From positions 2,833 through 66,832 of IMG/VR virus record IMGVR_UViG_649633004_000004: 64,000 bases of DNA; one strand, given 5' to 3'. Of the stretch, positions 1 through 64,000 are shown piece after piece (the first letter of the stretch is position 1; each line of letters opens with the position of its first letter). The notes below the pieces were generated by a model. That model did not search any database and was not told where the DNA came from. It saw nothing but the letters and a program-made list of their open reading frames with translations. The position numbers and the translations under genes are program-made. Source of the DNA: a virus (Duplodnaviria; Caudoviricetes).

Positions 1-234
1 GAGCACCCACAGCAACGCTGCGCGGGCCGTGTCCGTGAAGTCGGGCGACAGCTCGGGCGGCACTGCTGCTGCGGTGGTGAGGGCTGCGCGGGCGTTCCAG
101 GCTGCTCTGGCAGCGATTCGCGCATTGACACCGCCGACAAGGTAGTCTTGCTTGTACCAAGCCTCGAATGCTTGGCCTTCTGCAACCGCGATTAGGTTGT
201 TCGCTACCTTGGCGGCATTGGTATTGGTGGTCAT
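1..234 (-). CDS. Phage hypothetical protein (5' part; runs off window)
   Basis: ATG at 234 overlaps the stop of the upstream ORF (ATGA); open frame MTTNTNAAK...DFTDTARAALLWVL to the window edge. Confidence 0.6.
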   Translation of the reverse strand, partial: MTTNTNAAKVANNLIAVAEGQAFEAWYKQDYLVGGVNARIAARAAWNARAALTTAAAVPPELSPDFTDTARAALLWVL

Positions 235-440
235 GGGGTGTCCTTTTGAATTGGCTCAACATCGGCAGGGTGGAAATTGCCGCGCCACGTCTCGCCAGCA
301 ACTACGAGGTACTGGCCTTGTGCGCGAAGTAGCTTTCCGTGTAGGCCATCAAACCAAGTCCCCGCACCCTTGCGGATGGAGACTTGATCGCCCACCTTCA
401 CGGTCAGGCCGTAGGTCTTGCGGATGTAGTCAATGCTCAT
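231..440 (-). CDS. Phage hypothetical protein
   Basis: MSIDYIRKTYG..., GAGG RBS, translationally coupled in the leftward operon. Confidence 0.6.
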   Translation of the reverse strand: MSIDYIRKTYGLTVKVGDQVSIRKGAGTWFDGLHGKLLRAQGQYLVVAGETWRGNFHPADVEPIQKDTP

Positions 441-855
441 TGCTCCCTCCCTCATCAGCACTGGAGGGGGAGGGTGGGAGGGGTGCCCAAAACCTCGGCG
501 TCATGTGAACAAACGGCCAAATCCATGCACCGTTTCCCGCATAGGCCGATTGAAGCCAGTAGCCGCTGGCGACGTCCTGTTCGCGCCTTCCACGCAGCAG
601 GACGTACCCCGAATCCTTCGGCGCTGTCTCTATGTCGCGCCACTCGCTGGGCTCACTGATGCCGTGCAGGCACTGGCGCGGGCGCAGCGGCTCTACGCCA
701 CCGGCGCCGATTGCGGATAGCTGGGCTTCGAGGTCCGCGATGCGGGCGTGCTGGCGGCGCAGTTCGGCGGCCGCCAGGATGCAGGTTCCGCCGAAACTGA
801 GGGCGCGCAATTGGTCAGCCAGTCGCAGCGCCTCGGGTTGTTTTGCTTCTGTCAT
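430..855 (-). CDS. Phage hypothetical protein (DUF551-like C-terminus)
   Basis: WRDIETAPKD...WAPLPPSP motif typical of lambdoid early-left genes. Confidence 0.65.
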   Translation of the reverse strand: MTEAKQPEALRLADQLRALSFGGTCILAAAELRRQHARIADLEAQLSAIGAGGVEPLRPRQCLHGISEPSEWRDIETAPKDSGYVLLRGRREQDVASGYWLQSAYAGNGAWIWPFVHMTPRFWAPLPPSPSSADEGGSNEH

Positions 856-1103
856 GCTTCTTCATCCTTCGTGATGACGGCAATCCAGTAGCTGGCGATG
901 CCGTCCTTGCTATCGACCTTCACCAGCGGGTAATCAGCGCCCGGCAAGCCCCACTCGGTCATGATGCGTTCGCAGCCGCTGAACTCGCCCAAGTCGGTGA
1001 TAGTTCCGTGGACTTGCATGTGTTGGTGGTGAGTGCGGCGAATGGCGCTGTACACCTCATCTGTTGTTGGAATCCATCTGACAGTCATGGCTAACTGCTC
1101 CAT
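852..1103 (-). CDS. Phage hypothetical protein
   Basis: ORF coupled to the downstream gene by ATGA overlap. Confidence 0.55.
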   Translation of the reverse strand: MEQLAMTVRWIPTTDEVYSAIRRTHHQHMQVHGTITDLGEFSGCERIMTEWGLPGADYPLVKVDSKDGIASYWIAVITKDEEA

Positions 1104-1108
1104 GAAGT

Positions 1109-1131
1109 AAAAAGCCCGCTACGTGCGGGCT
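1109..1131 (-). terminator. Rho-independent terminator
   Basis: AAAAAGCCCGC-TACGT-GCGGGCT hairpin, U-tract on minus strand. Confidence 0.6.
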
Positions 1132-1523
1132 GTTGGTGGGTAGTTCCTGCGCGCCAGTGGCATCAGGCCGGATAGCCATGTGGCCTCTGTGCCTCGCCGG
1201 CGGTATCGCTCTGCTGCGAGCCGCGCGCGGTTGCGCTGGTAGTGGCTGCGCCGACCCTCGGCCTTGTCAAACACGGGCCGGGGCGCATCAGGGCCAGGGC
1301 TTGCGGAGTAGATGGGCGTCTCGCGCCCGCTGACGCCGATCTGTGGCCGGTAACGCAGGATGCGGAAGAACTTGCCGGGGTGGTTCTTCCTGGCCGTGGT
1401 CATGCAGGTGTTGATGACGTTGCGTGCCAATCCCAGGTGCTCCGCGATCTCCGGCACACTCATGGGGCCGCACTCTTTCAGCGCGGCGGTGATGGCGTCG
1501 CGTGTAGTTGGCGGGACAGGCAT
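1119..1523 (-). CDS. HTH-containing phage protein
   Basis: GPMSVPEIAEHLGLARNVIN HTH-like segment. Confidence 0.6.
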   Translation of the reverse strand: MPVPPTTRDAITAALKECGPMSVPEIAEHLGLARNVINTCMTTARKNHPGKFFRILRYRPQIGVSGRETPIYSASPGPDAPRPVFDKAEGRRSHYQRNRARLAAERYRRRGTEATWLSGLMPLARRNYPPTART

Positions 1524-2170
1524 TACGCTGCCTCTCGGGCATTCGGGGCGTTGGCAGCCAATGCGGCTCGTAGCTTCGCCTCGTACTTGCGCACCAGCTC
1601 AGCGAATGCGAGCAAGTCGGCTTCCAGCGCCTCAATGGCGTTTTCGTCGCGCGTAATGCGATGGATGGCCATGTAGTTCAGGTCCGGAACCCACAGCACC
1701 AAATCCACCCACTGGCGGCCCAGCAGCCAGAGATAGCCAAGGCATTGATCCATGTAAGCCGACAGGTCGCCATCGGCCACGGCGGTGAATAGCGTGTCGC
1801 TGCTGACCATCGTCTTTATTTCCAGCACGCCATCGTCATCAATCAGGCCGTCCGGGCTGAGGCCATAGAGCCCATCTTCCGTAGTGAAGAAGCCTACCTC
1901 TTCCACGAGATTGCCGGTACGGCTCTCGTAGGCCATGCGCGCCAGTGGCTCCTGTTCGGTGCCCGTGCGCATGGCGGCGTTCTGGAACTTTGCCGGAGCG
2001 CAACCGCCGATGCGCTCGCGCGCGGTGTCCATGGCATAGGCGATACACGCCTTGGATGGCTGGCCGCCCTTGAGCTTGTCGCGGCAGTCACGAAAGCGCG
2101 AGCCAGTGATACATCCCTTGCGCACGGCCAGCCATGCTTCGCTGCCCTGTTCATAGTCGTGGTGAATCAT
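1523..2170 (-). CDS. YqaJ/lambda-Exo family viral recombination exonuclease
   Basis: QGSEAWLAVRKG, GLSPDGLI, LEIK motifs. Confidence 0.9.
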   Translation of the reverse strand: MIHHDYEQGSEAWLAVRKGCITGSRFRDCRDKLKGGQPSKACIAYAMDTARERIGGCAPAKFQNAAMRTGTEQEPLARMAYESRTGNLVEEVGFFTTEDGLYGLSPDGLIDDDGVLEIKTMVSSDTLFTAVADGDLSAYMDQCLGYLWLLGRQWVDLVLWVPDLNYMAIHRITRDENAIEALEADLLAFAELVRKYEAKLRAALAANAPNAREAA

Positions 2171-2985
2171 GACTTCAGCCCTTTCCGGTGCTTGATGACC
2201 GCATCCTTGAATGCGTCATACAAATCGCGGCGCTTGAAATCGGCTAATGCGCCAGATCCCTCTCGCCAGAGCGCCGCCGCTGCTTCATCTGTCGTGGTCT
2301 TCGGAATACGCTCCATCAGGGCGTCAAACTTCGCTTGCGCCTCGGCTGCGCGCGTGTCGTTCGCGCCTGCGCCGTTCCCGTCATCGTCGTCCTCGCCCAC
2401 TGCGACATTGAAGATGTCCTTCAGCAGATACCGCTTGCCGTAGCTTTTTCCGGAGCCGACGGCGTGAGTCTTCGTCATCACGTCTCCGCCCTTGGCGCCT
2501 TTCCCATCAGCGGGAATGTCGCAGCGGTAGGTACGGGTGTGGCCCGCGGTGTGCGACACGTAGCAGAGCACTCGTACGTAGTTCTCCGGCGCGCCGGAGC
2601 CCTCATCGAAGCTCAGCGCGAAACCGTGCGTCGTGTAGATCGGCCGTAGGTGCCGGTCCAGTTGCGCATAGGTAGCGTACTGGCTGCGCGTCTGAGGATT
2701 CACGGCATCGGCAGACACGCGGCCCATGCTGGACTGGGCAGCCGCCATGGCGATGTTGAACTGCTGCTCGGCGTCGCGCGCCGCGATGCGCTCGTGCATC
2801 GCAAGCAGGCGTTCCATCTTCTCGATCTGCACGCTGGGGTCGTGCGCGGCAGTGATGATGGCCTGGGTCAGTGCGGACGAATCAGCGGCCATCGCTGGGA
2901 CGGCGGCTTGTCGCGTTGTCATGGGCTGGGCTGTGCGCTCGACAGGCGCAAGCTCCAGCACATCGGCCTGTGTAGTTTCGTTCAT
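2167..2985 (-). CDS. ERF-family ssDNA annealing recombinase
   Basis: IEKMERLLAM, YATYAQL, HAVGSGKSYGKRYLL motif; adjacent to the exonuclease. Confidence 0.85.
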   Translation of the reverse strand: MNETTQADVLELAPVERTAQPMTTRQAAVPAMAADSSALTQAIITAAHDPSVQIEKMERLLAMHERIAARDAEQQFNIAMAAAQSSMGRVSADAVNPQTRSQYATYAQLDRHLRPIYTTHGFALSFDEGSGAPENYVRVLCYVSHTAGHTRTYRCDIPADGKGAKGGDVMTKTHAVGSGKSYGKRYLLKDIFNVAVGEDDDDGNGAGANDTRAAEAQAKFDALMERIPKTTTDEAAAALWREGSGALADFKRRDLYDAFKDAVIKHRKGLKS

Positions 2986-3194
2986 GGTGTTTCCTTTTTG
3001 TGAGGGGTGCCGCCCAGGTAGCCAATCCCCTGGCTTCACGCGCCTGGATCAGGGCGCGAGGCGATCCGTGCGTTTGACGGGCTTGCGGCGTTTTTGTCAT
3101 CCGCCCGACACGATCCAGGCGTAGCGAGCAGCTGCGCACAGGCCATCGCACTCGCGGTAGGCACGGTAGAGCGACAGGAATTCGCGCATGCGTT

Positions 3195-3452
3195 TCATGG
3201 CCGCTCCTTGTTCTTAATGAAGCGCTGTACATCCCCGCGCTGCACGCTGCCCTCGTACTGCCACTTCTTGCGGCTGGGCCAGTAGTCCAAACGCTTTCCG
3301 GCCACGGTGCGTGACCAATGAAACTCGGTGTGCTTGACCCAGCCGCCGTCGTCTTGCTGCTGGGCATTGGCCAGGAAGCGTGCGCGGTCGTTGTCGAACT
3401 TCTCTTTTTTGTAGGCCTTGATGTCATCCCAGATCGGGTCACGCTCGCTCAT
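3195..3452 (-). CDS. Phage hypothetical protein
   Basis: MSERDPIWDD...RLDYWPSRKKW; ATGA-coupled. Confidence 0.6.
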   Translation of the reverse strand: MSERDPIWDDIKAYKKEKFDNDRARFLANAQQQDDGGWVKHTEFHWSRTVAGKRLDYWPSRKKWQYEGSVQRGDVQRFIKNKERP

Positions 3453-3643
3453 GGCCTCTCCCGATGACAGATGAGCACGTCCCCCTGCCACTCGAAAGGC
3501 CGGCCTTCGCACACCTCGCGAGCAGCCCAGTCGCGCGACGAAAGCGACTCGGCGTCCTGGCGGTCGGCCTCGGCTTCGTTGCCAGCTACTGCGCCCACGC
3601 CGATAGTGAGCGCGGCCGCAATGATCAGGATTGCTTCTTTCAT
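3449..3643 (-). CDS. Small phage protein with N-terminal hydrophobic segment
   Basis: MKEAILIIAAALTIGVGAVA; GGAG RBS. Confidence 0.55.
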   Translation of the reverse strand: MKEAILIIAAALTIGVGAVAGNEAEADRQDAESLSSRDWAAREVCEGRPFEWQGDVLICHRERP

Positions 3644-3849
3644 TGACGTTCTCCTTGTTGCTGGTCCCTGCGCGCATCGATCAGCGCAGCGCGAGCGCCG
3701 CCTGGGTGGTTTGCGCAGTCGATGCCGCCGCCGTCGCGCAGACCGATGAAATCAGGCCATTGGTCAAGCAGCCAGCGCAGCAATTCCGCATCCTCGCGGT
3801 CCTGCTGCTCTCCTTGATCCTTGCCTGCTGGGCAAGGCCCAGGCTCCAT
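3640..3849 (-). CDS. Phage hypothetical protein
   Basis: DAELLRWLL motif common in phage early genes; start uncertain. Confidence 0.4.
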   Translation of the reverse strand: MEPGPCPAGKDQGEQQDREDAELLRWLLDQWPDFIGLRDGGGIDCANHPGGARAALIDARRDQQQGERQ

Positions 3850-3871
3850 GCCCTGCGTGTCACATCCGCAG

Positions 3872-4093
3872 TCATTGCCCGTCCCCGTAGCGCCACTGCA
3901 GCGCCAGAGCGCGGTCTTCGCGCCAGCGCTCGCGGTGCTTCTGGTACTCAATGTCGGCGCGCACTCGCTCAGCTTCGTCGGGCGGCGTGTTGGGCTCGAT
4001 GTGCGGCATGTGGTCGCACAGGGCCTCGATCATCATGGGGTGCATGTTGTCCATGTCATGCTTTGCTGGGGTGGTCGTGGTCGAATCAGCCAT
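3872..4093 (-). CDS. Phage hypothetical protein
   Basis: AGGAG RBS before MADSTTTT; coupled stop/start. Confidence 0.55.
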   Translation of the reverse strand: MADSTTTTPAKHDMDNMHPMMIEALCDHMPHIEPNTPPDEAERVRADIEYQKHRERWREDRALALQWRYGDGQ

Positions 4094-4366
4094 GCTTGGC
4101 TCCTGTTGCATGAGTGGGGAAAAGAAAAGGCCATCGCGTGGATGGCCTGGAAGAAAGGAACCGCTGCCGCTGGGCTTGCCGGCAAACGAGAGGGCGGATG
4201 AGTTGAGCTGCCGGCGCGGTTGTAAAAGGGTGATGGTTGCGGGCTACCTTCCGCATTTTTCGGGCTGCATTCCATAGGTCGCCACTTCCCCGAAGGTTCG
4301 GCCGCACCGTCACAGGTCTGTCTGCCGCCTGATCCTCGTGAGGACTAGGGCTTTCAGTCATGCGCA

Positions 4367-4455
4367 ACCATCATTGAAGCGGGCCAGTGGTTAGCTGACG
4401 ATCTGCTGCAGCAGCCGTGCCGTTCCTATACGCGCCCCGCCGCTTCAATGATGGT
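4367..4455. repeat. Perfect 16-bp inverted repeat (long stem), candidate structured RNA
   Basis: ACCATCATTGAAGCGG (4367-4382) / CCGCTTCAATGATGGT (4440-4455). Confidence 0.6.
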
Positions 4456-4979
4456 CCCCGTCTGTTCCGGGGTGTCAGGGAATCCTCTGGCTCTGTTCCC
4501 AACTCCTCGTGGCCTTTCGCATCTCCACGTTCGATGTCCAGTTCTCTCCGCGTTTGATTCCGCTGCAGGAACTGGCAACCCGCCCAGAATGGGTTGATGG
4601 TGGCCGGGCGCTACTCCGGCTCTGGCGTTATCCCTTTAGCTGCGATAAACGATGCGACTTCATAAAGGGTGTATGTCGCACCCTCACAAACGGCCAGACT
4701 TTCCATGCAGGCGCTTACCTGCCTCACCATCAAGGGAGACGACTGGATGAATGGGTTCAGCGGCGCCGCCTTTCCCATGTCGCTCAGTGTGTCGAGAACA
4801 TCCACCGTTGGCCGCGCGAACCTTCGGCTGTCGTCTCTCTTGATGGCCCAGTTCTCTCTCTGGCGTCACGCTCACCTTTCCTGGCTACGTTCATCAGCAG
4901 AAAGCCGCGTTCGCTACTCTGCATAGCCCCTGTGAACAAGGGCGAACTCGATACTCCCGGCACTGCCGGGGAGTGGGGG

Positions 4980-5225
4980 TTACTTGGTGGCTTTGGCTAT
5001 TGCGGCGCGCACCTGTCGCCCAACCCCCACCGATAAGCAGCTGTCGTTGTCGATGTCCTGAACATCGTCAAGCACGGCTTGCAGCGTCCCCAGCAGCTCA
5101 TCGGCCACTGCCAGTCGGTTGCCGCCGAAGTCCACCGCCACCAGGCGCCCGCCCAGCACCGTGTCGCCGGCCGCGTAGGCTGGGCCGTCTCCGTCAAACT
5201 CCACGACAAGCGTGTGTGTTGCCAT
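4980..5225 (-). CDS. Phage hypothetical protein
   Basis: AGGAGAG RBS; C-terminal RAAIAKAT motif typical of phage early proteins. Confidence 0.65.
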   Translation of the reverse strand: MATHTLVVEFDGDGPAYAAGDTVLGGRLVAVDFGGNRLAVADELLGTLQAVLDDVQDIDNDSCLSVGVGRQVRAAIAKATK

Positions 5226-5253
5226 GTCTCTCTCCTGTGTGTGGTTGAGGGGG

Positions 5254-5574
5254 TCACTGCTCGACGATTCCCGAAGTCTTGTCGTGCTCGCGCAGCGCTT
5301 TCGTCAGCATCTTCACGGCCTGCCGCACATAGATCGGCACGCGGTTGATCTGCTCGGCTTTCTCAGCCAGCAGCTCGCTGGCGCGCTCGTCGTCAGCCAG
5401 GCCGTGCGCTGCGCACATCTGCAACCCTTGCAGGTAGCCACGCTGCATGTCCTCGTCCAGCATGTATTCGCAACGCATCCATGCCAGCAGGCGGCGAAGG
5501 TGGTTGACCTGGGCGCCTGTCATCGGCATGGCAGGCACGTTGCCGTCGCCCGTCAGCGTCATCGGTTTTTGCAT
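5254..5574 (-). CDS. Phage hypothetical protein
   Basis: AGGAG RBS, 106-aa ORF with phage-like codon usage. Confidence 0.6.
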   Translation of the reverse strand: MQKPMTLTGDGNVPAMPMTGAQVNHLRRLLAWMRCEYMLDEDMQRGYLQGLQMCAAHGLADDERASELLAEKAEQINRVPIYVRQAVKMLTKALREHDKTSGIVEQ

Positions 5575-5774
5575 CTTGTTCTCCTGAAAACCTCAGCGCC
5601 CTGGTGGCAAGGCGCTGGGGTTGCGCCCCTCGTCAGAAGGGCCTGCCGCATCGCGTGGCGGCTTGCCTGTTTCCAGGCCACTGCATGGCGTTTCCGGGTC
5701 GATCCCCCTTGGCTCACATGCTTCCTCAACCTTCGCACTCGCCACGGGCGGTAGCCGTGGGTCTCAGCGGTCAT
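5559..5774 (-). CDS. Arg-rich small protein, first gene after PL (possible N-like antiterminator)
   Basis: RPWRVRRLRK...RKRH basic stretch; position directly downstream of the leftward promoter. Confidence 0.35.
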   Translation of the reverse strand: MTAETHGYRPWRVRRLRKHVSQGGSTRKRHAVAWKQASRHAMRQALLTRGATPAPCHQGAEVFRRTRCKNR

Positions 5775-5812
5775 CTACTGGCTGCACTGGGGTGCTGCTG
5801 TCGATGGGGTGA

Positions 5813-5855
5813 ATTATGCACTTATGCATAGCCATGTCAATGCACTTTTGCATTG
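5813..5855 (-). promoter_or_regulatory. PL promoter with two OL operators
   Basis: Minus-strand TTGACA (5840-5835) and CATAAT (5818-5813); palindromes ATGCACTTATGCAT (5816-5829) and ATGCACTTTTGCAT (5840-5853) match the cI/cro intergenic operators. Confidence 0.75.
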
Positions 5856-5926
5856 TCTCCGTGAAATTACCTACACTCCCCCTCGCGCCCCTCGGGCGAA
5901 GGAGTCAGACATGGGAGCAACAGGCG

Positions 5927-5951
5927 AAAAAAAGCCCGCTCGGGGCGGGCT
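5927..5951 (-). terminator. Rho-independent terminator
   Basis: A7-GCCCGC-TCGGG-GCGGGCT hairpin. Confidence 0.65.
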
Positions 5952-6044
5952 GGTGGGGCTATGACTGCTGATCTGGTGGCGGCCCGGTTGATTGAGGTCA
6001 TTCATGAAAAGTTGGCGACAGCTCGGCCTGTCACAATCAGACAC

Positions 6045-6899
6045 ATGAAGACCAAGATCGCGCTCAAATATGAAGGCCCTGCACTGCAGGGCGGGGCCAT
6101 GGACGTGTATCAAACGTCCTCCAACATGATTGCCTTCACGGAGTTCATGGTGGCCGCCGTGAAGGAGACTTATGGGGATTCGGCTCAGGCGAAAGCGGAG
6201 GTGTCGGGCTTCGAGCGGGGCTCGTTTGTCACGAATATCCTGTTCAGTGTGGGCGGCATGGCGTCCACGATATTCACGGCGCTCACGCCCGATCAGTTGC
6301 TGGAAGTGGTTAAGGGTGCCTTCGAGGTCTGGAAGCACTTGAAAGGGAAGCCTCCAGCGGAGGTTTCCCAGATTGATCAGCAGATCAACGTCACGAACAA
6401 CGACGGCCAGATCATCAACGTCCGCACGGAGTCGTTCACCCTGGTGATGAATCCCAAGGCTGCCGATGCGGTGGACAAGTTCGTGAACCAAGCCCTGTCG
6501 GTTGAGGGTGTTGATGCGCTCCGGCTGGGCAATGAAGCAAAGCCCATTGCACACGTTGCGGCAAATGAGGCCGCCTATTTTGTGCCGGTGGCTGCGGTCG
6601 TTCCCATGTCCGACAACACGCTGCAGATGATTCTGACGGTCATCAGCCCCGTGTTCCAGGACGGGAATAAGTGGCGCTTCTCGGACGGTGGGTCATCGTT
6701 TTCGGCCGGCATCTTGGATGGTGACTTCCTGATGCGGGTGGACAAAGGTATTGAACGGTTCGGCAAGGGCGATGTGCTGGAGGTCGAGATGCGTATTGTC
6801 CAAAGTCGCACCGGGCAGAAGGTGTCCGTGGAGCGCGAGATTTTGAAGGTTCTCAGGCATATCAACCCGAACGAGCAGGTGCAGCAACTGCTGCTGTAG
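6045..6899 (+). CDS. Hypothetical moron protein
   Basis: Long ORF (MKTKIALKYEG...KWRFSDG...ERFGKGD) on the strand opposite the early operon, bounded by hairpins; start could be 5961. Confidence 0.75.
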   Translation: MKTKIALKYEGPALQGGAMDVYQTSSNMIAFTEFMVAAVKETYGDSAQAKAEVSGFERGSFVTNILFSVGGMASTIFTALTPDQLLEVVKGAFEVWKHLKGKPPAEVSQIDQQINVTNNDGQIINVRTESFTLVMNPKAADAVDKFVNQALSVEGVDALRLGNEAKPIAHVAANEAAYFVPVAAVVPMSDNTLQMILTVISPVFQDGNKWRFSDGGSSFSAGILDGDFLMRVDKGIERFGKGDVLEVEMRIVQSRTGQKVSVEREILKVLRHINPNEQVQQLLL

Positions 6900-6919
6900 A
6901 CCGCCTCACCTGGCAGGCT

Positions 6920-6945
6920 AAAAAAAGCCGCCTCGGTGGGCGGCT
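6920..6945 (-). terminator. Rho-independent terminator
   Basis: A7-GCCGCC-TCGGTG-GGCGGCT hairpin. Confidence 0.6.
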
Positions 6946-6964
6946 GCAGAGCTACAGTGCGGCC

Positions 6965-7204
6965 ATGAACCAGGCCGACGTAGTGCTCAAGATCGTGGAG
7001 ATGGCCAAGGTAGGCGGATCGCTTCCACCGGAGAGTGCCATTGCGCATGTGGCCGCGCTGATCGCTGAGCTGGATGTCCACTCCGCAAGCTACGAGCGGG
7101 ACATGGAGCGCCTGGTGAAGATCGGGGCGACGATCTGGGACTTGCACAGCGGGCCGGATGGGGCCTACGACCCGACGTGGATTCCTACGTTCTTGCGCTC
7201 ATGA
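6965..7204 (+). CDS. Small hypothetical protein
   Basis: 79-aa ORF between two hairpins. Confidence 0.55.
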   Translation: MNQADVVLKIVEMAKVGGSLPPESAIAHVAALIAELDVHSASYERDMERLVKIGATIWDLHSGPDGAYDPTWIPTFLRS

Positions 7205-7226
7205 AAAAGCCCGCTCATGGCGGGCT
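7204..7226 (-). terminator. Rho-independent terminator
   Basis: AAAAAGCCCGC-TCATG-GCGGGCT hairpin. Confidence 0.6.
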
Positions 7227-7320
7227 AGATGCTTAGCTTTCAAAGGCACCATGGTCGAGTTGACCGACCTTACCTAATTAGGCGATGATCTAGGTAAACA
7301 AGTTCAAATTTGGTCAAACT

Positions 7321-8508
7321 ATGGACGCACGCGACAACCCCTATGTCCCAGGTGCCGGCACTCCACCGCCCGAACTTGCTGGACGCCACGAAGTCCTAGA
7401 GAGAGCGGAGGTCGCTTTAACCCGCATACAGCGCGGGCGCCCCTCAAAGAGTCTGATAGTGGTCGGCTTGAGGGGTGTGGGAAAGACTGTTCTATTGGTT
7501 CGTTTCCAGAATCAGGCAATTGACCTTGGTTATCAAGCAGCCTTGATTGAGGCCCATGAGGGGAAGACGCTTCCAGAGCTACTGGTCCCGCCGCTACGAA
7601 AAATTTTGCTTTCTCTTAGTGCCCTCAAGGCAGCAGGGGAAAAGGGGCGACAAGCACTCCGGGCGCTGCGCAGCTTCATGGGGACGGTGAAGGTGAAGTG
7701 GAGTGATATTGAATTGGGAATCGATCCCGTTATGGGGGTCGCAGATAGCGGGGATCTTGAAGTCGATTTGGCTGATTTATTTGTGGCTGTAGGAGAGGCG
7801 GCTGCTGAAAAGAAAACGGCGGTTGCATTGTGTATTGATGAAATGCAATATCTTAGCAACAAGGAGTTCAGCGCTCTCATTATGGCTGTTCACAAGGTAT
7901 CTCAGATGAACTTGCCAATAGTTGTTGTTGGCGCTGGATTACCTCAGATTTTGGGCCTCGCCGGCGAGTCGAAATCCTACGCGGAGCGATTGTTCGATTA
8001 CCCTAAGGTAGGGGCGTTAAGCAAAGAAGACGCCGTGCTGGCAATCGAAACTCCAGCTAAAAATATGGAAGTTTTTTATGATACCGAGGCTTTAAATCGT
8101 CTTGTTGCGGTGACGAAGGGGTACCCTTATTTTCTGCAGCAATGGGGGTATGAGGTATGGAACATTGCGGAGTCATCGCCAATTACTTTGGATGATGTGG
8201 ATCAGGCCACAGAGGCGGCTATCGCTGCACTGGATGAGAGTTTTTTCCGTGTACGGTTTGATAGATGCACGCCATCTGAGAAAAGATATATGCGGGCCTT
8301 GGCCGAACTTGGTGAGGGATCCAAAAGGTCAGGAGATATTGCCGATTGTCTTGGTGTAAAGGTGACAAGCATTGGTCCAACGAGGTCGAAGTTGATTACC
8401 AAGGGCATGATATATAGCCCGCAACATGGAGAAACTGCGTTTACCGTTCCATTGTTTGATGAGTATATGCGCCGTGTAATGCCAGGGAATGATTGGCGCA
8501 AGAACTAA
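7321..8508 (+). CDS. P-loop AAA-type ATPase with C-terminal winged HTH
   Basis: Walker A GLRGVGKT, Walker B LCIDEMQ, GYPYFLQ motif, C-terminal SGDIADCLG; visibly lower GC than flanks. Confidence 0.85.
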   Translation: MDARDNPYVPGAGTPPPELAGRHEVLERAEVALTRIQRGRPSKSLIVVGLRGVGKTVLLVRFQNQAIDLGYQAALIEAHEGKTLPELLVPPLRKILLSLSALKAAGEKGRQALRALRSFMGTVKVKWSDIELGIDPVMGVADSGDLEVDLADLFVAVGEAAAEKKTAVALCIDEMQYLSNKEFSALIMAVHKVSQMNLPIVVVGAGLPQILGLAGESKSYAERLFDYPKVGALSKEDAVLAIETPAKNMEVFYDTEALNRLVAVTKGYPYFLQQWGYEVWNIAESSPITLDDVDQATEAAIAALDESFFRVRFDRCTPSEKRYMRALAELGEGSKRSGDIADCLGVKVTSIGPTRSKLITKGMIYSPQHGETAFTVPLFDEYMRRVMPGNDWRKN

Positions 8509-8578
8509 TTCCTATTCCGTGTCTATGGCGCAAGTCTGTTGTTGACCTCTGAAACATGCACCAGAAGGTGGCTCCTTG

Positions 8579-9058
8579 TCAGCGTTGGCGCCGCCACTCC
8601 CACGGCGCCACCGGATCCCGATCAGCCCACAGCCCTGCGCGCCTGGCCCGGGCTTCGGTCTCCGCGAACTCGTACTGCCCGCGGGCCTCGGGCGTCTGGT
8701 CGCGCGAGTAGGAGCGATACCACCAAGCCATCCCCTGCGTGACCATTGCCAGCCCGGCATCGAGCGTCTGTGGACCGTCAGGCGCTGACGCTGGCGCTAC
8801 CCACACATTGCAGACGCTGCGCTTGTAGCGGTCTTGCTTGACGCAGTCCAGCCGGGCCTGCTTCTGGAATGTGATGTCGGCCAGCGCCTGGCGCGCGCGA
8901 GAACCGAACGGCTGCTTGCGCTCTGGTGCGTCTATGCCAGCAAGGCGCACCTTGACCTGCTGGTACGGGTGCGCGGCATCCTCGGTCGGGCAGCGGGCGG
9001 TGAGTGTGTCGCCGTCGCTGATGCCGACGACGAGGCAGAGAAGAGCGGCGGCTAGCAC
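8579..9058 (-). CDS. Thermonuclease (SNase-like) family nuclease
   Basis: ISDGDT, VRLAGIDAPE, DRYKR, AR..RAGLW..PWEWR motifs; GTG start inferred. Confidence 0.88.
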   Translation of the reverse strand: MLAAALLCLVVGISDGDTLTARCPTEDAAHPYQQVKVRLAGIDAPERKQPFGSRARQALADITFQKQARLDCVKQDRYKRSVCNVWVAPASAPDGPQTLDAGLAMVTQGMAWWYRSYSRDQTPEARGQYEFAETEARARRAGLWADRDPVAPWEWRRQR

Positions 9059-9060
9059 TG

Positions 9061-9684
9061 CTATCGACTGACCCTGCGCTGCCGCAGGCCCATCATTCCC
9101 AGCAGGCCTACGCCGATAAGGGCAAGCGATCCAGGCTCTGGAACTTCGTACCACACGCCTGTGAAAAATTGCCTACGGCTATATATGCTGTCGGAGCCGT
9201 AGAAGCCGCTCCAGAGCCCGGAGCCATCCGACCACATATCAACCTGGTCGGAATCGTTCAGTATGTAAAGGCTACCGAGAAGTATGTCGAGGAGGTTGTC
9301 GGAAAAGAAGTTGGCATTCACGCGGCAAATGCGAGGCCCAGACCAACCGAAACAGTATTCGGCGTCCAAATCTACCATCGTCCCGACGCGCTCAAAGTTT
9401 GTGTATGTGACGCCGGAGTTGTAGTAACTCCCCTCGTGGTAGGCGCCGCCGCCGTACCAATCCGTTCTGATTTGAAGTTCGCCAGCACTGCCAGAAAGAC
9501 CGACGCGAAGCCCGTCCACGTCGTCAAGACCGAACGTCCCGCCACAGATCGGTCCCACGACCTCACCTGTGGCAATGATCCTGCACTCGTTCGTCAGCGT
9601 CTTGAATTCGTACACTGAGGCGCTCGCCTGCCCAGGCATGGCGGATGCGGCCAGTAGCGCGATGGTTGCAAGGGTCTTTTTCAT
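9061..9684 (-). CDS. Secreted PEP-CTERM sorting-domain protein
   Basis: Signal peptide MKKTLATIALLAASA; C-terminal VPEPGSLALIGVGLLGMMGLRQRR (PEP + TM + basic tail). Confidence 0.85.
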   Translation of the reverse strand: MKKTLATIALLAASAMPGQASASVYEFKTLTNECRIIATGEVVGPICGGTFGLDDVDGLRVGLSGSAGELQIRTDWYGGGAYHEGSYYNSGVTYTNFERVGTMVDLDAEYCFGWSGPRICRVNANFFSDNLLDILLGSLYILNDSDQVDMWSDGSGLWSGFYGSDSIYSRRQFFTGVWYEVPEPGSLALIGVGLLGMMGLRQRRVSR

Positions 9685-9846
9685 TTCGTCTCCTCTCGCC
9701 AGCATCAAGGCCTGCCAGCTTGGCCTGGAATCTAGCGGTAGAGCTCACGCTGGTCGTTATTGATTTTGTGGCCTGCCAGGTTGTCAGTGCTGCAAGTCAA
9801 TGACTAGGCAGAGTATGGCGGCTGCGGTAACGAGCGGACCTGGATC

Positions 9847-10461
9847 TCATGGTTTGGTACTGCCGCAAGCCTTAGTGATCTGCGCCTTGGTAATACCTGC
9901 GGCTTGCATTCTGGCTTGCAGTTCCGGGGAGCACAGGATGGAGCGCTCCGCCACCGGAGCGACAACAGCAGGCGCTGGCGTCGGAGCTGGAGCGTTCTCG
10001 GGCGTCGGGCAGCCGGCAAGAATGTTGTCGTAGGCCGCAGCTGCCCCAGTCATGTCAAGCTCGAAGTCCTGGATGCCAGACACGAGGGTGAGAACCTGCC
10101 CGCGAAGCCTGGTGGATGCAAGCGCAGATCGGAACTCTTCGCCCTCAAGAATCACTGTGCGTACGTCCTTCTCCATCTTTGTTGCGAGCCGCATGCCGCG
10201 CGGCGGCGCGTCATCAAAGCGCAGAGTCACAGACGAGATTCCTCCGCGGATCGCGATGTACAAGCCATCGGAACCAAGCTGCTTTGTGAAATCCTGCTTA
10301 TGAATACCTGTGCAACTGACCTTATCGGTCATTTTGTCTATCTCCTGCAGCACGGTCCAACTGCCGGATGAAAACACTTGCTTGGCTGATTTAAGATCAG
10401 CGTGTGCAGTGGACAAAGTGGTCGCCGCAAGCGCAACAACAAAACATTTCTTCAGTTCCAT
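9847..10461 (-). CDS. Secreted hypothetical protein
   Basis: Signal peptide ending AHA|D; GGAGAG-type RBS; Pro/Ala linker near the C-terminus. Confidence 0.7.
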   Translation of the reverse strand: MELKKCFVVALAATTLSTAHADLKSAKQVFSSGSWTVLQEIDKMTDKVSCTGIHKQDFTKQLGSDGLYIAIRGGISSVTLRFDDAPPRGMRLATKMEKDVRTVILEGEEFRSALASTRLRGQVLTLVSGIQDFELDMTGAAAAYDNILAGCPTPENAPAPTPAPAVVAPVAERSILCSPELQARMQAAGITKAQITKACGSTKP

Positions 10462-10471
10462 TCCCTCTCTC

Positions 10472-10670
10472 CTATAGCCCGCCTTCGCCGGCAACGTGAA
10501 CAATTCGGCCAATAATCCTGATGTGCTCCATTTCGCTAGGCTGCACTTCGATTTCTGGATACTTCGTGTTGTCAGACTGAATGCGAAGAACACCACCAGG
10601 CAGGCGGTACAGGCGTTTTACGCGCTCTCCGCCGTCGTACCACAGCGCGTAAATTTGCAGGGCACCAGCT
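10472..10670 (-). pseudogene. C-terminal remnant of a second S24 (LexA/cI-type) peptidase domain
   Basis: IYALWYDGGERVKRLYRLPGGVLRIQSDNTKYPEIEV...IIGRIV; no plausible start or HTH. Confidence 0.7.
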
Positions 10671-10686
10671 ACCCCATCTTGTCCCC

Positions 10687-11397
10687 CTATGTGCGGCTCA
10701 AGCCGCCCAGTGAAGCATCCACCACCACCCCGCACCACACGTCGCCGGGCTGCATGGGTAGGTACTTGAGTTCCTTCGGCCAATCGGGATTGATGGCCTC
10801 CAGGTACGGATGGCCGTCGATCATGACGAATTTTTTGAAGGTCGCCTCGCCCGTCCCCTCGCGCCGCACGATCACGAAGTCACCCGGCACCGCGTCCAAG
10901 TGCGCCCTGACATGCAAGACCATGCCCTCGGGGAAGCTGAGTCTCGCGCCGGGGTTTTCCATGGATTTGCCTCGGACGCGCAGCATGTAGCCGCACTCGC
11001 CCAGGTCCTTGGTTGATGGCAGCCAGTCCTCGGCATCGCCGCGGGCGAAGTTGTCACACAGCTCAGTCCACATGCCGGCTTGCACCTCGGAGATCAGGGG
11101 ATACAGGCCACGGATGGCGGGGCCTTCGGTGATGTTGCTTTCTTCACGGGGGCCGGCCAGCAGCCCCAAGCGCGCCAGCTCGGCGCGCGCCTTGTCGGCG
11201 TCGAAAAACGCGGCCACGTCCACCTGCAGGAAGTCAGCCAACGGCTGCAAGGTGGCGCGCCGTGGCTCATTGACCTTCCGCTCCAGGTAGCGGTGCACCG
11301 TGGACTGGAGCGACGGATTTCCGCTCTTGGCGCCAAGGGCATGGGGGTTCAGGCCGCGCGCGTCCATTACCGCTTTCAAAAAGGTTCTTCCGTCCAT
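10687..11397 (-). CDS. cI: cI-like repressor (HTH + S24 autopeptidase)
   Basis: N-terminal HTH; AG cleavage site in VQAG; VRGKSM (Ser) and ATFKK (Lys) catalytic motifs; divergent from cro. Confidence 0.9.
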   Translation of the reverse strand: MDGRTFLKAVMDARGLNPHALGAKSGNPSLQSTVHRYLERKVNEPRRATLQPLADFLQVDVAAFFDADKARAELARLGLLAGPREESNITEGPAIRGLYPLISEVQAGMWTELCDNFARGDAEDWLPSTKDLGECGYMLRVRGKSMENPGARLSFPEGMVLHVRAHLDAVPGDFVIVRREGTGEATFKKFVMIDGHPYLEAINPDWPKELKYLPMQPGDVWCGVVVDASLGGLSRT

Positions 11398-11406
11398 GGC
11401 GGGACT

Positions 11407-11462
11407 ATGCATTAACGCGTAATGCAAAAATGCCTTGCTTTCTATGCAGTTGTGCATAGAAT
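11407..11462. promoter_or_regulatory. OR operators / PR promoter
   Basis: TCTATGCAGTTGTGCATAGA palindrome (11441-11460), degenerate copies at 11422 and 11407; TTGCTT (11435) and TAGAAT (11457). Confidence 0.75.
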
Positions 11463-11470
11463 GTGGGGGT

Positions 11471-11689
11471 ATGCAAAGCATTTCAGAAATCCTCCGCGGC
11501 TTGCGCGAGACGCTCTCGCAGTCGGAGATCGCCCGCCGCACCGGCATCAGCCAGTCGAAGCTGTCTCGCTGGGAGTCCGGTGAGATTGCTGCTGGCGCTG
11601 ACGACGCGCTCAAGTTGCTGGCGCTGGCCAAGCACCCCACCCCCAAGAAACAAGCCCCCCAGGGGCACAAGGAGGCCGCTCATGGATAA
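11471..11689 (+). CDS. cro: Cro-like HTH repressor
   Basis: LSQSEIARRTGISQSKLSRWESG HTH, divergent from cI. Confidence 0.85.
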   Translation: MQSISEILRGLRETLSQSEIARRTGISQSKLSRWESGEIAAGADDALKLLALAKHPTPKKQAPQGHKEAAHG

Positions 11690-11712
11690 GGCGACCTCCA
11701 ACATGGTTGCCG

Positions 11713-11958
11713 CTATTGATCGCGCTTTGCAACGGTTGAAAGCAGGCCGAGGTATGCATCCAGAACCTGATCCTGAACAGCAAGCGTTTCCTCTGGCGTC
11801 GAGTAGTCCACAAGATCGCGAAATGAGTGTCGCTCCACGGCAAGACCTGCTGCCGCTTGCGCCGCCTGCGAAGGGGTCAGCACAGTGACCAATTGCGCGA
11901 GCACTTGGTTTAGTGCCTCTATTTTTCCGTCCAGCGCCTCTGCTGAGATTCCGTTCAT
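11713..11958 (-). CDS. Small antisense-oriented hypothetical protein
   Basis: AGGAGG RBS before MNGISAEALDGK. Confidence 0.55.
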   Translation of the reverse strand: MNGISAEALDGKIEALNQVLAQLVTVLTPSQAAQAAAGLAVERHSFRDLVDYSTPEETLAVQDQVLDAYLGLLSTVAKRDQ

Positions 11959-12117
11959 GTCTGCCCTCCTTATGGCTGATGGTTGTGTAAGCGACTCCAT
12001 CGTAAGCCAGGGCAGGGCGGGCACCCATGCCCGTGAGCGCGGGCGTTTTTCTGTTCGTGTGCATGGCCTCCATTGTTTGGCCTGCCTCTGATAACCGGTG
12101 ATATGGAGCGATACGAA

Positions 12118-12486
12118 ATGCCATCAGCAGTTATCCAGCCGGCCCAGCTCACCCTGAATTTCGAGCCGGGCCTGATTGATCGGTACGGTTCCCTGCGTGA
12201 ATGCGTGGCTACGGGCGTTTACCAGCGCGGACTCAAGCGAGTTGCCATCGACCTCGACCAGGCTCCGAGCAACCTGTCTGTGCAACTCTCCGAGGACACG
12301 TCGCGCCATTTCAGCGTGGACAGCCTGGAGCGCTATATCGAGAAGACCGGCGACAAGACCCCAGTGCTGTACCTCGTGGAGCGCTTCCTGGCGCCCGAGT
12401 TGCAGAACAAGGGCATCAAGCAGGTCGAGGCCATGAAGGCCCAACTGCAGGCCATGCTGCAGCAACTGGATGGGGTGGTGCAATGA
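12118..12486 (+). CDS. CII-like regulatory protein
   Basis: GLKRVAIDLDQAPSNLSVQL HTH-like segment; position after cro. Confidence 0.6.
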   Translation: MPSAVIQPAQLTLNFEPGLIDRYGSLRECVATGVYQRGLKRVAIDLDQAPSNLSVQLSEDTSRHFSVDSLERYIEKTGDKTPVLYLVERFLAPELQNKGIKQVEAMKAQLQAMLQQLDGVVQ

Positions 12487-12674
12487 CCAAGAAGCCCACC
12501 AAAGTCCTCTCCATCAACGGCCGCAAGGCCGCGACCCTTGCTCCAGCGGGGCTGCCAAAGCTCACTCGCGCGCAGTTCGCAGTGCCTGTGAATGGCCCCA
12601 TCACAAACGCATCCATGCCCAACGCCCCGCAGGGCTACGCATGGCCGTGGCTGGCTACGCCGCCGAGGGGATGA
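12483..12674 (+). CDS. Phage hypothetical protein
   Basis: ATGA-coupled small ORF. Confidence 0.45.
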   Translation: MTKKPTKVLSINGRKAATLAPAGLPKLTRAQFAVPVNGPITNASMPNAPQGYAWPWLATPPRG

Positions 12675-12675
12675 C

Positions 12676-12876
12676 ATGCACTCCGAGCAGGACGCCCGCA
12701 TTGCCGGGCTGATCGATGAGCGCCGCAAGGTTGCCGCCCGCCTTGCTGATCTGGACATGCAGATCGCCCAGGCCGTTGGCGACCGCGAAGGCATGCGTCG
12801 CGCACAGCGCGAGATGTACGCGCAGGTCGAGGCGCGCAAGGCTGCGCGGTTCGCGGCGTGGGAAGCGAGTCACTGA
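12676..12876 (+). CDS. Phage hypothetical protein
   Basis: GAGG RBS; coupled to the replication gene. Confidence 0.5.
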   Translation: MHSEQDARIAGLIDERRKVAARLADLDMQIAQAVGDREGMRRAQREMYAQVEARKAARFAAWEASH

Positions 12877-13781
12877 TGGCTAATCAATGGCTTCGCCTGT
12901 GGCACGACATGCCCACCGATCCCAAGTGGCGGACTATTGCGCGCCACGCAAAGCAGCCCATCAGCCTAGTACAGGCTGTGTATCTCCACCTCCTTGTTGA
13001 TGCGTCACGCAATGTCACGCGCGGTCACGCGACTGTCACGTACGAAGATTTGGCGAGTGCGCTGGACTGTGACGAACAGCAGATTTCGGCGATCTTGGAG
13101 GCCATGCAGGGGCGCGTTCTGGATGGTATGCGGCTGGTCGGATGGGACAAGCGCCAGCCGAAACGCGAGGATTCCGGCGACGATGAGCGTGGCGTGAAGT
13201 CCGCAGCGCAGCGCAAGAAGGAGCAGCGCCAGCGAGAAGATAATGCTATGAATTCAGTAGTGGAAACGGTGTTTGATGACATGCGTGACACGAAAGACGA
13301 TGCGCAATGTCACGCGGTGTCACGCAATGTCCCGCTAGATAAAGATACAGATACAGATAAAGAAGAACCTAACGGTTCTTCGTCGCCAGCATCGCTGACG
13401 ACGGACCATGGCCAGCAGCATCACGCAGCGTCACGCGATGTCACGCCGCCGTGCCCGCACATCCGGCTGATTGAGCTTTTTGGCGAACTGCTGCCGTCGC
13501 TGCCGCAGCCGAAGCCGGAACTGTGGACGGGCAAGTCCGCAGACGCGATGCGGGCGCGGTGGAAGTGGCTGCTGACAGCCAGGCGCAAGAACGGTCAGCG
13601 TTACGCCACTACGACCGAGGAGGGCATCTCCTGGATGGTCCGGTTCTTCGAGTACGTCGGCAAGTCGGACTTCCTGATGGGCCGGCGCGGCGAATTTCAA
13701 TGCACCCTGCAATGGCTGGTGAAGGCTGAGAACTTCTCGAAGGTCATCCAGGGCAACTACGACAACCGGGAGGCGGGATGA
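12876..13781 (+). CDS. Phage replication initiator / replisome organiser
   Basis: MANQWLRLWHDMPTDPKWRTIAR N-terminus, DKDTDTDKE linker, WLVKAENFSKVIQGNY C-terminus; internal iterons; precedes DnaB. Confidence 0.85.
   Translation: MANQWLRLWHDMPTDPKWRTIARHAKQPISLVQAVYLHLLVDASRNVTRGHATVTYEDLASALDCDEQQISAILEAMQGRVLDGMRLVGWDKRQPKREDSGDDERGVKSAAQRKKEQRQREDNAMNSVVETVFDDMRDTKDDAQCHAVSRNVPLDKDTDTDKEEPNGSSSPASLTTDHGQQHHAASRDVTPPCPHIRLIELFGELLPSLPQPKPELWTGKSADAMRARWKWLLTARRKNGQRYATTTEEGISWMVRFFEYVGKSDFLMGRRGEFQCTLQWLVKAENFSKVIQGNYDNREAG
13004..13446. repeat. GTCACGC iteron clusters (probable phage origin)
   Basis: Clusters at 13004-13040, 13309-13335 and 13420-13446 with ~10-bp phasing; A-rich tract at 13337-13367. 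Confidence 0.65.
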
Positions 13782-15163
13782 ACCGCGATGAGTACGCAGA
13801 GGCGTTGATGCACGCCCTGGAGGCCGAGGCATGCGTGATCGGAGCGCTGCTGCTGGACAACGGAAGTTGGGATCGCCTTGGCGACAAGCTGCGCCCCGAG
13901 CACTTCCACGACGACAAGCACCGCATGGTGTTCGCCGAGATCGCCCGCCAGTTGGGTGCGGGCAAGCCCTGCGACGTGGTGACCGTGGCCACCGCCTTGG
14001 GCGACCGGATCACGTTGCAGGACGTGCATGAGCTGGCCCAGTACGTGCCCAGCGCGGCCAACCTGCGCCGGCATGCGGAGCTGGTCATCGAGCGCTTCAA
14101 GTCCCGGCAGCTGCAGGCGGTGAGCGCGCAGCTCATGGAACTGAGCCAGGATCACGGCACCAGCATCGCCGACCGGGTGGACAGGGCGCAGGCCCAGCTC
14201 GGCAAGCTTATCGACGAAGCGCCACGCGATGAATGGGTCAGTGCCTACGAGGGCATGACCATCCACACCGGCGTGCTCGAAGCGCGCGCCGAGGGCACGA
14301 TCCGCGCCATGCCCACCGGGTTGCACGACCTGGACGAGTACTTGGAAGGCGGCCTTCGCCCTGGCGAGCTGGTGATCGTGGGAGCTCGACCGAGCATGGG
14401 CAAGACCGCGCTCGGGCTGACCATCGGCGTGCACATGGCGGCCGAGTACACCGTGGGCCTGCTGTCCATGGAGATGAGCCACAGCGAGGTGAACGACCGG
14501 CTGACGGCCATGCTGGGGCGCGTCAGCCTGTCGTCGGTGAAGCGGCCCGCGCGCGGTGAGGGGCTGGCCTGGGATCGGGTCATGGATGGCGTGGAGCACG
14601 CCAAGACACTGAACTTTCACACCTCGGACCAGGGCGGCCTGAACATCAACCAGGTCCGATCCAAGGCTCGCAACCTCAAGCGGGTGCATGGCCTAGACGT
14701 GCTGGTGGTGGACTACATCGGCTTGATGTCCGGCCTGGATGCCAAGGCCAACAGGAATATCCAGCTCGAAGAGATCTCGCGCGGGCTCAAGGGCTTGGCC
14801 AAGGAATTGAACATCTGCGTGCTGTGCCTGGCCCAGCTCAACCGCAAGAGCGAGGAGCGGCCCGAGCAGATGCCCATGATGAGCGACCTGCGCGACAGCG
14901 GCGCCATCGAGCAAGACGCCGACGTGATTGTGTTCATCAAGCGCCCGATCATGGCTAATCCAGACCTGGGGCCGGACTGGGAGCACTACGCGAAGCTGCG
15001 CGTGGCGAAAAACCGCCAGGGGCGCTGCGGAGACTTGCACCTGAGCTACACGGGAGAGCAGACCCGCTTCAGCGGGTGGGCTGGCCCTGCACCGAGCAAA
15101 TCCACACCTACCGTTCAGCGCGGGCCGGTGCGTCGCGGCATGGATGCGGGCGAGAGGTTCTGA
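13778..15163 (+). CDS. dnaB: DnaB-like replicative helicase
   Basis: GARPSMGKT, SMEMS, VVDYIGL, AQLNR, SDLRDSGAIEQDAD, KNRQG motifs. Confidence 0.95.
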   Translation: MNRDEYAEALMHALEAEACVIGALLLDNGSWDRLGDKLRPEHFHDDKHRMVFAEIARQLGAGKPCDVVTVATALGDRITLQDVHELAQYVPSAANLRRHAELVIERFKSRQLQAVSAQLMELSQDHGTSIADRVDRAQAQLGKLIDEAPRDEWVSAYEGMTIHTGVLEARAEGTIRAMPTGLHDLDEYLEGGLRPGELVIVGARPSMGKTALGLTIGVHMAAEYTVGLLSMEMSHSEVNDRLTAMLGRVSLSSVKRPARGEGLAWDRVMDGVEHAKTLNFHTSDQGGLNINQVRSKARNLKRVHGLDVLVVDYIGLMSGLDAKANRNIQLEEISRGLKGLAKELNICVLCLAQLNRKSEERPEQMPMMSDLRDSGAIEQDADVIVFIKRPIMANPDLGPDWEHYAKLRVAKNRQGRCGDLHLSYTGEQTRFSGWAGPAPSKSTPTVQRGPVRRGMDAGERF

Positions 15164-15166
15164 GCC

Positions 15167-15670
15167 ATGAAAGACCTCACGCTGAAGATGATCCATGACC
15201 GCTGCGATGAAGTGGTCGACTGCTGGATCTGGAAAGACGCCGTTGGCCAGCACGGCTATCCCATCATGCGCCGCCGTCCGGGCGGCTGCCAGCTGGTTCG
15301 CCGTGTAGTGGTGGCCCTGGATGGCCGTCCTGCGGCGGCACGCCAGCCCGTGACGTGTACCTGCGACGAAAAGCGCTGCTGCAACCCGGCACACCTGAAG
15401 CCGTCAACGCCCTCGGCCGTGGGCAAAGCCGCGGCGGCGAAAGGCAGCTTCTCCACCAAGGCGCGGGCGGCACGGATCGCGCAGTGGCGTCGCAGTTCTG
15501 GCGCGACCAAGCTGACGCTGGATCTCGTGCGCGAGATCCGGTCCAGCGAAGAGACAGGCCCGGTGCTGGCAGAGCGTTATGGCGTCAACCGCAGCCTGAT
15601 CGGCAGCATCCGCTGCGGCACCGCCTGGAAGGACTACAGCAACCCATTCTCTGGACTGGGAGGCCGGTGA
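15167..15670 (+). CDS. HNH-like/HTH protein
   Basis: CWIWKDA..GYP and CD..RCCNPAHL motifs; C-terminal LAERYGVNRSLIGSIR HTH. Confidence 0.65.
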   Translation: MKDLTLKMIHDRCDEVVDCWIWKDAVGQHGYPIMRRRPGGCQLVRRVVVALDGRPAAARQPVTCTCDEKRCCNPAHLKPSTPSAVGKAAAAKGSFSTKARAARIAQWRRSSGATKLTLDLVREIRSSEETGPVLAERYGVNRSLIGSIRCGTAWKDYSNPFSGLGGR

Positions 15671-15673
15671 TGT

Positions 15674-15868
15674 ATGGCCGAGTACGACAAGCAGGTGGCG
15701 CATCTGACCCGGTTGGCGCTGACGCCGGGATGGTGGCAGTACGCCCGGCGGCGGGCGCTGGAGCTGGAGGCGGACATGCCGGGGATCAGGGATGCCGTGC
15801 GCCAGCAGGTAGAGGCGTCTGGCTATCGACCGCCGCCGGAGGAGAGGGGGGAGTGGTGGCTGCCGTGA
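15674..15868 (+). CDS. Phage hypothetical protein
   Basis: Small ORF within the operon. Confidence 0.5.
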   Translation: MAEYDKQVAHLTRLALTPGWWQYARRRALELEADMPGIRDAVRQQVEASGYRPPPEERGEWWLP

Positions 15869-16200
15869 TGCTGCCATGGCCACCTAAGGAGTTGTCGCCC
15901 AATGCGCGAATCCACTGGAGCAAGCTCGCGCGCGCCAAGAAGGCCTACCGCGCCGCCTGCGCCTGGACGGCCACGGAGCAGGGCGCACAGCGCGTGGCGG
16001 CGGACAAGCTGCACCTGTCGCTTGAGTTCTACCCGCCGAACCGACGTGCGTTCGATCTGGACAACGCGCTCGCGCGCATGAAGTCCGGACTGGACGGGCT
16101 GGCCGACGTGCTGGGCGTGGATGACCGGCACTGGAGCCTGAGCATCGCCCGCGTCGAGGAGATTGGCGGTTACGTCAAGGTGGAGGTGCGCCGTGCCTGA
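15856..16200 (+). CDS. rusA: RusA-like Holliday junction resolvase
   Basis: LPWPPKELSPN, PPNRRAFDLDN..K..LDGL..DD motif. Confidence 0.8.
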   Translation: MAAVMLPWPPKELSPNARIHWSKLARAKKAYRAACAWTATEQGAQRVAADKLHLSLEFYPPNRRAFDLDNALARMKSGLDGLADVLGVDDRHWSLSIARVEEIGGYVKVEVRRA

Positions 16201-16714
16201 AATCGTTCTCGTGCGCCAGGAGCCAGCCCAGATCACCGAGCAGGATGCGGCCGTGGCGCGCCGCGTCATCTTCGGCATCGTGGACGGCCTGGGCGACAAA
16301 GGGCGCAAGCAGTGGCGCCGCCTGTGGAGCCGCATCATGGGCCTGGAGCCGGGCGAGATGATGGAGATCACCACGGTGCAGCCGCGCCTGGGCTGGTACC
16401 ACCGCAAGCACATGGCCCTGGAGCAGGCGGTTTTCGAAGCGCAGGAGCGGTTCGAGGACTTCGAGAGCTTCCGCACCTGGCTCAAGGTGGGCGCTGCGTT
16501 CGTGGATTGGTTTCCCGGGCCCAAGGGCGGCGTGATCCCAGTGCCGCGCTCGATCAGCTACGCAAAGCTGGAGCAGGGCGCCATGGAGCAGTTTCACAAC
16601 GACGCTGTGGCGTTCCTGCGCACCGAGCATGCCGGCCGCACGCTGTGGAAGCATCTGAGCGAGCGCCAGCGCATCGACATGATCGAGACGATCCTGGGGG
16701 GCTTCAACGAATGA
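16193..16714 (+). CDS. Nin-region protein (DUF1367-like)
   Basis: FESFRTWLKVGA...PRSISYAKL motif; GGAGG RBS. Confidence 0.65.
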   Translation: MPEIVLVRQEPAQITEQDAAVARRVIFGIVDGLGDKGRKQWRRLWSRIMGLEPGEMMEITTVQPRLGWYHRKHMALEQAVFEAQERFEDFESFRTWLKVGAAFVDWFPGPKGGVIPVPRSISYAKLEQGAMEQFHNDAVAFLRTEHAGRTLWKHLSERQRIDMIETILGGFNE

Positions 16715-17211
16715 TGCGGCGCACACCCCTTCGCTCGCGCAAAGACACCGCTGTCCGAGTGGACCGCGAGACGCTGCTGGCCGCGCGCGCCGCCCGCACC
16801 ATGGCCGAGGCCCGTCCGCGCGCCGCCACCATGGCAGATGCCGGCGCTGCTGCCCGGATCATCGAGAAGGCCAAGCCCTGGCGCAGCGAAGCGTACCGCC
16901 GTGCGGTGGCGAGCCTGCCGTGCGTGATCTGCGGAGTGCACGGCTACAGCCAGGCCGCGCATGGGTCGGAAGGCAAGGGCATGGGGATCAAGGCGTGCGA
17001 CACGACGCTGTTCCCCGCCTGTGCATCCAGGCCCGGCGTGCTGGGCTGCCACCACAAGCTGGACCAGGGCGCTTTGTTCACGAAGGCCGTACGCCGTGAG
17101 CTGGAGCCCGTCTGGGCCGCCGATACCCAGCGCCGCATTCACGCCATGGGCCTGTGGCCCGCAGGAGTTCCGTATCCGCATGAAGACCAAGGGAGCCACC
17201 GTGACAACTGA
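16711..17211 (+). CDS. Zn-binding putative nuclease (DUF968/NinG-like)
   Basis: VASLPCVICG..QAAH...KGMGIKACD..FPAC...CH motif. Confidence 0.65.
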   Translation: MMRRTPLRSRKDTAVRVDRETLLAARAARTMAEARPRAATMADAGAAARIIEKAKPWRSEAYRRAVASLPCVICGVHGYSQAAHGSEGKGMGIKACDTTLFPACASRPGVLGCHHKLDQGALFTKAVRRELEPVWAADTQRRIHAMGLWPAGVPYPHEDQGSHRDN

Positions 17212-17692
17212 AGTCCAAACGAAAGCCATCACCAGCACTCAGCGCATCTATGACGCCGTGTGCGAACTGCACGCCCTGGAGCAGGTTGTCACGCGCGAAA
17301 CGGTGGCAGAACTGACCGGAATCAAGTTGACCGTGGTGGACGACCGGCTGGGCGCCCTGGTGGACAACGAGAAGATCAAGCGCATCCTGCGCGGCGTATA
17401 CGTGCCGGTGGAGCGGCATCCTCCGGCGCGCGCCATCAGCAAGTCGGTCCTTCCCGATGGGATGGTGATGATCGAGATCGGGGACGAGGTCCTACACCTG
17501 ACACCGAGAGAGGACCGTGCGCTGGCGTTGGTGCAGTCCGGCGCCGCTACCCAGGCTGTGGCCATCGAGTCATCGCGCCAGACCTCCATGCTGGTGGCAG
17601 AGATGGCGGCCGAACTGCAGCGCATCAAGAGGGAGTACGCAGCGCTCAAGGCGCACAAGGAAGACTCTCTGCAGTTGGCCCTGGGCGTTTGA
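17201..17692 (+). CDS. Winged-helix protein, candidate late-gene activator
   Basis: VTRETVAELTGIKLTVVDDRLGALV...RGVYVP wHTH; last early gene, directly before the first late-promoter motif. Confidence 0.6.
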   Translation: MTTEVQTKAITSTQRIYDAVCELHALEQVVTRETVAELTGIKLTVVDDRLGALVDNEKIKRILRGVYVPVERHPPARAISKSVLPDGMVMIEIGDEVLHLTPREDRALALVQSGAATQAVAIESSRQTSMLVAEMAAELQRIKREYAALKAHKEDSLQLALGV

Positions 17693-17698
17693 ACGTCA

Positions 17699-17747
17699 CC
17701 CTGTATAGGGTTCGACGCTGAGTCAGCATGCCGGAAAACTCCCGGAC
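17699..17747 (+). promoter_or_regulatory. Late promoter motif copy 1 (terminase small subunit)
   Basis: CCCTGTATAGGGTTCGAC...GGAAAACT-N7-ATG. Confidence 0.7.
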
Positions 17748-18524
17748 ATGCCCAACCCCACAGCGGGCAAGAAGCCCGCACCCCCCAAGACTGATACCGC
17801 CGCGCCCGCCGCCTCGGGAAAGGATGCGGGCATTGCCGCGCCCGACTGGGAGCGCATCGAGTTGGACTACCGCGCTGGCATAAAGACCCTGCGCCAGATC
17901 GCCGACGAGCATGGCATCACCCACGGTGCCATCAATAAGCGCGCCAAGCGTGACGGATGGGAGCGCGACCTATCCGGGAAGATTCAAGCGAAGGCAGATG
18001 CGCTGGTATCCAAGGCAGCGGTATCCAGCGAGGTATCCAAAGAATCCAAGATCGCCGAAAAGCTGGTGATCGACGCGAATGCTCAAGCTGTCGCAGAAGT
18101 CCGGCTTGCGCATCGTCGTGACATCCAGCGCGCGCGTCGGCTGACAAATGCTCTGTTGGATGAACTGGAGCAGGAAACCGACCGCGATACGTTGGAGCAG
18201 TTGAAGAAGCTGGGCGAGCTGATGTTCGAGCCGGACGAGAAGACCGGCCGCGACCGACTGAATGAGTTGTACCAGGCCGTCATCAGCCTGCCCGAGCGCT
18301 CCAAGACCATGAAGACGCTGGCTGAGAGCCTGCAGAAGCTGGTGGACATGGAGCGCGCTGCATTCGGAATGGACAAGGACCAGCCGCGCGAGGCCGACCC
18401 GCTGGCTGCGCTGCTGGCCCGCATTGCAACCGGCAATGGCAACGGTTTCGCGCCTGTGGCGTCCGACCCTGAGCGTCCGTCATCGTCCTTGCTCGTGCGG
18501 GCTGACCCGGCCGATGAGGACTGA
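17748..18524 (+). CDS. Terminase small subunit
   Basis: PDWERIELDYRAG..TLRQIA..HGITHGAINKRAKRDGW HTH; upstream of the large subunit. Confidence 0.8.
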   Translation: MPNPTAGKKPAPPKTDTAAPAASGKDAGIAAPDWERIELDYRAGIKTLRQIADEHGITHGAINKRAKRDGWERDLSGKIQAKADALVSKAAVSSEVSKESKIAEKLVIDANAQAVAEVRLAHRRDIQRARRLTNALLDELEQETDRDTLEQLKKLGELMFEPDEKTGRDRLNELYQAVISLPERSKTMKTLAESLQKLVDMERAAFGMDKDQPREADPLAALLARIATGNGNGFAPVASDPERPSSSLLVRADPADED

Positions 18525-18526
18525 GC

Positions 18527-20134
18527 ATGCTCATGCCGGTGCGCAACGCTCGCCTGAACCGCTTGCCAGACAGCGCGCAAGAGCTGGAGCGCTGCTTGAC
18601 TGATCCCGAGTGGCGCCTGTTCTCTGGTTGCCTCTACAAGATCATGGTCAAGGGCGACAGCAAGGACGGCCAGGAAGGTGAGGCGTTCTCCATGCCGTTC
18701 GTGCCTAACCGGGCTCAGCGCCGGTTCATCAAGCGCTTGTGGCATCGGAACATCATCCTCAAGGCCCGCCAGCTCGGGTTCACCACGCTGATTGCCATCT
18801 TATGGCTGGATCATGCCCTGTTCAACGCAGATCAGCGGTGCGGGATCATCGCTCAGGACCGCGAGGCGGCCGAGGCGATCTTCCGGGATAAGGTGAAGTA
18901 CGCCTACCAGAATCTGCCTGAGGAAATCCGCGAGCGCTTCCCGTTGGCCCGTGACAGTGCATCCGAGTTGCTGTTCGCGCACAACAACTCCAGCGTGCGC
19001 GTAGCCACGTCCATGCGCTCGGGCACCATCCACCGGCTGCACATCAGCGAGTTTGGGAAGATATGCGCCAAGTTCCCGGACAAGGCCAAGGAGGTCATGA
19101 CGGGCTCGATTCCTGCCGTTCCCACCACAGGCATTCTGGTGATCGAGTCCACCGCCGAGGGCGCGAATGGCGAGTTCTACGACCTGTCCAAGCGCTCCCA
19201 GGCGCTGCACTACAGCCACCAGAAGCTGACGCCACGCGACTACCGATTCCATTTCTATGCGTGGTGGCAGGAGCCCAACTACCGGATGGACGCCACCCAG
19301 GTGTCCATCAGCCGCGAGATGCACGACTACTTCGACGGCATCGAGCAGGAGATGGAGTGCCAGATCGACCCGGAGCAGCGGGCCTGGTACGTGGCTACGC
19401 AGCAGGCGGACTTTCCCGGGCGCGAGGAGCGCATGTGGCAGGAGTATCCGTCCACCCCGGACGAGGCCTTCCAGCAGTCCACCGAGGGTCACTACTACGC
19501 CAAGGCGATGGTGGAACTGACAAAGCGCGGTGGTATTACGAGCGTACCCGTGTTGGACCTGCCCGTATACACGTTCTGGGACATCGGCCGAAGCGACGGC
19601 ACCTCTATCTGGTTCATGCAGTCTCTGCGCGGCGAAGACCGATTCATAGACTACTACGAAGAGCACAACGAAGACCTGCGCCACTACGCCCGCATCCTGC
19701 AGGAAAAAGGCTACCTCTACGGCGCCCACTATCTGCCACACGATGCGGACCACAAGAAGCTGTCTGACACGAACCGCAGCACGCGCGAACAACTCCAGGC
19801 CCTGTTGCCGGGCCAGTCCTTCCGCATCGTCCCTGTCATCACGCAACTGGTGACAGGCATCCATGCTGTGCGAAAGCACATCAAGGGTGCGTGGTTTGAC
19901 AAGGAGCGCTGCGCTTTCGGACTGGAGCGCATCCGTGGCTATCGCAAGAAGTTCAACCAGGCTCAGGGACGGTTCATCGATGAGCCGGACAAGTCCAACG
20001 GCTGCAGCGAAGGCGCCGATGCGCTGCGGCAGTGGGCGCAGGCCAAGGACTCTGGCTTGTTCGCTCCGAGCGATGACGGCTACGGCATCAATAACGACTA
20101 CCAAGAACCCGAAGCGCCCGACTGGCGCATGTGA
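18527..20134 (+). CDS. Terminase large subunit
   Basis: ILKARQLGFTT Walker A, HISEFG Walker B, ESTAEG, WDIG nuclease motif, LPHDA. Confidence 0.93.
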   Translation: MLMPVRNARLNRLPDSAQELERCLTDPEWRLFSGCLYKIMVKGDSKDGQEGEAFSMPFVPNRAQRRFIKRLWHRNIILKARQLGFTTLIAILWLDHALFNADQRCGIIAQDREAAEAIFRDKVKYAYQNLPEEIRERFPLARDSASELLFAHNNSSVRVATSMRSGTIHRLHISEFGKICAKFPDKAKEVMTGSIPAVPTTGILVIESTAEGANGEFYDLSKRSQALHYSHQKLTPRDYRFHFYAWWQEPNYRMDATQVSISREMHDYFDGIEQEMECQIDPEQRAWYVATQQADFPGREERMWQEYPSTPDEAFQQSTEGHYYAKAMVELTKRGGITSVPVLDLPVYTFWDIGRSDGTSIWFMQSLRGEDRFIDYYEEHNEDLRHYARILQEKGYLYGAHYLPHDADHKKLSDTNRSTREQLQALLPGQSFRIVPVITQLVTGIHAVRKHIKGAWFDKERCAFGLERIRGYRKKFNQAQGRFIDEPDKSNGCSEGADALRQWAQAKDSGLFAPSDDGYGINNDYQEPEAPDWRM

Positions 20135-20140
20135 GGCCCC

Positions 20141-22408
20141 ATGCGATACCTCAAGCCCCCCGCCAACGCCGACATGGGCCAAGCCCTGACCTTGCGTGAG
20201 TTCGCGGCCATCATCGACGAAGCCATCGACCAGCCGCCCTGGCGCGCCCAGGCGGACATCGAGGCCGACTACGTGGACGGCAACCAGCTCGATTCAAAGC
20301 TGCTGCAGCGGCTCAAGGCCATTGGCATCCCGCCGGCCAAGGAGAACATCATCGGCCCAGCCATCGCGGCGGTGTGCGGCTACGAGGCCAAGACCCGAAC
20401 CGACTGGCGCGTGACACCTGACGGCGACCCGGACGGCCAGGATGTGGCGGATGCGCTGAACTACCGCATCAACCAGGCAGAGCGCCACTCCAAGGCGGAT
20501 GTGGCCATGAGCGATGCTTTCCGGCCGCAGGCGAGCGTGGGCCTGGGATGGGTGGAGGTGGCGCGCTCCAGCGATCCATTCGGATATGGCAAGCGCTGCC
20601 GCTACGTGCACCGCAACGAGATCTTCTGGGACATGCGCGCCAAGGAGAAGGACCTGAGCGATGCCGGCTGGCTGCTGCGCGAGCGCTTCATCAAGAAGTC
20701 GCGCGTGGCTGCCGCCTTCCAGGAGAAGGCGGACCTCGTGAACCAGGCCGAGGCCGCGAGCGGCATGGGCGGATACGGCGGCTATGTGGTGGAGGGTGGC
20801 GTTTCCACGGGCCTGCTGGCTGGTGCGGAAACCAGCCGGGCATGGACCAGCCGCGAGCAGGCCTGGTACCGCAAGGAATCCGACGAGGTGTGCTTGGTGG
20901 AGCTGTGGTACCGCCGCTGGGTGAGTGCGGTGGTGCTGCGGCTGCGCGGCGGGCGCGTGGTGGAGTTCGACCTGAGCAACCCAATGCACCAAGCGGCGGT
21001 GGCCAGTGGGCAGGGAGTGCTGGAGCGCACGACTGTGGCGCGCGTGCGGCGCAGCTTCTGGATGGGGCCGTATTGCCTGCACGATGGCCCGAGCCCGTAC
21101 CCGCACCCTTATTTCCCCTACGTTCCGTTTTGGGGCTACCGCGAGGACATGACAGGCGTGCCGTTCGGCCTGGTGCGGGACATGATCTTTCCTCAGGACA
21201 ACCTGAACAGCACTATTGCCAAGCTGCGCTGGGGGCTGGCGGCGACGCGCACGGAACGCACCAAGGGCGCGGTGGCGATGACCGACGAGCAATTCCGCCG
21301 GCAGATCGCGCGGCCGGATGCCGATGTGATCCTGGATGCCGAGCACTTCAAGGGAAATTCTGGAGCCCGCTTCGAGGTCAAACGGGACTTCCAACTCAAT
21401 GCCCAGCAGTTCCAGATGATGGCGGACAGCCGCGCGGCATTGGACCGTGTGAGCGGCATCACGGCTGCGATGCAGGGCCGACAGGGCACGGCACGCTCGG
21501 GCCTGCAGGAGCAGACCCAGTTGGAGCAGTCCCAGACAAGCATCGCGGACCTGATGGACAACTTCAAGGAAGGGCGCGCACTGGTGGGCGAGATGTTGCT
21601 GGCCATGGAGATCGAGGACCTTGGCTCCGAGGAGTCATCCATCGTGATCGAGGGCGACGTGCTCAACCCGCCGCGCACGGTGGTGCTGAACCATCCCGAG
21701 ATTGATCTGGAAACGGGTATCCCCTATCTGTCCAACGACGTGCAGCGCACGCGGCTCAAGGTGGCGTTGGAGGATGTGCCCAGTACCAGCAGCTTCCGCG
21801 TGCAGCAGCTCAACGCTCTCTCCGAAGCCGCGAAATCCATGCCGTCGGAAATCCAGGCGGTGGTGCTGCCGTTCCTGATCGATCTGATGGACCTGCCGCG
21901 CAAGAAGCAGGTGGTGGAGGCCATTCGCACTGCCCAGGCCGGCGGCCAGGCCGATCCCGATGCCATCCGGGAGCAGGTGAAGCAGGAGCTGATGCACGAC
22001 CTCAAGGAGCGCGAGCTGGCGCTGAAGGAGCGCATCGGCGACGCCCAGATCGAAAAGCTCGTGCGCGAAGCTGTGCAGGTAGGTGTGCAGTCGGCATTTT
22101 CTGCTATGCAAGCAGGAGCGCAGGTGGCGCAGATGCCGATGATCGCCCCCGTGGCCGACGCCATCATGCAGGGCCAGGGCTACCAGCGTCCCGCCGCGGG
22201 CGACGATCCCAACTTCCCGACGGCCCAGGTGCAGGCAGCGGTGCAGATGAAGGAGCCCTACTTGCAGGGGCAGGGGCGGCCGGCTGATGACGGCGTGCAG
22301 GAGGTGCGCGAGAACACCAGCCCGCAGTTTCCGCCGGTGCCGCAGGAGCCCGGCACGGGCCAGCGCGGCATCGAGACACTATCGCCCGGTGACAACCTGC
22401 CAGCGTGA
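20141..22408 (+). CDS. Portal protein (P22/933W-like)
   Basis: 755 aa after terminase; YVDGNQ, FPYVPFWGYR, GLVRDMIFPQD motifs. Confidence 0.85.
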   Translation: MRYLKPPANADMGQALTLREFAAIIDEAIDQPPWRAQADIEADYVDGNQLDSKLLQRLKAIGIPPAKENIIGPAIAAVCGYEAKTRTDWRVTPDGDPDGQDVADALNYRINQAERHSKADVAMSDAFRPQASVGLGWVEVARSSDPFGYGKRCRYVHRNEIFWDMRAKEKDLSDAGWLLRERFIKKSRVAAAFQEKADLVNQAEAASGMGGYGGYVVEGGVSTGLLAGAETSRAWTSREQAWYRKESDEVCLVELWYRRWVSAVVLRLRGGRVVEFDLSNPMHQAAVASGQGVLERTTVARVRRSFWMGPYCLHDGPSPYPHPYFPYVPFWGYREDMTGVPFGLVRDMIFPQDNLNSTIAKLRWGLAATRTERTKGAVAMTDEQFRRQIARPDADVILDAEHFKGNSGARFEVKRDFQLNAQQFQMMADSRAALDRVSGITAAMQGRQGTARSGLQEQTQLEQSQTSIADLMDNFKEGRALVGEMLLAMEIEDLGSEESSIVIEGDVLNPPRTVVLNHPEIDLETGIPYLSNDVQRTRLKVALEDVPSTSSFRVQQLNALSEAAKSMPSEIQAVVLPFLIDLMDLPRKKQVVEAIRTAQAGGQADPDAIREQVKQELMHDLKERELALKERIGDAQIEKLVREAVQVGVQSAFSAMQAGAQVAQMPMIAPVADAIMQGQGYQRPAAGDDPNFPTAQVQAAVQMKEPYLQGQGRPADDGVQEVRENTSPQFPPVPQEPGTGQRGIETLSPGDNLPA

Positions 22409-22418
22409 AGGCGGATCG

Positions 22419-22460
22419 CCCGGTATAGGGCGGGACTTCCGCTCTGCACCATCGGACACT
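22419..22460 (+). promoter_or_regulatory. Late promoter motif copy 2 (scaffold/capsid)
   Basis: CCCGGTATAGGGCGGGAC...GGACACT with the same spacing. Confidence 0.6.
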
Positions 22461-22583
22461 GTGCCCACCTGCTCGTGATGAGCCGGATTCCCACCGATGG
22501 AGAGCGAGAAGGCCGGGGCTTCGGCCCTGGCCCGATCCTCGAAACGGTGTGCCCACCAACAGACTCGGCCGGAGGCCGGGACC

Positions 22584-23582
22584 ATGGAGCACAGATTGAC
22601 AACTGAAGCACAGCAACTGCTCGATGCGGCATTCGCCGGAAAGCTGGATCTGGACGCGGACGCAAGCCAGAACAGCGCGGCCGCAGCCGCCGCCGAGGGC
22701 GCAGCAGGTCAACGGACCGAGGAGCCAAAGACCAACGCCGCCAATGACAAGCAGGCCGGCGCCGCCGCTCAGGATGACGAGCCCGCGGGCGCACCGATTG
22801 CCAGCAAGTCCGGCGCGTACACGATCCCCTACGAAAAGCTGACCCAGGCACGCCAGGAGCGCGACACCCTCAAGGCCGAGAACGAACAGCTCAAGGCCCA
22901 AGTGACGCAACTGACCGCTGCCCAGGCGCAGAACCTCGCTGCCGCACAGGAGCAGGCGCAGGCCCGGGCGGATGCCGGCCAGGCGCCCACCGAAGCGGAC
23001 AAGAACCTCGCCGTGGCCCAGGCTGCGGCTGCGCAGGGCGTGGATATGGCCCTGTTCGGGGATTTCAGCGAGGAGAGCATCGCCAACGGTGTTGCCGCCT
23101 TGGTGGAGCAGCGTGCGGCTGCGCTGGTGGATGCACGGCTGAAGGATGCATTGGCACCCTTCCAGCAGCGTGAAGCCAGGAGCAGCGCTGATGCCCACAC
23201 CCAGGCGATCTATGCCGTCCACAAGGACGCCGACGAGATCTACGAGTCCGCCGAGTTCAAGAAGTGGATGGGCGAGCAGCCCGGCTATGCCCGTGCGGCC
23301 ATCGAGCATGCACTGGCCAATGGCGAAGCCCCGCAGGTGATCGAGGTGTTCTCGACCTTCAAGGCTGCAACTGGCAAGACGGCACCGGCCGATGCAGTGA
23401 CCAAGGCGCTGGAAGCCGTGAAGGTGCAGCCGCCGGCCAGCTTGTCGGAGTTGCCCGGCGCTGTCGGCACCAGCGACGCCGAGCGCGTCACTGCATTGGC
23501 CGACGACCCCGCCAAGTTGCTGGACTTCATGGCCGGTTTGAGCCCTGAGAAGCAGAACCGGCTGATGAACAGCGTGGTGTAG
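22584..23582 (+). CDS. Scaffolding protein
   Basis: Acidic Ala-rich coiled coil, TIPYEKL motif; between portal and capsid. Confidence 0.7.
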   Translation: MEHRLTTEAQQLLDAAFAGKLDLDADASQNSAAAAAAEGAAGQRTEEPKTNAANDKQAGAAAQDDEPAGAPIASKSGAYTIPYEKLTQARQERDTLKAENEQLKAQVTQLTAAQAQNLAAAQEQAQARADAGQAPTEADKNLAVAQAAAAQGVDMALFGDFSEESIANGVAALVEQRAAALVDARLKDALAPFQQREARSSADAHTQAIYAVHKDADEIYESAEFKKWMGEQPGYARAAIEHALANGEAPQVIEVFSTFKAATGKTAPADAVTKALEAVKVQPPASLSELPGAVGTSDAERVTALADDPAKLLDFMAGLSPEKQNRLMNSVV

Positions 23583-23650
23583 CAGCCGCGCGATTTGAAC
23601 CCTGGGCCACCTCGTGATGAGGCAGCCCTCTCCCATCGAAGGAGGTCAGC

Positions 23651-24940
23651 ATGACCAAGACCGTTGTGGGCGCCGGCTCGCCGAACGCCCAGTTTGTCCA
23701 GGCTGCGGGGCTGTTCGCTCAGTCCATGCAGCGCAATTCCACGCTCAACCGCATGGTGGGCAAGATGCCCTCCAGCGAGGGCGAGGTGAACCAGGTGCTG
23801 CGCAAGCAGACCAGCACCGATATGCCCATCGTGCGCACGGTGGACCTGTCGCGTGGCAAGGGCGACGAGGTGGAGTTCCACTTCGTGCAGCCCGTGGGCG
23901 CGTACCCGATCATGGGTTCGCGCATGGCCGAGGGCAAGGGCACCGGCATCTCGCTGGACAAGGCACGGGTCCGCGTGAACCAGGCGCGTTTCCCCATCGA
24001 CGTGGGCGACACCATGACGGATATCCGCTCGCCGGTGGATTTCCGCAAGATCGGGCGCCCTATCGCGCAGTCGCTGATGGATGCCTACCAGGACCAGTCC
24101 ATGCTGGTGCACCTGGCCGGTGCCCGCGGCTTCCACGACAACATCGAGTGGCGCCTGCCCACGGCCGACCATGCCGATTTTGCCGAGATGGCCATCAACG
24201 AGGTGAAGGCGCCCACGGCGAACCGCCACTTCGTGGCCGACGGTGATGCCATCAAGCCGTTCACTGTGGTGGGGGGCGAGATCGACCTGCAGACCACCGA
24301 CCTGCTGGACATGGACATCGTGGACAGCGTCCGCACGGTGATCGAGTCCATCGCGCTACCGCCCCCGGCGATCAAGATCCCGGGCGACAAGGTGGCCGAG
24401 GACTCGCCGCTGCGCTGTCTGCTGGTGTCTCCGGCCCAGTACCACGCATTCGCCCAGGATCCGAACTTCCGGCAGTTCCAGGCGAACGCCCTGGCGCGCG
24501 CCTCGAAGGCGGAGAACCACCCGCTGTTCCTGGGCGAGGTGGGCCTGTGGAACGGTGTGCTGATCTGCAAGATGCCCAAGCCTATCCGTTTCTATGCCGG
24601 TGACACGATCCGCTACTGCGCGTCGAAGACCAGCGAGACGGAGAGCTCTTGCGTTGTTCCGGCGGGCTTCGGCACTACCCACGCGGTGGACCGTGCGCTG
24701 TTGCTGGGCGGCCAGGCGCTGGCGCAGGCCTTCGCCTCCTCGCGCCACGGCGGCATGCCCTTCTTCTGGAAGGAAAAGGGCTTCGACCACGACGACAAGA
24801 TGGAGCTGCTGATCGGTGCCATCCAGGGGCTGGCCAAGGTGCGCTGGCTCGTGGACCAGGGCGGCGGCACGAAGCACTTTACCGACCACGGCGTGTTTGC
24901 CATCGACACGGCTGTGCCGATCATCGGCGCGCGCCAGTAA
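23651..24940 (+). CDS. Major capsid protein (N4-gp56/DUF4043 family)
   Basis: DLSRGKGDEV, HPLFLGEVGLWNGVLI, ALLLGGQALAQA, DHGVFAIDTA; GGAGG RBS. Confidence 0.88.
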   Translation: MTKTVVGAGSPNAQFVQAAGLFAQSMQRNSTLNRMVGKMPSSEGEVNQVLRKQTSTDMPIVRTVDLSRGKGDEVEFHFVQPVGAYPIMGSRMAEGKGTGISLDKARVRVNQARFPIDVGDTMTDIRSPVDFRKIGRPIAQSLMDAYQDQSMLVHLAGARGFHDNIEWRLPTADHADFAEMAINEVKAPTANRHFVADGDAIKPFTVVGGEIDLQTTDLLDMDIVDSVRTVIESIALPPPAIKIPGDKVAEDSPLRCLLVSPAQYHAFAQDPNFRQFQANALARASKAENHPLFLGEVGLWNGVLICKMPKPIRFYAGDTIRYCASKTSETESSCVVPAGFGTTHAVDRALLLGGQALAQAFASSRHGGMPFFWKEKGFDHDDKMELLIGAIQGLAKVRWLVDQGGGTKHFTDHGVFAIDTAVPIIGARQ

Positions 24941-25011
24941 GCAGTGAGCCCCGGGCCGCCGCCGGCGGTCCGGCCTCAACGGTCTGAACCCTTGAATTAC
25001 GGAGGCTCACC

Positions 25012-25488
25012 ATGGCCAATATCACCAAGAAGGCAAATCCCCGCGTCAATGTCGGCGCTTCTCCCTGGGGCAACGCCCATGGCCTGCTGTACACGCTGCA
25101 GACGGCGGCCAACGGCGGGGCCATTGGCGCGGACTCTGGCGCCGCTATCGCGCAAGGCGACAAGGTGCGCCTGGGCGTCATCCCTGCCGGCTCCACGCTG
25201 CTGGACAGCCTGGCTGTCGTCTCCACCGCCATGACCGCGGCCGTTGTGGGCGATCTGGGCTTCGAGTACGTGGACGGCGTGGACGACGCCAAGGTCCCGC
25301 AGGACGCCGACTACTTCGGTGCCTCGCTGGCGCTGAATGCCACCGGCCGCCTGCGCAATGCCACCACGAACCCGCCCGTCACGCTGCCCAAGGATGCGTG
25401 GCTGGTGCTGACCACGGGCGGCGCGGCCAACGCCAAGGCATCGCGTGTGGACGTGGTGCTGACGGTGGCATCCGAAGGCACGGCCTGA
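25012..25488 (+). CDS. Virion structural protein (decoration-like)
   Basis: GGAGG RBS; directly after the capsid gene. Confidence 0.65.
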   Translation: MANITKKANPRVNVGASPWGNAHGLLYTLQTAANGGAIGADSGAAIAQGDKVRLGVIPAGSTLLDSLAVVSTAMTAAVVGDLGFEYVDGVDDAKVPQDADYFGASLALNATGRLRNATTNPPVTLPKDAWLVLTTGGAANAKASRVDVVLTVASEGTA

Positions 25489-25512
25489 GCTCGCCCTGAC
25501 GCCTGAATGAAG

Positions 25513-25537
25513 CAAGCCGGCTCGCCCGGCTTGTTTT
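25513..25537 (+). terminator. Terminator after capsid/decoration genes
   Basis: CAAGCCGG-CTCGC-CCGGCTTG followed by TTTT. Confidence 0.55.
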
Positions 25538-25560
25538 CCATCCAACCCAAGGAATCCGCC

Positions 25561-25995
25561 ATGAACCTCACCCGTATCACCTACCTGGGCCGCAAGACCT
25601 ACCGCGAAAAGATCTCCAACAACACCTGGGAGCAGGGAGACACCAAGCTGGTGACGACCGATGCCGCAAAGCGGCTGCTGCGTTTCGCCGAGTTCGAGTC
25701 GGCCAAGCAGGAGGCCGAGCGCGCCCAGGCGCACGTCGGCAAGAAGGACGAAGGCGAGCAAAAGCCCACTGACCCCGAACTGGAGGCGGCCATGCTGCGC
25801 CAGCAGGAGGCCGAGCGCGCCCAGGCGCAGGAGCGCCAGCAGGTGGAGTCCATGCTGCTGACCGTCGAGAGCATGGACAAGCCTGCTTTGGAAGAGTACG
25901 CGCGCAAGTACGAGGTGGAGCTGGACAAGCGCCTGGGCGTGGCCAAGCTGCGCGCCGAGGTATCCACGCTGATCGAACAGTTCGGGGTGCGCTGA
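25561..25995 (+). CDS. Phage hypothetical protein
   Basis: AAGGA RBS; within the structural cluster. Confidence 0.65.
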   Translation: MNLTRITYLGRKTYREKISNNTWEQGDTKLVTTDAAKRLLRFAEFESAKQEAERAQAHVGKKDEGEQKPTDPELEAAMLRQQEAERAQAQERQQVESMLLTVESMDKPALEEYARKYEVELDKRLGVAKLRAEVSTLIEQFGVR

Positions 25996-25996
25996 G

Positions 25997-26662
25997 ATGA
26001 ACCTGGAGCAGTTGGTCGAGCGTTTCCGCATCGATGCGGATGACCTCGTGGAGCCTTACCTGTGGCAGCCTGAATGGGTGGTGGGATGGCTCAACGAGGC
26101 GCAGGACGAAGCCGCGGTACGCGCGCGGCTGCTGCTGGACGACTACACGCCGGGTCTGTGCGAGATCGCCGTGGAGGAGGGCAGGGGCAGCTACCCACTG
26201 CACTCCAAGACCTACGAGATCGCACATCTGCAGTTCGAGTCCACCGGACGGCCCTGTGAGCTGGACATGGTCAGCCGCGAGAAGCTGGACCGCATCGAGC
26301 CGCGCTGGCGCCAGTTGGCCGCCGACGCGCCGCGTTGGGCCATCCAGACCGACACGCGGCTGCGCCTGGTGCCTGCGCCGCGTGAGGCCGGGCTGTTGCG
26401 CCTGGAGGCCTACCGCCTGCCCATGCGAGCGCTGGCGCAGGACAGAGACAAGCCCGAGATCCACGAGGCCCACCACCTGCACCTGGTGCAGTGGGCACTC
26501 TATCGGGCATTCAGCAAGCCCGACACGGAGGTGATCGACCCCACCCGCGCGGCGCAGGCCCTGGACAACTTCGAGCGGTATTTCGGCCTGCGGCCTGATG
26601 CCGATTTGCGGCGCTCCACGCGCCAGGACGAGGTGCAGGCCAACGTGAGCCACATCCTCTGA
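25997..26662 (+). CDS. Head-tail adaptor protein
   Basis: WLNEAQDEA, HLHLVQWALYRAFSKPD motifs typical of podovirus adaptors. Confidence 0.7.
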   Translation: MNLEQLVERFRIDADDLVEPYLWQPEWVVGWLNEAQDEAAVRARLLLDDYTPGLCEIAVEEGRGSYPLHSKTYEIAHLQFESTGRPCELDMVSREKLDRIEPRWRQLAADAPRWAIQTDTRLRLVPAPREAGLLRLEAYRLPMRALAQDRDKPEIHEAHHLHLVQWALYRAFSKPDTEVIDPTRAAQALDNFERYFGLRPDADLRRSTRQDEVQANVSHIL

Positions 26663-26671
26663 GGAATTGCC

Positions 26672-28774
26672 ATGTACGGATTCAATCCCGAGAAGCATAA
26701 GGACCAGCCGAATGCCGAGTTGCCCAAGCTGGGTTTCAAGCCCCGCAAGAGCGCGCCGGCCGATGCGGCGGCGCCCGAGTTGCCGGCTTCCACCGCGCCT
26801 GGCAGGGGGTTTCGGCCGGGGATGAAGGAGGAGATGGCAGCGCCCTCCGTGGGACTGGGATTCCGGCCTGGTATGGGTGGGCCGGTGACGACTGATGCGC
26901 TTCCGGGCCTGGGCTTTCAGCCTTTCAAGGATGCGATGCGCGCCCAGGCGCAGAACCAGGCGCCCGATTCCATCCCCGCCATGGTCAAGCCGGGCGAGTT
27001 CGTGCTGCCGCCCGATACCGTGCACGCCATGGGAGGGGCGCAGGTTCTGCAGGGCGTGGTGGATGCCACGCACACGCCGGCGCCCGAGGCGGCCATCGTG
27101 CCGCGCGGGTTCAAGCCGCGGGCGTATTTCGCGGATGGTGGACTGGCCGGCCCCAAGCGCGAGGACTACGTGGGCAATGCCTTCAAGACCATGGAGCAGC
27201 AGCGCGCGGCGTCCGCAGCGCAGGCCCAGGCCGCCGGCGCCCAGGCCGAAGCCGATGGCGCAGCTGCGGCGTCGAGGAAGGTCGCGCAGACAGGCATGGC
27301 GCCGGCGCCGAATTCGCCGAGCAACACCTTCCCCGGTAATCGACTGCAGGGAACGAGTGGATTCAGTGGAGCGCCGATGGGCGCGGCGCCTGCTGCTGGC
27401 GCAGCCCCGGTGCCGGCGCCAGCTGCGCCCGCCACTGCGCCCACCGCCGCAGGCTTCATGCCTGGCACGCGCGCCGTGTTCAATGAGTCGGGCAAGGCCA
27501 TCGGCGACTTGGCCAGTCAGGGCCGCTATGGTGCGGCAGCCGGGGAGGCCGCGCGTGCGGCGCTGGCCTATGCGCCCGCCGTGGCAGATGACGTGATCGG
27601 CGGCGCGGCGCGCGCGGTGCTCCCGGCCGTTGTAGACGCCGGCAAGCAGTTCCTTGGCATGGGCAACACGCCGGCAGTCCCTCCCCCAGCGGCATCGACC
27701 GCCGTCGCCCGTCCAGGCGCATCGCCGGTCGCGCCCGCCGCGGCGCCGGCCACTGCCGCCGTTCCCGCATCCAGCGCGCCAGCGACCTCCAGCGGCGATG
27801 TCACCCGCGTGGGCAACAGCTACTCCGGCACCAACGTCAGCGGCGACATCACGGTCAACGGCCAGGCGCCTGCCGGCGGATTCATGGTGGCGGACGCCCC
27901 GCAAGCGCGCGGCTTTCGCCCTGGCATGGGCTCCTCCGCACCCGCGCCCGGCCAGGGGTTCGGGTTTCGGCCCGGGATGGGTGCTGCGGCGGATGGCCCG
28001 GCACCGCGGCTTGGCTTCGGGCCTGGGTCGGAACTCGCGCGCATTCAGGCCCAGGCCGCGCAACCCGGTTTCTCCGGCGTGATCGGCCAGCAGGGCGGCA
28101 ACGGCAACATGTGGAGCCGCACGCCCGAGCAGCAGCGGCGCGACGCCGAGGTGCAGGCCAGTTCCATCCATCGGCCAACTGCGGCCATCGGCGCTAACGC
28201 GCTGCGCTCACTCGATGCCCAGGATCTCGAAGGGGTGCGCGGCGCCAACGCGCTGGCGCAGGAGAACGTGCGCCAGGCCGGTGGACTGCAGCGCGAGGGC
28301 ATGCAGCAGCAGGGAGCCAACACCCGCGCAGCCATGAGCTCCGCCGTTGATCAGCAGCGCGTGAACCAAGAAGGCCGCAGGGTGGACAGCCAGGTCGAAG
28401 CGCAGGGCTTCGCGAACCGCCAAGCCGCGCAGCAGGAACAACTGCGCGCGATCCTCGCCGACCCCAAGGCGCCGATCACGCAGAAGATGGAGGCGCAGCG
28501 GACGTTGAGCGCCCTCGCCGGCCAGGGCGACAGGTGGAAGCCCGTGGCGCTGCAGGGCGGCACCGACGCCCAGGGCAATAAGACCGAGAGCATCCTGGGG
28601 GCAGTGAACGAGCGGACGGGGGAGATGCGGCGGATGGATGGGGGGGCACAGGGTGGGGGCACGATGCCGCCTGCAGGCGCGGTAGCGGCGTTGCGCGCCG
28701 ATCCAAAGAGGGCGGCGGATTTCGATGCCAAGTATGGCGCAGGCGCCTCACAGAGAGTGCTTGCGCAGCGCTAG
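26672..28774 (+). CDS. Internal virion (ejection) protein with GF(R/K)PG repeats
   Basis: Low-complexity Ala/Gly/Gln; DSIPAMVKPGEFVLP motif; C-terminal LRADPKRAADFDAKYGAGAS. Confidence 0.65.
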   Translation: MYGFNPEKHKDQPNAELPKLGFKPRKSAPADAAAPELPASTAPGRGFRPGMKEEMAAPSVGLGFRPGMGGPVTTDALPGLGFQPFKDAMRAQAQNQAPDSIPAMVKPGEFVLPPDTVHAMGGAQVLQGVVDATHTPAPEAAIVPRGFKPRAYFADGGLAGPKREDYVGNAFKTMEQQRAASAAQAQAAGAQAEADGAAAASRKVAQTGMAPAPNSPSNTFPGNRLQGTSGFSGAPMGAAPAAGAAPVPAPAAPATAPTAAGFMPGTRAVFNESGKAIGDLASQGRYGAAAGEAARAALAYAPAVADDVIGGAARAVLPAVVDAGKQFLGMGNTPAVPPPAASTAVARPGASPVAPAAAPATAAVPASSAPATSSGDVTRVGNSYSGTNVSGDITVNGQAPAGGFMVADAPQARGFRPGMGSSAPAPGQGFGFRPGMGAAADGPAPRLGFGPGSELARIQAQAAQPGFSGVIGQQGGNGNMWSRTPEQQRRDAEVQASSIHRPTAAIGANALRSLDAQDLEGVRGANALAQENVRQAGGLQREGMQQQGANTRAAMSSAVDQQRVNQEGRRVDSQVEAQGFANRQAAQQEQLRAILADPKAPITQKMEAQRTLSALAGQGDRWKPVALQGGTDAQGNKTESILGAVNERTGEMRRMDGGAQGGGTMPPAGAVAALRADPKRAADFDAKYGAGASQRVLAQR

Positions 28775-28784
28775 CTTGGCTTGA

Positions 28785-29591
28785 CTAGCCCAAAATCCCT
28801 GTGACGTTCAGACAACCGTCGCCACCGTGAACCACGTCGCCTGCAGCGAAGCGGATCAACGCTTCCGTTCCGGGGGTGATGGCCTGCTTCAGGGGGAGGT
28901 TGTAGGAGGCGTAGCTTTCCGGTGCAGCATTGCCGCACAACCCTGGAGCGTATTCGAACTGGATCACATTCATATTGAATTTTGAGTGATTCGCAACGTG
29001 GAGCCACACAATACCATTGGCAATCCACCAAGTCTGTTCGGCTTCCACCCTGCCAACGTCTAAGGTTGACCATCGCCCCAAGGAGTTGTCTTCGCGCGAT
29101 GGTTGTCTAACTTCAACGATTAGAAGATCCCCAGCTTCGCCTGCACTGCGGAGTGCTTTGACTCGTGCGGCATAGGCTTCACGGGATCGAGGGGCGGGGT
29201 GGTCAAATTGATCGAAAAAATTAGGTTGAGCCGCCTGTGCGGCAGGTTCAGTCGCTGGCTGCTCTTGCTGTACTGGAACCTGTTGCGCAGCCCGCTTCTG
29301 GTTGAATGTCTCCAGGTAAGGGGCCGCCACCACCAGCGCTAGCAGCACCCAGGCCAGCATGAAGAACCGCCCTGGCCATGCCGCCTTCGCTCGCTTTGTG
29401 AAAAAGAGCGCGTACAGGCCGAAGGCGACGCCAGCGATCACCAGCGGAGTTATCCACGTCGAGGCCCAGGTCAACGCACCCTGCGACCCGTACCAGACGT
29501 AAGGCGAGGCCAGCGCCAGGATCATCATGCCGACGATGTGGCGGGCAAAGCGTAGCGGCATGGATGGCTGGGTTTCTGCGGCTGTGCTCAT
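28785..29591 (-). CDS. 3-TM membrane protein with periplasmic domain carrying NFFDQFD (candidate superinfection exclusion)
   Basis: Three hydrophobic segments, KRAK cytoplasmic loop, AGGAGG RBS; antisense to the late operon. Confidence 0.75.
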   Translation of the reverse strand: MSTAAETQPSMPLRFARHIVGMMILALASPYVWYGSQGALTWASTWITPLVIAGVAFGLYALFFTKRAKAAWPGRFFMLAWVLLALVVAAPYLETFNQKRAAQQVPVQQEQPATEPAAQAAQPNFFDQFDHPAPRSREAYAARVKALRSAGEAGDLLIVEVRQPSREDNSLGRWSTLDVGRVEAEQTWWIANGIVWLHVANHSKFNMNVIQFEYAPGLCGNAAPESYASYNLPLKQAITPGTEALIRFAAGDVVHGGDGCLNVTGILG

Positions 29592-29721
29592 GTGTGCGTC
29601 CCTCCTGGGAGGGAATGTAGCAGGGCCTCATCTGGCGAGAGTGAGAGTAGAGTGGATTGTGAGTACCTTGCCACGGACTTAGAAATTGCATTGTGTAGCA
29701 TCACGTAAGAGGGCTACATAG

Positions 29722-30801
29722 ATGCGAAAAATTTCTCATAAAAGACAGATGTGGTTGCTACGCCGACAACGCGTGTGGTGTAAGGGGCATAAGTTTTTAG
29801 CAGGCGTTGCTAAGACCAAGACTAAGCCCAAGATCAAGCGCGATGTTTTGGTCGCCCCTGGGTATTTTTGCTTGGCGTCAAGCAACAACGTTCGAAGTGA
29901 GGCTTCAGCCCAGTTCCTTGCTTTTTTGCGATCAATCCGTGACTTTAGAGGATCTGGCCTTTGCATAGACATGAGTCGAGTGCAGCGGATGGTCGCGAAT
30001 GCAACCCTGCTGTTCAAGGCAGAGCTTTCATATCAAATACAGCGTGGGGTGAGCGTTGGAGGTGTAATGCCCCGTAAGGCGCGGACTCATCAGGTCCTCA
30101 CGCAGACCGGCTTGACCCGAATGTTGGGGCTTCCAGAATGCAAGCATGTTGACCGAGAAGACACTGTCCACTGGCGCCATGCTTCGGGATCGTGGAGCGT
30201 TACGCAGCCATCCCACTTGAGCTCCCTGTTGGGCGGTAATGAACAGCAGAACGCCTTGTTGTACACGGGGATGATCGAATCAGTCGCGAACTGTATTGAG
30301 CATGCCTATCGGGAACACCCCAAACGCAGAGCATTTGGCGCAGGGCACGATGGATGGTGGGGATTTCAGCAGTTACGCGACGGCGTACTCTCAACCTGCA
30401 TTTGTGATTTGGGGATTGGCATCGCTCGGTCGCTTCCGCTCAAGCTTGCAGACGAGCCGACCCTATACAAAAAGTTGGTGGCTCTCTTCAACCACCTGCG
30501 TGGAGATGACGTCAGGGGGATCCTAGCTGCGATCGAGTATGGTCGTTCGAGCACAGGCTTGGTACAGCGCGGGAAGGGCCTTCGGGATGCACACAGGGTG
30601 ATTGATGATGCGGGGGAAGGTCACTTCCACATCTTCAGCAACCAGGGCATGTACATCTACCGTAAAGAGCGGGGGAAGGAGCCGACCTCTGGGACGCGGC
30701 GATTGGCGGAATCTATTGAAGGGACAATCTACTACTGGCAGTACCCACTACAATCACAGGGTGCAGTAGGAGTCATTCCTATTGGAGGAGTACTTTCATG
30801 A
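29722..30801 (+). CDS. STAS-like + HATPase (RsbW/SpoIIAB-like Ser kinase fold) protein
   Basis: ESVANCIEHAY (N box), CDLGIGI (G1), RGKGL (G2), GTIY; no His-kinase H-box apparent. Confidence 0.8.
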   Translation: MRKISHKRQMWLLRRQRVWCKGHKFLAGVAKTKTKPKIKRDVLVAPGYFCLASSNNVRSEASAQFLAFLRSIRDFRGSGLCIDMSRVQRMVANATLLFKAELSYQIQRGVSVGGVMPRKARTHQVLTQTGLTRMLGLPECKHVDREDTVHWRHASGSWSVTQPSHLSSLLGGNEQQNALLYTGMIESVANCIEHAYREHPKRRAFGAGHDGWWGFQQLRDGVLSTCICDLGIGIARSLPLKLADEPTLYKKLVALFNHLRGDDVRGILAAIEYGRSSTGLVQRGKGLRDAHRVIDDAGEGHFHIFSNQGMYIYRKERGKEPTSGTRRLAESIEGTIYYWQYPLQSQGAVGVIPIGGVLS

Positions 30802-31121
30802 CTACCCTGAGCGTGGCTAGCCAGTTCAGTCGGTATCCTGGTGGCCGATTCAAGAGGATCAGTGAGAACAGTGGCGAGCAATTCCGAGAGGATGTGCTTC
30901 TCCCTGCGTTGCAAAAGGATGGCTTGGTCGTTGTCGATTTGGATGGCGTTGTTGGCTACGGAAGCAGCTTCTTGGAAGAGGTGTTCGGTGGAGTGGTTCG
31001 GGCTAAACGATGGAAATCACGCGAGGAGGTGAACAAGCATCTCCGCATCGCCTCAGAGAAAGAGAGTTGGTTGCGCGAGGCCAACATGTACATTGACGCA
31101 GCACTGGCACTTTTGAAGTAA
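30798..31121 (+). CDS. STAS-like domain protein (DUF4325-like)
   Basis: SGEQFRE..L, VVVDLDGVVGYGSSFLEEVFGG; ATGA-coupled to the kinase. Confidence 0.85.
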   Translation: MTTLSVASQFSRYPGGRFKRISENSGEQFREDVLLPALQKDGLVVVDLDGVVGYGSSFLEEVFGGVVRAKRWKSREEVNKHLRIASEKESWLREANMYIDAALALLK

Positions 31122-31138
31122 CGAGACACTGAGGTATC

Positions 31139-31621
31139 TTGTTGTTCGATGGCTTCCTAAAGTATTTACCATCCGTCCTCGTTGTTTTAGGATGGGCAAT
31201 TGCTTATAAATTGCAGGCGTTGCAGGCGCGAAGAAAGCTTCTACGCGAAGAAGTCGAGAAGACTCGGCAAGCGGTGGAGAAACTACGCGAGATCGCTTTG
31301 CAGTTCCATGTGAATGTGTATGACCCTGAAAAACGGGGTGCTATCGTGATTGCGCTGACAGACATTGAGCGGCGCTACGGCATGTTTCCAGAAATTGCTC
31401 GTGCGCGGAGCGAATGCTCCTTCAACGCGGTGGATATTAGCAAGACGCGCGTGGATGCCAAGTATCTAACGGAATTGAGGCAGGCAATCACACTTGAGCA
31501 CTTCGAAGATCCAGAAAGTGCTCCCCTGCAGCACGGGCATGAACAGCTTGAGCGGATAACGGTAGCAGCGTCCGCATTGATCGGCGAATTGGACAAGGTA
31601 TTGGTTGCCGCATTAGATTGA
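31139..31621 (+). CDS. Hypothetical protein with N-terminal TM
   Basis: LPSVLVVLGWAIAY TM then coiled coil; GAGG RBS with TTG start; third gene of the operon. Confidence 0.7.
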   Translation: MLFDGFLKYLPSVLVVLGWAIAYKLQALQARRKLLREEVEKTRQAVEKLREIALQFHVNVYDPEKRGAIVIALTDIERRYGMFPEIARARSECSFNAVDISKTRVDAKYLTELRQAITLEHFEDPESAPLQHGHEQLERITVAASALIGELDKVLVAALD

Positions 31622-31656
31622 GCCGCGCAGACAACGTGGCTCCTACCTCCGCAGTT

Positions 31657-31694
31657 CCCCCCGAAGTGGAGAAGCCCGCTTCGGGGGGGGCTTT
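31657..31694. terminator. Hairpin between convergent operons
   Basis: CCCCCCGAAG / CTTCGGGGGG inverted repeat. Confidence 0.5.
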
Positions 31695-32359
31695 CAATCG
31701 AAGTCTTCCAGCGGATCCGGCCGCTTAGAGCGTCCGATGAAGAGGCCGAATACGCGCCGATCCGGGAACCGCTCTCTTATGATGCGCTGGCACGCTTTGA
31801 AGTGGGTGCCATTGGTCAGCACATCGTCGAACAGCATGATCACCTCGCGAAGCGGAGTAGTCAGACATGCTTCATTGATATGAATGTGCTGGCACAAGTC
31901 ATCGGGGGTGGGGCGCTTTACGCCAGATTGGTATTCATGATGGGCCTGCATAGAGCGGTTCGCGAGCAGCAACTCGCGCACATCTAGCTTCGGCCGCACG
32001 AGGTTAAGCGCCTGTACAAGCCGGTCGTCGTAGAGTGGATCGGTCTTAGCTTTTGATGGCGGCACCGGGACTACAGTGAAACGCTCCAGCACTTCAGGCT
32101 TGAGTACCTGTCCCACATACGATGCCACCTGCGCGATGGCGCGTTCTTTGTAAACGTACTCGGACCGCCCCTTGCGATCAACGGATTTCTTGAAATTCGA
32201 GATCAGATTGTTGACAGGGCCAGCGCCGTAACCGCCTCCGGGTTGGTACTCTCCCAGGCAGTAGCACTCGTCATCGGGAGCTAGGTAGTAGTGCTCCGCC
32301 AGGATCGAGCCATCAATGCGAATTACCCGAAATGCCGAGGTGTTGCCTGATTTCGTCAT
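31694..32359 (-). CDS. PRTase-fold protein (ShosT-like partner)
   Basis: VVPVPPSK and MLFDDVLTNGTHF PRPP-binding motif; overlaps the DprA-like gene; start uncertain. Confidence 0.8.
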   Translation of the reverse strand: MTKSGNTSAFRVIRIDGSILAEHYYLAPDDECYCLGEYQPGGGYGAGPVNNLISNFKKSVDRKGRSEYVYKERAIAQVASYVGQVLKPEVLERFTVVPVPPSKAKTDPLYDDRLVQALNLVRPKLDVRELLLANRSMQAHHEYQSGVKRPTPDDLCQHIHINEACLTTPLREVIMLFDDVLTNGTHFKACQRIIRERFPDRRVFGLFIGRSKRPDPLEDFD

Positions 32360-33209
32360 AGTCGGATACGCGGATTGCGCCAGCGGCTTGCAATCGGGCC
32401 GGCCACTTCAGGCCGCGCTCGAAGCAGTTGTTCAAAATGAACAGTTTCCTACCTTGCTCCAGCGCCGCACGAGCCTGAGTCAGACTCCCGGATGTTTCGC
32501 CGGCTTCAACAATGATCGTCGCTTGCGTGAGCGCGGACATCGTTGCGTTGCGCTCTGGAAAGAAGAGTCGATTCCACTTGGGCGTCTGTTGCATATACCT
32601 GATGACCGGTACTTGGCTGACCAGCAGGTAGTTGCGGGCGATGTGCTCCTGGAGTTCGCTATTTTCCCGTGGATAGACTTCGCTGATGGGTGTACCGATG
32701 ACGCCCACTGTTTGCCCTCCGGCCTCAAGCGCGGCCGTGTGTGCTGCGGTATCAATGCCTTTTGCCAGACCCGACACCACGACCACCCCATCCGCAACGA
32801 GACACCTTGCGAGGCGACGAGCACGCCGAATGCCTTCATCGCTGGCCTCGCGGCTTCCCACCAGCGCAACGCGCCAGGGCGTGTACAGCAGGTCTAGATT
32901 TCCCCGGTAGTACAGGAATTGCACCGGATGCCTAGCAGAGCGCAGTTCCTCCGGGTACTCCAGCGTCCCTTGGACAACGAATCCGGCATCTTCGATGTGC
33001 TTCTTGCGGAAGATTTCCAACACTTCCCGCGCACGTTTGATTGCTTGATCGGAACTCACGAACTGCGACGGCAGATCGTTGTGGCTCTTGCGGAACAACT
33101 CTGCCAGCGTCTTGAACGACTGGCCGTCCTGCGACCAAAGTTCTTCGTAGGCCCCAAGCTCAAGAGCCGGGGACACCGCTTGCTGCGCGAACAGCTCAGA
33201 TGTGATCAC
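32313..33209 (-). CDS. dprA: DprA/Smf-like protein (ShosA-like)
   Basis: VALVGSR, VVSGLAKGIDTAAH, FPERN, VEAGETSGSL motifs; AAGGAG RBS with GTG start. Confidence 0.88.
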   Translation of the reverse strand: MITSELFAQQAVSPALELGAYEELWSQDGQSFKTLAELFRKSHNDLPSQFVSSDQAIKRAREVLEIFRKKHIEDAGFVVQGTLEYPEELRSARHPVQFLYYRGNLDLLYTPWRVALVGSREASDEGIRRARRLARCLVADGVVVVSGLAKGIDTAAHTAALEAGGQTVGVIGTPISEVYPRENSELQEHIARNYLLVSQVPVIRYMQQTPKWNRLFFPERNATMSALTQATIIVEAGETSGSLTQARAALEQGRKLFILNNCFERGLKWPARLQAAGAIRVSDYDEIRQHLGISGNSH

Positions 33210-33226
33210 TTCGCACTCCTTGAGAA

Positions 33227-33246
33227 TACTGTGAAAATATACAGTA
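33227..33246. promoter_or_regulatory. LexA (SOS) box upstream of the DprA-PRTase operon
   Basis: TACTGTGAAAATATACAGTA matches CTGT-N8-ACAG with TA flanks, ~20 bp before the GTG start. Confidence 0.8.
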
Positions 33247-33308
33247 TTTTGATCCGTCGTACTTCATCTTTACCCACGGGGCATTTTGCCATCCGCTGGT
33301 GAGTTGAC

Positions 33309-33356
33309 CCCCGTATGGGGTTTGTCCATCATCCCCTCGATTGAGAGAGTGGGGGG
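33309..33356 (+). promoter_or_regulatory. Late promoter motif copy 3 (giant protein)
   Basis: CCCCGTATGGGGTTTG...GAGAGT-N6-ATG. Confidence 0.6.
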
Positions 33357-36300
33357 ATGGCTGACAACTACTTCGACCAGTTCGACTCCCCTGCGGCTAC
33401 CGAGAGCGCTAGTAAAGGCAACTACTTCGACCAGTTCGACGAGAAGCCTGCTGCCCGTTCCGCAGCCCGTAGCGCAGGCGATTCCGCCATTGCTGCCGGT
33501 ACTGGCGTCATTCAGGGCGTCAAGATGCTCACCGACGTGGCGGGCGCGGACAACGCTGTATCGCGCACCTTGGGCAATGCATCGGACGCGCTGACCGATC
33601 TGGAATCCCCCTACCGCAAGGCGCAAAAGCAAGAGCGCGCCGCCAAGATCAAGGCCGCTGAGGCGACGGGAAGCACCTGGGAAGAAATCAAGGCCCACGT
33701 TGGCGCGTTCGCGGATGCGCCCCTCGACACCACGCTGAACGCGCTGGGCACGTCGGCGCCCACGCTCGCGGCTGCGGCGCTGTCGGGCGGCAGTAGCGTT
33801 GCGGCGCAGATTGCTGCGCGCGCGGCGCCCGTGGTGCTGGGCGTGGCGCAGGGCGCGGGCAATATCAAGGGCCAAGTCCATGAGGCGGTGAAGCAAAAGC
33901 ACCTGGAGGCGGGCGTCAGCGAGGCTGAGGCGACGCAGCGCGCGGATGCCGCCCAAGCCTACGACGGCAGCAACCTGGGTTCCATCGCCCTTGGCGGCGC
34001 GCTGGGCGGGCTGGCTGGCGGCACGGGCGCTGAGGCTGCAGCACGCCGGTTGCTGGGCCGCAAGGTTGCCGCCGAAGCTGCGGAACATGCAGCCCCCGGC
34101 GTGATTCGCTCTGCCGTGACAGGCGCGGCCAAGGAAGCTCCGATGGAGGCGCTCCAGGGCGGCCAGGAGCGGCATGCGTCCAACGTGGCCTTGCAGGGCG
34201 AGGGCTTCGACGTGCCGACATGGCAGGGCGTGGCCGGGCAGGCGGCGTTGGAAGGGTTGGCTGCTGCTCCGATGGGCGGTGGATTCGGAGTCGCGGAAGG
34301 CATGCATGCGCGCGGCCGACAAACCAGCGACCCCATCTCCGAAGGTGTTGCAGCGCGCCAGGCGGCGGAGGCGGCAGCAGCGGACGCCCAGGCCAAGGCG
34401 GATGCGGCCGTGCCGCCATGGACCACGGATCTGGGCGCCGCTGACCCGAATGCGCAGGCCGCAACTGCTGCGGCCACGGATGCCAACGCGCCGCGCGTGG
34501 CTGAAGCGCAGTTCGAGACTCAGCCTGGCGCAGCGCCGGACTATGGCAACGGCATCGATTACCAGCGGGAGTTCGACACGGGCGGGATGGAGCTGGCCGA
34601 AGGCGAACCGCGGGCTCTGGGATTTAACCCGCTGGCGGGCACGCCGACCGTATTTGCAGATGGCTCCGTGGCGCTCAATGGTGAGCAGGAATTCCAGCAC
34701 CGCACAGGTGTCGCATCGCCTTCGCAGCGCATGGGCCTCGACGCGCGCACCGGATCGCTGTCGGCCGCCGCGGTGCAGGCGGTGGACTCTGGCGCGCATG
34801 CGCAGATGCAGCAGGCCGCGGCGCAGGTGCAGGCGGCGCAGGAAGCCAAGAGAGCCAAGCCGACACAGAAAAAGGAGCAGGAACCGCAGGCTATGCCTGA
34901 TGTTGATCCGCAAACCGGGGAGATCGCCCAGGGGCCCGGCATGGCCGCGTGGTCGGATGCCGATCTCTCCACCGCCTTCCGCGGTGCTCAGTCGCGCGAT
35001 GTGCGCCTGCAGCTTGCCAAGGAGATGCAGCGCCGGCGTGAGCAGCGGGCCCTGCAGGCGGAGTTGGATGCCGAGCAGTCCGGCACCGTGCCTGGCGCCG
35101 ATGGCACCGATACCGCATTCGCCAGCGTCACCGAGGACGCGGGCGCACTCCCGGCCCGTGCGGCCACCACTACCGAAGGACAGATGAATGGCGCTCAAGC
35201 CGATCAAGCCCAGCAAGCAGCAGCGCAACCGCCGCAAGGACGAGCAGCGCCGGCAGGACAACCAGCAGCGCGGGGGCTGAGCGATGGCGCCCCGGCTCAG
35301 GACGTTGGAGCGCAAGCAGCGCCAGCGGCAGGTCCGCAAGCTCAAGCGCAAGGTGGCGAAGTTGAAGCGCTGCGCCAGAAGCTGCGCGACGTAGAGGCCA
35401 GGATCATCGCCGCGGCACCCGGCGCCATGGGGCAGGGCGGCGGCGACATCGAGGCGGCCATGAAAAGCCGCAAGGTGCCTGTGACGCTCAAGGCGCAGCG
35501 CAAGAAGCTGGTGGATCAAGTGCGCACTGCGCAGGCGACCGAGGTGAAGACCTTCGCACCAGAAACCGGAACGCTGGGCATCCCGCGGGCCGACATGCCC
35601 CAGGTGCCAAGCCAGTCCCATGGCGGCTTGGTCAAGCACCTAAACGCCCAGGGCATCGCGCACGAAATCATGACCGTGGATGCGGCTGAGTTGAAGCCCA
35701 CCCAGGCTGAATACTCGCCGGCCAAGGTGGAGGCGGCCAAGACGGCCGGTGGCGACCGCGCAGTGATCGTGTCCAACGATGGCCACATCATCGACGGGCA
35801 CCACCAGGCCATGGCGGCAGCACAGGAAGGCAAGCCCGTCAAGGCCATCGTGCTGGATGCACCCGTGGACCAGGCGCTGGAGGCGGTGAAGGCGTCGCCC
35901 AGTGCGCAGGCCAGTAAGCCTGAGACGCCTGACTACGAGGCCCAGGTAGCAGAGATGCTGGACCCGGCCAGCCCGCGCACAAGCGTGACCATTGCGGCCG
36001 GACATGAAGTCCCCGAATCGGTATATCGCGCGCAGACCAGTCTCCGCGCTGCCCCAGGCTACACGATGAAGCCGGGTAAAGATGGAACTGTCATACTGAC
36101 GAGCACCGGCAAGAAGTCGGAAACCAGCCGTAAGGCCAGCAACGGCGAGCCCCCCGCATCACCATCCGCCCGCATCGAAGACTTCGGCGAGACGCTGCGC
36201 GGCGCCCGCAAGATGCTCTATGCCGAGGCCTATGCCGATGGCATGGCCAAGGCCAAGGAGCTCGACGCCAAGGCGCACCCGCTGTCCAAGACCTGGCCTG

Positions 36301-39300
36301 ATCCCGACTACGCCAAGCTGCTGGAGGGCGGCGCCGCGCCCGAGGCCGTGGCCCTGGTGCGCGCGCTGCGCGATGCCGTGCCCACCAAGCCGCAGTCCTC
36401 CTGGAAGCTCAAGGGCTGGACGCAGAAGATGCAGGCGCTGCGCGGCTTCGCCGAAGACATCCTGGCCGGGCGCGCAGAGGCCGCCGCCGTCACGCGAGAG
36501 CTGGAGCGCGCCGGCATCTCGGACGTGGCCAACCAGGCGGCGCTGTACGAGGCCGTGGGCCACGACCGATCGCTCAAGGGCGTCATCCTGTCGAAGGGCC
36601 TGTATTCGATGTACGACGGTGTGCGCCACGACCCGCCGCGCACTATCTGGACCGTGGCGCGCGAGGCCAAGGCCAGCGCCTTGGGCAACTGGCCGCGCGA
36701 ACTGGCCAAGGGCGACACCCGGGAGGCGGCCATCGCAGCGTTCAAGCAGCGCGCCGCCGAGCTGCTGGCCGAAGAACAGGCGCCAGCGCGCGGCGCCACC
36801 TTCGAGATATACGGCAAGCGCGCCGGCGGCGCCCGCGCGTTCTTCATCGGCAAGAAGATCGGCCGCAACGTGGCCGAGCTGAAGGGCGGCTTCGCTGACC
36901 TCAAGACTGCGCGCCAGTACAAGGCCGACCACCAGGCCGAACTGGAAGACCTGCTGGCCAAGTACAAGGCGGTGCCGCCCGTGCGCAACGCCCAGAACGC
37001 GCCGCGCATCGGCCAGGACTACCGCAAGGGCGCCGACGTGACGCCCGAACAGTTCCAGGAGGCCTTCGGCTTCCGGGGCGTGCAGTTCGGCAACTATGTG
37101 GAGGGCGGGCGCCGCCAGCATGACCTGAACCGCGCCTACGACGCACTGATGGACCTGGCCGGCGTGCTGGAACTGCCGCCGCGGGCGCTGTCGCTGGGCG
37201 GGCGCCTGGGGCTGGCGTTCGGTGCACGCGGCTCAGGGGGCGTGGATGCGGCCGCGGCCCACTACGAGCGCGGCGAGGTGGTCATCAACCTGACCAAGCG
37301 CCAGGGCGCGGGCAGCCTGGCGCACGAGTGGTGGCACGGCCTGGACAACTACTTCTCGCGCCAGCGCGGCGACGGCGTGGGGATGATGACCGAGGAGTCG
37401 CGCCGCGGCGACGGCGTGCGCGAGGAAATGCGCGCAGCCTTCCGCGACGTGGTCTCCGCGATCAACCGCACCGGCATGCAGGAGCGCAGCCGCAAGCTGG
37501 ACGACCGGCGCACCAAGGAATACTGGACCACCAAGCCGGAGATGTCGGCGCGTGCATTCGAGAGCTACGTCATTGCCAAGCTGCAGGACCAGAGCGCAGG
37601 CAACGACTACCTGGCCAACGTGGTGGGCGACGGCGCGTTTGCGCTGGAGGGCGCCTACCCGTACCCGACGGCGGGCGAGCTGCCGCAGATCCGAGAGGCG
37701 TTCGATGCGTTCTTCCAGACGGTGGAGACGCGGCGCGGGGAGGATGGGGCGGAGGTGCTGTTCCGCCGCGACGCGGCCGCACCGTTCGACTACGACGCCA
37801 TGCAGCGCGTCGTGCTGGGGAAGGCGCCGGGCTTCTCGGCCGTGGCGCGCGAGCAGGCCGTGTCTTCCGTGCGCGGCACGGTGGACGTCATCCGTGCTGC
37901 CTGGGGCTCGAACGCGCCGGAGGTGGTGGTGGCGTTCGACATGCAGGACACGGCTGTGCCAGAAGCCGCGCGCCAGGCGGACCTGCGCCAGCGCAGCGGC
38001 GGTGCGCGCGGCGCGCCCGAGGGTTTCTACTACCGGGGCAAGGCGTACCTGATGGCGTCGCGCCTGAACACGCCTGCCGATGCTACCCGCGTGTTGCTCC
38101 ACGAGGTGCTGGGCCACCACGGCCTGCGCGGTAAGTTCGGCAAGGACCTGGACAACATCCTGAACCAGATCGCCACCATGCGCAAAGACGAGGTGGCAGC
38201 CAAGGTGCAGGAATACGGGCTGCGTGGTGTGCAGGGCCTGAACGTGCGGGAGGCCGCCGAGGAGGTGCTGGCCGAGATGGCGGAGAAGAACCCGCAACTG
38301 CACTTCGTGCGGCGCGCGGTGGCGGCGATCCGCAACTGGCTGCGCGCGCATGTACCCGGTTTCAAGAACCTGCGCCTGACGGATGACGACATCATCCAAG
38401 CCTACATCCTGCCGGCGCGCGGCTGGGTTGAACGCGGCGGTCGAGAGCAGGCGGCCGGAGGACCGCATGACAGGGTCGTGAACTTCGCGCGTCATCCCGG
38501 TTTCAGCGCTGCGGTCGATGCCGCAGTCAAGGCCGGGACGATGGGTGAGACCGGGGGGCGCGCGCACATCGAAATCGGCACGTTGTCGCCGGCGCTGGCT
38601 GCTGCGGGCATCCCCGCTGGGGATCTCAAGACATCGGCCAAGGTGCTGCAGAAGGTGGTCTTCGACCACGGCGTACCGCCCAGCGTAGTCAAGCGTATCC
38701 CGGAACTGTTGGAGAGGCCGGTGATGGTGTTCCACTCCGCTACAGTGGAAGGGAGCTTCGTGGCGGTCACTTCGGAGATGGTGCGTGGTGCGCCGTTGAT
38801 CGTTGCAATCAGCCCAGAGACTACGACAGGCGGCGTCTCGTTGAACTTCGTGCCTAGCCTGTATCCACGCGATGACCTGCAGGCCATCCAGCGCTGGCTG
38901 AATGCCACCAAGCCGGGTGAGCAGTTGCTGACCTATTTGGACAAAGAGCAAAGCCCCGCATGGTTTGGCTCAACCAGGCTCCAATTGCCTGGGGAATTCC
39001 GAACTACGCAGGGCTTGCAGTCCCGAAATATAGCAACCCAGGCAGATGTAGTCAACGCAGCGGGTGGCGAGGGCGATATCCCGATGTTCAGCCGATCGCG
39101 CATGGCCGAGCTCAAGGACGGCGCGCTCGCGCAGATCGACGCAGCCCTGAGTCACCCTGGCAAGGTCAGCCTATGGGACAAGACCGTGGGCACCATGCGT
39201 CACCTTGCCGAGCGTGCACCGGCCTTCAAGCCGGTGTTCGAGTCGGCACAGCGCCAGATCGATGATGTGGCCATGCTGGCCAACGACGCTGCCGACGTTG

Positions 39301-41960
39301 CGCCGCGCCTGCTGCCGCGCGTGGACAAGCTGCGCGACTTGGCCAAGAGGCCCATCAGCGCAGAGGACAACAAGGCCGTTGCTCGCCCGCTGTTCGAGGG
39401 CACGCTGCTGTGGGGGCGGGATCTGGACGGACAGCCCGCGCTGGCGGACGACCTGCAGAAGAAGTACGCCAACCTGGGCGCCGACGAGAAGGCCCAGCTT
39501 CTGCTGCGCGCCGGGCGCATCGACCCCGGCGTGCTCGCGATGTGGCGTGGGATGCCGCTGGCGCAGTTCGAGGCGGCGGTGAGCTCGCGCTTCGAGAGCA
39601 AGGTGATCAAGGCGGGCGTGGTCTGGGAGCCGCGCGAGCTGCGCGCGATGTTTGGACTGAACGACCAGCAGATGGGCCTGTACCAAGAGGCGCGCGGGGC
39701 AATCGACCGCTCCATCGACATGACGGCGCGTGCCGACATGCTGCGTTCCTTGGGCGAGAAGTACACGCCCATGCGCGCCGCGACGCTGGAGGCGCCGAGC
39801 CTGACCGATGCGCTGACGCTGCTGGTGGAGACGCTGGAGCAGGAGGCTCAGGCCACGCCGGACGCGCGCGAGCATCTGGCCGATCTGATGCACGGGCTGC
39901 GCCAGCGCTACGACAAGGCTCGGGAGCTGATGGCCCAGGGTTACGCGCCGCTGTCGCGTTTCGGCCGCTATACGCTGGATGTGGTGGACGCCCGGGGCGA
40001 GCGGCTGTACTTCGGCATGTATGAGTCGATGGCCGACTCCAACCGGGCCAAGATCCAGATGGCCAGCGCTTTTCCTGGCGCCACAGTCTCCCAGGGCACG
40101 ATGAGCGCCGAGGCGTACAAGCTGTTTGCAGGAATCACCCCGGAGAGCCTGGAGCTGTTCGGCAACATGCTGGGCCTTGATGCGGAGGGTAACAAAGCCC
40201 AGGACAAAGCGTTCCAGCAGTACCTGCAACTGACCAAGAACAACCACAGCGCGTTGAAGCGGCTGATCCACCGCAAGGGCATCGCAGGCTACAGCGATGA
40301 TGTAGGCCGCGTACTTGCGAGCTTCATCTACAGCAACGCGCGCCAGGCGGCGGCCGGCCTAAATGCGGGTGTGATGGATTCCGCGATCAACGCCATCCCG
40401 AAGGAGCAGGGCGAGCTGCGGGATGTGGCCATGGGGCTGCGCTCCTACATCCAGGACCCGCAGGAGGAAGGCCAGGCCGTACGGGGCATGCTATTCGCCC
40501 AGTACCTGGGCGGCTCGGTGGCCTCGGCCTTCGTGAACACCACGCAACCGTTCGCCGTGACGCTGCCATGGTTGAGCCAGTTCGGCGGCATGAAGAAGGC
40601 GGGAACACAGCTCGCGCGCGCGCTCAAGGACATGGGCACGCGGGGGTTCCAGTACCAAAGCGACTTGGCCCACGCGCTCAAGCAGGCCGAGGATGACGGC
40701 ATTGTCTCGCCGCAGGAGATCCACCAGCTCATGGCCCAGGCGCGCGGCGCGGGCGCGCTGCGGGTGGGTGATGGCACGCGGCGGGGCAACGCGCGCGCCG
40801 CGGCAGCCAACGCCTGGGAACGCACCAAGGTGGCCTGGGGCCAGCCCTTCGCGCTGGCCGAGCAGTTCAACCGGCGCTCCACCTTCATTGCCGCCTACCG
40901 GCTGGCTCAGCAGCAGGGTATGGACAAGCCGGCCGAGTTCGCGCGCCGCGCGGTACTGGAGACGCAGTTCCTCTACAGCAAGGCCAACAAACCGCGCTGG
41001 GCGCGCGGTGCCGTGGGCGGCACGTTGTTCACCTTCAAGACTTACAGCGTGAGCTACCTGGAGCTGATGCAGCGGATGTGGACGCAGGGCGGACCCGAGG
41101 GCAAGCGTGCCGTGGGCTGGGCCGTGGCCATGCTGCTGCTGATGTCTGGCGCGGGCGGCCTGCCGTTCATGGAGGATCTGGAGGATCTGATCGACGGTGC
41201 GGGCCAGCTCATGGGCTACAACGTGAGCGCCAAGCAGTGGCGCAAGCAGGTGCTGCGCGACGTGCTGGGCAAGGAGCTGGCCGACTTCGTGGAGCAGGGC
41301 GTCTCGGGGCTGCCCGGGGCGCCAGTGGACGTGTCCGGCCGCCTGGGCATGGGCAATCTGATCCCTGGAACTGGACTGCTGATGACCAAGCAGAGCCGCG
41401 AGCGCGATCTGCTGGAAGTGGCTGGACCTGCTGGCGACCTGGTGGCGCGCGGGTTCTCGGGAGCACGCAAGCTGATCACGGGCGATGTAGCCGGCGCAGC
41501 GCTGGAGGTGGCGCCAACGGCCGTGCGCAATGCAGCCAAGGGCGCCGACATGGCTTCCAGCGGCATGTACAAGGACACCAAGGGTTACAAGGTGATCGAC
41601 ACGACGCTGGACGAGGCGCTGGCCAAAGCCATCGGCTTCCAGCCGCGCAGTGTGGCCGAAGTGCAGGAGGCCAACAGCTTCATGCAACGCTCGAAGTCTT
41701 TCTACACGCAGACCAGCAGCGACATCAAGGCGCAGTGGGCGCAGGCACTGTTCGAGAAAGACGGCGCGGCTCTGGAGCGGGTGCGCAGGCGCCTGGAGGC
41801 CTGGAACCGGGACAACCCGGAACAGCGCATCGTGGTGAGGATGCCCGATGTGTGGAAGCGTGTGCGGGAGATGGGCAAGGACCGCACCCAGCGAATCGCA
41901 GCCGCCGCGCCCAAGGCGTTGCGCCAGCAGATGCGGGAGATGGCGAGGGAGGCTGGGTAG
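33357..41960 (+). CDS. Giant polyvalent internal virion protein (ParB-like, LPD-type, two HExxH, nuclease-like insert, PLxRFG)
   Basis: 2867 aa; 2x NYFDQFD; LKPTQ..IIDGHH; EDFGETLRGARK; AHEWWHGLD; LHEVLGH; APLSRFG. Confidence 0.85.
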   Translation: MADNYFDQFDSPAATESASKGNYFDQFDEKPAARSAARSAGDSAIAAGTGVIQGVKMLTDVAGADNAVSRTLGNASDALTDLESPYRKAQKQERAAKIKAAEATGSTWEEIKAHVGAFADAPLDTTLNALGTSAPTLAAAALSGGSSVAAQIAARAAPVVLGVAQGAGNIKGQVHEAVKQKHLEAGVSEAEATQRADAAQAYDGSNLGSIALGGALGGLAGGTGAEAAARRLLGRKVAAEAAEHAAPGVIRSAVTGAAKEAPMEALQGGQERHASNVALQGEGFDVPTWQGVAGQAALEGLAAAPMGGGFGVAEGMHARGRQTSDPISEGVAARQAAEAAAADAQAKADAAVPPWTTDLGAADPNAQAATAAATDANAPRVAEAQFETQPGAAPDYGNGIDYQREFDTGGMELAEGEPRALGFNPLAGTPTVFADGSVALNGEQEFQHRTGVASPSQRMGLDARTGSLSAAAVQAVDSGAHAQMQQAAAQVQAAQEAKRAKPTQKKEQEPQAMPDVDPQTGEIAQGPGMAAWSDADLSTAFRGAQSRDVRLQLAKEMQRRREQRALQAELDAEQSGTVPGADGTDTAFASVTEDAGALPARAATTTEGQMNGAQADQAQQAAAQPPQGRAAPAGQPAARGLSDGAPAQDVGAQAAPAAGPQAQAQGGEVEALRQKLRDVEARIIAAAPGAMGQGGGDIEAAMKSRKVPVTLKAQRKKLVDQVRTAQATEVKTFAPETGTLGIPRADMPQVPSQSHGGLVKHLNAQGIAHEIMTVDAAELKPTQAEYSPAKVEAAKTAGGDRAVIVSNDGHIIDGHHQAMAAAQEGKPVKAIVLDAPVDQALEAVKASPSAQASKPETPDYEAQVAEMLDPASPRTSVTIAAGHEVPESVYRAQTSLRAAPGYTMKPGKDGTVILTSTGKKSETSRKASNGEPPASPSARIEDFGETLRGARKMLYAEAYADGMAKAKELDAKAHPLSKTWPDPDYAKLLEGGAAPEAVALVRALRDAVPTKPQSSWKLKGWTQKMQALRGFAEDILAGRAEAAAVTRELERAGISDVANQAALYEAVGHDRSLKGVILSKGLYSMYDGVRHDPPRTIWTVAREAKASALGNWPRELAKGDTREAAIAAFKQRAAELLAEEQAPARGATFEIYGKRAGGARAFFIGKKIGRNVAELKGGFADLKTARQYKADHQAELEDLLAKYKAVPPVRNAQNAPRIGQDYRKGADVTPEQFQEAFGFRGVQFGNYVEGGRRQHDLNRAYDALMDLAGVLELPPRALSLGGRLGLAFGARGSGGVDAAAAHYERGEVVINLTKRQGAGSLAHEWWHGLDNYFSRQRGDGVGMMTEESRRGDGVREEMRAAFRDVVSAINRTGMQERSRKLDDRRTKEYWTTKPEMSARAFESYVIAKLQDQSAGNDYLANVVGDGAFALEGAYPYPTAGELPQIREAFDAFFQTVETRRGEDGAEVLFRRDAAAPFDYDAMQRVVLGKAPGFSAVAREQAVSSVRGTVDVIRAAWGSNAPEVVVAFDMQDTAVPEAARQADLRQRSGGARGAPEGFYYRGKAYLMASRLNTPADATRVLLHEVLGHHGLRGKFGKDLDNILNQIATMRKDEVAAKVQEYGLRGVQGLNVREAAEEVLAEMAEKNPQLHFVRRAVAAIRNWLRAHVPGFKNLRLTDDDIIQAYILPARGWVERGGREQAAGGPHDRVVNFARHPGFSAAVDAAVKAGTMGETGGRAHIEIGTLSPALAAAGIPAGDLKTSAKVLQKVVFDHGVPPSVVKRIPELLERPVMVFHSATVEGSFVAVTSEMVRGAPLIVAISPETTTGGVSLNFVPSLYPRDDLQAIQRWLNATKPGEQLLTYLDKEQSPAWFGSTRLQLPGEFRTTQGLQSRNIATQADVVNAAGGEGDIPMFSRSRMAELKDGALAQIDAALSHPGKVSLWDKTVGTMRHLAERAPAFKPVFESAQRQIDDVAMLANDAADVAPRLLPRVDKLRDLAKRPISAEDNKAVARPLFEGTLLWGRDLDGQPALADDLQKKYANLGADEKAQLLLRAGRIDPGVLAMWRGMPLAQFEAAVSSRFESKVIKAGVVWEPRELRAMFGLNDQQMGLYQEARGAIDRSIDMTARADMLRSLGEKYTPMRAATLEAPSLTDALTLLVETLEQEAQATPDAREHLADLMHGLRQRYDKARELMAQGYAPLSRFGRYTLDVVDARGERLYFGMYESMADSNRAKIQMASAFPGATVSQGTMSAEAYKLFAGITPESLELFGNMLGLDAEGNKAQDKAFQQYLQLTKNNHSALKRLIHRKGIAGYSDDVGRVLASFIYSNARQAAAGLNAGVMDSAINAIPKEQGELRDVAMGLRSYIQDPQEEGQAVRGMLFAQYLGGSVASAFVNTTQPFAVTLPWLSQFGGMKKAGTQLARALKDMGTRGFQYQSDLAHALKQAEDDGIVSPQEIHQLMAQARGAGALRVGDGTRRGNARAAAANAWERTKVAWGQPFALAEQFNRRSTFIAAYRLAQQQGMDKPAEFARRAVLETQFLYSKANKPRWARGAVGGTLFTFKTYSVSYLELMQRMWTQGGPEGKRAVGWAVAMLLLMSGAGGLPFMEDLEDLIDGAGQLMGYNVSAKQWRKQVLRDVLGKELADFVEQGVSGLPGAPVDVSGRLGMGNLIPGTGLLMTKQSRERDLLEVAGPAGDLVARGFSGARKLITGDVAGAALEVAPTAVRNAAKGADMASSGMYKDTKGYKVIDTTLDEALAKAIGFQPRSVAEVQEANSFMQRSKSFYTQTSSDIKAQWAQALFEKDGAALERVRRRLEAWNRDNPEQRIVVRMPDVWKRVREMGKDRTQRIAAAAPKALRQQMREMAREAG
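33365..33440 (+). repeat. 22-bp direct repeat encoding NYFDQFD twice
   Basis: CAACTACTTCGACCAGTTCGAC at 33365-33386 and 33419-33440. Confidence 0.85.
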
Positions 41961-41965
41961 GGGCG

Positions 41966-42007
41966 CCGGGCATAGGGTTTTGCGCACCTCTGGCGCGCGG
42001 GAACACT
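41966..42007 (+). promoter_or_regulatory. Late promoter motif copy 4 (tail genes)
   Basis: CCGGGCATAGGGTTT...GGAACACT, same spacing. Confidence 0.6.
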
Positions 42008-42035
42008 GCAGGGCATACCCCCGCAGGAGTCCCGC

Positions 42036-42437
42036 ATGGCCAACAAGTTCTATCCCAAGGGCGCCGAAAAAATTCTCAGTGCTCAAGTCAATTTCTTGAC
42101 CCACACCATCAGCGCGGTGCTGGTGCCAAGCTCATACACCTACAGCGATTCCCATGAGTTCCTGTCGGACTTGGGCACGGTAGTGGGCTCGGCAGTCGAT
42201 CTGGCCGCCAAGTCCATCACCGGTGGCGTGTTCGATGCTGACGATCCCGCCTTTGGAGCGCTTGCTCCCGGCAACACGGCCAAGGCTCTCGCGCTGTTTC
42301 GCAACACGGGCTCGGCAGCGACTTCGCCGCTGCTGTGCTACCTGGACGAGATCACGGGTTTCCCGTTCTCCACGAACGGTGGCGACGTGACCGTTCCGTG
42401 GTCGAACGGACCCTTCAAGATTCTGTCCTTGGTGTAA
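42036..42437 (+). CDS. Virion structural protein
   Basis: AGGAG RBS; GVFDADD...PLLCYLD..GFP..TNGGDVTV motif. Confidence 0.7.
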   Translation: MANKFYPKGAEKILSAQVNFLTHTISAVLVPSSYTYSDSHEFLSDLGTVVGSAVDLAAKSITGGVFDADDPAFGALAPGNTAKALALFRNTGSAATSPLLCYLDEITGFPFSTNGGDVTVPWSNGPFKILSLV

Positions 42438-42446
42438 GGGTGCGCC

Positions 42447-43523
42447 ATGGCCGAACGCTTCTCCGATAACGCGGTCGGAACACTCGCCGACGGGATCGAC
42501 GATGCCTCCACGACGATAACGCTTGCGGATGAGCCGTGGGCGGCCAACTTCGCGGCGATCTCCCAGGGAGATTTTCAGCGCGCGACGATCACACACTCGG
42601 ACTACCCGCAGCTGTACGAAATCGTGCGCATCATCGAAAGCGATGGTCTGATATTGACCGTGGAGCGGGGCACGGAAGGCACCGCAGCCCATGGTTGGGC
42701 GGCTGGCTCCAAGGTGTCCGCGCGTGTGACGGCCGAGATGCTGCAGAGTTTCGCGCCCAGGCTCGGTATCGAGGACGATCCGCAGGCCCAGTACGGGCGC
42801 CAGTTCAGGACCACCACGAACAACGGTCAGTTCGTCATGAACGGCCGCGCCAGCGCCTCGTATAAGGCGGTGCAAATTTCTGGGGTCCATGCTCTTCAGC
42901 CAGTTGCGGCGGCGGTGAGAACGAACAGCCTGGATGACGGCTACATCGACATGAACATGACCCGCGAGTCGGTTGGCGCAACGGCATTCGTTCACCTGGG
43001 TGATGGCATCCCTGGTACATGGACGGCCGGCAATTACTACTCCGAGGGTAGCTTGGTGAAGCCGCCGACGGCCACCGGCTACCACTACGCCCTGGAGATG
43101 TTCCCTGGGAAAGACTACTCCGATACGACAACACAGCCGAATTTCGACACCTACGGGTCGTGCCCTATGGCGCTGGACTCGAACGACGAGGAGGTAGGGG
43201 TGTGGGTCGCAGTACCTGATCCCCTTGCCATCGTGGAGTCTTTGCCCGGTGGAACGCGGATCATGGTGAGCGAGGTTGGGTTCATCTGCTACGAATACGG
43301 CGCCACTACCGCGCCAAGCGTGTCCATCGGCGCGGACGATGACCCTACGCTGTTCGCCAACGACATCGCGTTGTCGCAGATCGCAGGAGAGCACCAGGTT
43401 CACCGCATTTCCGTCACCGCGGGCGGGTCAATGCACCACAAGCTGCGCTTTCGGTTGGAGACGCCCGCAGAGGGGACATTCCGTGGCCGGTTCTACTGGC
43501 GCGGGCTGATCGTAGGGCTGTAA
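42447..43523 (+). CDS. Tail-associated protein
   Basis: EIVRI...LTVERGTEGTAA.GW.AG..V.ARVTA N-terminal tail module. Confidence 0.7.
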   Translation: MAERFSDNAVGTLADGIDDASTTITLADEPWAANFAAISQGDFQRATITHSDYPQLYEIVRIIESDGLILTVERGTEGTAAHGWAAGSKVSARVTAEMLQSFAPRLGIEDDPQAQYGRQFRTTTNNGQFVMNGRASASYKAVQISGVHALQPVAAAVRTNSLDDGYIDMNMTRESVGATAFVHLGDGIPGTWTAGNYYSEGSLVKPPTATGYHYALEMFPGKDYSDTTTQPNFDTYGSCPMALDSNDEEVGVWVAVPDPLAIVESLPGGTRIMVSEVGFICYEYGATTAPSVSIGADDDPTLFANDIALSQIAGEHQVHRISVTAGGSMHHKLRFRLETPAEGTFRGRFYWRGLIVGL

Positions 43524-43532
43524 GGACGGTCC

Positions 43533-44213
43533 ATGAGTTACCCACTCATCAACGGGGCACCGATCAACGACGGTGATGGGGGCGGGCAGACACGCAGCCT
43601 TCGGCCAGTTCAGTTCGGCGCACCGTCGCTACGGTTGGTGGCGGCCAGCCTGCGGCCCGTCCGGTTCGGCGTGCCGAGCGTGAAATACGGGACGGACTTG
43701 GTCGCGCGGGCCAGCAGTTTGCGGTCCGCTCGCTTTGGCGATCACACCGTCGTGCGTGGCATGCCTCCGAGCGCGACCGTGTTCCATGCAGGCAGCATGC
43801 GGCCCGCTCATTTCGGCATCCCCGAGTTCCAGTCCTCCATGAGTGCGGGCCCCGCGCAAAGCTTGCGGCCGTCCGCCTTCGGTCATCCGTCCCTGCGCGC
43901 TGCGCAGCCTGTGTCCGGCCTGCGGCCCGTCCGGTTCGGCGTGCCGGGATTGGCCATTGCGGCCGGTGTTGCGCCACTGCGTGCCGCGCGCCTCGGCGTG
44001 CCGGCGTTGTCGCTGCGCTTCGGCGCGTCCAGTCTGCGCCGCGTCCGGTTCGGCGTTCCTGGGCTGGACATTGCGGGTATGTCCTACCCCGCTGCGAGTC
44101 TTCGGACCGTGAACTTCGGAACGCCGGCGCTCGGCGGAGTCGTGCTGCGCGCCCGCGCGCTGTGCCCGGTACGGTTCGGCGTTCCTGGGATGGATAGGGG
44201 GGCGTCATGCTGA
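43533..44213 (+). CDS. Tail-associated protein with SLRPxRFGxP repeats
   Basis: About ten (S/G)LRPVRFGVP-like repeats. Confidence 0.7.
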   Translation: MSYPLINGAPINDGDGGGQTRSLRPVQFGAPSLRLVAASLRPVRFGVPSVKYGTDLVARASSLRSARFGDHTVVRGMPPSATVFHAGSMRPAHFGIPEFQSSMSAGPAQSLRPSAFGHPSLRAAQPVSGLRPVRFGVPGLAIAAGVAPLRAARLGVPALSLRFGASSLRRVRFGVPGLDIAGMSYPAASLRTVNFGTPALGGVVLRARALCPVRFGVPGMDRGASC

Positions 44214-45373
44214 CTTTCGAGAGCTTCACAGGCATCAACAACGTCTTGCCAGAGCGGCGTCTGAAGGGCAATGACCTGCTGGTGGCGAGGGATGTGGACA
44301 TCGGCCTGACGGGCGAGGTGTCGCGCCGTGGCGGGTTTACGCAGGAGTCCGATCAGTGCCACAAGAACATGCACCAGGCCCGGGGTTTCTTGCTTGCGAC
44401 CTGCGGCAGCGTGCTCACGGCCATCCATCCCGATGGCGCGCGCCACGTCATCCACCCGGCGCTGGGGCCGGAGCGGGTCTGGTATTGCGACCTGCCCGAC
44501 GGGCGCACGACGTACACGAACGGCCTGATCCATGGCGTGACGGACGGCGTGGCCGGCGTGGAGCGCAGCGTGCCTGCGCCGGCGTCGCTGGGCGCTCCAG
44601 ACGTGGCCTTCGGCGCGCTGCACCCAGGCCAGTACCGCTACCACTTGGCACATGTGCGGATGTCCGACCGGCTGGAGGGGCCGGCCATCAGCTCCGGGCC
44701 GGTCACGATCGGCCAGGGCGGCCTGCGCCTGGACGGTCTGCCGGAGCTGGACGGGCATGTCGTCAACGTCTACCTGAGCGGCCAGGACGGGGAGGGCGCC
44801 TACTTGGCGGGCGTGGCCACGGGCGGCAGCTTCGAGTATGCCGGTAGCAACGCCGCGCTGGTGCTGCCCTGCCGCACGCTGGGTGCGCAGCCATTTCCGG
44901 TCGGCACGATCACGGCCTTCTGGCGCGGGCGCGTGCTGGTGGCCCAGGGCGATGTGCTGTGGGCCAGCCGGCCGAACGCGCCGCACCTGGCGGACTGGCG
45001 CGATTTCCGGCAGATGCCGGCGCCGATCACCGCCATCCAGCCTGTGGACGACGGGATCTACGTGGGCACGACGCAGGATCTGATCTGGCTGGGTGGTGCG
45101 ACCTTCGATGGGCTCGCCTACGCGCCGACCCGCCGCGGCCCGGTGGTGCCGGGTTCTGGCGTTGCCGCGCCCGGCGACCGTATCAAGCTGGGGGATGGCT
45201 CGGGCGCTGGCACGGCCATGCTGTGCATCGCGGGCGGCGAGGTGGTGGCGGGCTTCTCCGGTGGGCAGACCACAAGCCTGACAGGCGACCGCTATCGCAC
45301 CAAGGCAACGGAGGTCTGCGCCGCCTTCCGTGAAGTGGACGGCATCCCCCAATACCTGGCAGTGCCCCAATGA
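44207..45373 (+). CDS. Tail/virion protein
   Basis: FTGINNV...DVDIGLTG..SRRGG N-terminus; within the tail cluster. Confidence 0.7.
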   Translation: MLTFESFTGINNVLPERRLKGNDLLVARDVDIGLTGEVSRRGGFTQESDQCHKNMHQARGFLLATCGSVLTAIHPDGARHVIHPALGPERVWYCDLPDGRTTYTNGLIHGVTDGVAGVERSVPAPASLGAPDVAFGALHPGQYRYHLAHVRMSDRLEGPAISSGPVTIGQGGLRLDGLPELDGHVVNVYLSGQDGEGAYLAGVATGGSFEYAGSNAALVLPCRTLGAQPFPVGTITAFWRGRVLVAQGDVLWASRPNAPHLADWRDFRQMPAPITAIQPVDDGIYVGTTQDLIWLGGATFDGLAYAPTRRGPVVPGSGVAAPGDRIKLGDGSGAGTAMLCIAGGEVVAGFSGGQTTSLTGDRYRTKATEVCAAFREVDGIPQYLAVPQ

Positions 45374-47859
45374 GCCTCTGGAACCCCTACACATTTACCA
45401 TCGGCGGTGCACCGGCCCTGCTGGACGCTGCGCCGCCGGCGCTGCGGGTGATGGGGGGTGGGCAGGCGAGTGCCGAGCAGCTTGCGGCTGCGCGCATGGC
45501 ATTCAGCCGCTTCTGCGCGGTGGCGCGCACGTCGCCCGTGCCCAACCCCACGGAGACAGGGCGCCTGCCTGACGGCTCGGCTTACCGTATCGTCGTCGTT
45601 GGTGCACAGGCTCTCATGGAGCTACACCCTGTCGTTGGCGGCAAGCCGCTCTCCGATGAGGTGCGCCCCGGCATCTGGTTCCTCGACCCGGCTCCCGGTG
45701 AGCCAGGGGCAGGTAACGCCTTTTTCGTGCTCTCTCCTCCAGGGGAGGGTCTGGAGCAGTGGACACTGGCACGCCTTACCGGCTGGCCGGCGCTACCAGT
45801 CGCAGGTCGTGCAGGTCCGCGCGTGTCTATGGCAACTGCCAAGATAATGACAACTGGCATACGAGCGCCGGAGCCTGCTGAGTATTTCTATCCCAATGGG
45901 GGAGCGCGTCTGCAGCAGCTCGGCGGCTATGTCAGCATGACCATCAATGCGGTGGGGGAGAGTGCCCCGTCCTTCGTTGGCTTCGACGAGAACCACCGCG
46001 CGATGTTCCTCTCCGGGGGCGTCTTGTCTCGGGACGGTTTGTATCTCTACCGATCGTCCACCTCGGTGAATCTGGACAAGACGGGCGCTGAGGGGTCTGG
46101 AATCAAGCCTCAGTATGAGGAGCCTCCGACATACCCCGCCATTTCCCTCACTTTGGTGAGCGAGATCTATCAACCTGCAGTGTCCACCTGGGCCGAGAGC
46201 AACGGGCGCCAGCTCCTGGCCGTGGCCAGCAACGGCCGGCGTATCGCCACTCTGTTCACGCGCCAGTTTGACCGGCTTCCGCCGTTTGCCGGTGACCAAT
46301 ACACGATCGTCAAAGGCGGCGGGCTCATGGAAGCCTATACCACCGATGTGTCGTACAAAGGAACGACCTATGTCCGAGTGGATGCGCGCACCCTGCCCGG
46401 GGTCATCAGCGGCGCACTGACGTATCGTGGGGTAGAGGCCGACTTGAAAGTGTTCGACACGCGCACTGGTGAGGCTGTTGTTGCACAGCGGGAGCCTAGC
46501 GATTCCTTCGTCCCAGGTACGCCAGTGCTTATGTGGTGGGATGCTACAAGCGAGGCTGGAGCCTATTCGAAGTCAACTGGTTTTGGGGTAGGGGTGGATT
46601 ACTCGGCTCCGGTCTTCGTCCTGACAAGCTACAGCCTCACAGGCACCCCAGGTTCGTACCGCGAGGATTGCACGTTCGCCTTGGACGGAGAGGTGTCGCA
46701 TTCCGCCCAGGGTAGTCAGACCACCCACGAGATACTCGGTCCATTCTTTAGTGGCAGCGAGTTGCTGCCGCTTATTGCGAAGACGGAAAAATCATACGAA
46801 TCGTCGTTCAGAGGCCATGCAAGCGGGTCAATCAAGGGTTTCGGGCTGCGCGGGGGCGACACGCCGCCCCAGCGACCTGAATTCGTCGATGAAGCAACAT
46901 TTGACGCGGCGATCCACACCTATGAAGTCAGCGGTACCCATGCGATGGAGTACAAGCGGACAAAGAATGTCCAGGTAGGCAGATTTGGCGAACTGAGGCT
47001 GATCGATGAGCGGACGACGGAGACGGCAGATCTTTACTGGCGTCGTTTTATCGATGCATGGACGGGCGCCCCGGAGTCGAGCACCGGTAATAGTTCTTCC
47101 GCATATGCGTGGTCCGTCACCCGGCGGGCTCTGTTGGTCTTTGATCCAGAGCTGGACCTGTTGTGCTACAGCGAATTCGGCTTCTCGGGTTCAGGCAGCG
47201 CCGCCTACGAGCGCACTGGCGTTGGCGACGACGATGTCACGTACTACTTGTCGCCGGGCGAACCGCTCCCTGATCTTCCCCGCGTGCGGATCGTGCTTAG
47301 GTGCGGCGGCGAGACGAAGTATTTCGACACCGCCGTGGCGGAGGCGAGCCATGACTACAGCCACAGGGTCGCGGCAGCCCAACTGCACCCCATGCTGGGC
47401 TATCCATACGGAGCGCCCGCAGTACACACGGCTGACTATCTTGAGGACCACAATGCGATCGGCACCAGTGGCATGTGGACGGTACCAATGGTTGCGATCT
47501 CTGACGCCATCAGGGCGTTTGCCGATGGCACGCCCGTAACGACAGCCCTGATGGATGGTGTTCCTGTCTTCGGCTATTTCTGGCGTCCCTCGCCCAATGC
47601 GTTTGTGGCGCAGTGTTCTACTCGCGGCAGTTTTCCCGAGCCGTCGCGCTTTCTTGAAGCTGTTCAGGCGACCTATGTGCGCTCCCCGGATGGCCGGGGA
47701 GCGTACTTGCGTCTGCAGTGCAATCCATCCATACCAGAGACTGTGCGAGGCTTCGCTCCGCAGACGTTCGTCGTGGACATGCGCGGCCTGCACACCTCGC
47801 CAACCACCGCGCAGCTGGCCTCCGCAGGCGTAGACCTCTCAATGGCAGGAGCATTCTGA
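45370..47859 (+). CDS. Large tail-associated protein
   Basis: 829-aa ORF coupled on both sides; GC drops after ~aa 90. Confidence 0.7.
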   Translation: MSLWNPYTFTIGGAPALLDAAPPALRVMGGGQASAEQLAAARMAFSRFCAVARTSPVPNPTETGRLPDGSAYRIVVVGAQALMELHPVVGGKPLSDEVRPGIWFLDPAPGEPGAGNAFFVLSPPGEGLEQWTLARLTGWPALPVAGRAGPRVSMATAKIMTTGIRAPEPAEYFYPNGGARLQQLGGYVSMTINAVGESAPSFVGFDENHRAMFLSGGVLSRDGLYLYRSSTSVNLDKTGAEGSGIKPQYEEPPTYPAISLTLVSEIYQPAVSTWAESNGRQLLAVASNGRRIATLFTRQFDRLPPFAGDQYTIVKGGGLMEAYTTDVSYKGTTYVRVDARTLPGVISGALTYRGVEADLKVFDTRTGEAVVAQREPSDSFVPGTPVLMWWDATSEAGAYSKSTGFGVGVDYSAPVFVLTSYSLTGTPGSYREDCTFALDGEVSHSAQGSQTTHEILGPFFSGSELLPLIAKTEKSYESSFRGHASGSIKGFGLRGGDTPPQRPEFVDEATFDAAIHTYEVSGTHAMEYKRTKNVQVGRFGELRLIDERTTETADLYWRRFIDAWTGAPESSTGNSSSAYAWSVTRRALLVFDPELDLLCYSEFGFSGSGSAAYERTGVGDDDVTYYLSPGEPLPDLPRVRIVLRCGGETKYFDTAVAEASHDYSHRVAAAQLHPMLGYPYGAPAVHTADYLEDHNAIGTSGMWTVPMVAISDAIRAFADGTPVTTALMDGVPVFGYFWRPSPNAFVAQCSTRGSFPEPSRFLEAVQATYVRSPDGRGAYLRLQCNPSIPETVRGFAPQTFVVDMRGLHTSPTTAQLASAGVDLSMAGAF

Positions 47860-48290
47860 TGATCGTCGTGAACACGCTCACCGGCGCCGTGTCCGAGTAC
47901 ACCCGCCACGATTTCCAATCCATCACGCCCACGCACGGCGGCTCGGCAACGGGCCTCTACGCATTCGACGGCGACACCGACAACGGCCTGCCCATCGTCT
48001 CGGAAATCCGCCTTCCGGCCACGCTGCGCGAGAGCACGCTGAAGCAGTCGATCCAGATGGCCTACCTGTCCATGCGCGGCGATGGCAGCGCCTGCTTCAC
48101 GGTGCATGGTGCGCGCGAGGTATGGCGGTACAGCTTCCCGCTGCGCCCGAGCGAGCAGACGCGCTGCCCCGTTGGCCGCGGCATCCGCGAGAACTACCTG
48201 GGCTTCGGCCTGAGCAACCCGGCCGGCCAGGCCTTCACGCTGGACCGCGTGGAGATCCTGGCGGCCGCATCCAAGTCAAGGAGGGTTTGA
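47859..48290 (+). CDS. Virion protein
   Basis: MIVVNTLTGAVSEY..., GRGIRENYLGFGL. Confidence 0.65.
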   Translation: MIVVNTLTGAVSEYTRHDFQSITPTHGGSATGLYAFDGDTDNGLPIVSEIRLPATLRESTLKQSIQMAYLSMRGDGSACFTVHGAREVWRYSFPLRPSEQTRCPVGRGIRENYLGFGLSNPAGQAFTLDRVEILAAASKSRRV

Positions 48291-48292
48291 CC

Positions 48293-50098
48293 ATGGCAGA
48301 CATGGACCTGAACGGCCCGGCGGAAATCGTCGAGGACAAATACGAGCGATCGGTGGAGCTTGCGGAGACCGCGTCGCGCGAGGTGGCCGACTTCCAGCGG
48401 GCGCTGAACGACAGCATCTACCAGCCTCCGCAGATCAGCGTGCAGTGGCAGACCATGGCCGCGCCCAGCCTGCCCGCCATCCCCAATATGCCGGCGCTGC
48501 CCGGCATCGACTTCACCGAGCCGGGCGGGCAGCCCGGGGGGCTGACGGCGACCATGCGCGACGTGGCGATCGATGACCTGAACATCCAGATGCCGACGCT
48601 CGACTTTGGCCAGGCGCCGGTGCTGACCATCGGCCAGGCGCCTGCGCTGCCCGAGGTGCGCGACGTGGCGATTCCCGATGCCCCGGACATCACGCTGCCC
48701 GACGCACCGCAGTTCCTGGCGCTGCAGACGCACAGCTTCGGCGGGGTGAACCTGCACGAAGAGTGGCTGGACAAGCTGGACGACATCCCCGAGTTGTCGA
48801 TCCTGCAGCCGACGCCGTTCCAGTACAGCCCGGGCGCGCGGTACGCGTCGCAGTTGCTGGACAACCTGAAGGCCACGCTGAACGCGCGCATCCAGGGCGG
48901 TTCGGGCATCGTGCCTGCCGTGGAGCAGCAGATCTGGGACCGTGCGCGCGACCGCGAGACGCAGATCGCCCTGGCCCGAGAGCAGGAGGTGCTGCGCGGC
49001 GCCGAGGCGCTGGGCTTCCCCTTGCCTTCGGGCGTGCTGGCCGGCCAGCTGGCGGATGCGCGGCGCGAGTACCACGACAAGCTCTCGGGCCTGAGCCGCG
49101 ACATCGCCATCAAGCAGGCCGAGCTGGAGCAGCAGAACATGCGCGACAGCATCCAGGCCGCGCTGCAGCTGGAGAGCACGTTGCTGGAGGACTGCTACAA
49201 GCTGGAGATGCTGGCCTTCGAGGCGGCCAAGACCGCAGCGGACAACGCCATCGCGGCTCACAACGCGGCTCTTGAGCATTTCAAGGCGCTGTTGGCCGGG
49301 TACCAGGCCTACGCCGCGGCCTACGACACTGTTGTGAAGGCCGAGTTGTCGAAGGTCGAGGTGTTCAAGGCGCTGCTGTCGGCCGAGGAGACCAAGGCCA
49401 GCATCAACAAGAGCCTGGTGGACCGCTACAAGGCCGAGATCGAAGGCGGCATGGCCGCCGTCGAGATCTACAAGGCCCGCGTGGGCGCCGCACAGACCCT
49501 GGTGGAACTGGAGCGCGCACGCATCCAGGCCGGCGGCGAGCAGGTGCGCGCGTTCGTGGCGACGGTCAACGCCGAGACGGCCAAGGCCGAGATGTACAAG
49601 ACGCGCGTGAGCGCCGAAGCCACGAAGGTGGAGGCCGTGGGCGCGGTGGCGCGGGCCTATGGCTCGAAGGTGGGCGCGCAGGCCGAGAAGGCGAGGGTGG
49701 AGGTGGCGAAGTTCCAGGCGTTGGTTTCCGCGAAGGGTCTGGAGTGGGACGGCTGGAAGGCCCGGCTGCAGGCCGCAGTCTCGCGCATGGATGCGGCCGC
49801 GCGCACGTCCAGCATCGTGGTGGACGGCTATCGCCTGGGGGCGCACGCAGCCGAAGCGCAGGCGCAGTCCGTGATGCGTCAATGGGAGGCGAGCATCAAG
49901 CAGTACGAGGCGAGCAAGGATCTGACATTCCGCGTGGCCAGTGCGAATGCGCAGGCGGTGATGCACGCAAACGACGCCCGGATGGAGGCGGCGAAGGTGA
50001 TGCTCGCCACCGGCATGCAGAAGGTGGCCAGCTCGTGGAGTGCGGTGTCGGCGTCCGCGAGCATCAGCGGCAATGTGACTCAGTCCATCACCGGCTGA
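48293..50098 (+). CDS. Coiled-coil virion protein
   Basis: Pro-rich N-terminus, GFPLPSGVL, long Ala-rich helical region; AGGAGG RBS. Confidence 0.7.
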   Translation: MADMDLNGPAEIVEDKYERSVELAETASREVADFQRALNDSIYQPPQISVQWQTMAAPSLPAIPNMPALPGIDFTEPGGQPGGLTATMRDVAIDDLNIQMPTLDFGQAPVLTIGQAPALPEVRDVAIPDAPDITLPDAPQFLALQTHSFGGVNLHEEWLDKLDDIPELSILQPTPFQYSPGARYASQLLDNLKATLNARIQGGSGIVPAVEQQIWDRARDRETQIALAREQEVLRGAEALGFPLPSGVLAGQLADARREYHDKLSGLSRDIAIKQAELEQQNMRDSIQAALQLESTLLEDCYKLEMLAFEAAKTAADNAIAAHNAALEHFKALLAGYQAYAAAYDTVVKAELSKVEVFKALLSAEETKASINKSLVDRYKAEIEGGMAAVEIYKARVGAAQTLVELERARIQAGGEQVRAFVATVNAETAKAEMYKTRVSAEATKVEAVGAVARAYGSKVGAQAEKARVEVAKFQALVSAKGLEWDGWKARLQAAVSRMDAAARTSSIVVDGYRLGAHAAEAQAQSVMRQWEASIKQYEASKDLTFRVASANAQAVMHANDARMEAAKVMLATGMQKVASSWSAVSASASISGNVTQSITG

Positions 50099-50106
50099 TC
50101 TGCATA

Positions 50107-50155
50107 CCCCGTATAGGGTTCGACGTAACCCGCCCCAGACGGAACACTGCCGGGC
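50107..50155 (+). promoter_or_regulatory. Late promoter motif copy 5
   Basis: CCCCGTATAGGGTTCGAC...GGAACACT-N7-ATG. Confidence 0.7.
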
Positions 50156-50575
50156 ATGACCACCCCGGCCGTCCTCTCCATCGTCCTGTACCAGGGCACG
50201 ACCCAGCGCGTTCCCATGGTGCGCCGCTACGTGCCCTACAAGATCAAGGGCAGCGAGTGCGATGGCTACGTGAACGCCTGCACCGGCGAACCCGTGCCGC
50301 CCGGCGACTTCGTAGACGAGGACTACGCCGGCTGCACGGCGCGCATGCAACTGCGCTCTGACGTGTTCAGCACGAAGGTGCTGCTGGAGTTGACGACCGA
50401 GGGCGGCGGCATCGAGCTCGCCGGCAACACGCTCACCCTGGTGTTCCAGCCCGAGGACACCCAGGGCCTGCGCTTCGATGAGGCAGTCGGGCACGTCGAA
50501 GTGGTACGTCCAAACGGCGACGTGGAGCGCCAGTACGAGATAACGGTCCAGTTCAGCCCGGAGGGCACGCGGTGA
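50156..50575 (+). CDS. Tail fibre-associated (BppU-like) protein
   Basis: YQGTT..., DYAGCTARMQLR..LLELTTEGGGI motif. Confidence 0.6.
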   Translation: MTTPAVLSIVLYQGTTQRVPMVRRYVPYKIKGSECDGYVNACTGEPVPPGDFVDEDYAGCTARMQLRSDVFSTKVLLELTTEGGGIELAGNTLTLVFQPEDTQGLRFDEAVGHVEVVRPNGDVERQYEITVQFSPEGTR

Positions 50576-51108
50576 GCCAGACGGTCGTCGTCACGGCGCC
50601 GGGTGGAACGGCAATCGTGAATGCCGGTGGCGGCTCTGTTGTCACCAGCGTGCCAAGTACGGTGGTCGTTGAGCATGAGTCCACGCCAGAGACGATTGTC
50701 GTCACGCGCGGTATCCCAGGCCCGCGTGGTCCGCAGGGCATTCCCGGGCCTGCGGGTGGGGCGGCGTTCGTGCGCCAGGCAGATGCGCCGCTCTCGGCGC
50801 TGTGTGTGGTGTGGGAAGACGCCGCAGGCGTCGTGCGGCCCGCCGATTACGACGATATGGACCACGTCTACCTGATTTCCGGCCTGACCCTGACGGCCAC
50901 GCCATCTGCGGGAGACGTGACCGTTCAGCGCTCCGGCCCGGTGGACGACGCGTCCTGGAACTGGGCGCCTGGGCCTGTGTACCTGGGCACAGGCGGCGCG
51001 CTGACGCAGGCACCACCCGTTGATGGATTCGACATTCTGATCGGCTACGCCGTATCTCCGACCAGGCTCTACCTGGACATTCAAGACCCTATTTCACTGG
51101 AGGACTAA
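50572..51108 (+). CDS. Tail-associated protein with short collagen-like segment
   Basis: GIPGPRGPQGIPGPAG; WNWAPGPVYLGTGGALTQ. Confidence 0.65.
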   Translation: MSQTVVVTAPGGTAIVNAGGGSVVTSVPSTVVVEHESTPETIVVTRGIPGPRGPQGIPGPAGGAAFVRQADAPLSALCVVWEDAAGVVRPADYDDMDHVYLISGLTLTATPSAGDVTVQRSGPVDDASWNWAPGPVYLGTGGALTQAPPVDGFDILIGYAVSPTRLYLDIQDPISLED

Positions 51109-51111
51109 ACC

Positions 51112-51630
51112 ATGGCTCAACGATTCCTCGCCCGCATCAGCGGCAAGACGAAACAGATGGAGGCGAAGGCCGCCAGCGCCGGCGCGGGCGATGCCGGCAA
51201 GATCCCCGCACTCGGCCCCGACGGGAAGCTGGACATGTCCATGATGCCCGCCGGCATCGGCGCCGACACGCAGATCATCCCGGCCAGCGAAGCACTCAGC
51301 GCGGGAAACTTCGTCAACATCTGGTCCGATGCGGGAGCCGCAAAGGTCCGGCTGGCCGACAACTCGAATGGCCGCCCGGCTGACGGCTATGTGCTCGATG
51401 CGGTCTCCTCGGCCGCCGATGCCACCGTGTACCCGCTCGACGGCACCAATTCCGAGCTCACAGGACTCGCGCCGGGCGCCGAATACTGGCTCGGTACTGC
51501 TGGCGGCGTCACGAACACCCCGCTGGATGAGACCGACGCGGGCAATGCCAACAAGATCAGTCAGTACCTCGGCAAGGCCAAGTCGGCAACCGAGCTGATC
51601 ACCGTGGATGACGGGTACGTGGTGCTGTAG
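51112..51630 (+). CDS. Tail-associated protein
   Basis: ASEALSAGNFVNIW, GLAPGAEYWL motifs; GGAGG RBS. Confidence 0.65.
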   Translation: MAQRFLARISGKTKQMEAKAASAGAGDAGKIPALGPDGKLDMSMMPAGIGADTQIIPASEALSAGNFVNIWSDAGAAKVRLADNSNGRPADGYVLDAVSSAADATVYPLDGTNSELTGLAPGAEYWLGTAGGVTNTPLDETDAGNANKISQYLGKAKSATELITVDDGYVVL

Positions 51631-51641
51631 GCGGCGCACCC

Positions 51642-52883
51642 ATGGCAATTCGCAGGCCTCTCGTCCGGGTCGGAGGGCGAGTCCAGCAGCTACCGCCCGG
51701 CGACTCGCTGCCGGGGGCGGAGGGTAGTGCGCTCACGGGCGATCTAGCCTATTCGGTCGATCCTGCGCGCTACGCGCTGCCCGACTGGCTTCCCTGTGAC
51801 GGTGCCCTGGTGGACAACGCCGACGCGCCAGAGAGTCTGCAGCCGTACATGGCCAGGGCTTCTGGCGTTGATTTTTCTGCCGGTGGGACCATCGAATCCA
51901 CATCTGCAGCCCCGCAGGGCGTGTTCGACATGCTCGGCGACTATGCGCTGATGCAGATGGGCGCGTCGCCTTATGCGATACCCCTGAAGAAGAACGACGT
52001 TGGCTATAGCTACCTGCGCGAGTCGTTCGGAGCGAACCCGAGTGCCGCCCTAAAATGCGCGGCACTCGGAATGACAACGGTCAACTTTCCGTGCGTGCTC
52101 GGGTTTACGACATCGGCGGGCGGCGCGTTCTTCGCGCGAGGAATTTCGTCAACATGGTCGGTTAGTAACGTCGCTAGCCTCTTTACTGGCAAGACCGTGG
52201 CCGGCGTCGTATTCTGTGCTGACGGCCGCTTTTATTTGCTTTCATCGACCGCACCATACTTGCACTCGGTTCAGTCCGATGTCAACGTAGCCAGCTCTCT
52301 GGTCGATGTGGGCGGCGTAGGCGCCAACGGCGCGGGTCTGTGCATCAGTCCCAACAAGCGGTACATGGTTAGCTGGCACAACACCACACCATACATCTAC
52401 GTCCTTGAATTTGACGGCACGAAGTACGTGCCGCTCGGGTCGCCGCCTATTAGTACGTCTGGCACGTCAACTTTCAATCGCGTAGAGGTTAGTGACACGG
52501 GAGTGATCGTAGCCAGGACGGGCTCAGGCAGTGTGTTCTACGTGTGTTCCGTGACGCCCACGGGAGCGGTTGGCAGCATGGTGCAAACGACCGTGAATAC
52601 TGCGTCTGCCTGGGGCCTCATGCCAGATGGACGTCACTTGCTCACATGGGTGAGCAACGCTGCGAACTACTACCCCATTGCAAACGACACCATCGGCGCA
52701 GGCACTGCGCTCTCGATGTACTCAACAGGCATCTACGGCACGCTGTATGGGCGTTTCGGGTTGATTCCGGGGAGGTTGTTGGCCGCCAGCAGCGCAGCTG
52801 GCTCGGGGTACGCCATGGTCGGCGAGGTGACCCCCTCGGGCTGGATCGCGCCTCGCATCAGGTATGGCTTTCTGAAAGCATGA
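51642..52883 (+). CDS. Putative tail fibre / receptor-binding protein
   Basis: MAIRRPLV N-terminus, WLPCDG collar-like motif, beta-rich lower-GC body; last gene before lysis. Confidence 0.65.
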   Translation: MAIRRPLVRVGGRVQQLPPGDSLPGAEGSALTGDLAYSVDPARYALPDWLPCDGALVDNADAPESLQPYMARASGVDFSAGGTIESTSAAPQGVFDMLGDYALMQMGASPYAIPLKKNDVGYSYLRESFGANPSAALKCAALGMTTVNFPCVLGFTTSAGGAFFARGISSTWSVSNVASLFTGKTVAGVVFCADGRFYLLSSTAPYLHSVQSDVNVASSLVDVGGVGANGAGLCISPNKRYMVSWHNTTPYIYVLEFDGTKYVPLGSPPISTSGTSTFNRVEVSDTGVIVARTGSGSVFYVCSVTPTGAVGSMVQTTVNTASAWGLMPDGRHLLTWVSNAANYYPIANDTIGAGTALSMYSTGIYGTLYGRFGLIPGRLLAASSAAGSGYAMVGEVTPSGWIAPRIRYGFLKA

Positions 52884-52894
52884 CGGGAGCAGAC

Positions 52895-52943
52895 CCCCGT
52901 ATAGGGTTCGACGCTGGCGATAGCGCCCGGAATCATCCGGGCC
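52895..52943 (+). promoter_or_regulatory. Late promoter motif copy 6 (lysis cassette)
   Basis: CCCCGTATAGGGTTCGAC...GGAATCAT-N7-ATG. Confidence 0.7.
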
Positions 52944-53249
52944 ATGAAAACCGAAACCCTTGATTCCATCGGTGCGGCGGGCAACAAGGTAACCATCGTA
53001 GGCGCCAGCTTGTCTGGAGCAGGCTGGCTCACGGCAAGCGAATTCGCAGCCATCGTTGGTGCATTAGTGGCGATCGCTGGCGTGGTCATTACCTGGTACT
53101 ACAAGCGCCAGGCGAACCGCCGCTTAGCGGCAGAACATGCGCTGCGCCAGCAGGAGCGCCAGATGCGTATCGACCTGATGCGTGCTACCGGCCTGCCTCA
53201 AGTTCCGTGTGGTGATACAGACATCGGCCGCCTGGAGTTCGACGAATGA
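52944..53249 (+). CDS. Holin
   Basis: Two hydrophobic segments followed by WYYKR; precedes the endolysin. Confidence 0.8.
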   Translation: MKTETLDSIGAAGNKVTIVGASLSGAGWLTASEFAAIVGALVAIAGVVITWYYKRQANRRLAAEHALRQQERQMRIDLMRATGLPQVPCGDTDIGRLEFDE

Positions 53250-53830
53250 GCACAGCAAGCCGCAGCGGCATCCAGCCCAAGGTGATATGGGTGGCAGCTC
53301 TGGGCGGCTTCGTCACGCTGCTTTCGCCCGCGTTGATCGACCACCTGCAGAAGTGGGAAAGCGGCAAGAGCAGGGCACTGGTGGTCTATGAGGACAAGCT
53401 GGCCGGCAACATCCCCACCGTGTGCAATGGCCTGACGCGCCATGTCACCAGAACACCCATCGTCGTGGGCGAGCGCTGGACCGAGGACAAGTGCATTGCC
53501 GAGGAAGCGGCCGCCATCGAACGCGTGCAGCGCGCGCTGCTGCCGTGCTTCAAGCGCCTGCCGCAGCCGAGTGTGCTGGACATGGCCAGCAGCCACGCAT
53601 GGAACTTTGGGGCGTCGGCCACCTGCGGCAGCGGCGCCATGGTCGCCTGGAACCGTGGCGAGTGGGAGCGCGGCTGCCAGCGCATCAGCCGCGGCGGTGA
53701 CGGGCGCCTTGTGTGGAGTTTCACAAGCCGTATCGATCCGCGCACCGGGCAGAAGGTCTACACGTTCGTGCAGGGCCTGGCCAACCGGCGCGCCGACGAG
53801 ACGGCTAAGTGCATGGGAGGCCTGACATGA
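53246..53830 (+). CDS. GH24 lysozyme (SAR-type endolysin)
   Basis: N-terminal hydrophobic anchor; WE...YEDKLAGNIPTVCNG catalytic segment; GLANRRADE. Confidence 0.85.
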   Translation: MSTASRSGIQPKVIWVAALGGFVTLLSPALIDHLQKWESGKSRALVVYEDKLAGNIPTVCNGLTRHVTRTPIVVGERWTEDKCIAEEAAAIERVQRALLPCFKRLPQPSVLDMASSHAWNFGASATCGSGAMVAWNRGEWERGCQRISRGGDGRLVWSFTSRIDPRTGQKVYTFVQGLANRRADETAKCMGGLT

Positions 53831-54090
53831 AACACATTCTGATCGCCCTGGTGGCGGTTGCCCTTGTCGGCTGCACGATGGTACCGGCTGGAACCGCGCA
53901 TCGCGCATGCGAGTTGCTGCAGATCGCGTCCAGTGAAGCGGATCTGGCGCCGTCCTGGTACCTCGGCGCTGGCGAAGTTCTGGAGCGCTGTGGCCAGCCG
54001 AGCGCGCGCGCTGCGGGTGAGGTTCGCGCCTGCTACGCCTCGGCGCGCAACGGCTACAGCGACAACAAGGAATGCGAGGCCCTGGAATGA
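53827..54090 (+). CDS. Small lipoprotein
   Basis: Lipobox LVGC after a hydrophobic signal; Cys-rich. Confidence 0.6.
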   Translation: MKHILIALVAVALVGCTMVPAGTAHRACELLQIASSEADLAPSWYLGAGEVLERCGQPSARAAGEVRACYASARNGYSDNKECEALE

Positions 54091-54130
54091 ACCCTATAGC
54101 ACTCGCAATGTGGTGGTTCTGGTGGAGGGC

Positions 54131-54598
54131 ATGGCCGTGACCCTCATCACCCACCTGATCGTTGCATTTGTGGCCGCTGCCGGCGCATGGGCCTTCCAGG
54201 GCGCCCGCATGGATGCCGCCGTGGCAGAGGTGCGCCTGGAGCAAACGAACGAGCGCTTGCGCGCCGTGAGCCAAGCACGCGCTGATGAGCGCGCCATCAC
54301 CAAGACCTACCAGGAGGCCCTGAATGCTGCCCGTACCCGTGAAAACGCTCTGCGCCGCGACCGTGACGCTGCTCGCGCTGAGTCTGACGGGCTGCGCGAC
54401 CAACTGTCCGACGCTGCCCGCCGTATCGCTGACGCTCCCCCCACCGCCGTCGCTGAGTACGCCGCTGCCGTCAGTGAGTTACTCGCAGTCTGCAGCCGAG
54501 AGCGAACGGCATTCGCGGCAGCGGCTGATGGGCACGCGGCTGATGTCCGAACCCTCACCGCAGCCTGGCCGGTGATGACGACGCCGACCGCGCGCTGA
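54131..54598 (+). CDS. Rz-like inner-membrane spanin
   Basis: N-terminal TM then coiled coil; AAADGHAAD C-terminal motif. Confidence 0.75.
   Translation: MAVTLITHLIVAFVAAAGAWAFQGARMDAAVAEVRLEQTNERLRAVSQARADERAITKTYQEALNAARTRENALRRDRDAARAESDGLRDQLSDAARRIADAPPTAVAEYAAAVSELLAVCSRERTAFAAAADGHAADVRTLTAAWPVMTTPTAR
54339..54575 (+). CDS. Rz1-like outer-membrane spanin embedded in Rz (+1 frame)
   Basis: Lipobox LTGC followed by a Pro-rich segment, entirely inside Rz. Confidence 0.7.
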   Translation: MKTLCAATVTLLALSLTGCATNCPTLPAVSLTLPPPPSLSTPLPSVSYSQSAAESERHSRQRLMGTRLMSEPSPQPGR

Positions 54599-54610
54599 TG
54601 GCGTAGGGGG

Positions 54611-55003
54611 CTACGCCGCCCCAGTCATCTCGTGCTCTGCCGCGGTGGCGAGAAACGCCGAGCGCGACTGCCCGCGCGCCTTCGCGGCGAGGTCGATCCG
54701 CTGCAACAGACTCTCGTTCAGGCTGATGTTCAGCCGCACGGCCTTGGCCCGCACCTTGGACAAGTCGATCTCCACCAGCATCCAGAACCCGCCCGAGTAG
54801 TCTGGATCGGCCGCCCATGCTTCGGGAGAGGTAGGGGCGGGGATCGGATCATCATCCGCGCCGAAGTGCGCCTCCGCGGCTTCCTGGGCAGCACGGGGCA
54901 GGCCCTGCAGATCATCGGCCGCAGCGAAGCAGCCGGGGAAGTCCGGGAAGATCGCACCGTAGGCGCTATCGGCGTCCTTGTGTACGTAGATCGGATAGAG
55001 CAT
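54611..55003 (-). CDS. hicB: HicB antitoxin
   Basis: YGAIFPDFPGCFAAAD; C-terminal RHH AVRLNISL..SRSAFL. Confidence 0.92.
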   Translation of the reverse strand: MLYPIYVHKDADSAYGAIFPDFPGCFAAADDLQGLPRAAQEAAEAHFGADDDPIPAPTSPEAWAADPDYSGGFWMLVEIDLSKVRAKAVRLNISLNESLLQRIDLAAKARGQSRSAFLATAAEHEMTGAA

Positions 55004-55030
55004 GTTGGACTCCTTTCAAAAGGCCCCGCC

Positions 55031-55213
55031 TTAGCGGAGCCCTGCTTGCTTGAGGATGCTGCGAACAGTGGGCAGCGGCAGGTCTTTCTTCGGGTGAGGT
55101 ACTGTGACCTTGCCCGGCTTGGTCGGGTGCTTGAACTGATGGTGAGAGCCGACCGTGCGCACCAGCACCCAACCGTCTGCCTTGATCTGCTTGATGAGTG
55201 CTGCGCTGTTCAT
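55031..55213 (-). CDS. hicA: HicA toxin
   Basis: GW.LVRTVGSHHQFKHPTKPGKVTVPHPKKDLP. Confidence 0.93.
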   Translation of the reverse strand: MNSAALIKQIKADGWVLVRTVGSHHQFKHPTKPGKVTVPHPKKDLPLPTVRSILKQAGLR

Positions 55214-55214
55214 G

Positions 55215-55230
55215 TGTGTAATTCTACACA
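55215..55230. promoter_or_regulatory. Palindromic operator at the hicA start
   Basis: TGTGTA-ATTC-TACACA, with extra TACACA half-sites nearby. Confidence 0.6.
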
Positions 55231-55304
55231 ACAAAAATGCAATACACAACACTACACAAGAAATAATTTACTGATCATTTGTCCAGTGGCGGACAATACC
55301 CTCC

Positions 55305-55595
55305 ATGCAAATCGACCAGATCGCAATCGCTGTCCTGGGGGCTCTCGCCGCCTGGCTGTCGCAGGCCCGCAGCGCGCAGGCGCGGCGATGGGCTCCGGTG
55401 TTCGGCATGCTCGGGCAGCCGTTCTGGTTCTACGCCGCGTGGGAGGCTGGGCAATGGGGGATCTTCGCGGTGTCGGTGCTGTACGCCCTGGCCTGGATGA
55501 GGGGGCTGTGGGTGTACTGGATTGCGCCACGGCCTGCTGACGGTGTCGGCAGGTTGGCCACCATCCAACTGTCGCCCGACAGAAAGCGCTCATGA
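55305..55595 (+). CDS. Small membrane protein
   Basis: Hydrophobic; GMLGQPFWFYAAW..GQWGIF motif. Confidence 0.6.
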   Translation: MQIDQIAIAVLGALAAWLSQARSAQARRWAPVFGMLGQPFWFYAAWEAGQWGIFAVSVLYALAWMRGLWVYWIAPRPADGVGRLATIQLSPDRKRS

Positions 55596-55852
55596 TCCTG
55601 GCCCTGCACATCGACAAAGACGAGCCCGGCCACTACACCGCCCGGGTGCTGGATTGCCGGGCCGAGGTGGACGAGTTCGCCGCCAGCACCATCGCGGCCG
55701 CGATCCGGGAGGCCGCTGTCCGGGGCTACGACGCCAAGGGCTTCCACATCTGGTACGGCCACGTCTGCATCGGCACCACGTCGGCCTATGCCATGCGCCA
55801 TGACGGAGAGACGCTGGCCCTTCGCTTGGTGAGGCTCCACGCGGAGTTCTGA
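55592..55852 (+). CDS. Hypothetical protein
   Basis: ATGA-coupled 86-aa ORF. Confidence 0.5.
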   Translation: MILALHIDKDEPGHYTARVLDCRAEVDEFAASTIAAAIREAAVRGYDAKGFHIWYGHVCIGTTSAYAMRHDGETLALRLVRLHAEF

Positions 55853-56090
55853 GCTCGGACGAAATTCAAGCCCTGTCGGGCACAGCCTCGACACCTCATA
55901 GGCATTACCCTGCCGGGCAGCTCCAGTAGCGCCGGCCGATCCAGGCGACCCCCGTTGCTCGCCAGTAACATGGCGGCACAGTAACCGCTCGCGCGCCTGG
56001 TCAGCGCGGCAATCCCCTCGCGCTGGCGCGGCACGGGAGCGTCGGTATCCTCGCTCTGGCGCCGCTGCAGAGCGACCCTTTCGGCGCAGA

Positions 56091-56297
56091 ATGCCATTCA
56101 TGGTGCGAGACGAATGGATCAGGCGATGTGCGGCGCGCTATGTGGCTGCCGGCGATGTCGAGCCGGTAATGGCTCGGCTGTATGCCCAGACGCGGGCAGA
56201 TGATCAGGCCGAGTTGCACGGTGAGTCCGGGGCGGCATGGATCAGTCCGGAAGATGCGGCCGACGAGGATATGGCGGACTGGGACGAGGATGGGTAG
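56091..56297 (+). CDS. Hypothetical protein
   Basis: Acidic small ORF ending SPEDAADEDMADW. Confidence 0.45.
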   Translation: MPFMVRDEWIRRCAARYVAAGDVEPVMARLYAQTRADDQAELHGESGAAWISPEDAADEDMADWDEDG

Positions 56298-56392
56298 CAG
56301 CTTCAGGGAACTTGATGGGGATTGCTGTCGGAAATGGGCTAGGCGCTCACTCTGTAGACCCGACAGGAATAGACTGAAATCCCCTATAGAAG

Positions 56393-56418
56393 TGGTTCGA
56401 GTCCAATCGCGCCTACCA
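56393..56418 (+). other. attR: duplicated 3' end of a tRNA (probably Val-GAC)
   Basis: TGGTTCGAGTCCAATCGCGCCTACCA gives T-arm + acceptor + CCA with no D or anticodon arm; GGGAACTT arm-like repeats on both sides. Confidence 0.75.
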
Positions 56419-56495
56419 AATTCCCACCCTGAAGAACATCAGACTTCAGGCTTTCGGGGGACTTCTGGGGAACTTTTTTGATTTCCTAGCCGATC

Positions 56496-56527
56496 AAGCC
56501 GCCCCGCGTTGGGCGGCTTTTTCTTTT
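56496..56527. terminator. Terminator
   Basis: AAGCCGCCC-CGCGTT-GGGCGGCTT followed by a T-tract. Confidence 0.6.
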
Positions 56528-56555
56528 GGCTATCCGGATTTGGCTGTGGGTCGGC

Positions 56556-56747
56556 CTATCTTGGGGCACGCTCAATGAGCGCAGCCTTGATGCGGAACAA
56601 TTCCCACAAGCCTGGATGCATCTTGCGATCCCCGGCTTCCCACTGCTGCCATGACCTCAATGCCGAGTGGACGATGGATGCCGCCTCGCTTTGCGTGAGA
56701 GATGCGGCCTCTCGCGCTGCGCGAATGGCTGCGGCAGTAGGGCTCAT
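56556..56747 (-). CDS. XRE-family HTH protein
   Basis: IRAAREAASLTQSEAASIV..ALRSWQQWEAG. Confidence 0.8.
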   Translation of the reverse strand: MSPTAAAIRAAREAASLTQSEAASIVHSALRSWQQWEAGDRKMHPGLWELFRIKAALIERAPR

Positions 56748-56980
56748 GGATTGCGCTGATCCCACTCGGCAGCCTCCCTCAATAAACGGCCTAGGCGCGC
56801 TTGGAGATCGTGCAGCGGCACACCGCGCGCCAACTCGAAGGCGCTCCATGCCTCGGTCGTATCGTCGGTGCTCGACCAGCCCATATCATTGTTGTATTCG
56901 ACAGCTAGGCCGCTGTCGTGTATCAGCTTTGGGCCATCGCGGCGCCAAGCTTTGTGCCAGTTGTGGTGTTTGCCGGTCAT
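56744..56980 (-). CDS. Hypothetical protein
   Basis: MTGKHHNWHKAW; coupled to the HTH gene. Confidence 0.6.
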   Translation of the reverse strand: MTGKHHNWHKAWRRDGPKLIHDSGLAVEYNNDMGWSSTDDTTEAWSAFELARGVPLHDLQARLGRLLREAAEWDQRNP

Positions 56981-56982
56981 GA

Positions 56983-57219
56983 TCAGCCGCGATAGTTGAT
57001 GGCGCCGTCTGCGCGGCGGTTACCGTGTCCTTGACCGGGTTCCAGGTCCAGGCCGGTGACATTGCGGACAACGCGGCGAACGCTGCGGTCCAAGCCCTTG
57101 CCGAACTCGCCGCTGGCGGACAAAACCGCGTGGGCCGCAGCGACGATATCGGCCACATCTGCGCCGGCTTGGTGCTTGGCGGTTGCGGCGTCGATGGCGA
57201 GTTGTAGGCGGTTGGTCAT
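56983..57219 (-). CDS. Hypothetical protein
   Basis: AGGAG RBS; first gene of a small operon. Confidence 0.5.
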   Translation of the reverse strand: MTNRLQLAIDAATAKHQAGADVADIVAAAHAVLSASGEFGKGLDRSVRRVVRNVTGLDLEPGQGHGNRRADGAINYRG

Positions 57220-57286
57220 GTTCATCTCCTCGGAGAGCCAGGAGCCGCCTGGCGTCGGTGGACTGCATCTGCTGTCCATGTGTTGA

Positions 57287-57315
57287 AATATACGCTCATT
57301 GAGCGTATGTGTCAA
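57287..57315 (-). promoter_or_regulatory. Sigma70 promoter with palindromic operator
   Basis: TTGACA-N17-TATATT on the minus strand enclosing ATACGCTCA-T-TGAGCGTAT (57290-57308). Confidence 0.7.
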
Positions 57316-57780
57316 GCACTCAAAACACACTTGAATCCGGATACCCTTTCTTTTTCGAGAGCTGCTTCCATCTTCGCTTTCTCGCGCCCACGGTCTGCGC
57401 CGTCGATCCATTTAGCGTAGACGGTGAAGAGCATCTTGGCGTTCTTGTGGCCCATCTGGCGGGCGATGTAGGTCGGGTTGACGCCCGCCGCCAGGGCATT
57501 CGTCGCGTAGGTATGGCGAGTCTGGTACGCCCGGCGCCAGCGGATGCCGCATACGCGCAGGGCAGGGCGCCAGAATGTATCCCGCTGGCTGCGCTCGTCG
57601 TGCCATGGCCGGCCCGTCACGGGGTTCTCGAAGATGCGGCGCCCGAGCTCCTGGTCCGTCTTGTCGCTGCTGCCCACCATCGTCCAGGCTTCATTGCTTC
57701 CAGGGCCGCCACGGCGCGTGCCACCAGGTCCACGTCCCGAGCGTTGTAGGTTTTGAGGGGCTTCACCTCGCCTGCGGACA
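57312..57780 (-). pseudogene. Tyrosine integrase C-terminal remnant
   Basis: YQTRHTYAT...ARQMGH....VYAKWI; upstream KTYNARDVDL segment is in another frame; N-terminus absent. Confidence 0.8.
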
Positions 57781-57891
57781 CTCAAAGTGTGCGGGGATTT
57801 TTGACCACCGCTGTGCAAAAAGCGCGCTTCAAGCGGGTTGCGCGCGGTGTTTTGCCTATGGCCCCTGGTGTTGCATACAGTGCGCACGATG

Positions 57892-57936
57892 CTTTTAATC
57901 CGTTGGTCACAAGTTCGAATCTTGTACGTCCTACCA
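57892..57936 (+). other. 3' half of tRNA-Lys(UUU), att-type duplicate
   Basis: CTTTTAATCCGTTGGTCACAAGTTCGAATCTTGTACGTCCTACCA with no 5' half; TGTAGGCAAT tandem repeats downstream. Confidence 0.7.
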
Positions 57937-57948
57937 AGCCAATTAAAG

Positions 57949-57988
57949 AAACCCTGCTATGTAAAAAATAGCAGGGTTTTTCTTTTTT
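57949..57988 (+). terminator. Rho-independent terminator
   Basis: AAACCCTGCTAT / ATAGCAGGGTTT followed by a T-tract. Confidence 0.7.
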
Positions 57989-58634
57989 GTCGCTTGTAGG
58001 CAATCTGTAGGCAATTTGTCTGAATGCAGCCAGCCAGCACCAGCAGCAAATCCACGGGCAGAGGCGTACTGCTCAGGAAGTTGCGCTTGGCCCTGCTAGG
58101 CATCCCAAGTCCAAGGGCCTGCCCTAGCAGTACAACCATGCGCAGTTTGTCTTCTGGATTGAAGAAACCAGATGCACTTGACCACAGAGCCCACGGCAGG
58201 GTGACCACGCGTTCCCCTGCTACCTGACCGGCCTGACCAGCGCACGATGCCACTTGTGTTTGCCAAAGCGTCTCAATGACACCTGTACTCCACCAAACTT
58301 CAGATCCACTGCGAGGCTACTTTGCATATGCCAAGTGCGCTACGCCGAGAACCTGACAGTTAGAGGCAGGAGCATGCTTATCTCCAGTTTTACCCTAGCC
58401 GATTTTCAGTCTTAATTCGGCTGGGTGCTGTCGGGCGGTTCGTCAGTTGAACGGCCGCTGGAGCCGGAGGCGGCCATACGCAAGGCGCCACGCCCGATGA
58501 CCGTCGCGCATTACTGACCGGTCGCTAGGGAAGCACCACTGGACTGAGGGTCTTCAAACTCAGACTCATGCCCGATCCGACCGGCCGGGCCCGATCCAAA
58601 AGAGACCTTCATCTGTTTGCCACTAAGCGGTCTG

Positions 58635-59451
58635 TCATGTGCCGAAATCCATGGTGTCCAGCGGGCTGACTGCTCCGCCCGCATCCACCTTCAGCGCATG
58701 CGTATAAATCATGGTGGTGGACACATCGCTGTGGCCGAGAAGCTCCTGCACTGTGCGGATATCGGTGCTAGATTTAAGCGGGTGCGTGGCAAAGCTGTGG
58801 CGCAGGGTATGCACAAAAATGGGCTTGCAAATGCCCGCGTAGGCTACAGCCTTCTTGATCGCTCGTTGCAACCGCTCTTCATACAAGTGATGGCGGCGCT
58901 CAGCGCCTGCACGCGGCAACATCCCCAACCGGTCCTTGTTGCCCTTGGCTTCGCGGACGATGATCACATGGCGGTCAAAGTCCACATCCTTGATGCGCAG
59001 CCGCAGCCCTTCATAAGTAGCATATCCGTGCCGTATAGCAGTTTTGCCAAGAACCGCATGTCCGAGTCCAGAAACTGGAACAACGCACCCACTTCCTCTT
59101 TGGTCAGCATGCTGGGAATGGCGCGCTTTTGCGCCTGGCGGCTCACGCCATCCAGCCAAGCCAAATTGATGCCCAGCACTTCCCGATAAAGAAACAACAA
59201 CGCACTGAGTGTCTGGTTGTGCGTTGATGTCGATACCCTGCGCTCGTTGGTCAGCATGGTCAAAAAAGCCTCATCACTGGCGCACCGATGTCGCGTATGG
59301 CAGCATCTTTCGTGCACGATTACGCCAGCGGATGAAAAAGCGGACCCATTACAGGTAAGCCTTCTCGGTGCTGAGGCTATAGTGCAGGTAACGAACACGC
59401 TTCCTGAGTTGGTCCAATAGTCGTGTTGAGCGCAGTTGTGCCGGTTTTCAT
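58635..59451 (-). pseudogene. intI: Integron integrase pseudogene
   Basis: Across frames: [122 protein letters not shown]; stop, frameshifts and internal deletion. Confidence 0.88.
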
Positions 59452-59464
59452 GGAATCGTTATAT

Positions 59465-59480
59465 TTGTATTTTTAAACGG
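59465..59480. promoter_or_regulatory. Degenerate LexA box upstream of intI
   Basis: TTGT-N8-ACGG (two mismatches to CTGT-N8-ACAG) at the usual integron position. Confidence 0.45.
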
Positions 59481-59559
59481 TATGTCGAGTGCCAACCTAG
59501 GCTGCAAGTCGCTTTCAGGAGGAAACCGTGCCCAGAATATTCCGCAGCTACCAGATTAT

Positions 59560-59591
59560 TCCGCAGGTCTGTGGGATAAATTACGTTAGGA
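59560..59591 (+). other. attI site
   Basis: ...GATAAATTACG|TTAGGAG core GTTRRR divergent from intI, immediately before a cassette ATG (59600). Confidence 0.6.
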
Positions 59592-59608
59592 GTTAAAGCA
59601 TGAGCAAG

Positions 59609-60795
59609 GGATCCTCTGCACGAATCCCTGTGCGATGTGGCTGAGCAAGCCTGAAGCTCAGACAATAGGCACATGAAGCAAAGCAGCCTGGGCCTGAGCA
59701 ATACCACCAAGCGCACGCGTAAGCGCGAATTCCTAGACGCCATGGAACTGGTGGTCCCTTGGGCTGAGCTGGTCTCGCTGATAGAGCCCTACGCACCCGA
59801 GAGTGGGCGCCGGGGCCAGCAGCCCTTTGCAGTACAAACCCTGCTTCGCATCCATTTCATGCAGCAGTGGTTCAAACTCAGTGACCCCGCCATGGAAGAA
59901 GCCTTGCACGACGTGCCAGCCTTTCGGGACTTTGCGGGCCTATCGCACTGGGACGAGCACATCCCCAGTGAATCGAGCATCCTGCGCTTTAGGCATCTGC
60001 TGGAGCGCCACAAGCTGGCCGATCAGATCCTGGCCACCGTGAATGCGCTACTGCAAGCCAAGGGGTTGCAACTCAAGGCAGGCACCGTAGTGGATGCCAC
60101 GCTGATTGCTGCGCCCAGTTCAACCAAAAACCAAAGCCACGAGCGTGACCCCGAGATGCATCAAAGCAAGAAGGGCAACCAGTGGTACTTCGGTATGAAG
60201 GCCCACATTGGGGTGGATGCAGACTCGGGCCTGGTGCATACGGTGCGAGGCACCAGCGGCAATGTCGGTGATGTGGTCGAGGCCAACAGCCTATTGCACG
60301 GGCAGGAGACAGACGCCTTTGGTGATGCGGGTTACCAGGGGGTGGACAAGCGCGCTGATGCCAAGCCAACGGTGCGCTGGCATGTGGCCATGCGCCCAGG
60401 GCTGCGCCGGGCGTTGGACAAAGACAGGCCTCTGGAGGCGCTGATTGACCAGTTGGAGCGCACCAAGGCCAGCATCCGGGCCAAGGTGGAGCACCCGTTC
60501 AGAGTGCTCAAGCAACAGTTTGGGTATGTAAAGGTGCGCTATCGAGGGCTCAAGAAGAACACGGCGCAGATCGTCACGCTGTTTGCGCTGTCAAACCTGT
60601 GGATGGCAAGGCACAAGCTGCTGCAATGCATGGGACAGGTGCGCGCGCACAGGGCATGATGCACAAGGATCAGGGGCCAATGGCCCCCGCGCAGCGTCTG
60701 AGGATGCCTTGCTCACGCCGAGGTTGCTCAACGTGAGTGCTTTTAACTTAGCACATCGCCGTGGCACAACCAGAATCGATTCGTGAAGAGCTTCC
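59609..60795 (+). mobile_element. IS5-family insertion sequence (1187 bp)
   Basis: IRs GGATCCTCTGCACGAATC / GATTCGTGAAGAGCTTCC; flanks CAAG and CTAG. Confidence 0.88.
59673..60659 (+). CDS. IS5 family transposase
   Basis: VVDATLI, WYFGMKAHIGVD, GDAGYQG, RAKVEHPFR DDE motifs. Confidence 0.95.
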   Translation: MKQSSLGLSNTTKRTRKREFLDAMELVVPWAELVSLIEPYAPESGRRGQQPFAVQTLLRIHFMQQWFKLSDPAMEEALHDVPAFRDFAGLSHWDEHIPSESSILRFRHLLERHKLADQILATVNALLQAKGLQLKAGTVVDATLIAAPSSTKNQSHERDPEMHQSKKGNQWYFGMKAHIGVDADSGLVHTVRGTSGNVGDVVEANSLLHGQETDAFGDAGYQGVDKRADAKPTVRWHVAMRPGLRRALDKDRPLEALIDQLERTKASIRAKVEHPFRVLKQQFGYVKVRYRGLKKNTAQIVTLFALSNLWMARHKLLQCMGQVRAHRA

Positions 60796-60981
60796 CTAGG
60801 CGATGAATATGGAACGCAAAATCCTGTATATACCATGCGAAATTTCCCAGAGAATCTGTACAGACCTGACGGTCAGAGGGCCTTCGGTAGTTGGACGGGT
60901 GGATTACTGGGTGTGGTGGGAAAGCAAATGGAAGACTTCAGGGAGTTTCATAAGCAATGGTATGTCGAAGACATGAACTAG
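60796..60981 (+). pseudogene. 3' part of the first cassette ORF interrupted by IS5
   Basis: Open frame LGDEYG...WTGGLLGVVGKQMEDFREFHKQWYVEDMN* ending just before attC. Confidence 0.5.
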
Positions 60982-60988
60982 CAAGAGC

Positions 60989-61048
60989 TTCTAGCATCGG
61001 CTTGCAACGGACGGCGCTGCGCGCTGCCGCTGATGCTGAACGTTTGAT
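60989..61048 (+). repeat. attC site (degenerate R'')
   Basis: 60-bp imperfect palindrome TTCTAGC-ATCGGCTTGCA...TGATGCTGAAC-GTTTGAT. Confidence 0.7.
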
Positions 61049-61062
61049 GAGATTTTTGAGAA

Positions 61063-61308
61063 ATGAATGAAATGTCAAATCACATTGAAGCAAGCTTTGG
61101 ATATACAAAAGACAGTCATGATCAAACGTGCACATACTGCGGCGCCGTATTTCATGTCGTAGTTCCAGGGCAAAAAGGGCACGAAGAGCCAGAGGAATAT
61201 TATTGCCCTGAGTGCTCAACTGAATACAAAACGCGGGCATCCAACTCTCCTACAGTTACGTTGGTTAGGTCAAGAACTGACGGTCGGGACACAAAAAACT
61301 TTTCATAA
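61063..61308 (+). CDS. Gene cassette: small Zn-ribbon protein
   Basis: CTYC and CPEC pairs; low GC; between attC sites. Confidence 0.75.
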   Translation: MNEMSNHIEASFGYTKDSHDQTCTYCGAVFHVVVPGQKGHEEPEEYYCPECSTEYKTRASNSPTVTLVRSRTDGRDTKNFS

Positions 61309-61310
61309 TC

Positions 61311-61370
61311 AATTAAGCTAGCGCTCAAGCCGACCCGCCTACGGCGGGCGGCTTACCTTGGCCGTTAGTC
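61311..61370 (+). repeat. attC site (degenerate R'')
   Basis: 60 bp: ...GCTCAAGCCGACCCGCCTACGGCGGGCGGCTTACCTTGGCC-GTTAGTC. Confidence 0.8.
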
Positions 61371-61373
61371 GGC

Positions 61374-62372
61374 ATGAACGGAAGCTCTCGTGAAAGCGCT
61401 CGACCCAGTCTCGGTCCATATTCAATCATGATTAAGCTCGCGCTTACCTTGCTTTGCCTGCTGGGACTTTCCACTTCGGCTCTAGCGCTTGAGTTCCGTG
61501 AAATCCCAAACTCAGGCGAGATCTTGGCCACTGGCAGAGTGGAGAGAGGAGACGCCGAGAAAATTGCTAGGATCATCACCCTCGAATACAAGCAACGGCA
61601 TCACCTTGTTCGACACTTGGTGACCTTGAGCCTGGATTCACCCGGCGGCAGCCTTCTCGGCGGTTTACAGCTCGGGTATGCAATTCGTCAGCTTGGCGTT
61701 CACACGAACATCGGCGCTGGCCAGTCGTGTATGTCTGCGTGCGCCCTTGCATTCCTGGCAGGGCAGGAAAGAACCGTTGAGGGCAGGTTCGGAGTGCACG
61801 CCGTCAGTTTCGATCCAAACGCCAAGCATGCAGATCGCAACGATCAATTGGATTCCATTCAGCAACTGGGTGCGATTACCACTGCCTATGTGAGTGAAAT
61901 GACGGGGAAGAGTGACGTAGCGCTGAAGGCGTTGTCCACATCCGCCGCAAGCATTTCAATCCTGAATGACGCTGAACTAGTGTCGATGGGCGTCATTACT
62001 ATCGCTCGGCGGCCGAGTCAATTCGGACGCCCCGGCTTCAAGTGTCCGGCGGAACAAAACTTCACGGTGCTTAGCGCCGTCTGTGCTCACATAGACATTT
62101 CCCTACTTGATCAAGAGCTCAACACGCTCTATTCGAAGATCCAGAAGGGAGGGGCGCCGTCGGACTTGGCGGAGGAGCAGGAGCGGTGGCGCCGTTATCG
62201 AAACTCATGTATCAACGACCGACAGCCCAACGGGTACGCCAGCATCGTTAACTGCGTACGCGAGTCTTATACCGTTAGGCGCGATCAACTCATGTCAGTC
62301 TGGTTAGCAATGTCTGCCAAGAAGAGCCGACCCGGGTCAGAGAACTGGCAACCTATCGAGCCAACACGTTAA
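61374..62372 (+). CDS. Gene cassette: periplasmic ClpP/crotonase-like (COG3904-like) + LprI-like protein
   Basis: Signal peptide; LSLDSPGG, CMSACALAFLAG, FGVH; C-terminal GFKC..VC..LDQEL..EQERWRRYRNSC; true start may be the ATG at ~61428. Confidence 0.75.
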   Translation: MNGSSRESARPSLGPYSIMIKLALTLLCLLGLSTSALALEFREIPNSGEILATGRVERGDAEKIARIITLEYKQRHHLVRHLVTLSLDSPGGSLLGGLQLGYAIRQLGVHTNIGAGQSCMSACALAFLAGQERTVEGRFGVHAVSFDPNAKHADRNDQLDSIQQLGAITTAYVSEMTGKSDVALKALSTSAASISILNDAELVSMGVITIARRPSQFGRPGFKCPAEQNFTVLSAVCAHIDISLLDQELNTLYSKIQKGGAPSDLAEEQERWRRYRNSCINDRQPNGYASIVNCVRESYTVRRDQLMSVWLAMSAKKSRPGSENWQPIEPTR

Positions 62373-62402
62373 AAGATCCCATTCGTTAATAGGAGCGATT
62401 GT

Positions 62403-62640
62403 GCCTAACCCTTCATATATGGACTCCTCCACAAGGGCAAGAAACTGACTGATCTATTGGCTGTTGGGGAATTGCCTACAGTCGTATATCCGGCATCTAT
62501 TGTGGACTCTGTTGTGGTCCGTGCCAGCATGGAATCTGCGGGACCGGCGCGCCAAATAATACAAGCGGCTTCGGATGAGCCGGAAGAGTTATCGGCGTCA
62601 GATGGTCTGGGGGGCCATCGAGACAGGCGTGATGAAAGAC
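62403..62640 (-). mobile_element. attC left half interrupted by the right end of an IS1111-type (IS110 family) element
   Basis: GCCTAACCCTTC then ATATATGGACTCCTCCACAAG (sub-terminal IR); minus strand GATTCCATGCTGGCACGG...GCCGGATATACGACTG resembles IS1111 3' non-coding ends. Confidence 0.55.
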
Positions 62641-62765
62641 CGCAAGGAGTTGAACATAACCGTTGAGGCAAACGCCAAGGTTTTCCATGGACATGCGGGC
62701 AACGTTCGCTATCGGAAACTGGGTGCGGCCGCACCAAGAAGCGCCGCGCTGTAGCTACGCCGTAG

Positions 62766-63106
62766 CTAGTTCACGAGGCAGATGACCTTCACCACCACAG
62801 TTGCGGCATACGCTGCAAGATCCGCGCTCTTCTGCAATGGGGTTTGCTCATAGTCTGAGCGGAGTGGGGCTTGTTGTGTCGTAGCCGTACCAACTCTGAC
62901 CTGGCTGAGCAAAGGGAAGAGGGCATTTGCGTTCACCGAGTAGGCCAAATGCGAATCGCCTCGGGATTTATCAATACCCCAGACCAGCCCGATCATTAAA
63001 CCTGAATTGTCGAGAACAGGGCTGCCTGAGCCGCCATGGACTGTCTTCAGGCCGATAGAAAAACCATCGCTACCGTGGCGCGGATCACGGGCAACCGAAA
63101 CCGTAC
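62766..63106 (-). pseudogene. Trypsin-like (S1) serine protease C-terminal fragment truncated by IS21
   Basis: VHGGSGSPVLDNSGLMIG motif; 5' part replaced by the IS end. Confidence 0.6.
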
Positions 63107-64000
63107 TGTTGATTTCCACTGAATTCTGACCCCGGTTTTTCATTCAATATTGACCCCACCCTTGGTGGAGTAGCCGGGCTACTCGGTTGTGGATAAGTCT
63201 AACGCCGAAGGTATCGCTTCCCCTTTCGTTGGTGCCTTTCTGCCCCTGGTCTTGGCCGCAGAGGTTGTGGTGGCCGATGAGTTCTTGAACCGCCAGCTGT
63301 CATTGCCCGTCTCCACGATGTGGCAGTGATGGGTGAACCGGTCCAGCAAGGCCGTGGTCATCTTGGCGTCGCCAAACACCTGGCTCCACTCCCCGAAACT
63401 CAGATTGGTGGTGATCATCACGCTGGTGTGTTCGTACAGCTTGGACAGCAGGTGAAACAGCAAGGCTCCGCCGGCCTGGCTGAACGGCAGGTAGCCCAGC
63501 TCGTCCAGCACCACCAGGTCCGTGTACATCAGCCGGTGCGCGATCTGGCCGGCCTTGCCTTGCGCCTTCTCCAACTCCAGCGCGTTGACCAGTTCCACCG
63601 TCGAGAAGAACCGCACCCGCTTGCTGTGCCGCTGGATCGCCTCGATGCCGACGGCCGTGGCCAGATGCGTCTTGCCCGTGCCCGGCCCACCAATGAGTAC
63701 TGCGTTGTGCGCAGCCTCGATGAACTTGGCCGTGTGCAAAGAGCGAACCAATGCTTCATCCACATTGGCCTGGGCGAACTCGAACCCCGCCAGATCCCGA
63801 TGCGCGGGGAAGCGTGCCGCACCCATCTGGTACGCCATGGAGCGCACCGCCCGTTCGGCCGTCTCGGCCTTGAGCAGTTGGTTCAGGAACGCCTCGGGCG
63901 TGAAGTCGGTGTGCCTGGCCTGCGCTGCCACCTCCGGGTAGTTGGCTGCCATGCCGTGCAGCTTCATGGCCTTGAGGGCCGAGATGATTTCGGCGCTCAT
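63107..64000 (-). mobile_element. IS21-family element (right part)
   Basis: Terminal TGTTGATTTCCACTGAATTCTGACCCC with internal TGACCCC repeat; istB. Confidence 0.85.
63179..64000 (-). CDS. istB: IS21 helper ATPase IstB
   Basis: [36 protein letters not shown]. Confidence 0.95.

What the first reader, a model, noticed from the sequence alone, without database searches (positions are those of the whole stretch)
28785..33440. Membrane protein displays the NxFDQFD motif of the phage's own giant ejection protein: candidate mimic-based superinfection exclusion
Seen: the 2867-aa protein begins with two exact NYFDQFD copies (33366-33386, 33420-33440). The antisense moron 28785-29591 carries NFFDQFD (29202-29222) just after three TM segments and a flexible Q/P/A linker. 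Its codons differ from the late-gene copies, so the peptide rather than the DNA appears conserved. The positive-inside rule (RFARH in, KRAK in) places the motif in the periplasm, followed by a lower-GC domain with a Cys pair. The gene sits between the two ejection genes, converging on the one ending LRADPKRAADFDAKYGAG. Known: P22 sieA and similar exclusion genes lie antisense among ejection genes. Inference: FDQFD is a docking peptide used to assemble the ejection conduit, and the lysogen displays a membrane-tethered decoy to stall related phages. I know of no description of this mechanism.
Basis: partly seen in the sequence, partly recalled or inferred. Interest (0 to 1): 0.82.

Follow-up and report, generated by a model that had tools for sequence, protein, structure and literature searches.

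The report
Periplasmic decoys mimicking phage ejection peptide
A prophage exports a protein that carries a copy of the short peptide by which its own giant injected protein appears to dock onto the neighbouring injection protein, most likely to jam the DNA-injection machinery of related phages that attack the lysogen.

Summary
N[FY]FDQFD occurs three times in the 66.8-kb provirus: twice at the N-terminus of the 2867-aa giant virion protein, and once in the disordered linker of the antisense 3-TM protein (28785-29591). None is expected by chance. Across about 55 related loci, the peptide on the exported protein matches the doubled N-terminal peptide of the local giant protein. Both track the last ~35 residues of the upstream 700-aa protein (P3, 26672-28774). 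I defined ten peptide classes, each found on 2-4 unrelated carriers. Two carriers have a Sec signal peptide, so display is periplasmic. Eleven carriers string several classes together, and the peptide nearest the C-terminus is always the phage's own. A separate scan seeded only on NFFDQFD DNA found the P3-type tail at the end of the upstream gene in 50 of 57 cases, against 10 of 2887 background ORFs. The giant protein is a T7 gp16 (IVP-D) homologue, and in T7 the gp16 N-terminus stitches gp15 C-termini together in the periplasm. Best reading (about 0.6): a peptide-mimic superinfection-exclusion decoy that caps the P3 tail. Function, binding and expression are not shown.

The parts
28785..29591 (-). 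Decoy gene (P0001, 268 aa): 3-TM anchor, disordered linker carrying the mimic peptide, and a C-terminal beta-sandwich domain with a conserved Cys pair
   Evidence: Translation. Twenty-four homologues. No Pfam, PHROG or PADLOC family. AF2: helices 11-27, 38-63 and 74-103; residues 104-125 have pLDDT below 50; residues 134-268 have pLDDT mostly above 90.
29307..29591 (-). Residues 1-95: membrane anchor (carrier type '3TM-A'), predicted N-in and C-out
   Evidence: The positive residues RFARH and KRAKAAWPGR flank the hydrophobic segments. This is the most conserved part of the family. Topology was inferred by eye, not run through a predictor.
29202..29222 (-). NFFDQFD mimic peptide (residues 124-130) in the flexible linker
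   Evidence: The region is disordered in the AF2 model.
28788..29192 (-). Residues 134-268: periplasmic helix plus beta-sandwich domain with invariant C219 and C260. Optional: absent from the short forms of the family
   Evidence: No convincing fold match. Short forms end directly in the peptide.
33357..41960 (+). Giant virion (polyvalent, IVP-D-like) protein, 2867 aa
   Evidence: Pfam LPD5, LPD1 and MuF_C. PHROG DarB-like C-terminal region. 58% identical over residues 1898-2861 to H66 gp60, which the H66 record annotates as a PLxRFG protein verified by mass spectrometry in the virion. H66 gp60 is filed as a T7 IVP-D homologue in PMC4819975 (passages read).
33366..33440 (+). Two NYFDQFD copies (residues 4-10 and 22-28): the proposed docking peptide
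   Evidence: A doubled N-terminal peptide is present in 35 related giants and in most of the 80 independently sampled loci.
26672..28774 (+). P3: 700-aa late protein upstream of the giant gene, a candidate IVP-C (gp15/gp20) analogue
   Evidence: phrog_11341, function unknown. It follows terminase, portal, major head and structural genes. In Pseudomonas phages H66 and USP_18 its homologue directly abuts the giant gene.
28661..28771 (+). P3 C-terminal tail (residues 664-700, ...AVAALRADPKRAADFDAKYGAGASQRVLAQR): variable module, proposed receptor of the peptide
   Evidence: Tail class tracks peptide class. The A-type tail sits upstream of NFFDQFD proteins in 50 of 57 cases. AF2 models three short helices at pLDDT 72-84.
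28785..33209 (.). Low-GC accessory island between the two late genes. It holds the decoy gene, three + strand ORFs (29722-31621) and a Shosta defence pair
   Evidence: GC 0.48-0.63 against 0.70-0.76 in the flanks. ShosT 31694-32359(-) at E 1.4e-44 and ShosA 32313-33209(-) at E 2.7e-93.

Best explanation
The window is a temperate podophage-like provirus of a Comamonadaceae host.

The docking pair. Two adjacent late proteins appear to dock through a short linear peptide. The last ~35 residues of P3 would form a small receptor module. The giant protein (a T7 gp16/IVP-D homologue that also carries effector domains) would offer two copies of a 6-9-residue ligand at its extreme N-terminus. By analogy with T7, this contact would be made in the periplasm when the ejected proteins assemble the trans-envelope DNA conduit.

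The decoy. The antisense gene 28785-29591 exports a third copy of the ligand into the periplasm of the lysogen, on a membrane anchor. In relatives, the copy sits on another anchor or on soluble Sec-secreted bodies. When a phage of the same peptide class injects, the decoy would occupy the P3 tails, the giant protein could not dock, and DNA entry would fail. That is superinfection exclusion by peptide mimicry.

Diversification. Escape would need a joint change of tail and ligand, which would explain the split into at least ten classes. Strings of several peptides on one carrier would widen the range of phages excluded.

Shown: the sequence anatomy, the three-way co-variation, periplasmic targeting signals on the homologous carriers, and the accessory distribution. 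Inferred: tail-peptide binding, the periplasmic site of the contact, expression in the lysogen, and exclusion itself.
For: 1. The motif occurs only three times in the record, against zero expected.

2. Co-variation. I examined 79 loci: the window, L001-L018 and L038-L097. Of these, 67 held a complete P3 and 56 were non-identical. Tail class against the doubled giant peptide was concordant in 35 of 35. Tail class against the last peptide of the convergent exported ORF was concordant in 44 of 44. Giant against exported ORF was concordant in 29 of 29. I defined these classes after reading the same loci, so the counts are descriptive.

3. A class-free test. Using the best 7-residue BLOSUM62 window on 41 loci, cognate pairs averaged 31.1 and non-cognate pairs 21.3. 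None of 20,000 permutations reached the observed sum.

4. Modularity. Each class occurs on 2-4 carrier types, 2-3 P3 backbones and 1-3 giant domains after the peptide. The gap from P3 to the giant gene ranges from 0.3 to 7.2 kb.

5. Conservation is at the peptide level. At identical residues, 162 of 288 codons are identical between decoy and giant. The giant's two own copies compare at 80 of 151. There is no sign of recent gene conversion.

6. Periplasmic display. The SP-short and SP-long carriers start with K/R, a hydrophobic run and A-x-A, and have Cys-rich bodies. P0001 has a conserved Cys pair.

7. Multi-class carriers. Eleven of the 56 loci carry peptides of more than one class, and the last one is always cognate. 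P0054 carries three classes.

8. Accessory status. Six of 35 loci with a giant peptide lack a decoy peptide. Phages USP_18 and H66 have the tail and peptide pair but no third copy. In the window the gene lies in a low-GC island beside a Shosta system. The record is a provirus with integrases.

9. An independent sample. In contigs found only by NFFDQFD-coding DNA, 50 of 57 non-redundant motif proteins have an A-type tail at the end of the ORF just upstream, against 10 of 2887 background ORFs. One such upstream protein has lytic-transglycosylase-like hits. L141 repeats the full triad on an SP-short carrier.

10. Precedents from papers. The T7 gp16 N-terminal region stitches gp15 C-termini together in the periplasm (PMC8954989, passages). 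P22 SieA is a 3-TM inner-membrane protein encoded after the last ejection gene, and escape mutations map to the C-terminal regions of gp20 and gp16 (PMC10883804, abstract, discussion and section 13). H66 gp60 is an IVP-D homologue (PMC4819975, passages).
Against: - No experiment and no expression data. The promoter scan gave 4 sites against 2.2 expected, and none lies upstream of the gene.
- P3 is not shown to be a virion protein. The H66 record marks gp54 and gp60 as mass-spectrometry verified, but not the P3 homologue gp59.
- The P3 tail and a C-terminal decoy peptide are encoded within about 100 bp of each other on converging genes. That pair could co-vary by linkage alone. Only the match to the distant giant gene and the independent scan escape this objection.
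- Related loci are not independent samples.
- L006 is an exception: its giant carries W-x-x-F-x-P peptides, but its membrane protein shows VNDILKELPP, another class. It was not in the 56 because its P3 is cut off by the locus end.
- Among the 10 homologues that share the C-terminal domain, only 4 carry N[FYH]FDQFD, 3 carry ILKELPP, and 3 have no peptide I could class.
- P0011 fuses a DnaJ domain, which is cytoplasmic, ahead of what looks like two hydrophobic segments. That would place its peptide in the cytoplasm if there are really two.
- By analogy with P1 DarB, the N-terminal peptide could serve capsid targeting in the cytoplasm instead (PMC9024508).
Confidence: 0.6

Rival explanations
1. 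The doubled N-terminal peptide is a capsid-targeting signal that loads the giant protein into procapsids through the P3 tail in the cytoplasm, as with the first 30 residues of P1 DarB. The periplasmic copies then exploit the same tail surface as a handle on ejected P3, or they serve some unrelated purpose. This changes what the tail-peptide contact is for in the phage. It does not necessarily change what the decoy does.
For: The first 30 residues of P1 DarB suffice to target a reporter to the capsid (PMC9024508, abstract and section 3.3 passages). The giant protein has a DarB-like PHROG hit. The tail and peptide pair exists in phages without any decoy.
Against: A cytoplasmic-only contact gives no reason for exported mimics that track it class by class. 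The T7 precedent places the equivalent contact in the periplasm (PMC8954989). One upstream partner carries a muralytic-type domain, which points to a periplasmic role.
Confidence: 0.2
2. The peptide docks the giant protein onto a host periplasmic or inner-membrane factor. The exported copies saturate that host factor (receptor masking) rather than binding P3.
For: All classes are short acidic and aromatic peptides. NFFDQFD is very widespread: more than 119 stretches in viral contigs. That breadth could reflect a conserved host target.
Against: Ten classes circulate among phages of one host family and switch together with a phage-encoded tail. The A-type tail accompanies NFFDQFD in 50 of 57 independent cases. 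Carriers with several peptide classes imply several distinct targets.
Confidence: 0.1
3. The exported protein is a sensor, not a block. By capturing the tail of an incoming P3, it would report superinfection, for example to delay lysis or trigger another response, as T4 RI is thought to sense superinfection in the periplasm (recalled, not from a call).
For: The same anatomy fits. The optional C-terminal domain and the membrane anchors could transmit a signal.
Against: Many carriers are soluble, with nothing that could signal across the membrane. The minimal form is only an anchor, a linker and the peptide. The gene is antisense to the late operon.
Confidence: 0.06
4. There is no function. The shared peptides are leftovers of recombination that shuffles a cassette spanning the P3 tail, the convergent gene end and the giant gene start.
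For: The tail and the C-terminal peptide are adjacent in the DNA. In H66 and USP_18 the tail and the giant N-terminus are contiguous, so an ancestral single cassette is plausible.
Against: The decoy is on the opposite strand and uses different codons. The same peptide class recurs on four unrelated carriers. The peptide matches across gaps of up to 7 kb of unrelated genes. Background frequency of the motifs is near zero in 1.45 million ORF residues, except for the loose FDPxTA pattern.
Confidence: 0.03

Closest known systems
P22 SieA superinfection exclusion (PMC10883804)
   Same: Prophage-encoded, predicted 3-TM inner-membrane protein. It is encoded right after an ejection-protein gene and blocks DNA injection. 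[quoted passage not shown] It is accessory: 22 of 66 P22-like phages carry it.
   Different: No sequence relation was found, and SieA's conserved FxRYPxEAxxFNK motif is absent from P0001. That motif is predicted to be cytoplasmic, and SieA types do not differ in target range. Here the active element would be a periplasmic, class-specific copy of a peptide from the target phage itself, carried on interchangeable bodies that include soluble ones. No mimicry is described for SieA.
T7 ejectosome gp15-gp16 junction (review PMC8954989)
   Same: [quoted passage not shown] The giant protein here belongs to the gp16/IVP-D lineage (PMC4819975).
   Different: In T7 the contact is a 70-residue 'molecular tape' after a transglycosylase domain. 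Here it would be two short peptides at the extreme N-terminus and a 35-residue tail that comes in exchangeable classes. P3 has no detectable similarity to gp15.
Capsid targeting sequences (P1 DarB N-terminal 30 residues, PMC9024508; T4 IPIII, as cited there)
   Same: A short N-terminal signal on a very large, injected, anti-defence virion protein.
   Different: Those signals act in the cytoplasm during assembly. No exported mimic and no class system is known for them.
HXS periplasmic gatekeeper (PMC13128918, abstract only)
   Same: A periplasmic protein effector that arrests phage DNA entry.
   Different: It is host-encoded, matured by radical-SAM enzymes, broad in range, and thought to bind the incoming DNA electrostatically. 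It is not a mimic of a phage peptide.

Membership tests
P22 SieA-type exclusion proteins | Integral inner-membrane protein with three predicted transmembrane segments | tested here: met
   Three hydrophobic segments flanked by basic residues. AF2 helices 11-27, 38-63 and 74-103. This is prediction only, and no topology program was available.
P22 SieA-type exclusion proteins | Sequence relation to SieA types A-C, including the FxRYPxEAxxFNK motif near the C-terminus | tested here: not met
   The motif is absent from the 268-aa sequence. No Pfam, PHROG or PADLOC family. No match in 50,697 phage records. SieA itself was not fetched for a direct alignment.
P22 SieA-type exclusion proteins | Gene lies next to the ejection-protein genes of a prophage | tested here: met
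   The gene converges on P3 with a 10-nt gap. The position is conserved in related loci. The record is a provirus.
P22 SieA-type exclusion proteins | Necessary and sufficient to block DNA injection by related phages | not testable with these tools
   Needs plating, potassium-efflux or DNA-entry assays.
Polyvalent / IVP-D (T7 gp16-like) giant virion proteins | Large polyvalent-protein-associated domains and a DarB/PLxRFG-type C-terminal region | tested here: met
   LPD5 at 7.6e-47, LPD1 at 1.6e-19 and MuF_C at 2.6e-17. phrog_10089 DarB-like at 3.5e-39. Relatives are annotated as PLxRFG proteins.
Polyvalent / IVP-D (T7 gp16-like) giant virion proteins | Present in the virion and ejected | not testable with these tools
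   Only by relation: the H66 gp60 record notes mass-spectrometry verification, and PMC4819975 files it under IVP-D.
IVP-C (T7 gp15 / P22 gp20) analogue, considered for P3 | Encoded directly upstream of IVP-D, of similar size, and fast-diverging | tested here: met
   Directly adjacent in H66 and USP_18 and in most of the 57 independently sampled pairs. P3 homologues are 30-57% identical.
IVP-C (T7 gp15 / P22 gp20) analogue, considered for P3 | Extensively alpha-helical virion protein of about 8 copies | tested here: inconclusive
   Only the last 100 residues were folded, giving a mix of strands and helices. The middle of P3 is an Ala/Pro/Gly-rich low-complexity region. Copy number is unknown, and gp59 of H66 is not marked as mass-spectrometry verified.
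Capsid targeting sequence (P1 DarB type) | N-terminal peptide sufficient to load a cargo into the capsid | not testable with these tools
   The N-terminal position is met. Sufficiency needs a reporter-packaging experiment.

The most novel reading that the evidence does not exclude
Podophage ejectosomes of this large group are joined by an exchangeable peptide 'address code': the C-terminal tail of the IVP-C-like protein paired with a doubled N-terminal peptide on the IVP-D-like giant protein. This code would define exclusion groups. Prophages would read the code back against their competitors by secreting periplasmic carriers loaded with one to three of these peptides, making a natural, modular and re-programmable entry inhibitor. 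The arms race between decoys and docking pairs would be what drives the diversification of the junction.
Probability: 0.45. Interest if true: 0.9.

Novelty: new variant of a known kind. Interest (0 to 1): 0.85.

Why it matters
How prophage exclusion proteins recognise the ejection machinery of incoming short-tailed phages is an open question. [quoted passage not shown] This locus offers a concrete, testable answer for another phage group: the excluder carries a copy of the target's own docking peptide.

It also points to the likely contact between two consecutive ejection proteins in a very widespread group. NFFDQFD-type N-termini turned up in more than 119 viral contig stretches. For this group, which includes Pseudomonas F116-like phages, nothing structural is known about that contact.

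Because the active element is a 6-9-residue peptide on interchangeable carriers, specificity could be predicted from sequence and altered by swapping peptides. That would help in reading prophage-mediated resistance from genomes. My searches found no published description. Supplementary files of the papers were not open to me.

Tried and rejected
I did not attempt it by any other route, so binding remains untested.
- RNA evidence: the look-up of sequencing runs listed 24 runs. I laid four of them, all stored as contigs (X3, X6, X1, X2). None covered 28736-29509. This says nothing either way about expression.
- The promoter and terminator scan of 28500-33500 was not above the shuffles.
- Fold searches: the P0001 model had no Foldseek match at E <= 0.001. 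The best VIA Z of 6.1 fell on the helical anchor only. The P3-tail model had no match. The C-terminal domain was not folded and searched on its own.
- P0001 against 50,697 phage records gave no match.
- PADLOC, Pfam and PHROGs gave nothing for P0001. Pfam on the other carriers gave only DUF805 and Yip1 hits below their cut-offs.
- Search for a further co-varying partner: I compared all ORFs of the window's genome with five whole relatives. Apart from the P3 tail, nothing tracked the FDQFD class. A few early-region ORFs are shared only with G001, and I did not follow them up.
- VT2-Sakai orf71, which PMC4819975 lists in the F116 group, shows no obvious doubled N-terminal peptide by eye.
- The P3 alignment of nine sequences was too divergent to seed a scan, so I used four sequences instead.
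- PF28034, a precomputed label on the SP-long carriers, is not in the local Pfam copy, so its description is unknown to me.
- PMC8349896 (T7 tunnel structure) is not held. I used the review PMC8954989 instead.

Full report
**1. The observation**

The degenerate pattern for N[FY]FDQFD hits the window three times: 29202-29222 on the minus strand, and 33366-33386 and 33420-33440 on the plus strand. No hit appeared in 100 shuffles. The window lies in a 66,832-bp virus record. A six-frame search of that whole record finds the same three sites and no others, even with the loose pattern FD.FD.

ORF 33357-41960 gives a 2867-aa protein that starts MADNYFDQFD...GNYFDQFD. ORF 28785-29591 on the minus strand gives 268 aa. 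It has three hydrophobic segments bracketed by RFARH and KRAKAAWPGR, a Q/P/A-rich linker, NFFDQFD at residues 124-130, and a further ~135 residues. The codons of the membrane-gene copy differ from those of the two giant-gene copies.

The converging gene runs a few residues past ...AKYGAG. Five other ORFs lie between the membrane gene and the giant gene.

**2. The three genes**

- *The giant protein.* It has LPD5, LPD1 and MuF_C domains and a DarB-like C-terminal region. Over residues 1898-2861 it is 58% identical to gp60 of Pseudomonas phage H66, which that record annotates as a PLxRFG protein verified by mass spectrometry in the virion. Hardies et al. file H66 gp60 as a homologue of T7 IVP-D (gp16), an internal virion protein of the transient tail that also carries domains destined for the cytoplasm (PMC4819975, passages and section 11 read).
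- *P3.* The 700-aa protein at 26672-28774 has no named family (phrog_11341). It follows terminase, portal, major head and small structural genes. In H66 and in phage USP_18 its homologue directly abuts the giant gene.
- *The membrane protein.* P0001 has no Pfam, PHROG or PADLOC family and no match in 50,697 phage records. It does have 24 relatives in metagenomes and in Comamonadaceae genomes, and one copy lies on a 4.6-Mb contig.

The record is classed as a provirus and carries integrases. The stretch 28.7-33.35 kb has GC of 0.48-0.63, against 0.70-0.76 in the flanks. It also holds a Shosta defence pair.

**3.

I fetched loci around relatives of the membrane protein. Synteny is kept: P3, then the convergent membrane gene, then a variable island, then the giant gene.

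The peptide is not conserved. It is replaced, and it is replaced in both proteins together:

| Locus | Giant N-terminus | Exported protein |
|---|---|---|
| Window | NYFDQFD x2 | NFFDQFD |
| L004 | NFFDQFD + NYFDQFD | NHFDQFD |
| L005 | NFFDQYD + NFFDQFD | NFFDQFDR at the very C-terminus |
| L003 | LKPFSGNLD + LRPFSGALDGE | LKPFQGKLDGE* |
| L007 | FSYEDAFP x2 | SFSYEEAFPTK* |
| L011 | IDNILNGAP + IDEILKDAPP | IDEILKDAPAYQPAR* |
| L009, L010 | DWEKG + DWERG | VDWEKG... |
| L014 | DWWKSG + GWWKAG | EWWKKGSTPLN* |

The short forms of the family are nothing but an anchor, a linker and the peptide.

**4. A third partner**

The last ~35 residues of P3 also come in classes that follow the peptide. 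For example:

| P3 tail | Peptide class |
|---|---|
| ...LRADPxRAAxFDAKYGxGA... | FDQFD |
| ...GQVYQTxRGxARWNG... | xSYEDAF |
| ...AVWDGKQWVP | DWEKG |
| ...GGKPVYEDAxGxRF | PFxGxLD |
| ...EQRxxxLRKLG[FY] | IDEILKDAP |

A scan seeded on a conserved N-terminal stretch of P3 gave 60 more loci. In all I examined 79 loci. Of these, 67 held a complete P3 and 56 were non-identical. Results:

- Tail class against the doubled giant peptide: 35 of 35 concordant.
- Tail class against the last peptide of the convergent exported ORF: 44 of 44.
- Giant against exported ORF: 29 of 29.

I wrote these classes and their patterns after reading the same loci, so the counts describe rather than test. Three checks do not depend on my classes:

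- *Window score.* The best 7-residue BLOSUM62 window between the giant N-terminus and the last 70 residues of the longest convergent ORF averaged 31.1 for cognate pairs and 21.3 for non-cognate pairs. None of 20,000 permutations reached the observed sum. The loci are related, which inflates any such test.
- *Motif background.* The motif patterns are nearly absent from 1.45 million other ORF residues of these loci, except the loose FDPxTA pattern.
- *Modularity.* Each class sits on 2-4 carrier types, 2-3 P3 backbones and 1-3 kinds of giant domain after the peptide. The gap between P3 and the giant gene ranges from 0.3 to 7.2 kb.

At identical residues, 162 of 288 codons are the same between decoy and giant. 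The giant's own two copies compare at 80 of 151. So it is the peptide, not the DNA, that is kept.

**5. Where the peptide is displayed**

In many loci the convergent gene is not a member of the P0001 family at all. I saw four carrier types:

- The P0001-type 3-TM anchor, with or without the C-terminal domain.
- A second 3-TM body with weak DUF805 likeness.
- Two Cys-rich bodies that begin with a textbook Sec signal: K/R, a hydrophobic run, A-x-A, then [AG][DN][YF]A.C....

All end in the cognate peptide, so the display is periplasmic. This fits the conserved Cys pair of P0001 and its basic loops. No topology or signal-peptide program was available, so these readings are by eye. AF2 places the window's peptide in a disordered stretch (pLDDT 35-47) ahead of a confident helix plus beta-sandwich domain. 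That domain has no informative fold match.

**6. Multi-peptide carriers and losses**

Eleven of the 56 loci carry peptides of more than one class, and the last one is always the phage's own. In the protein database the SP-long body is 75-93% identical among most of its relatives, while its tail is hypervariable. P0054 strings three classes together.

Six of 35 loci with a giant peptide have no decoy peptide, because the carrier is truncated or absent. H66 and USP_18 have a tail (GGYRFKGG...NWEK) and a doubled KPWE[ES]F peptide, but no third copy anywhere in their genomes. The exported copy is therefore accessory, whereas the tail and peptide pair belongs to the phage proper.

**7. An independent test of the tail-peptide link**

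A C-terminal decoy peptide and the P3 tail are encoded within about 100 bp of each other, so their co-variation could be due to linkage alone. To get round this, I scanned the viral contigs for DNA encoding NFFDQFD and nothing else.

Most hits are two copies at the N-terminus of proteins of 430-3200 aa in many kinds of contig. Among 57 non-redundant cases with an upstream ORF in the locus, 50 have an A-type tail ([NDE]P, 4-7 residues, F[DEKRQ]x[KE][YF][GNR]) at the end of the ORF immediately upstream, mostly with a gap of 0-12 nt. Among background ORFs the figure is 10 of 2887. Seven further motif proteins sat at a locus edge and could not be scored.

One upstream protein has lytic-transglycosylase-type hits, as some IVP-C proteins do according to PMC4819975. 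L141 shows the whole triad again with an SP-short carrier, and L123 and L165 are SP-short carriers ending in NFFDQFD.

**8. Mechanism**

In T7, the N-terminal region of gp16 binds and 'stitches' the C-terminal regions of gp15 to build the periplasmic tunnel (PMC8954989, passages read). P22 SieA is a 3-TM inner-membrane protein encoded after the last ejection gene. It blocks injection, and escape mutations map to the C-terminal regions of gp20 and gp16 (PMC10883804; abstract, discussion and section 13 read).

On this background the simplest reading is as follows. The P3 tail and the giant protein's doubled peptide form the junction of two consecutive ejection proteins. The exported copy occupies the tails of an incoming phage of the same class, so the conduit is not completed.

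*Shown:* the anatomy, the three-way co-variation, the export signals, and the accessory status. *Inferred:* binding, the periplasmic site of the natural contact, lysogenic expression, and exclusion itself.

The main rival for the natural role of the peptide is capsid targeting, as for the first 30 residues of P1 DarB (PMC9024508). The two roles are not exclusive.

**9. What speaks against it**

- Binding could not be modelled.
- The RNA runs did not cover the gene, and no promoter stands out.
- H66 gp59 is not marked as a virion protein.
- L006 displays a peptide of another class than its own giant protein.
- Three full-length homologues have no peptide I can class, and P0011 has a cytoplasmic J-domain ahead of what may be only two hydrophobic segments.

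**10. Novelty**

The literature searches found no description of an exclusion protein that copies a peptide of the ejection machinery, nor of this tail and peptide code. The searches were: 'FDQFD'; SieA, exclusion and ejection protein; exclusion, decoy, periplasm and prophage; exclusion, mimic and ejection protein.

I rate it a new variant of a known kind: exclusion at the DNA-entry step, by a new and modular mechanism.

Noticed in passing
window 31694-33209 (-): A Shosta anti-phage system lies in the same low-GC island as the decoy gene. ShosT is at 31694-32359 (E 1.4e-44). ShosA is at 32313-33209 (E 2.7e-93, DprA-like/SLOG).
   Followed up: partly
window 29722-31621 (+): Three co-oriented island ORFs: 359 aa (phrog_3364), 107 aa (DUF4325, STAS-like) and 160 aa (no family). 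There is no PADLOC hit. They may be another accessory or defence module.
   Followed up: no
window 26672-27150 (+), P3 N-terminus: P3 itself starts with repeated G-F-[KRQN]-P peptides (MYGFNPEK, LGFKPRK, GFRPGM x2, GFQPFK, GFKPRA). These are kept in all P3 homologues, including H66 gp59. They may be a second, invariant docking motif towards another partner.
   Followed up: no
P0011: A homologue with an N-terminal DnaJ domain in place of the first TM segment, followed by NYFDQFD and the C-terminal domain. Its topology is puzzling if only two membrane segments are present.
   Followed up: no
L006 and P0009, P0010, P0012: Full-length family members that display VNDILKELPP (IDEILKDAP class). In L006 the local giant protein instead carries TDWSNFTP and TNWNDFKP. 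This is a non-cognate display and the only mismatch seen. P0027 displays VNWDDFTPVDD.
   Followed up: partly
P0015, P0018, P0049, P0059, P0060: Carriers that end in Cys-bracketed loops (for example DGKPCT.ITEFLGEC..., C.G..PGPWC.YQ). I found no giant-protein counterpart for them.
   Followed up: no
L061, L078, L079, L096: Here the SP-type carrier is cut short after ...AALNLCAHQPR(G/D)GAH and has lost its peptide, although the giant protein still carries IDDILKGAP and IDDIMKDAP. This looks like a decayed decoy.
   Followed up: partly
L110, L130: The giant proteins begin with two copies of NFFDQFDPSTA[RK]P, a fusion of the FDQFD and FDPxTA classes. In these loci the ORF just upstream is not P3-like.
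   Followed up: no
L100 (Pseudomonas phage H66) 9559-11646 and 11646-23009; L099 (USP_18): Cultured F116-like phages carry the same arrangement. The P3 homologue has the tail GGYRFKGGNPADQNNWEK[VI], and the giant protein starts with two KPWE[ES]F copies. They would be convenient systems for testing the junction.
   Followed up: partly
P0028-P0060: Most SP-long carriers bear a precomputed Pfam label, PF28034.1. That family is absent from the local Pfam copy, so its description could not be read.
   Followed up: partly
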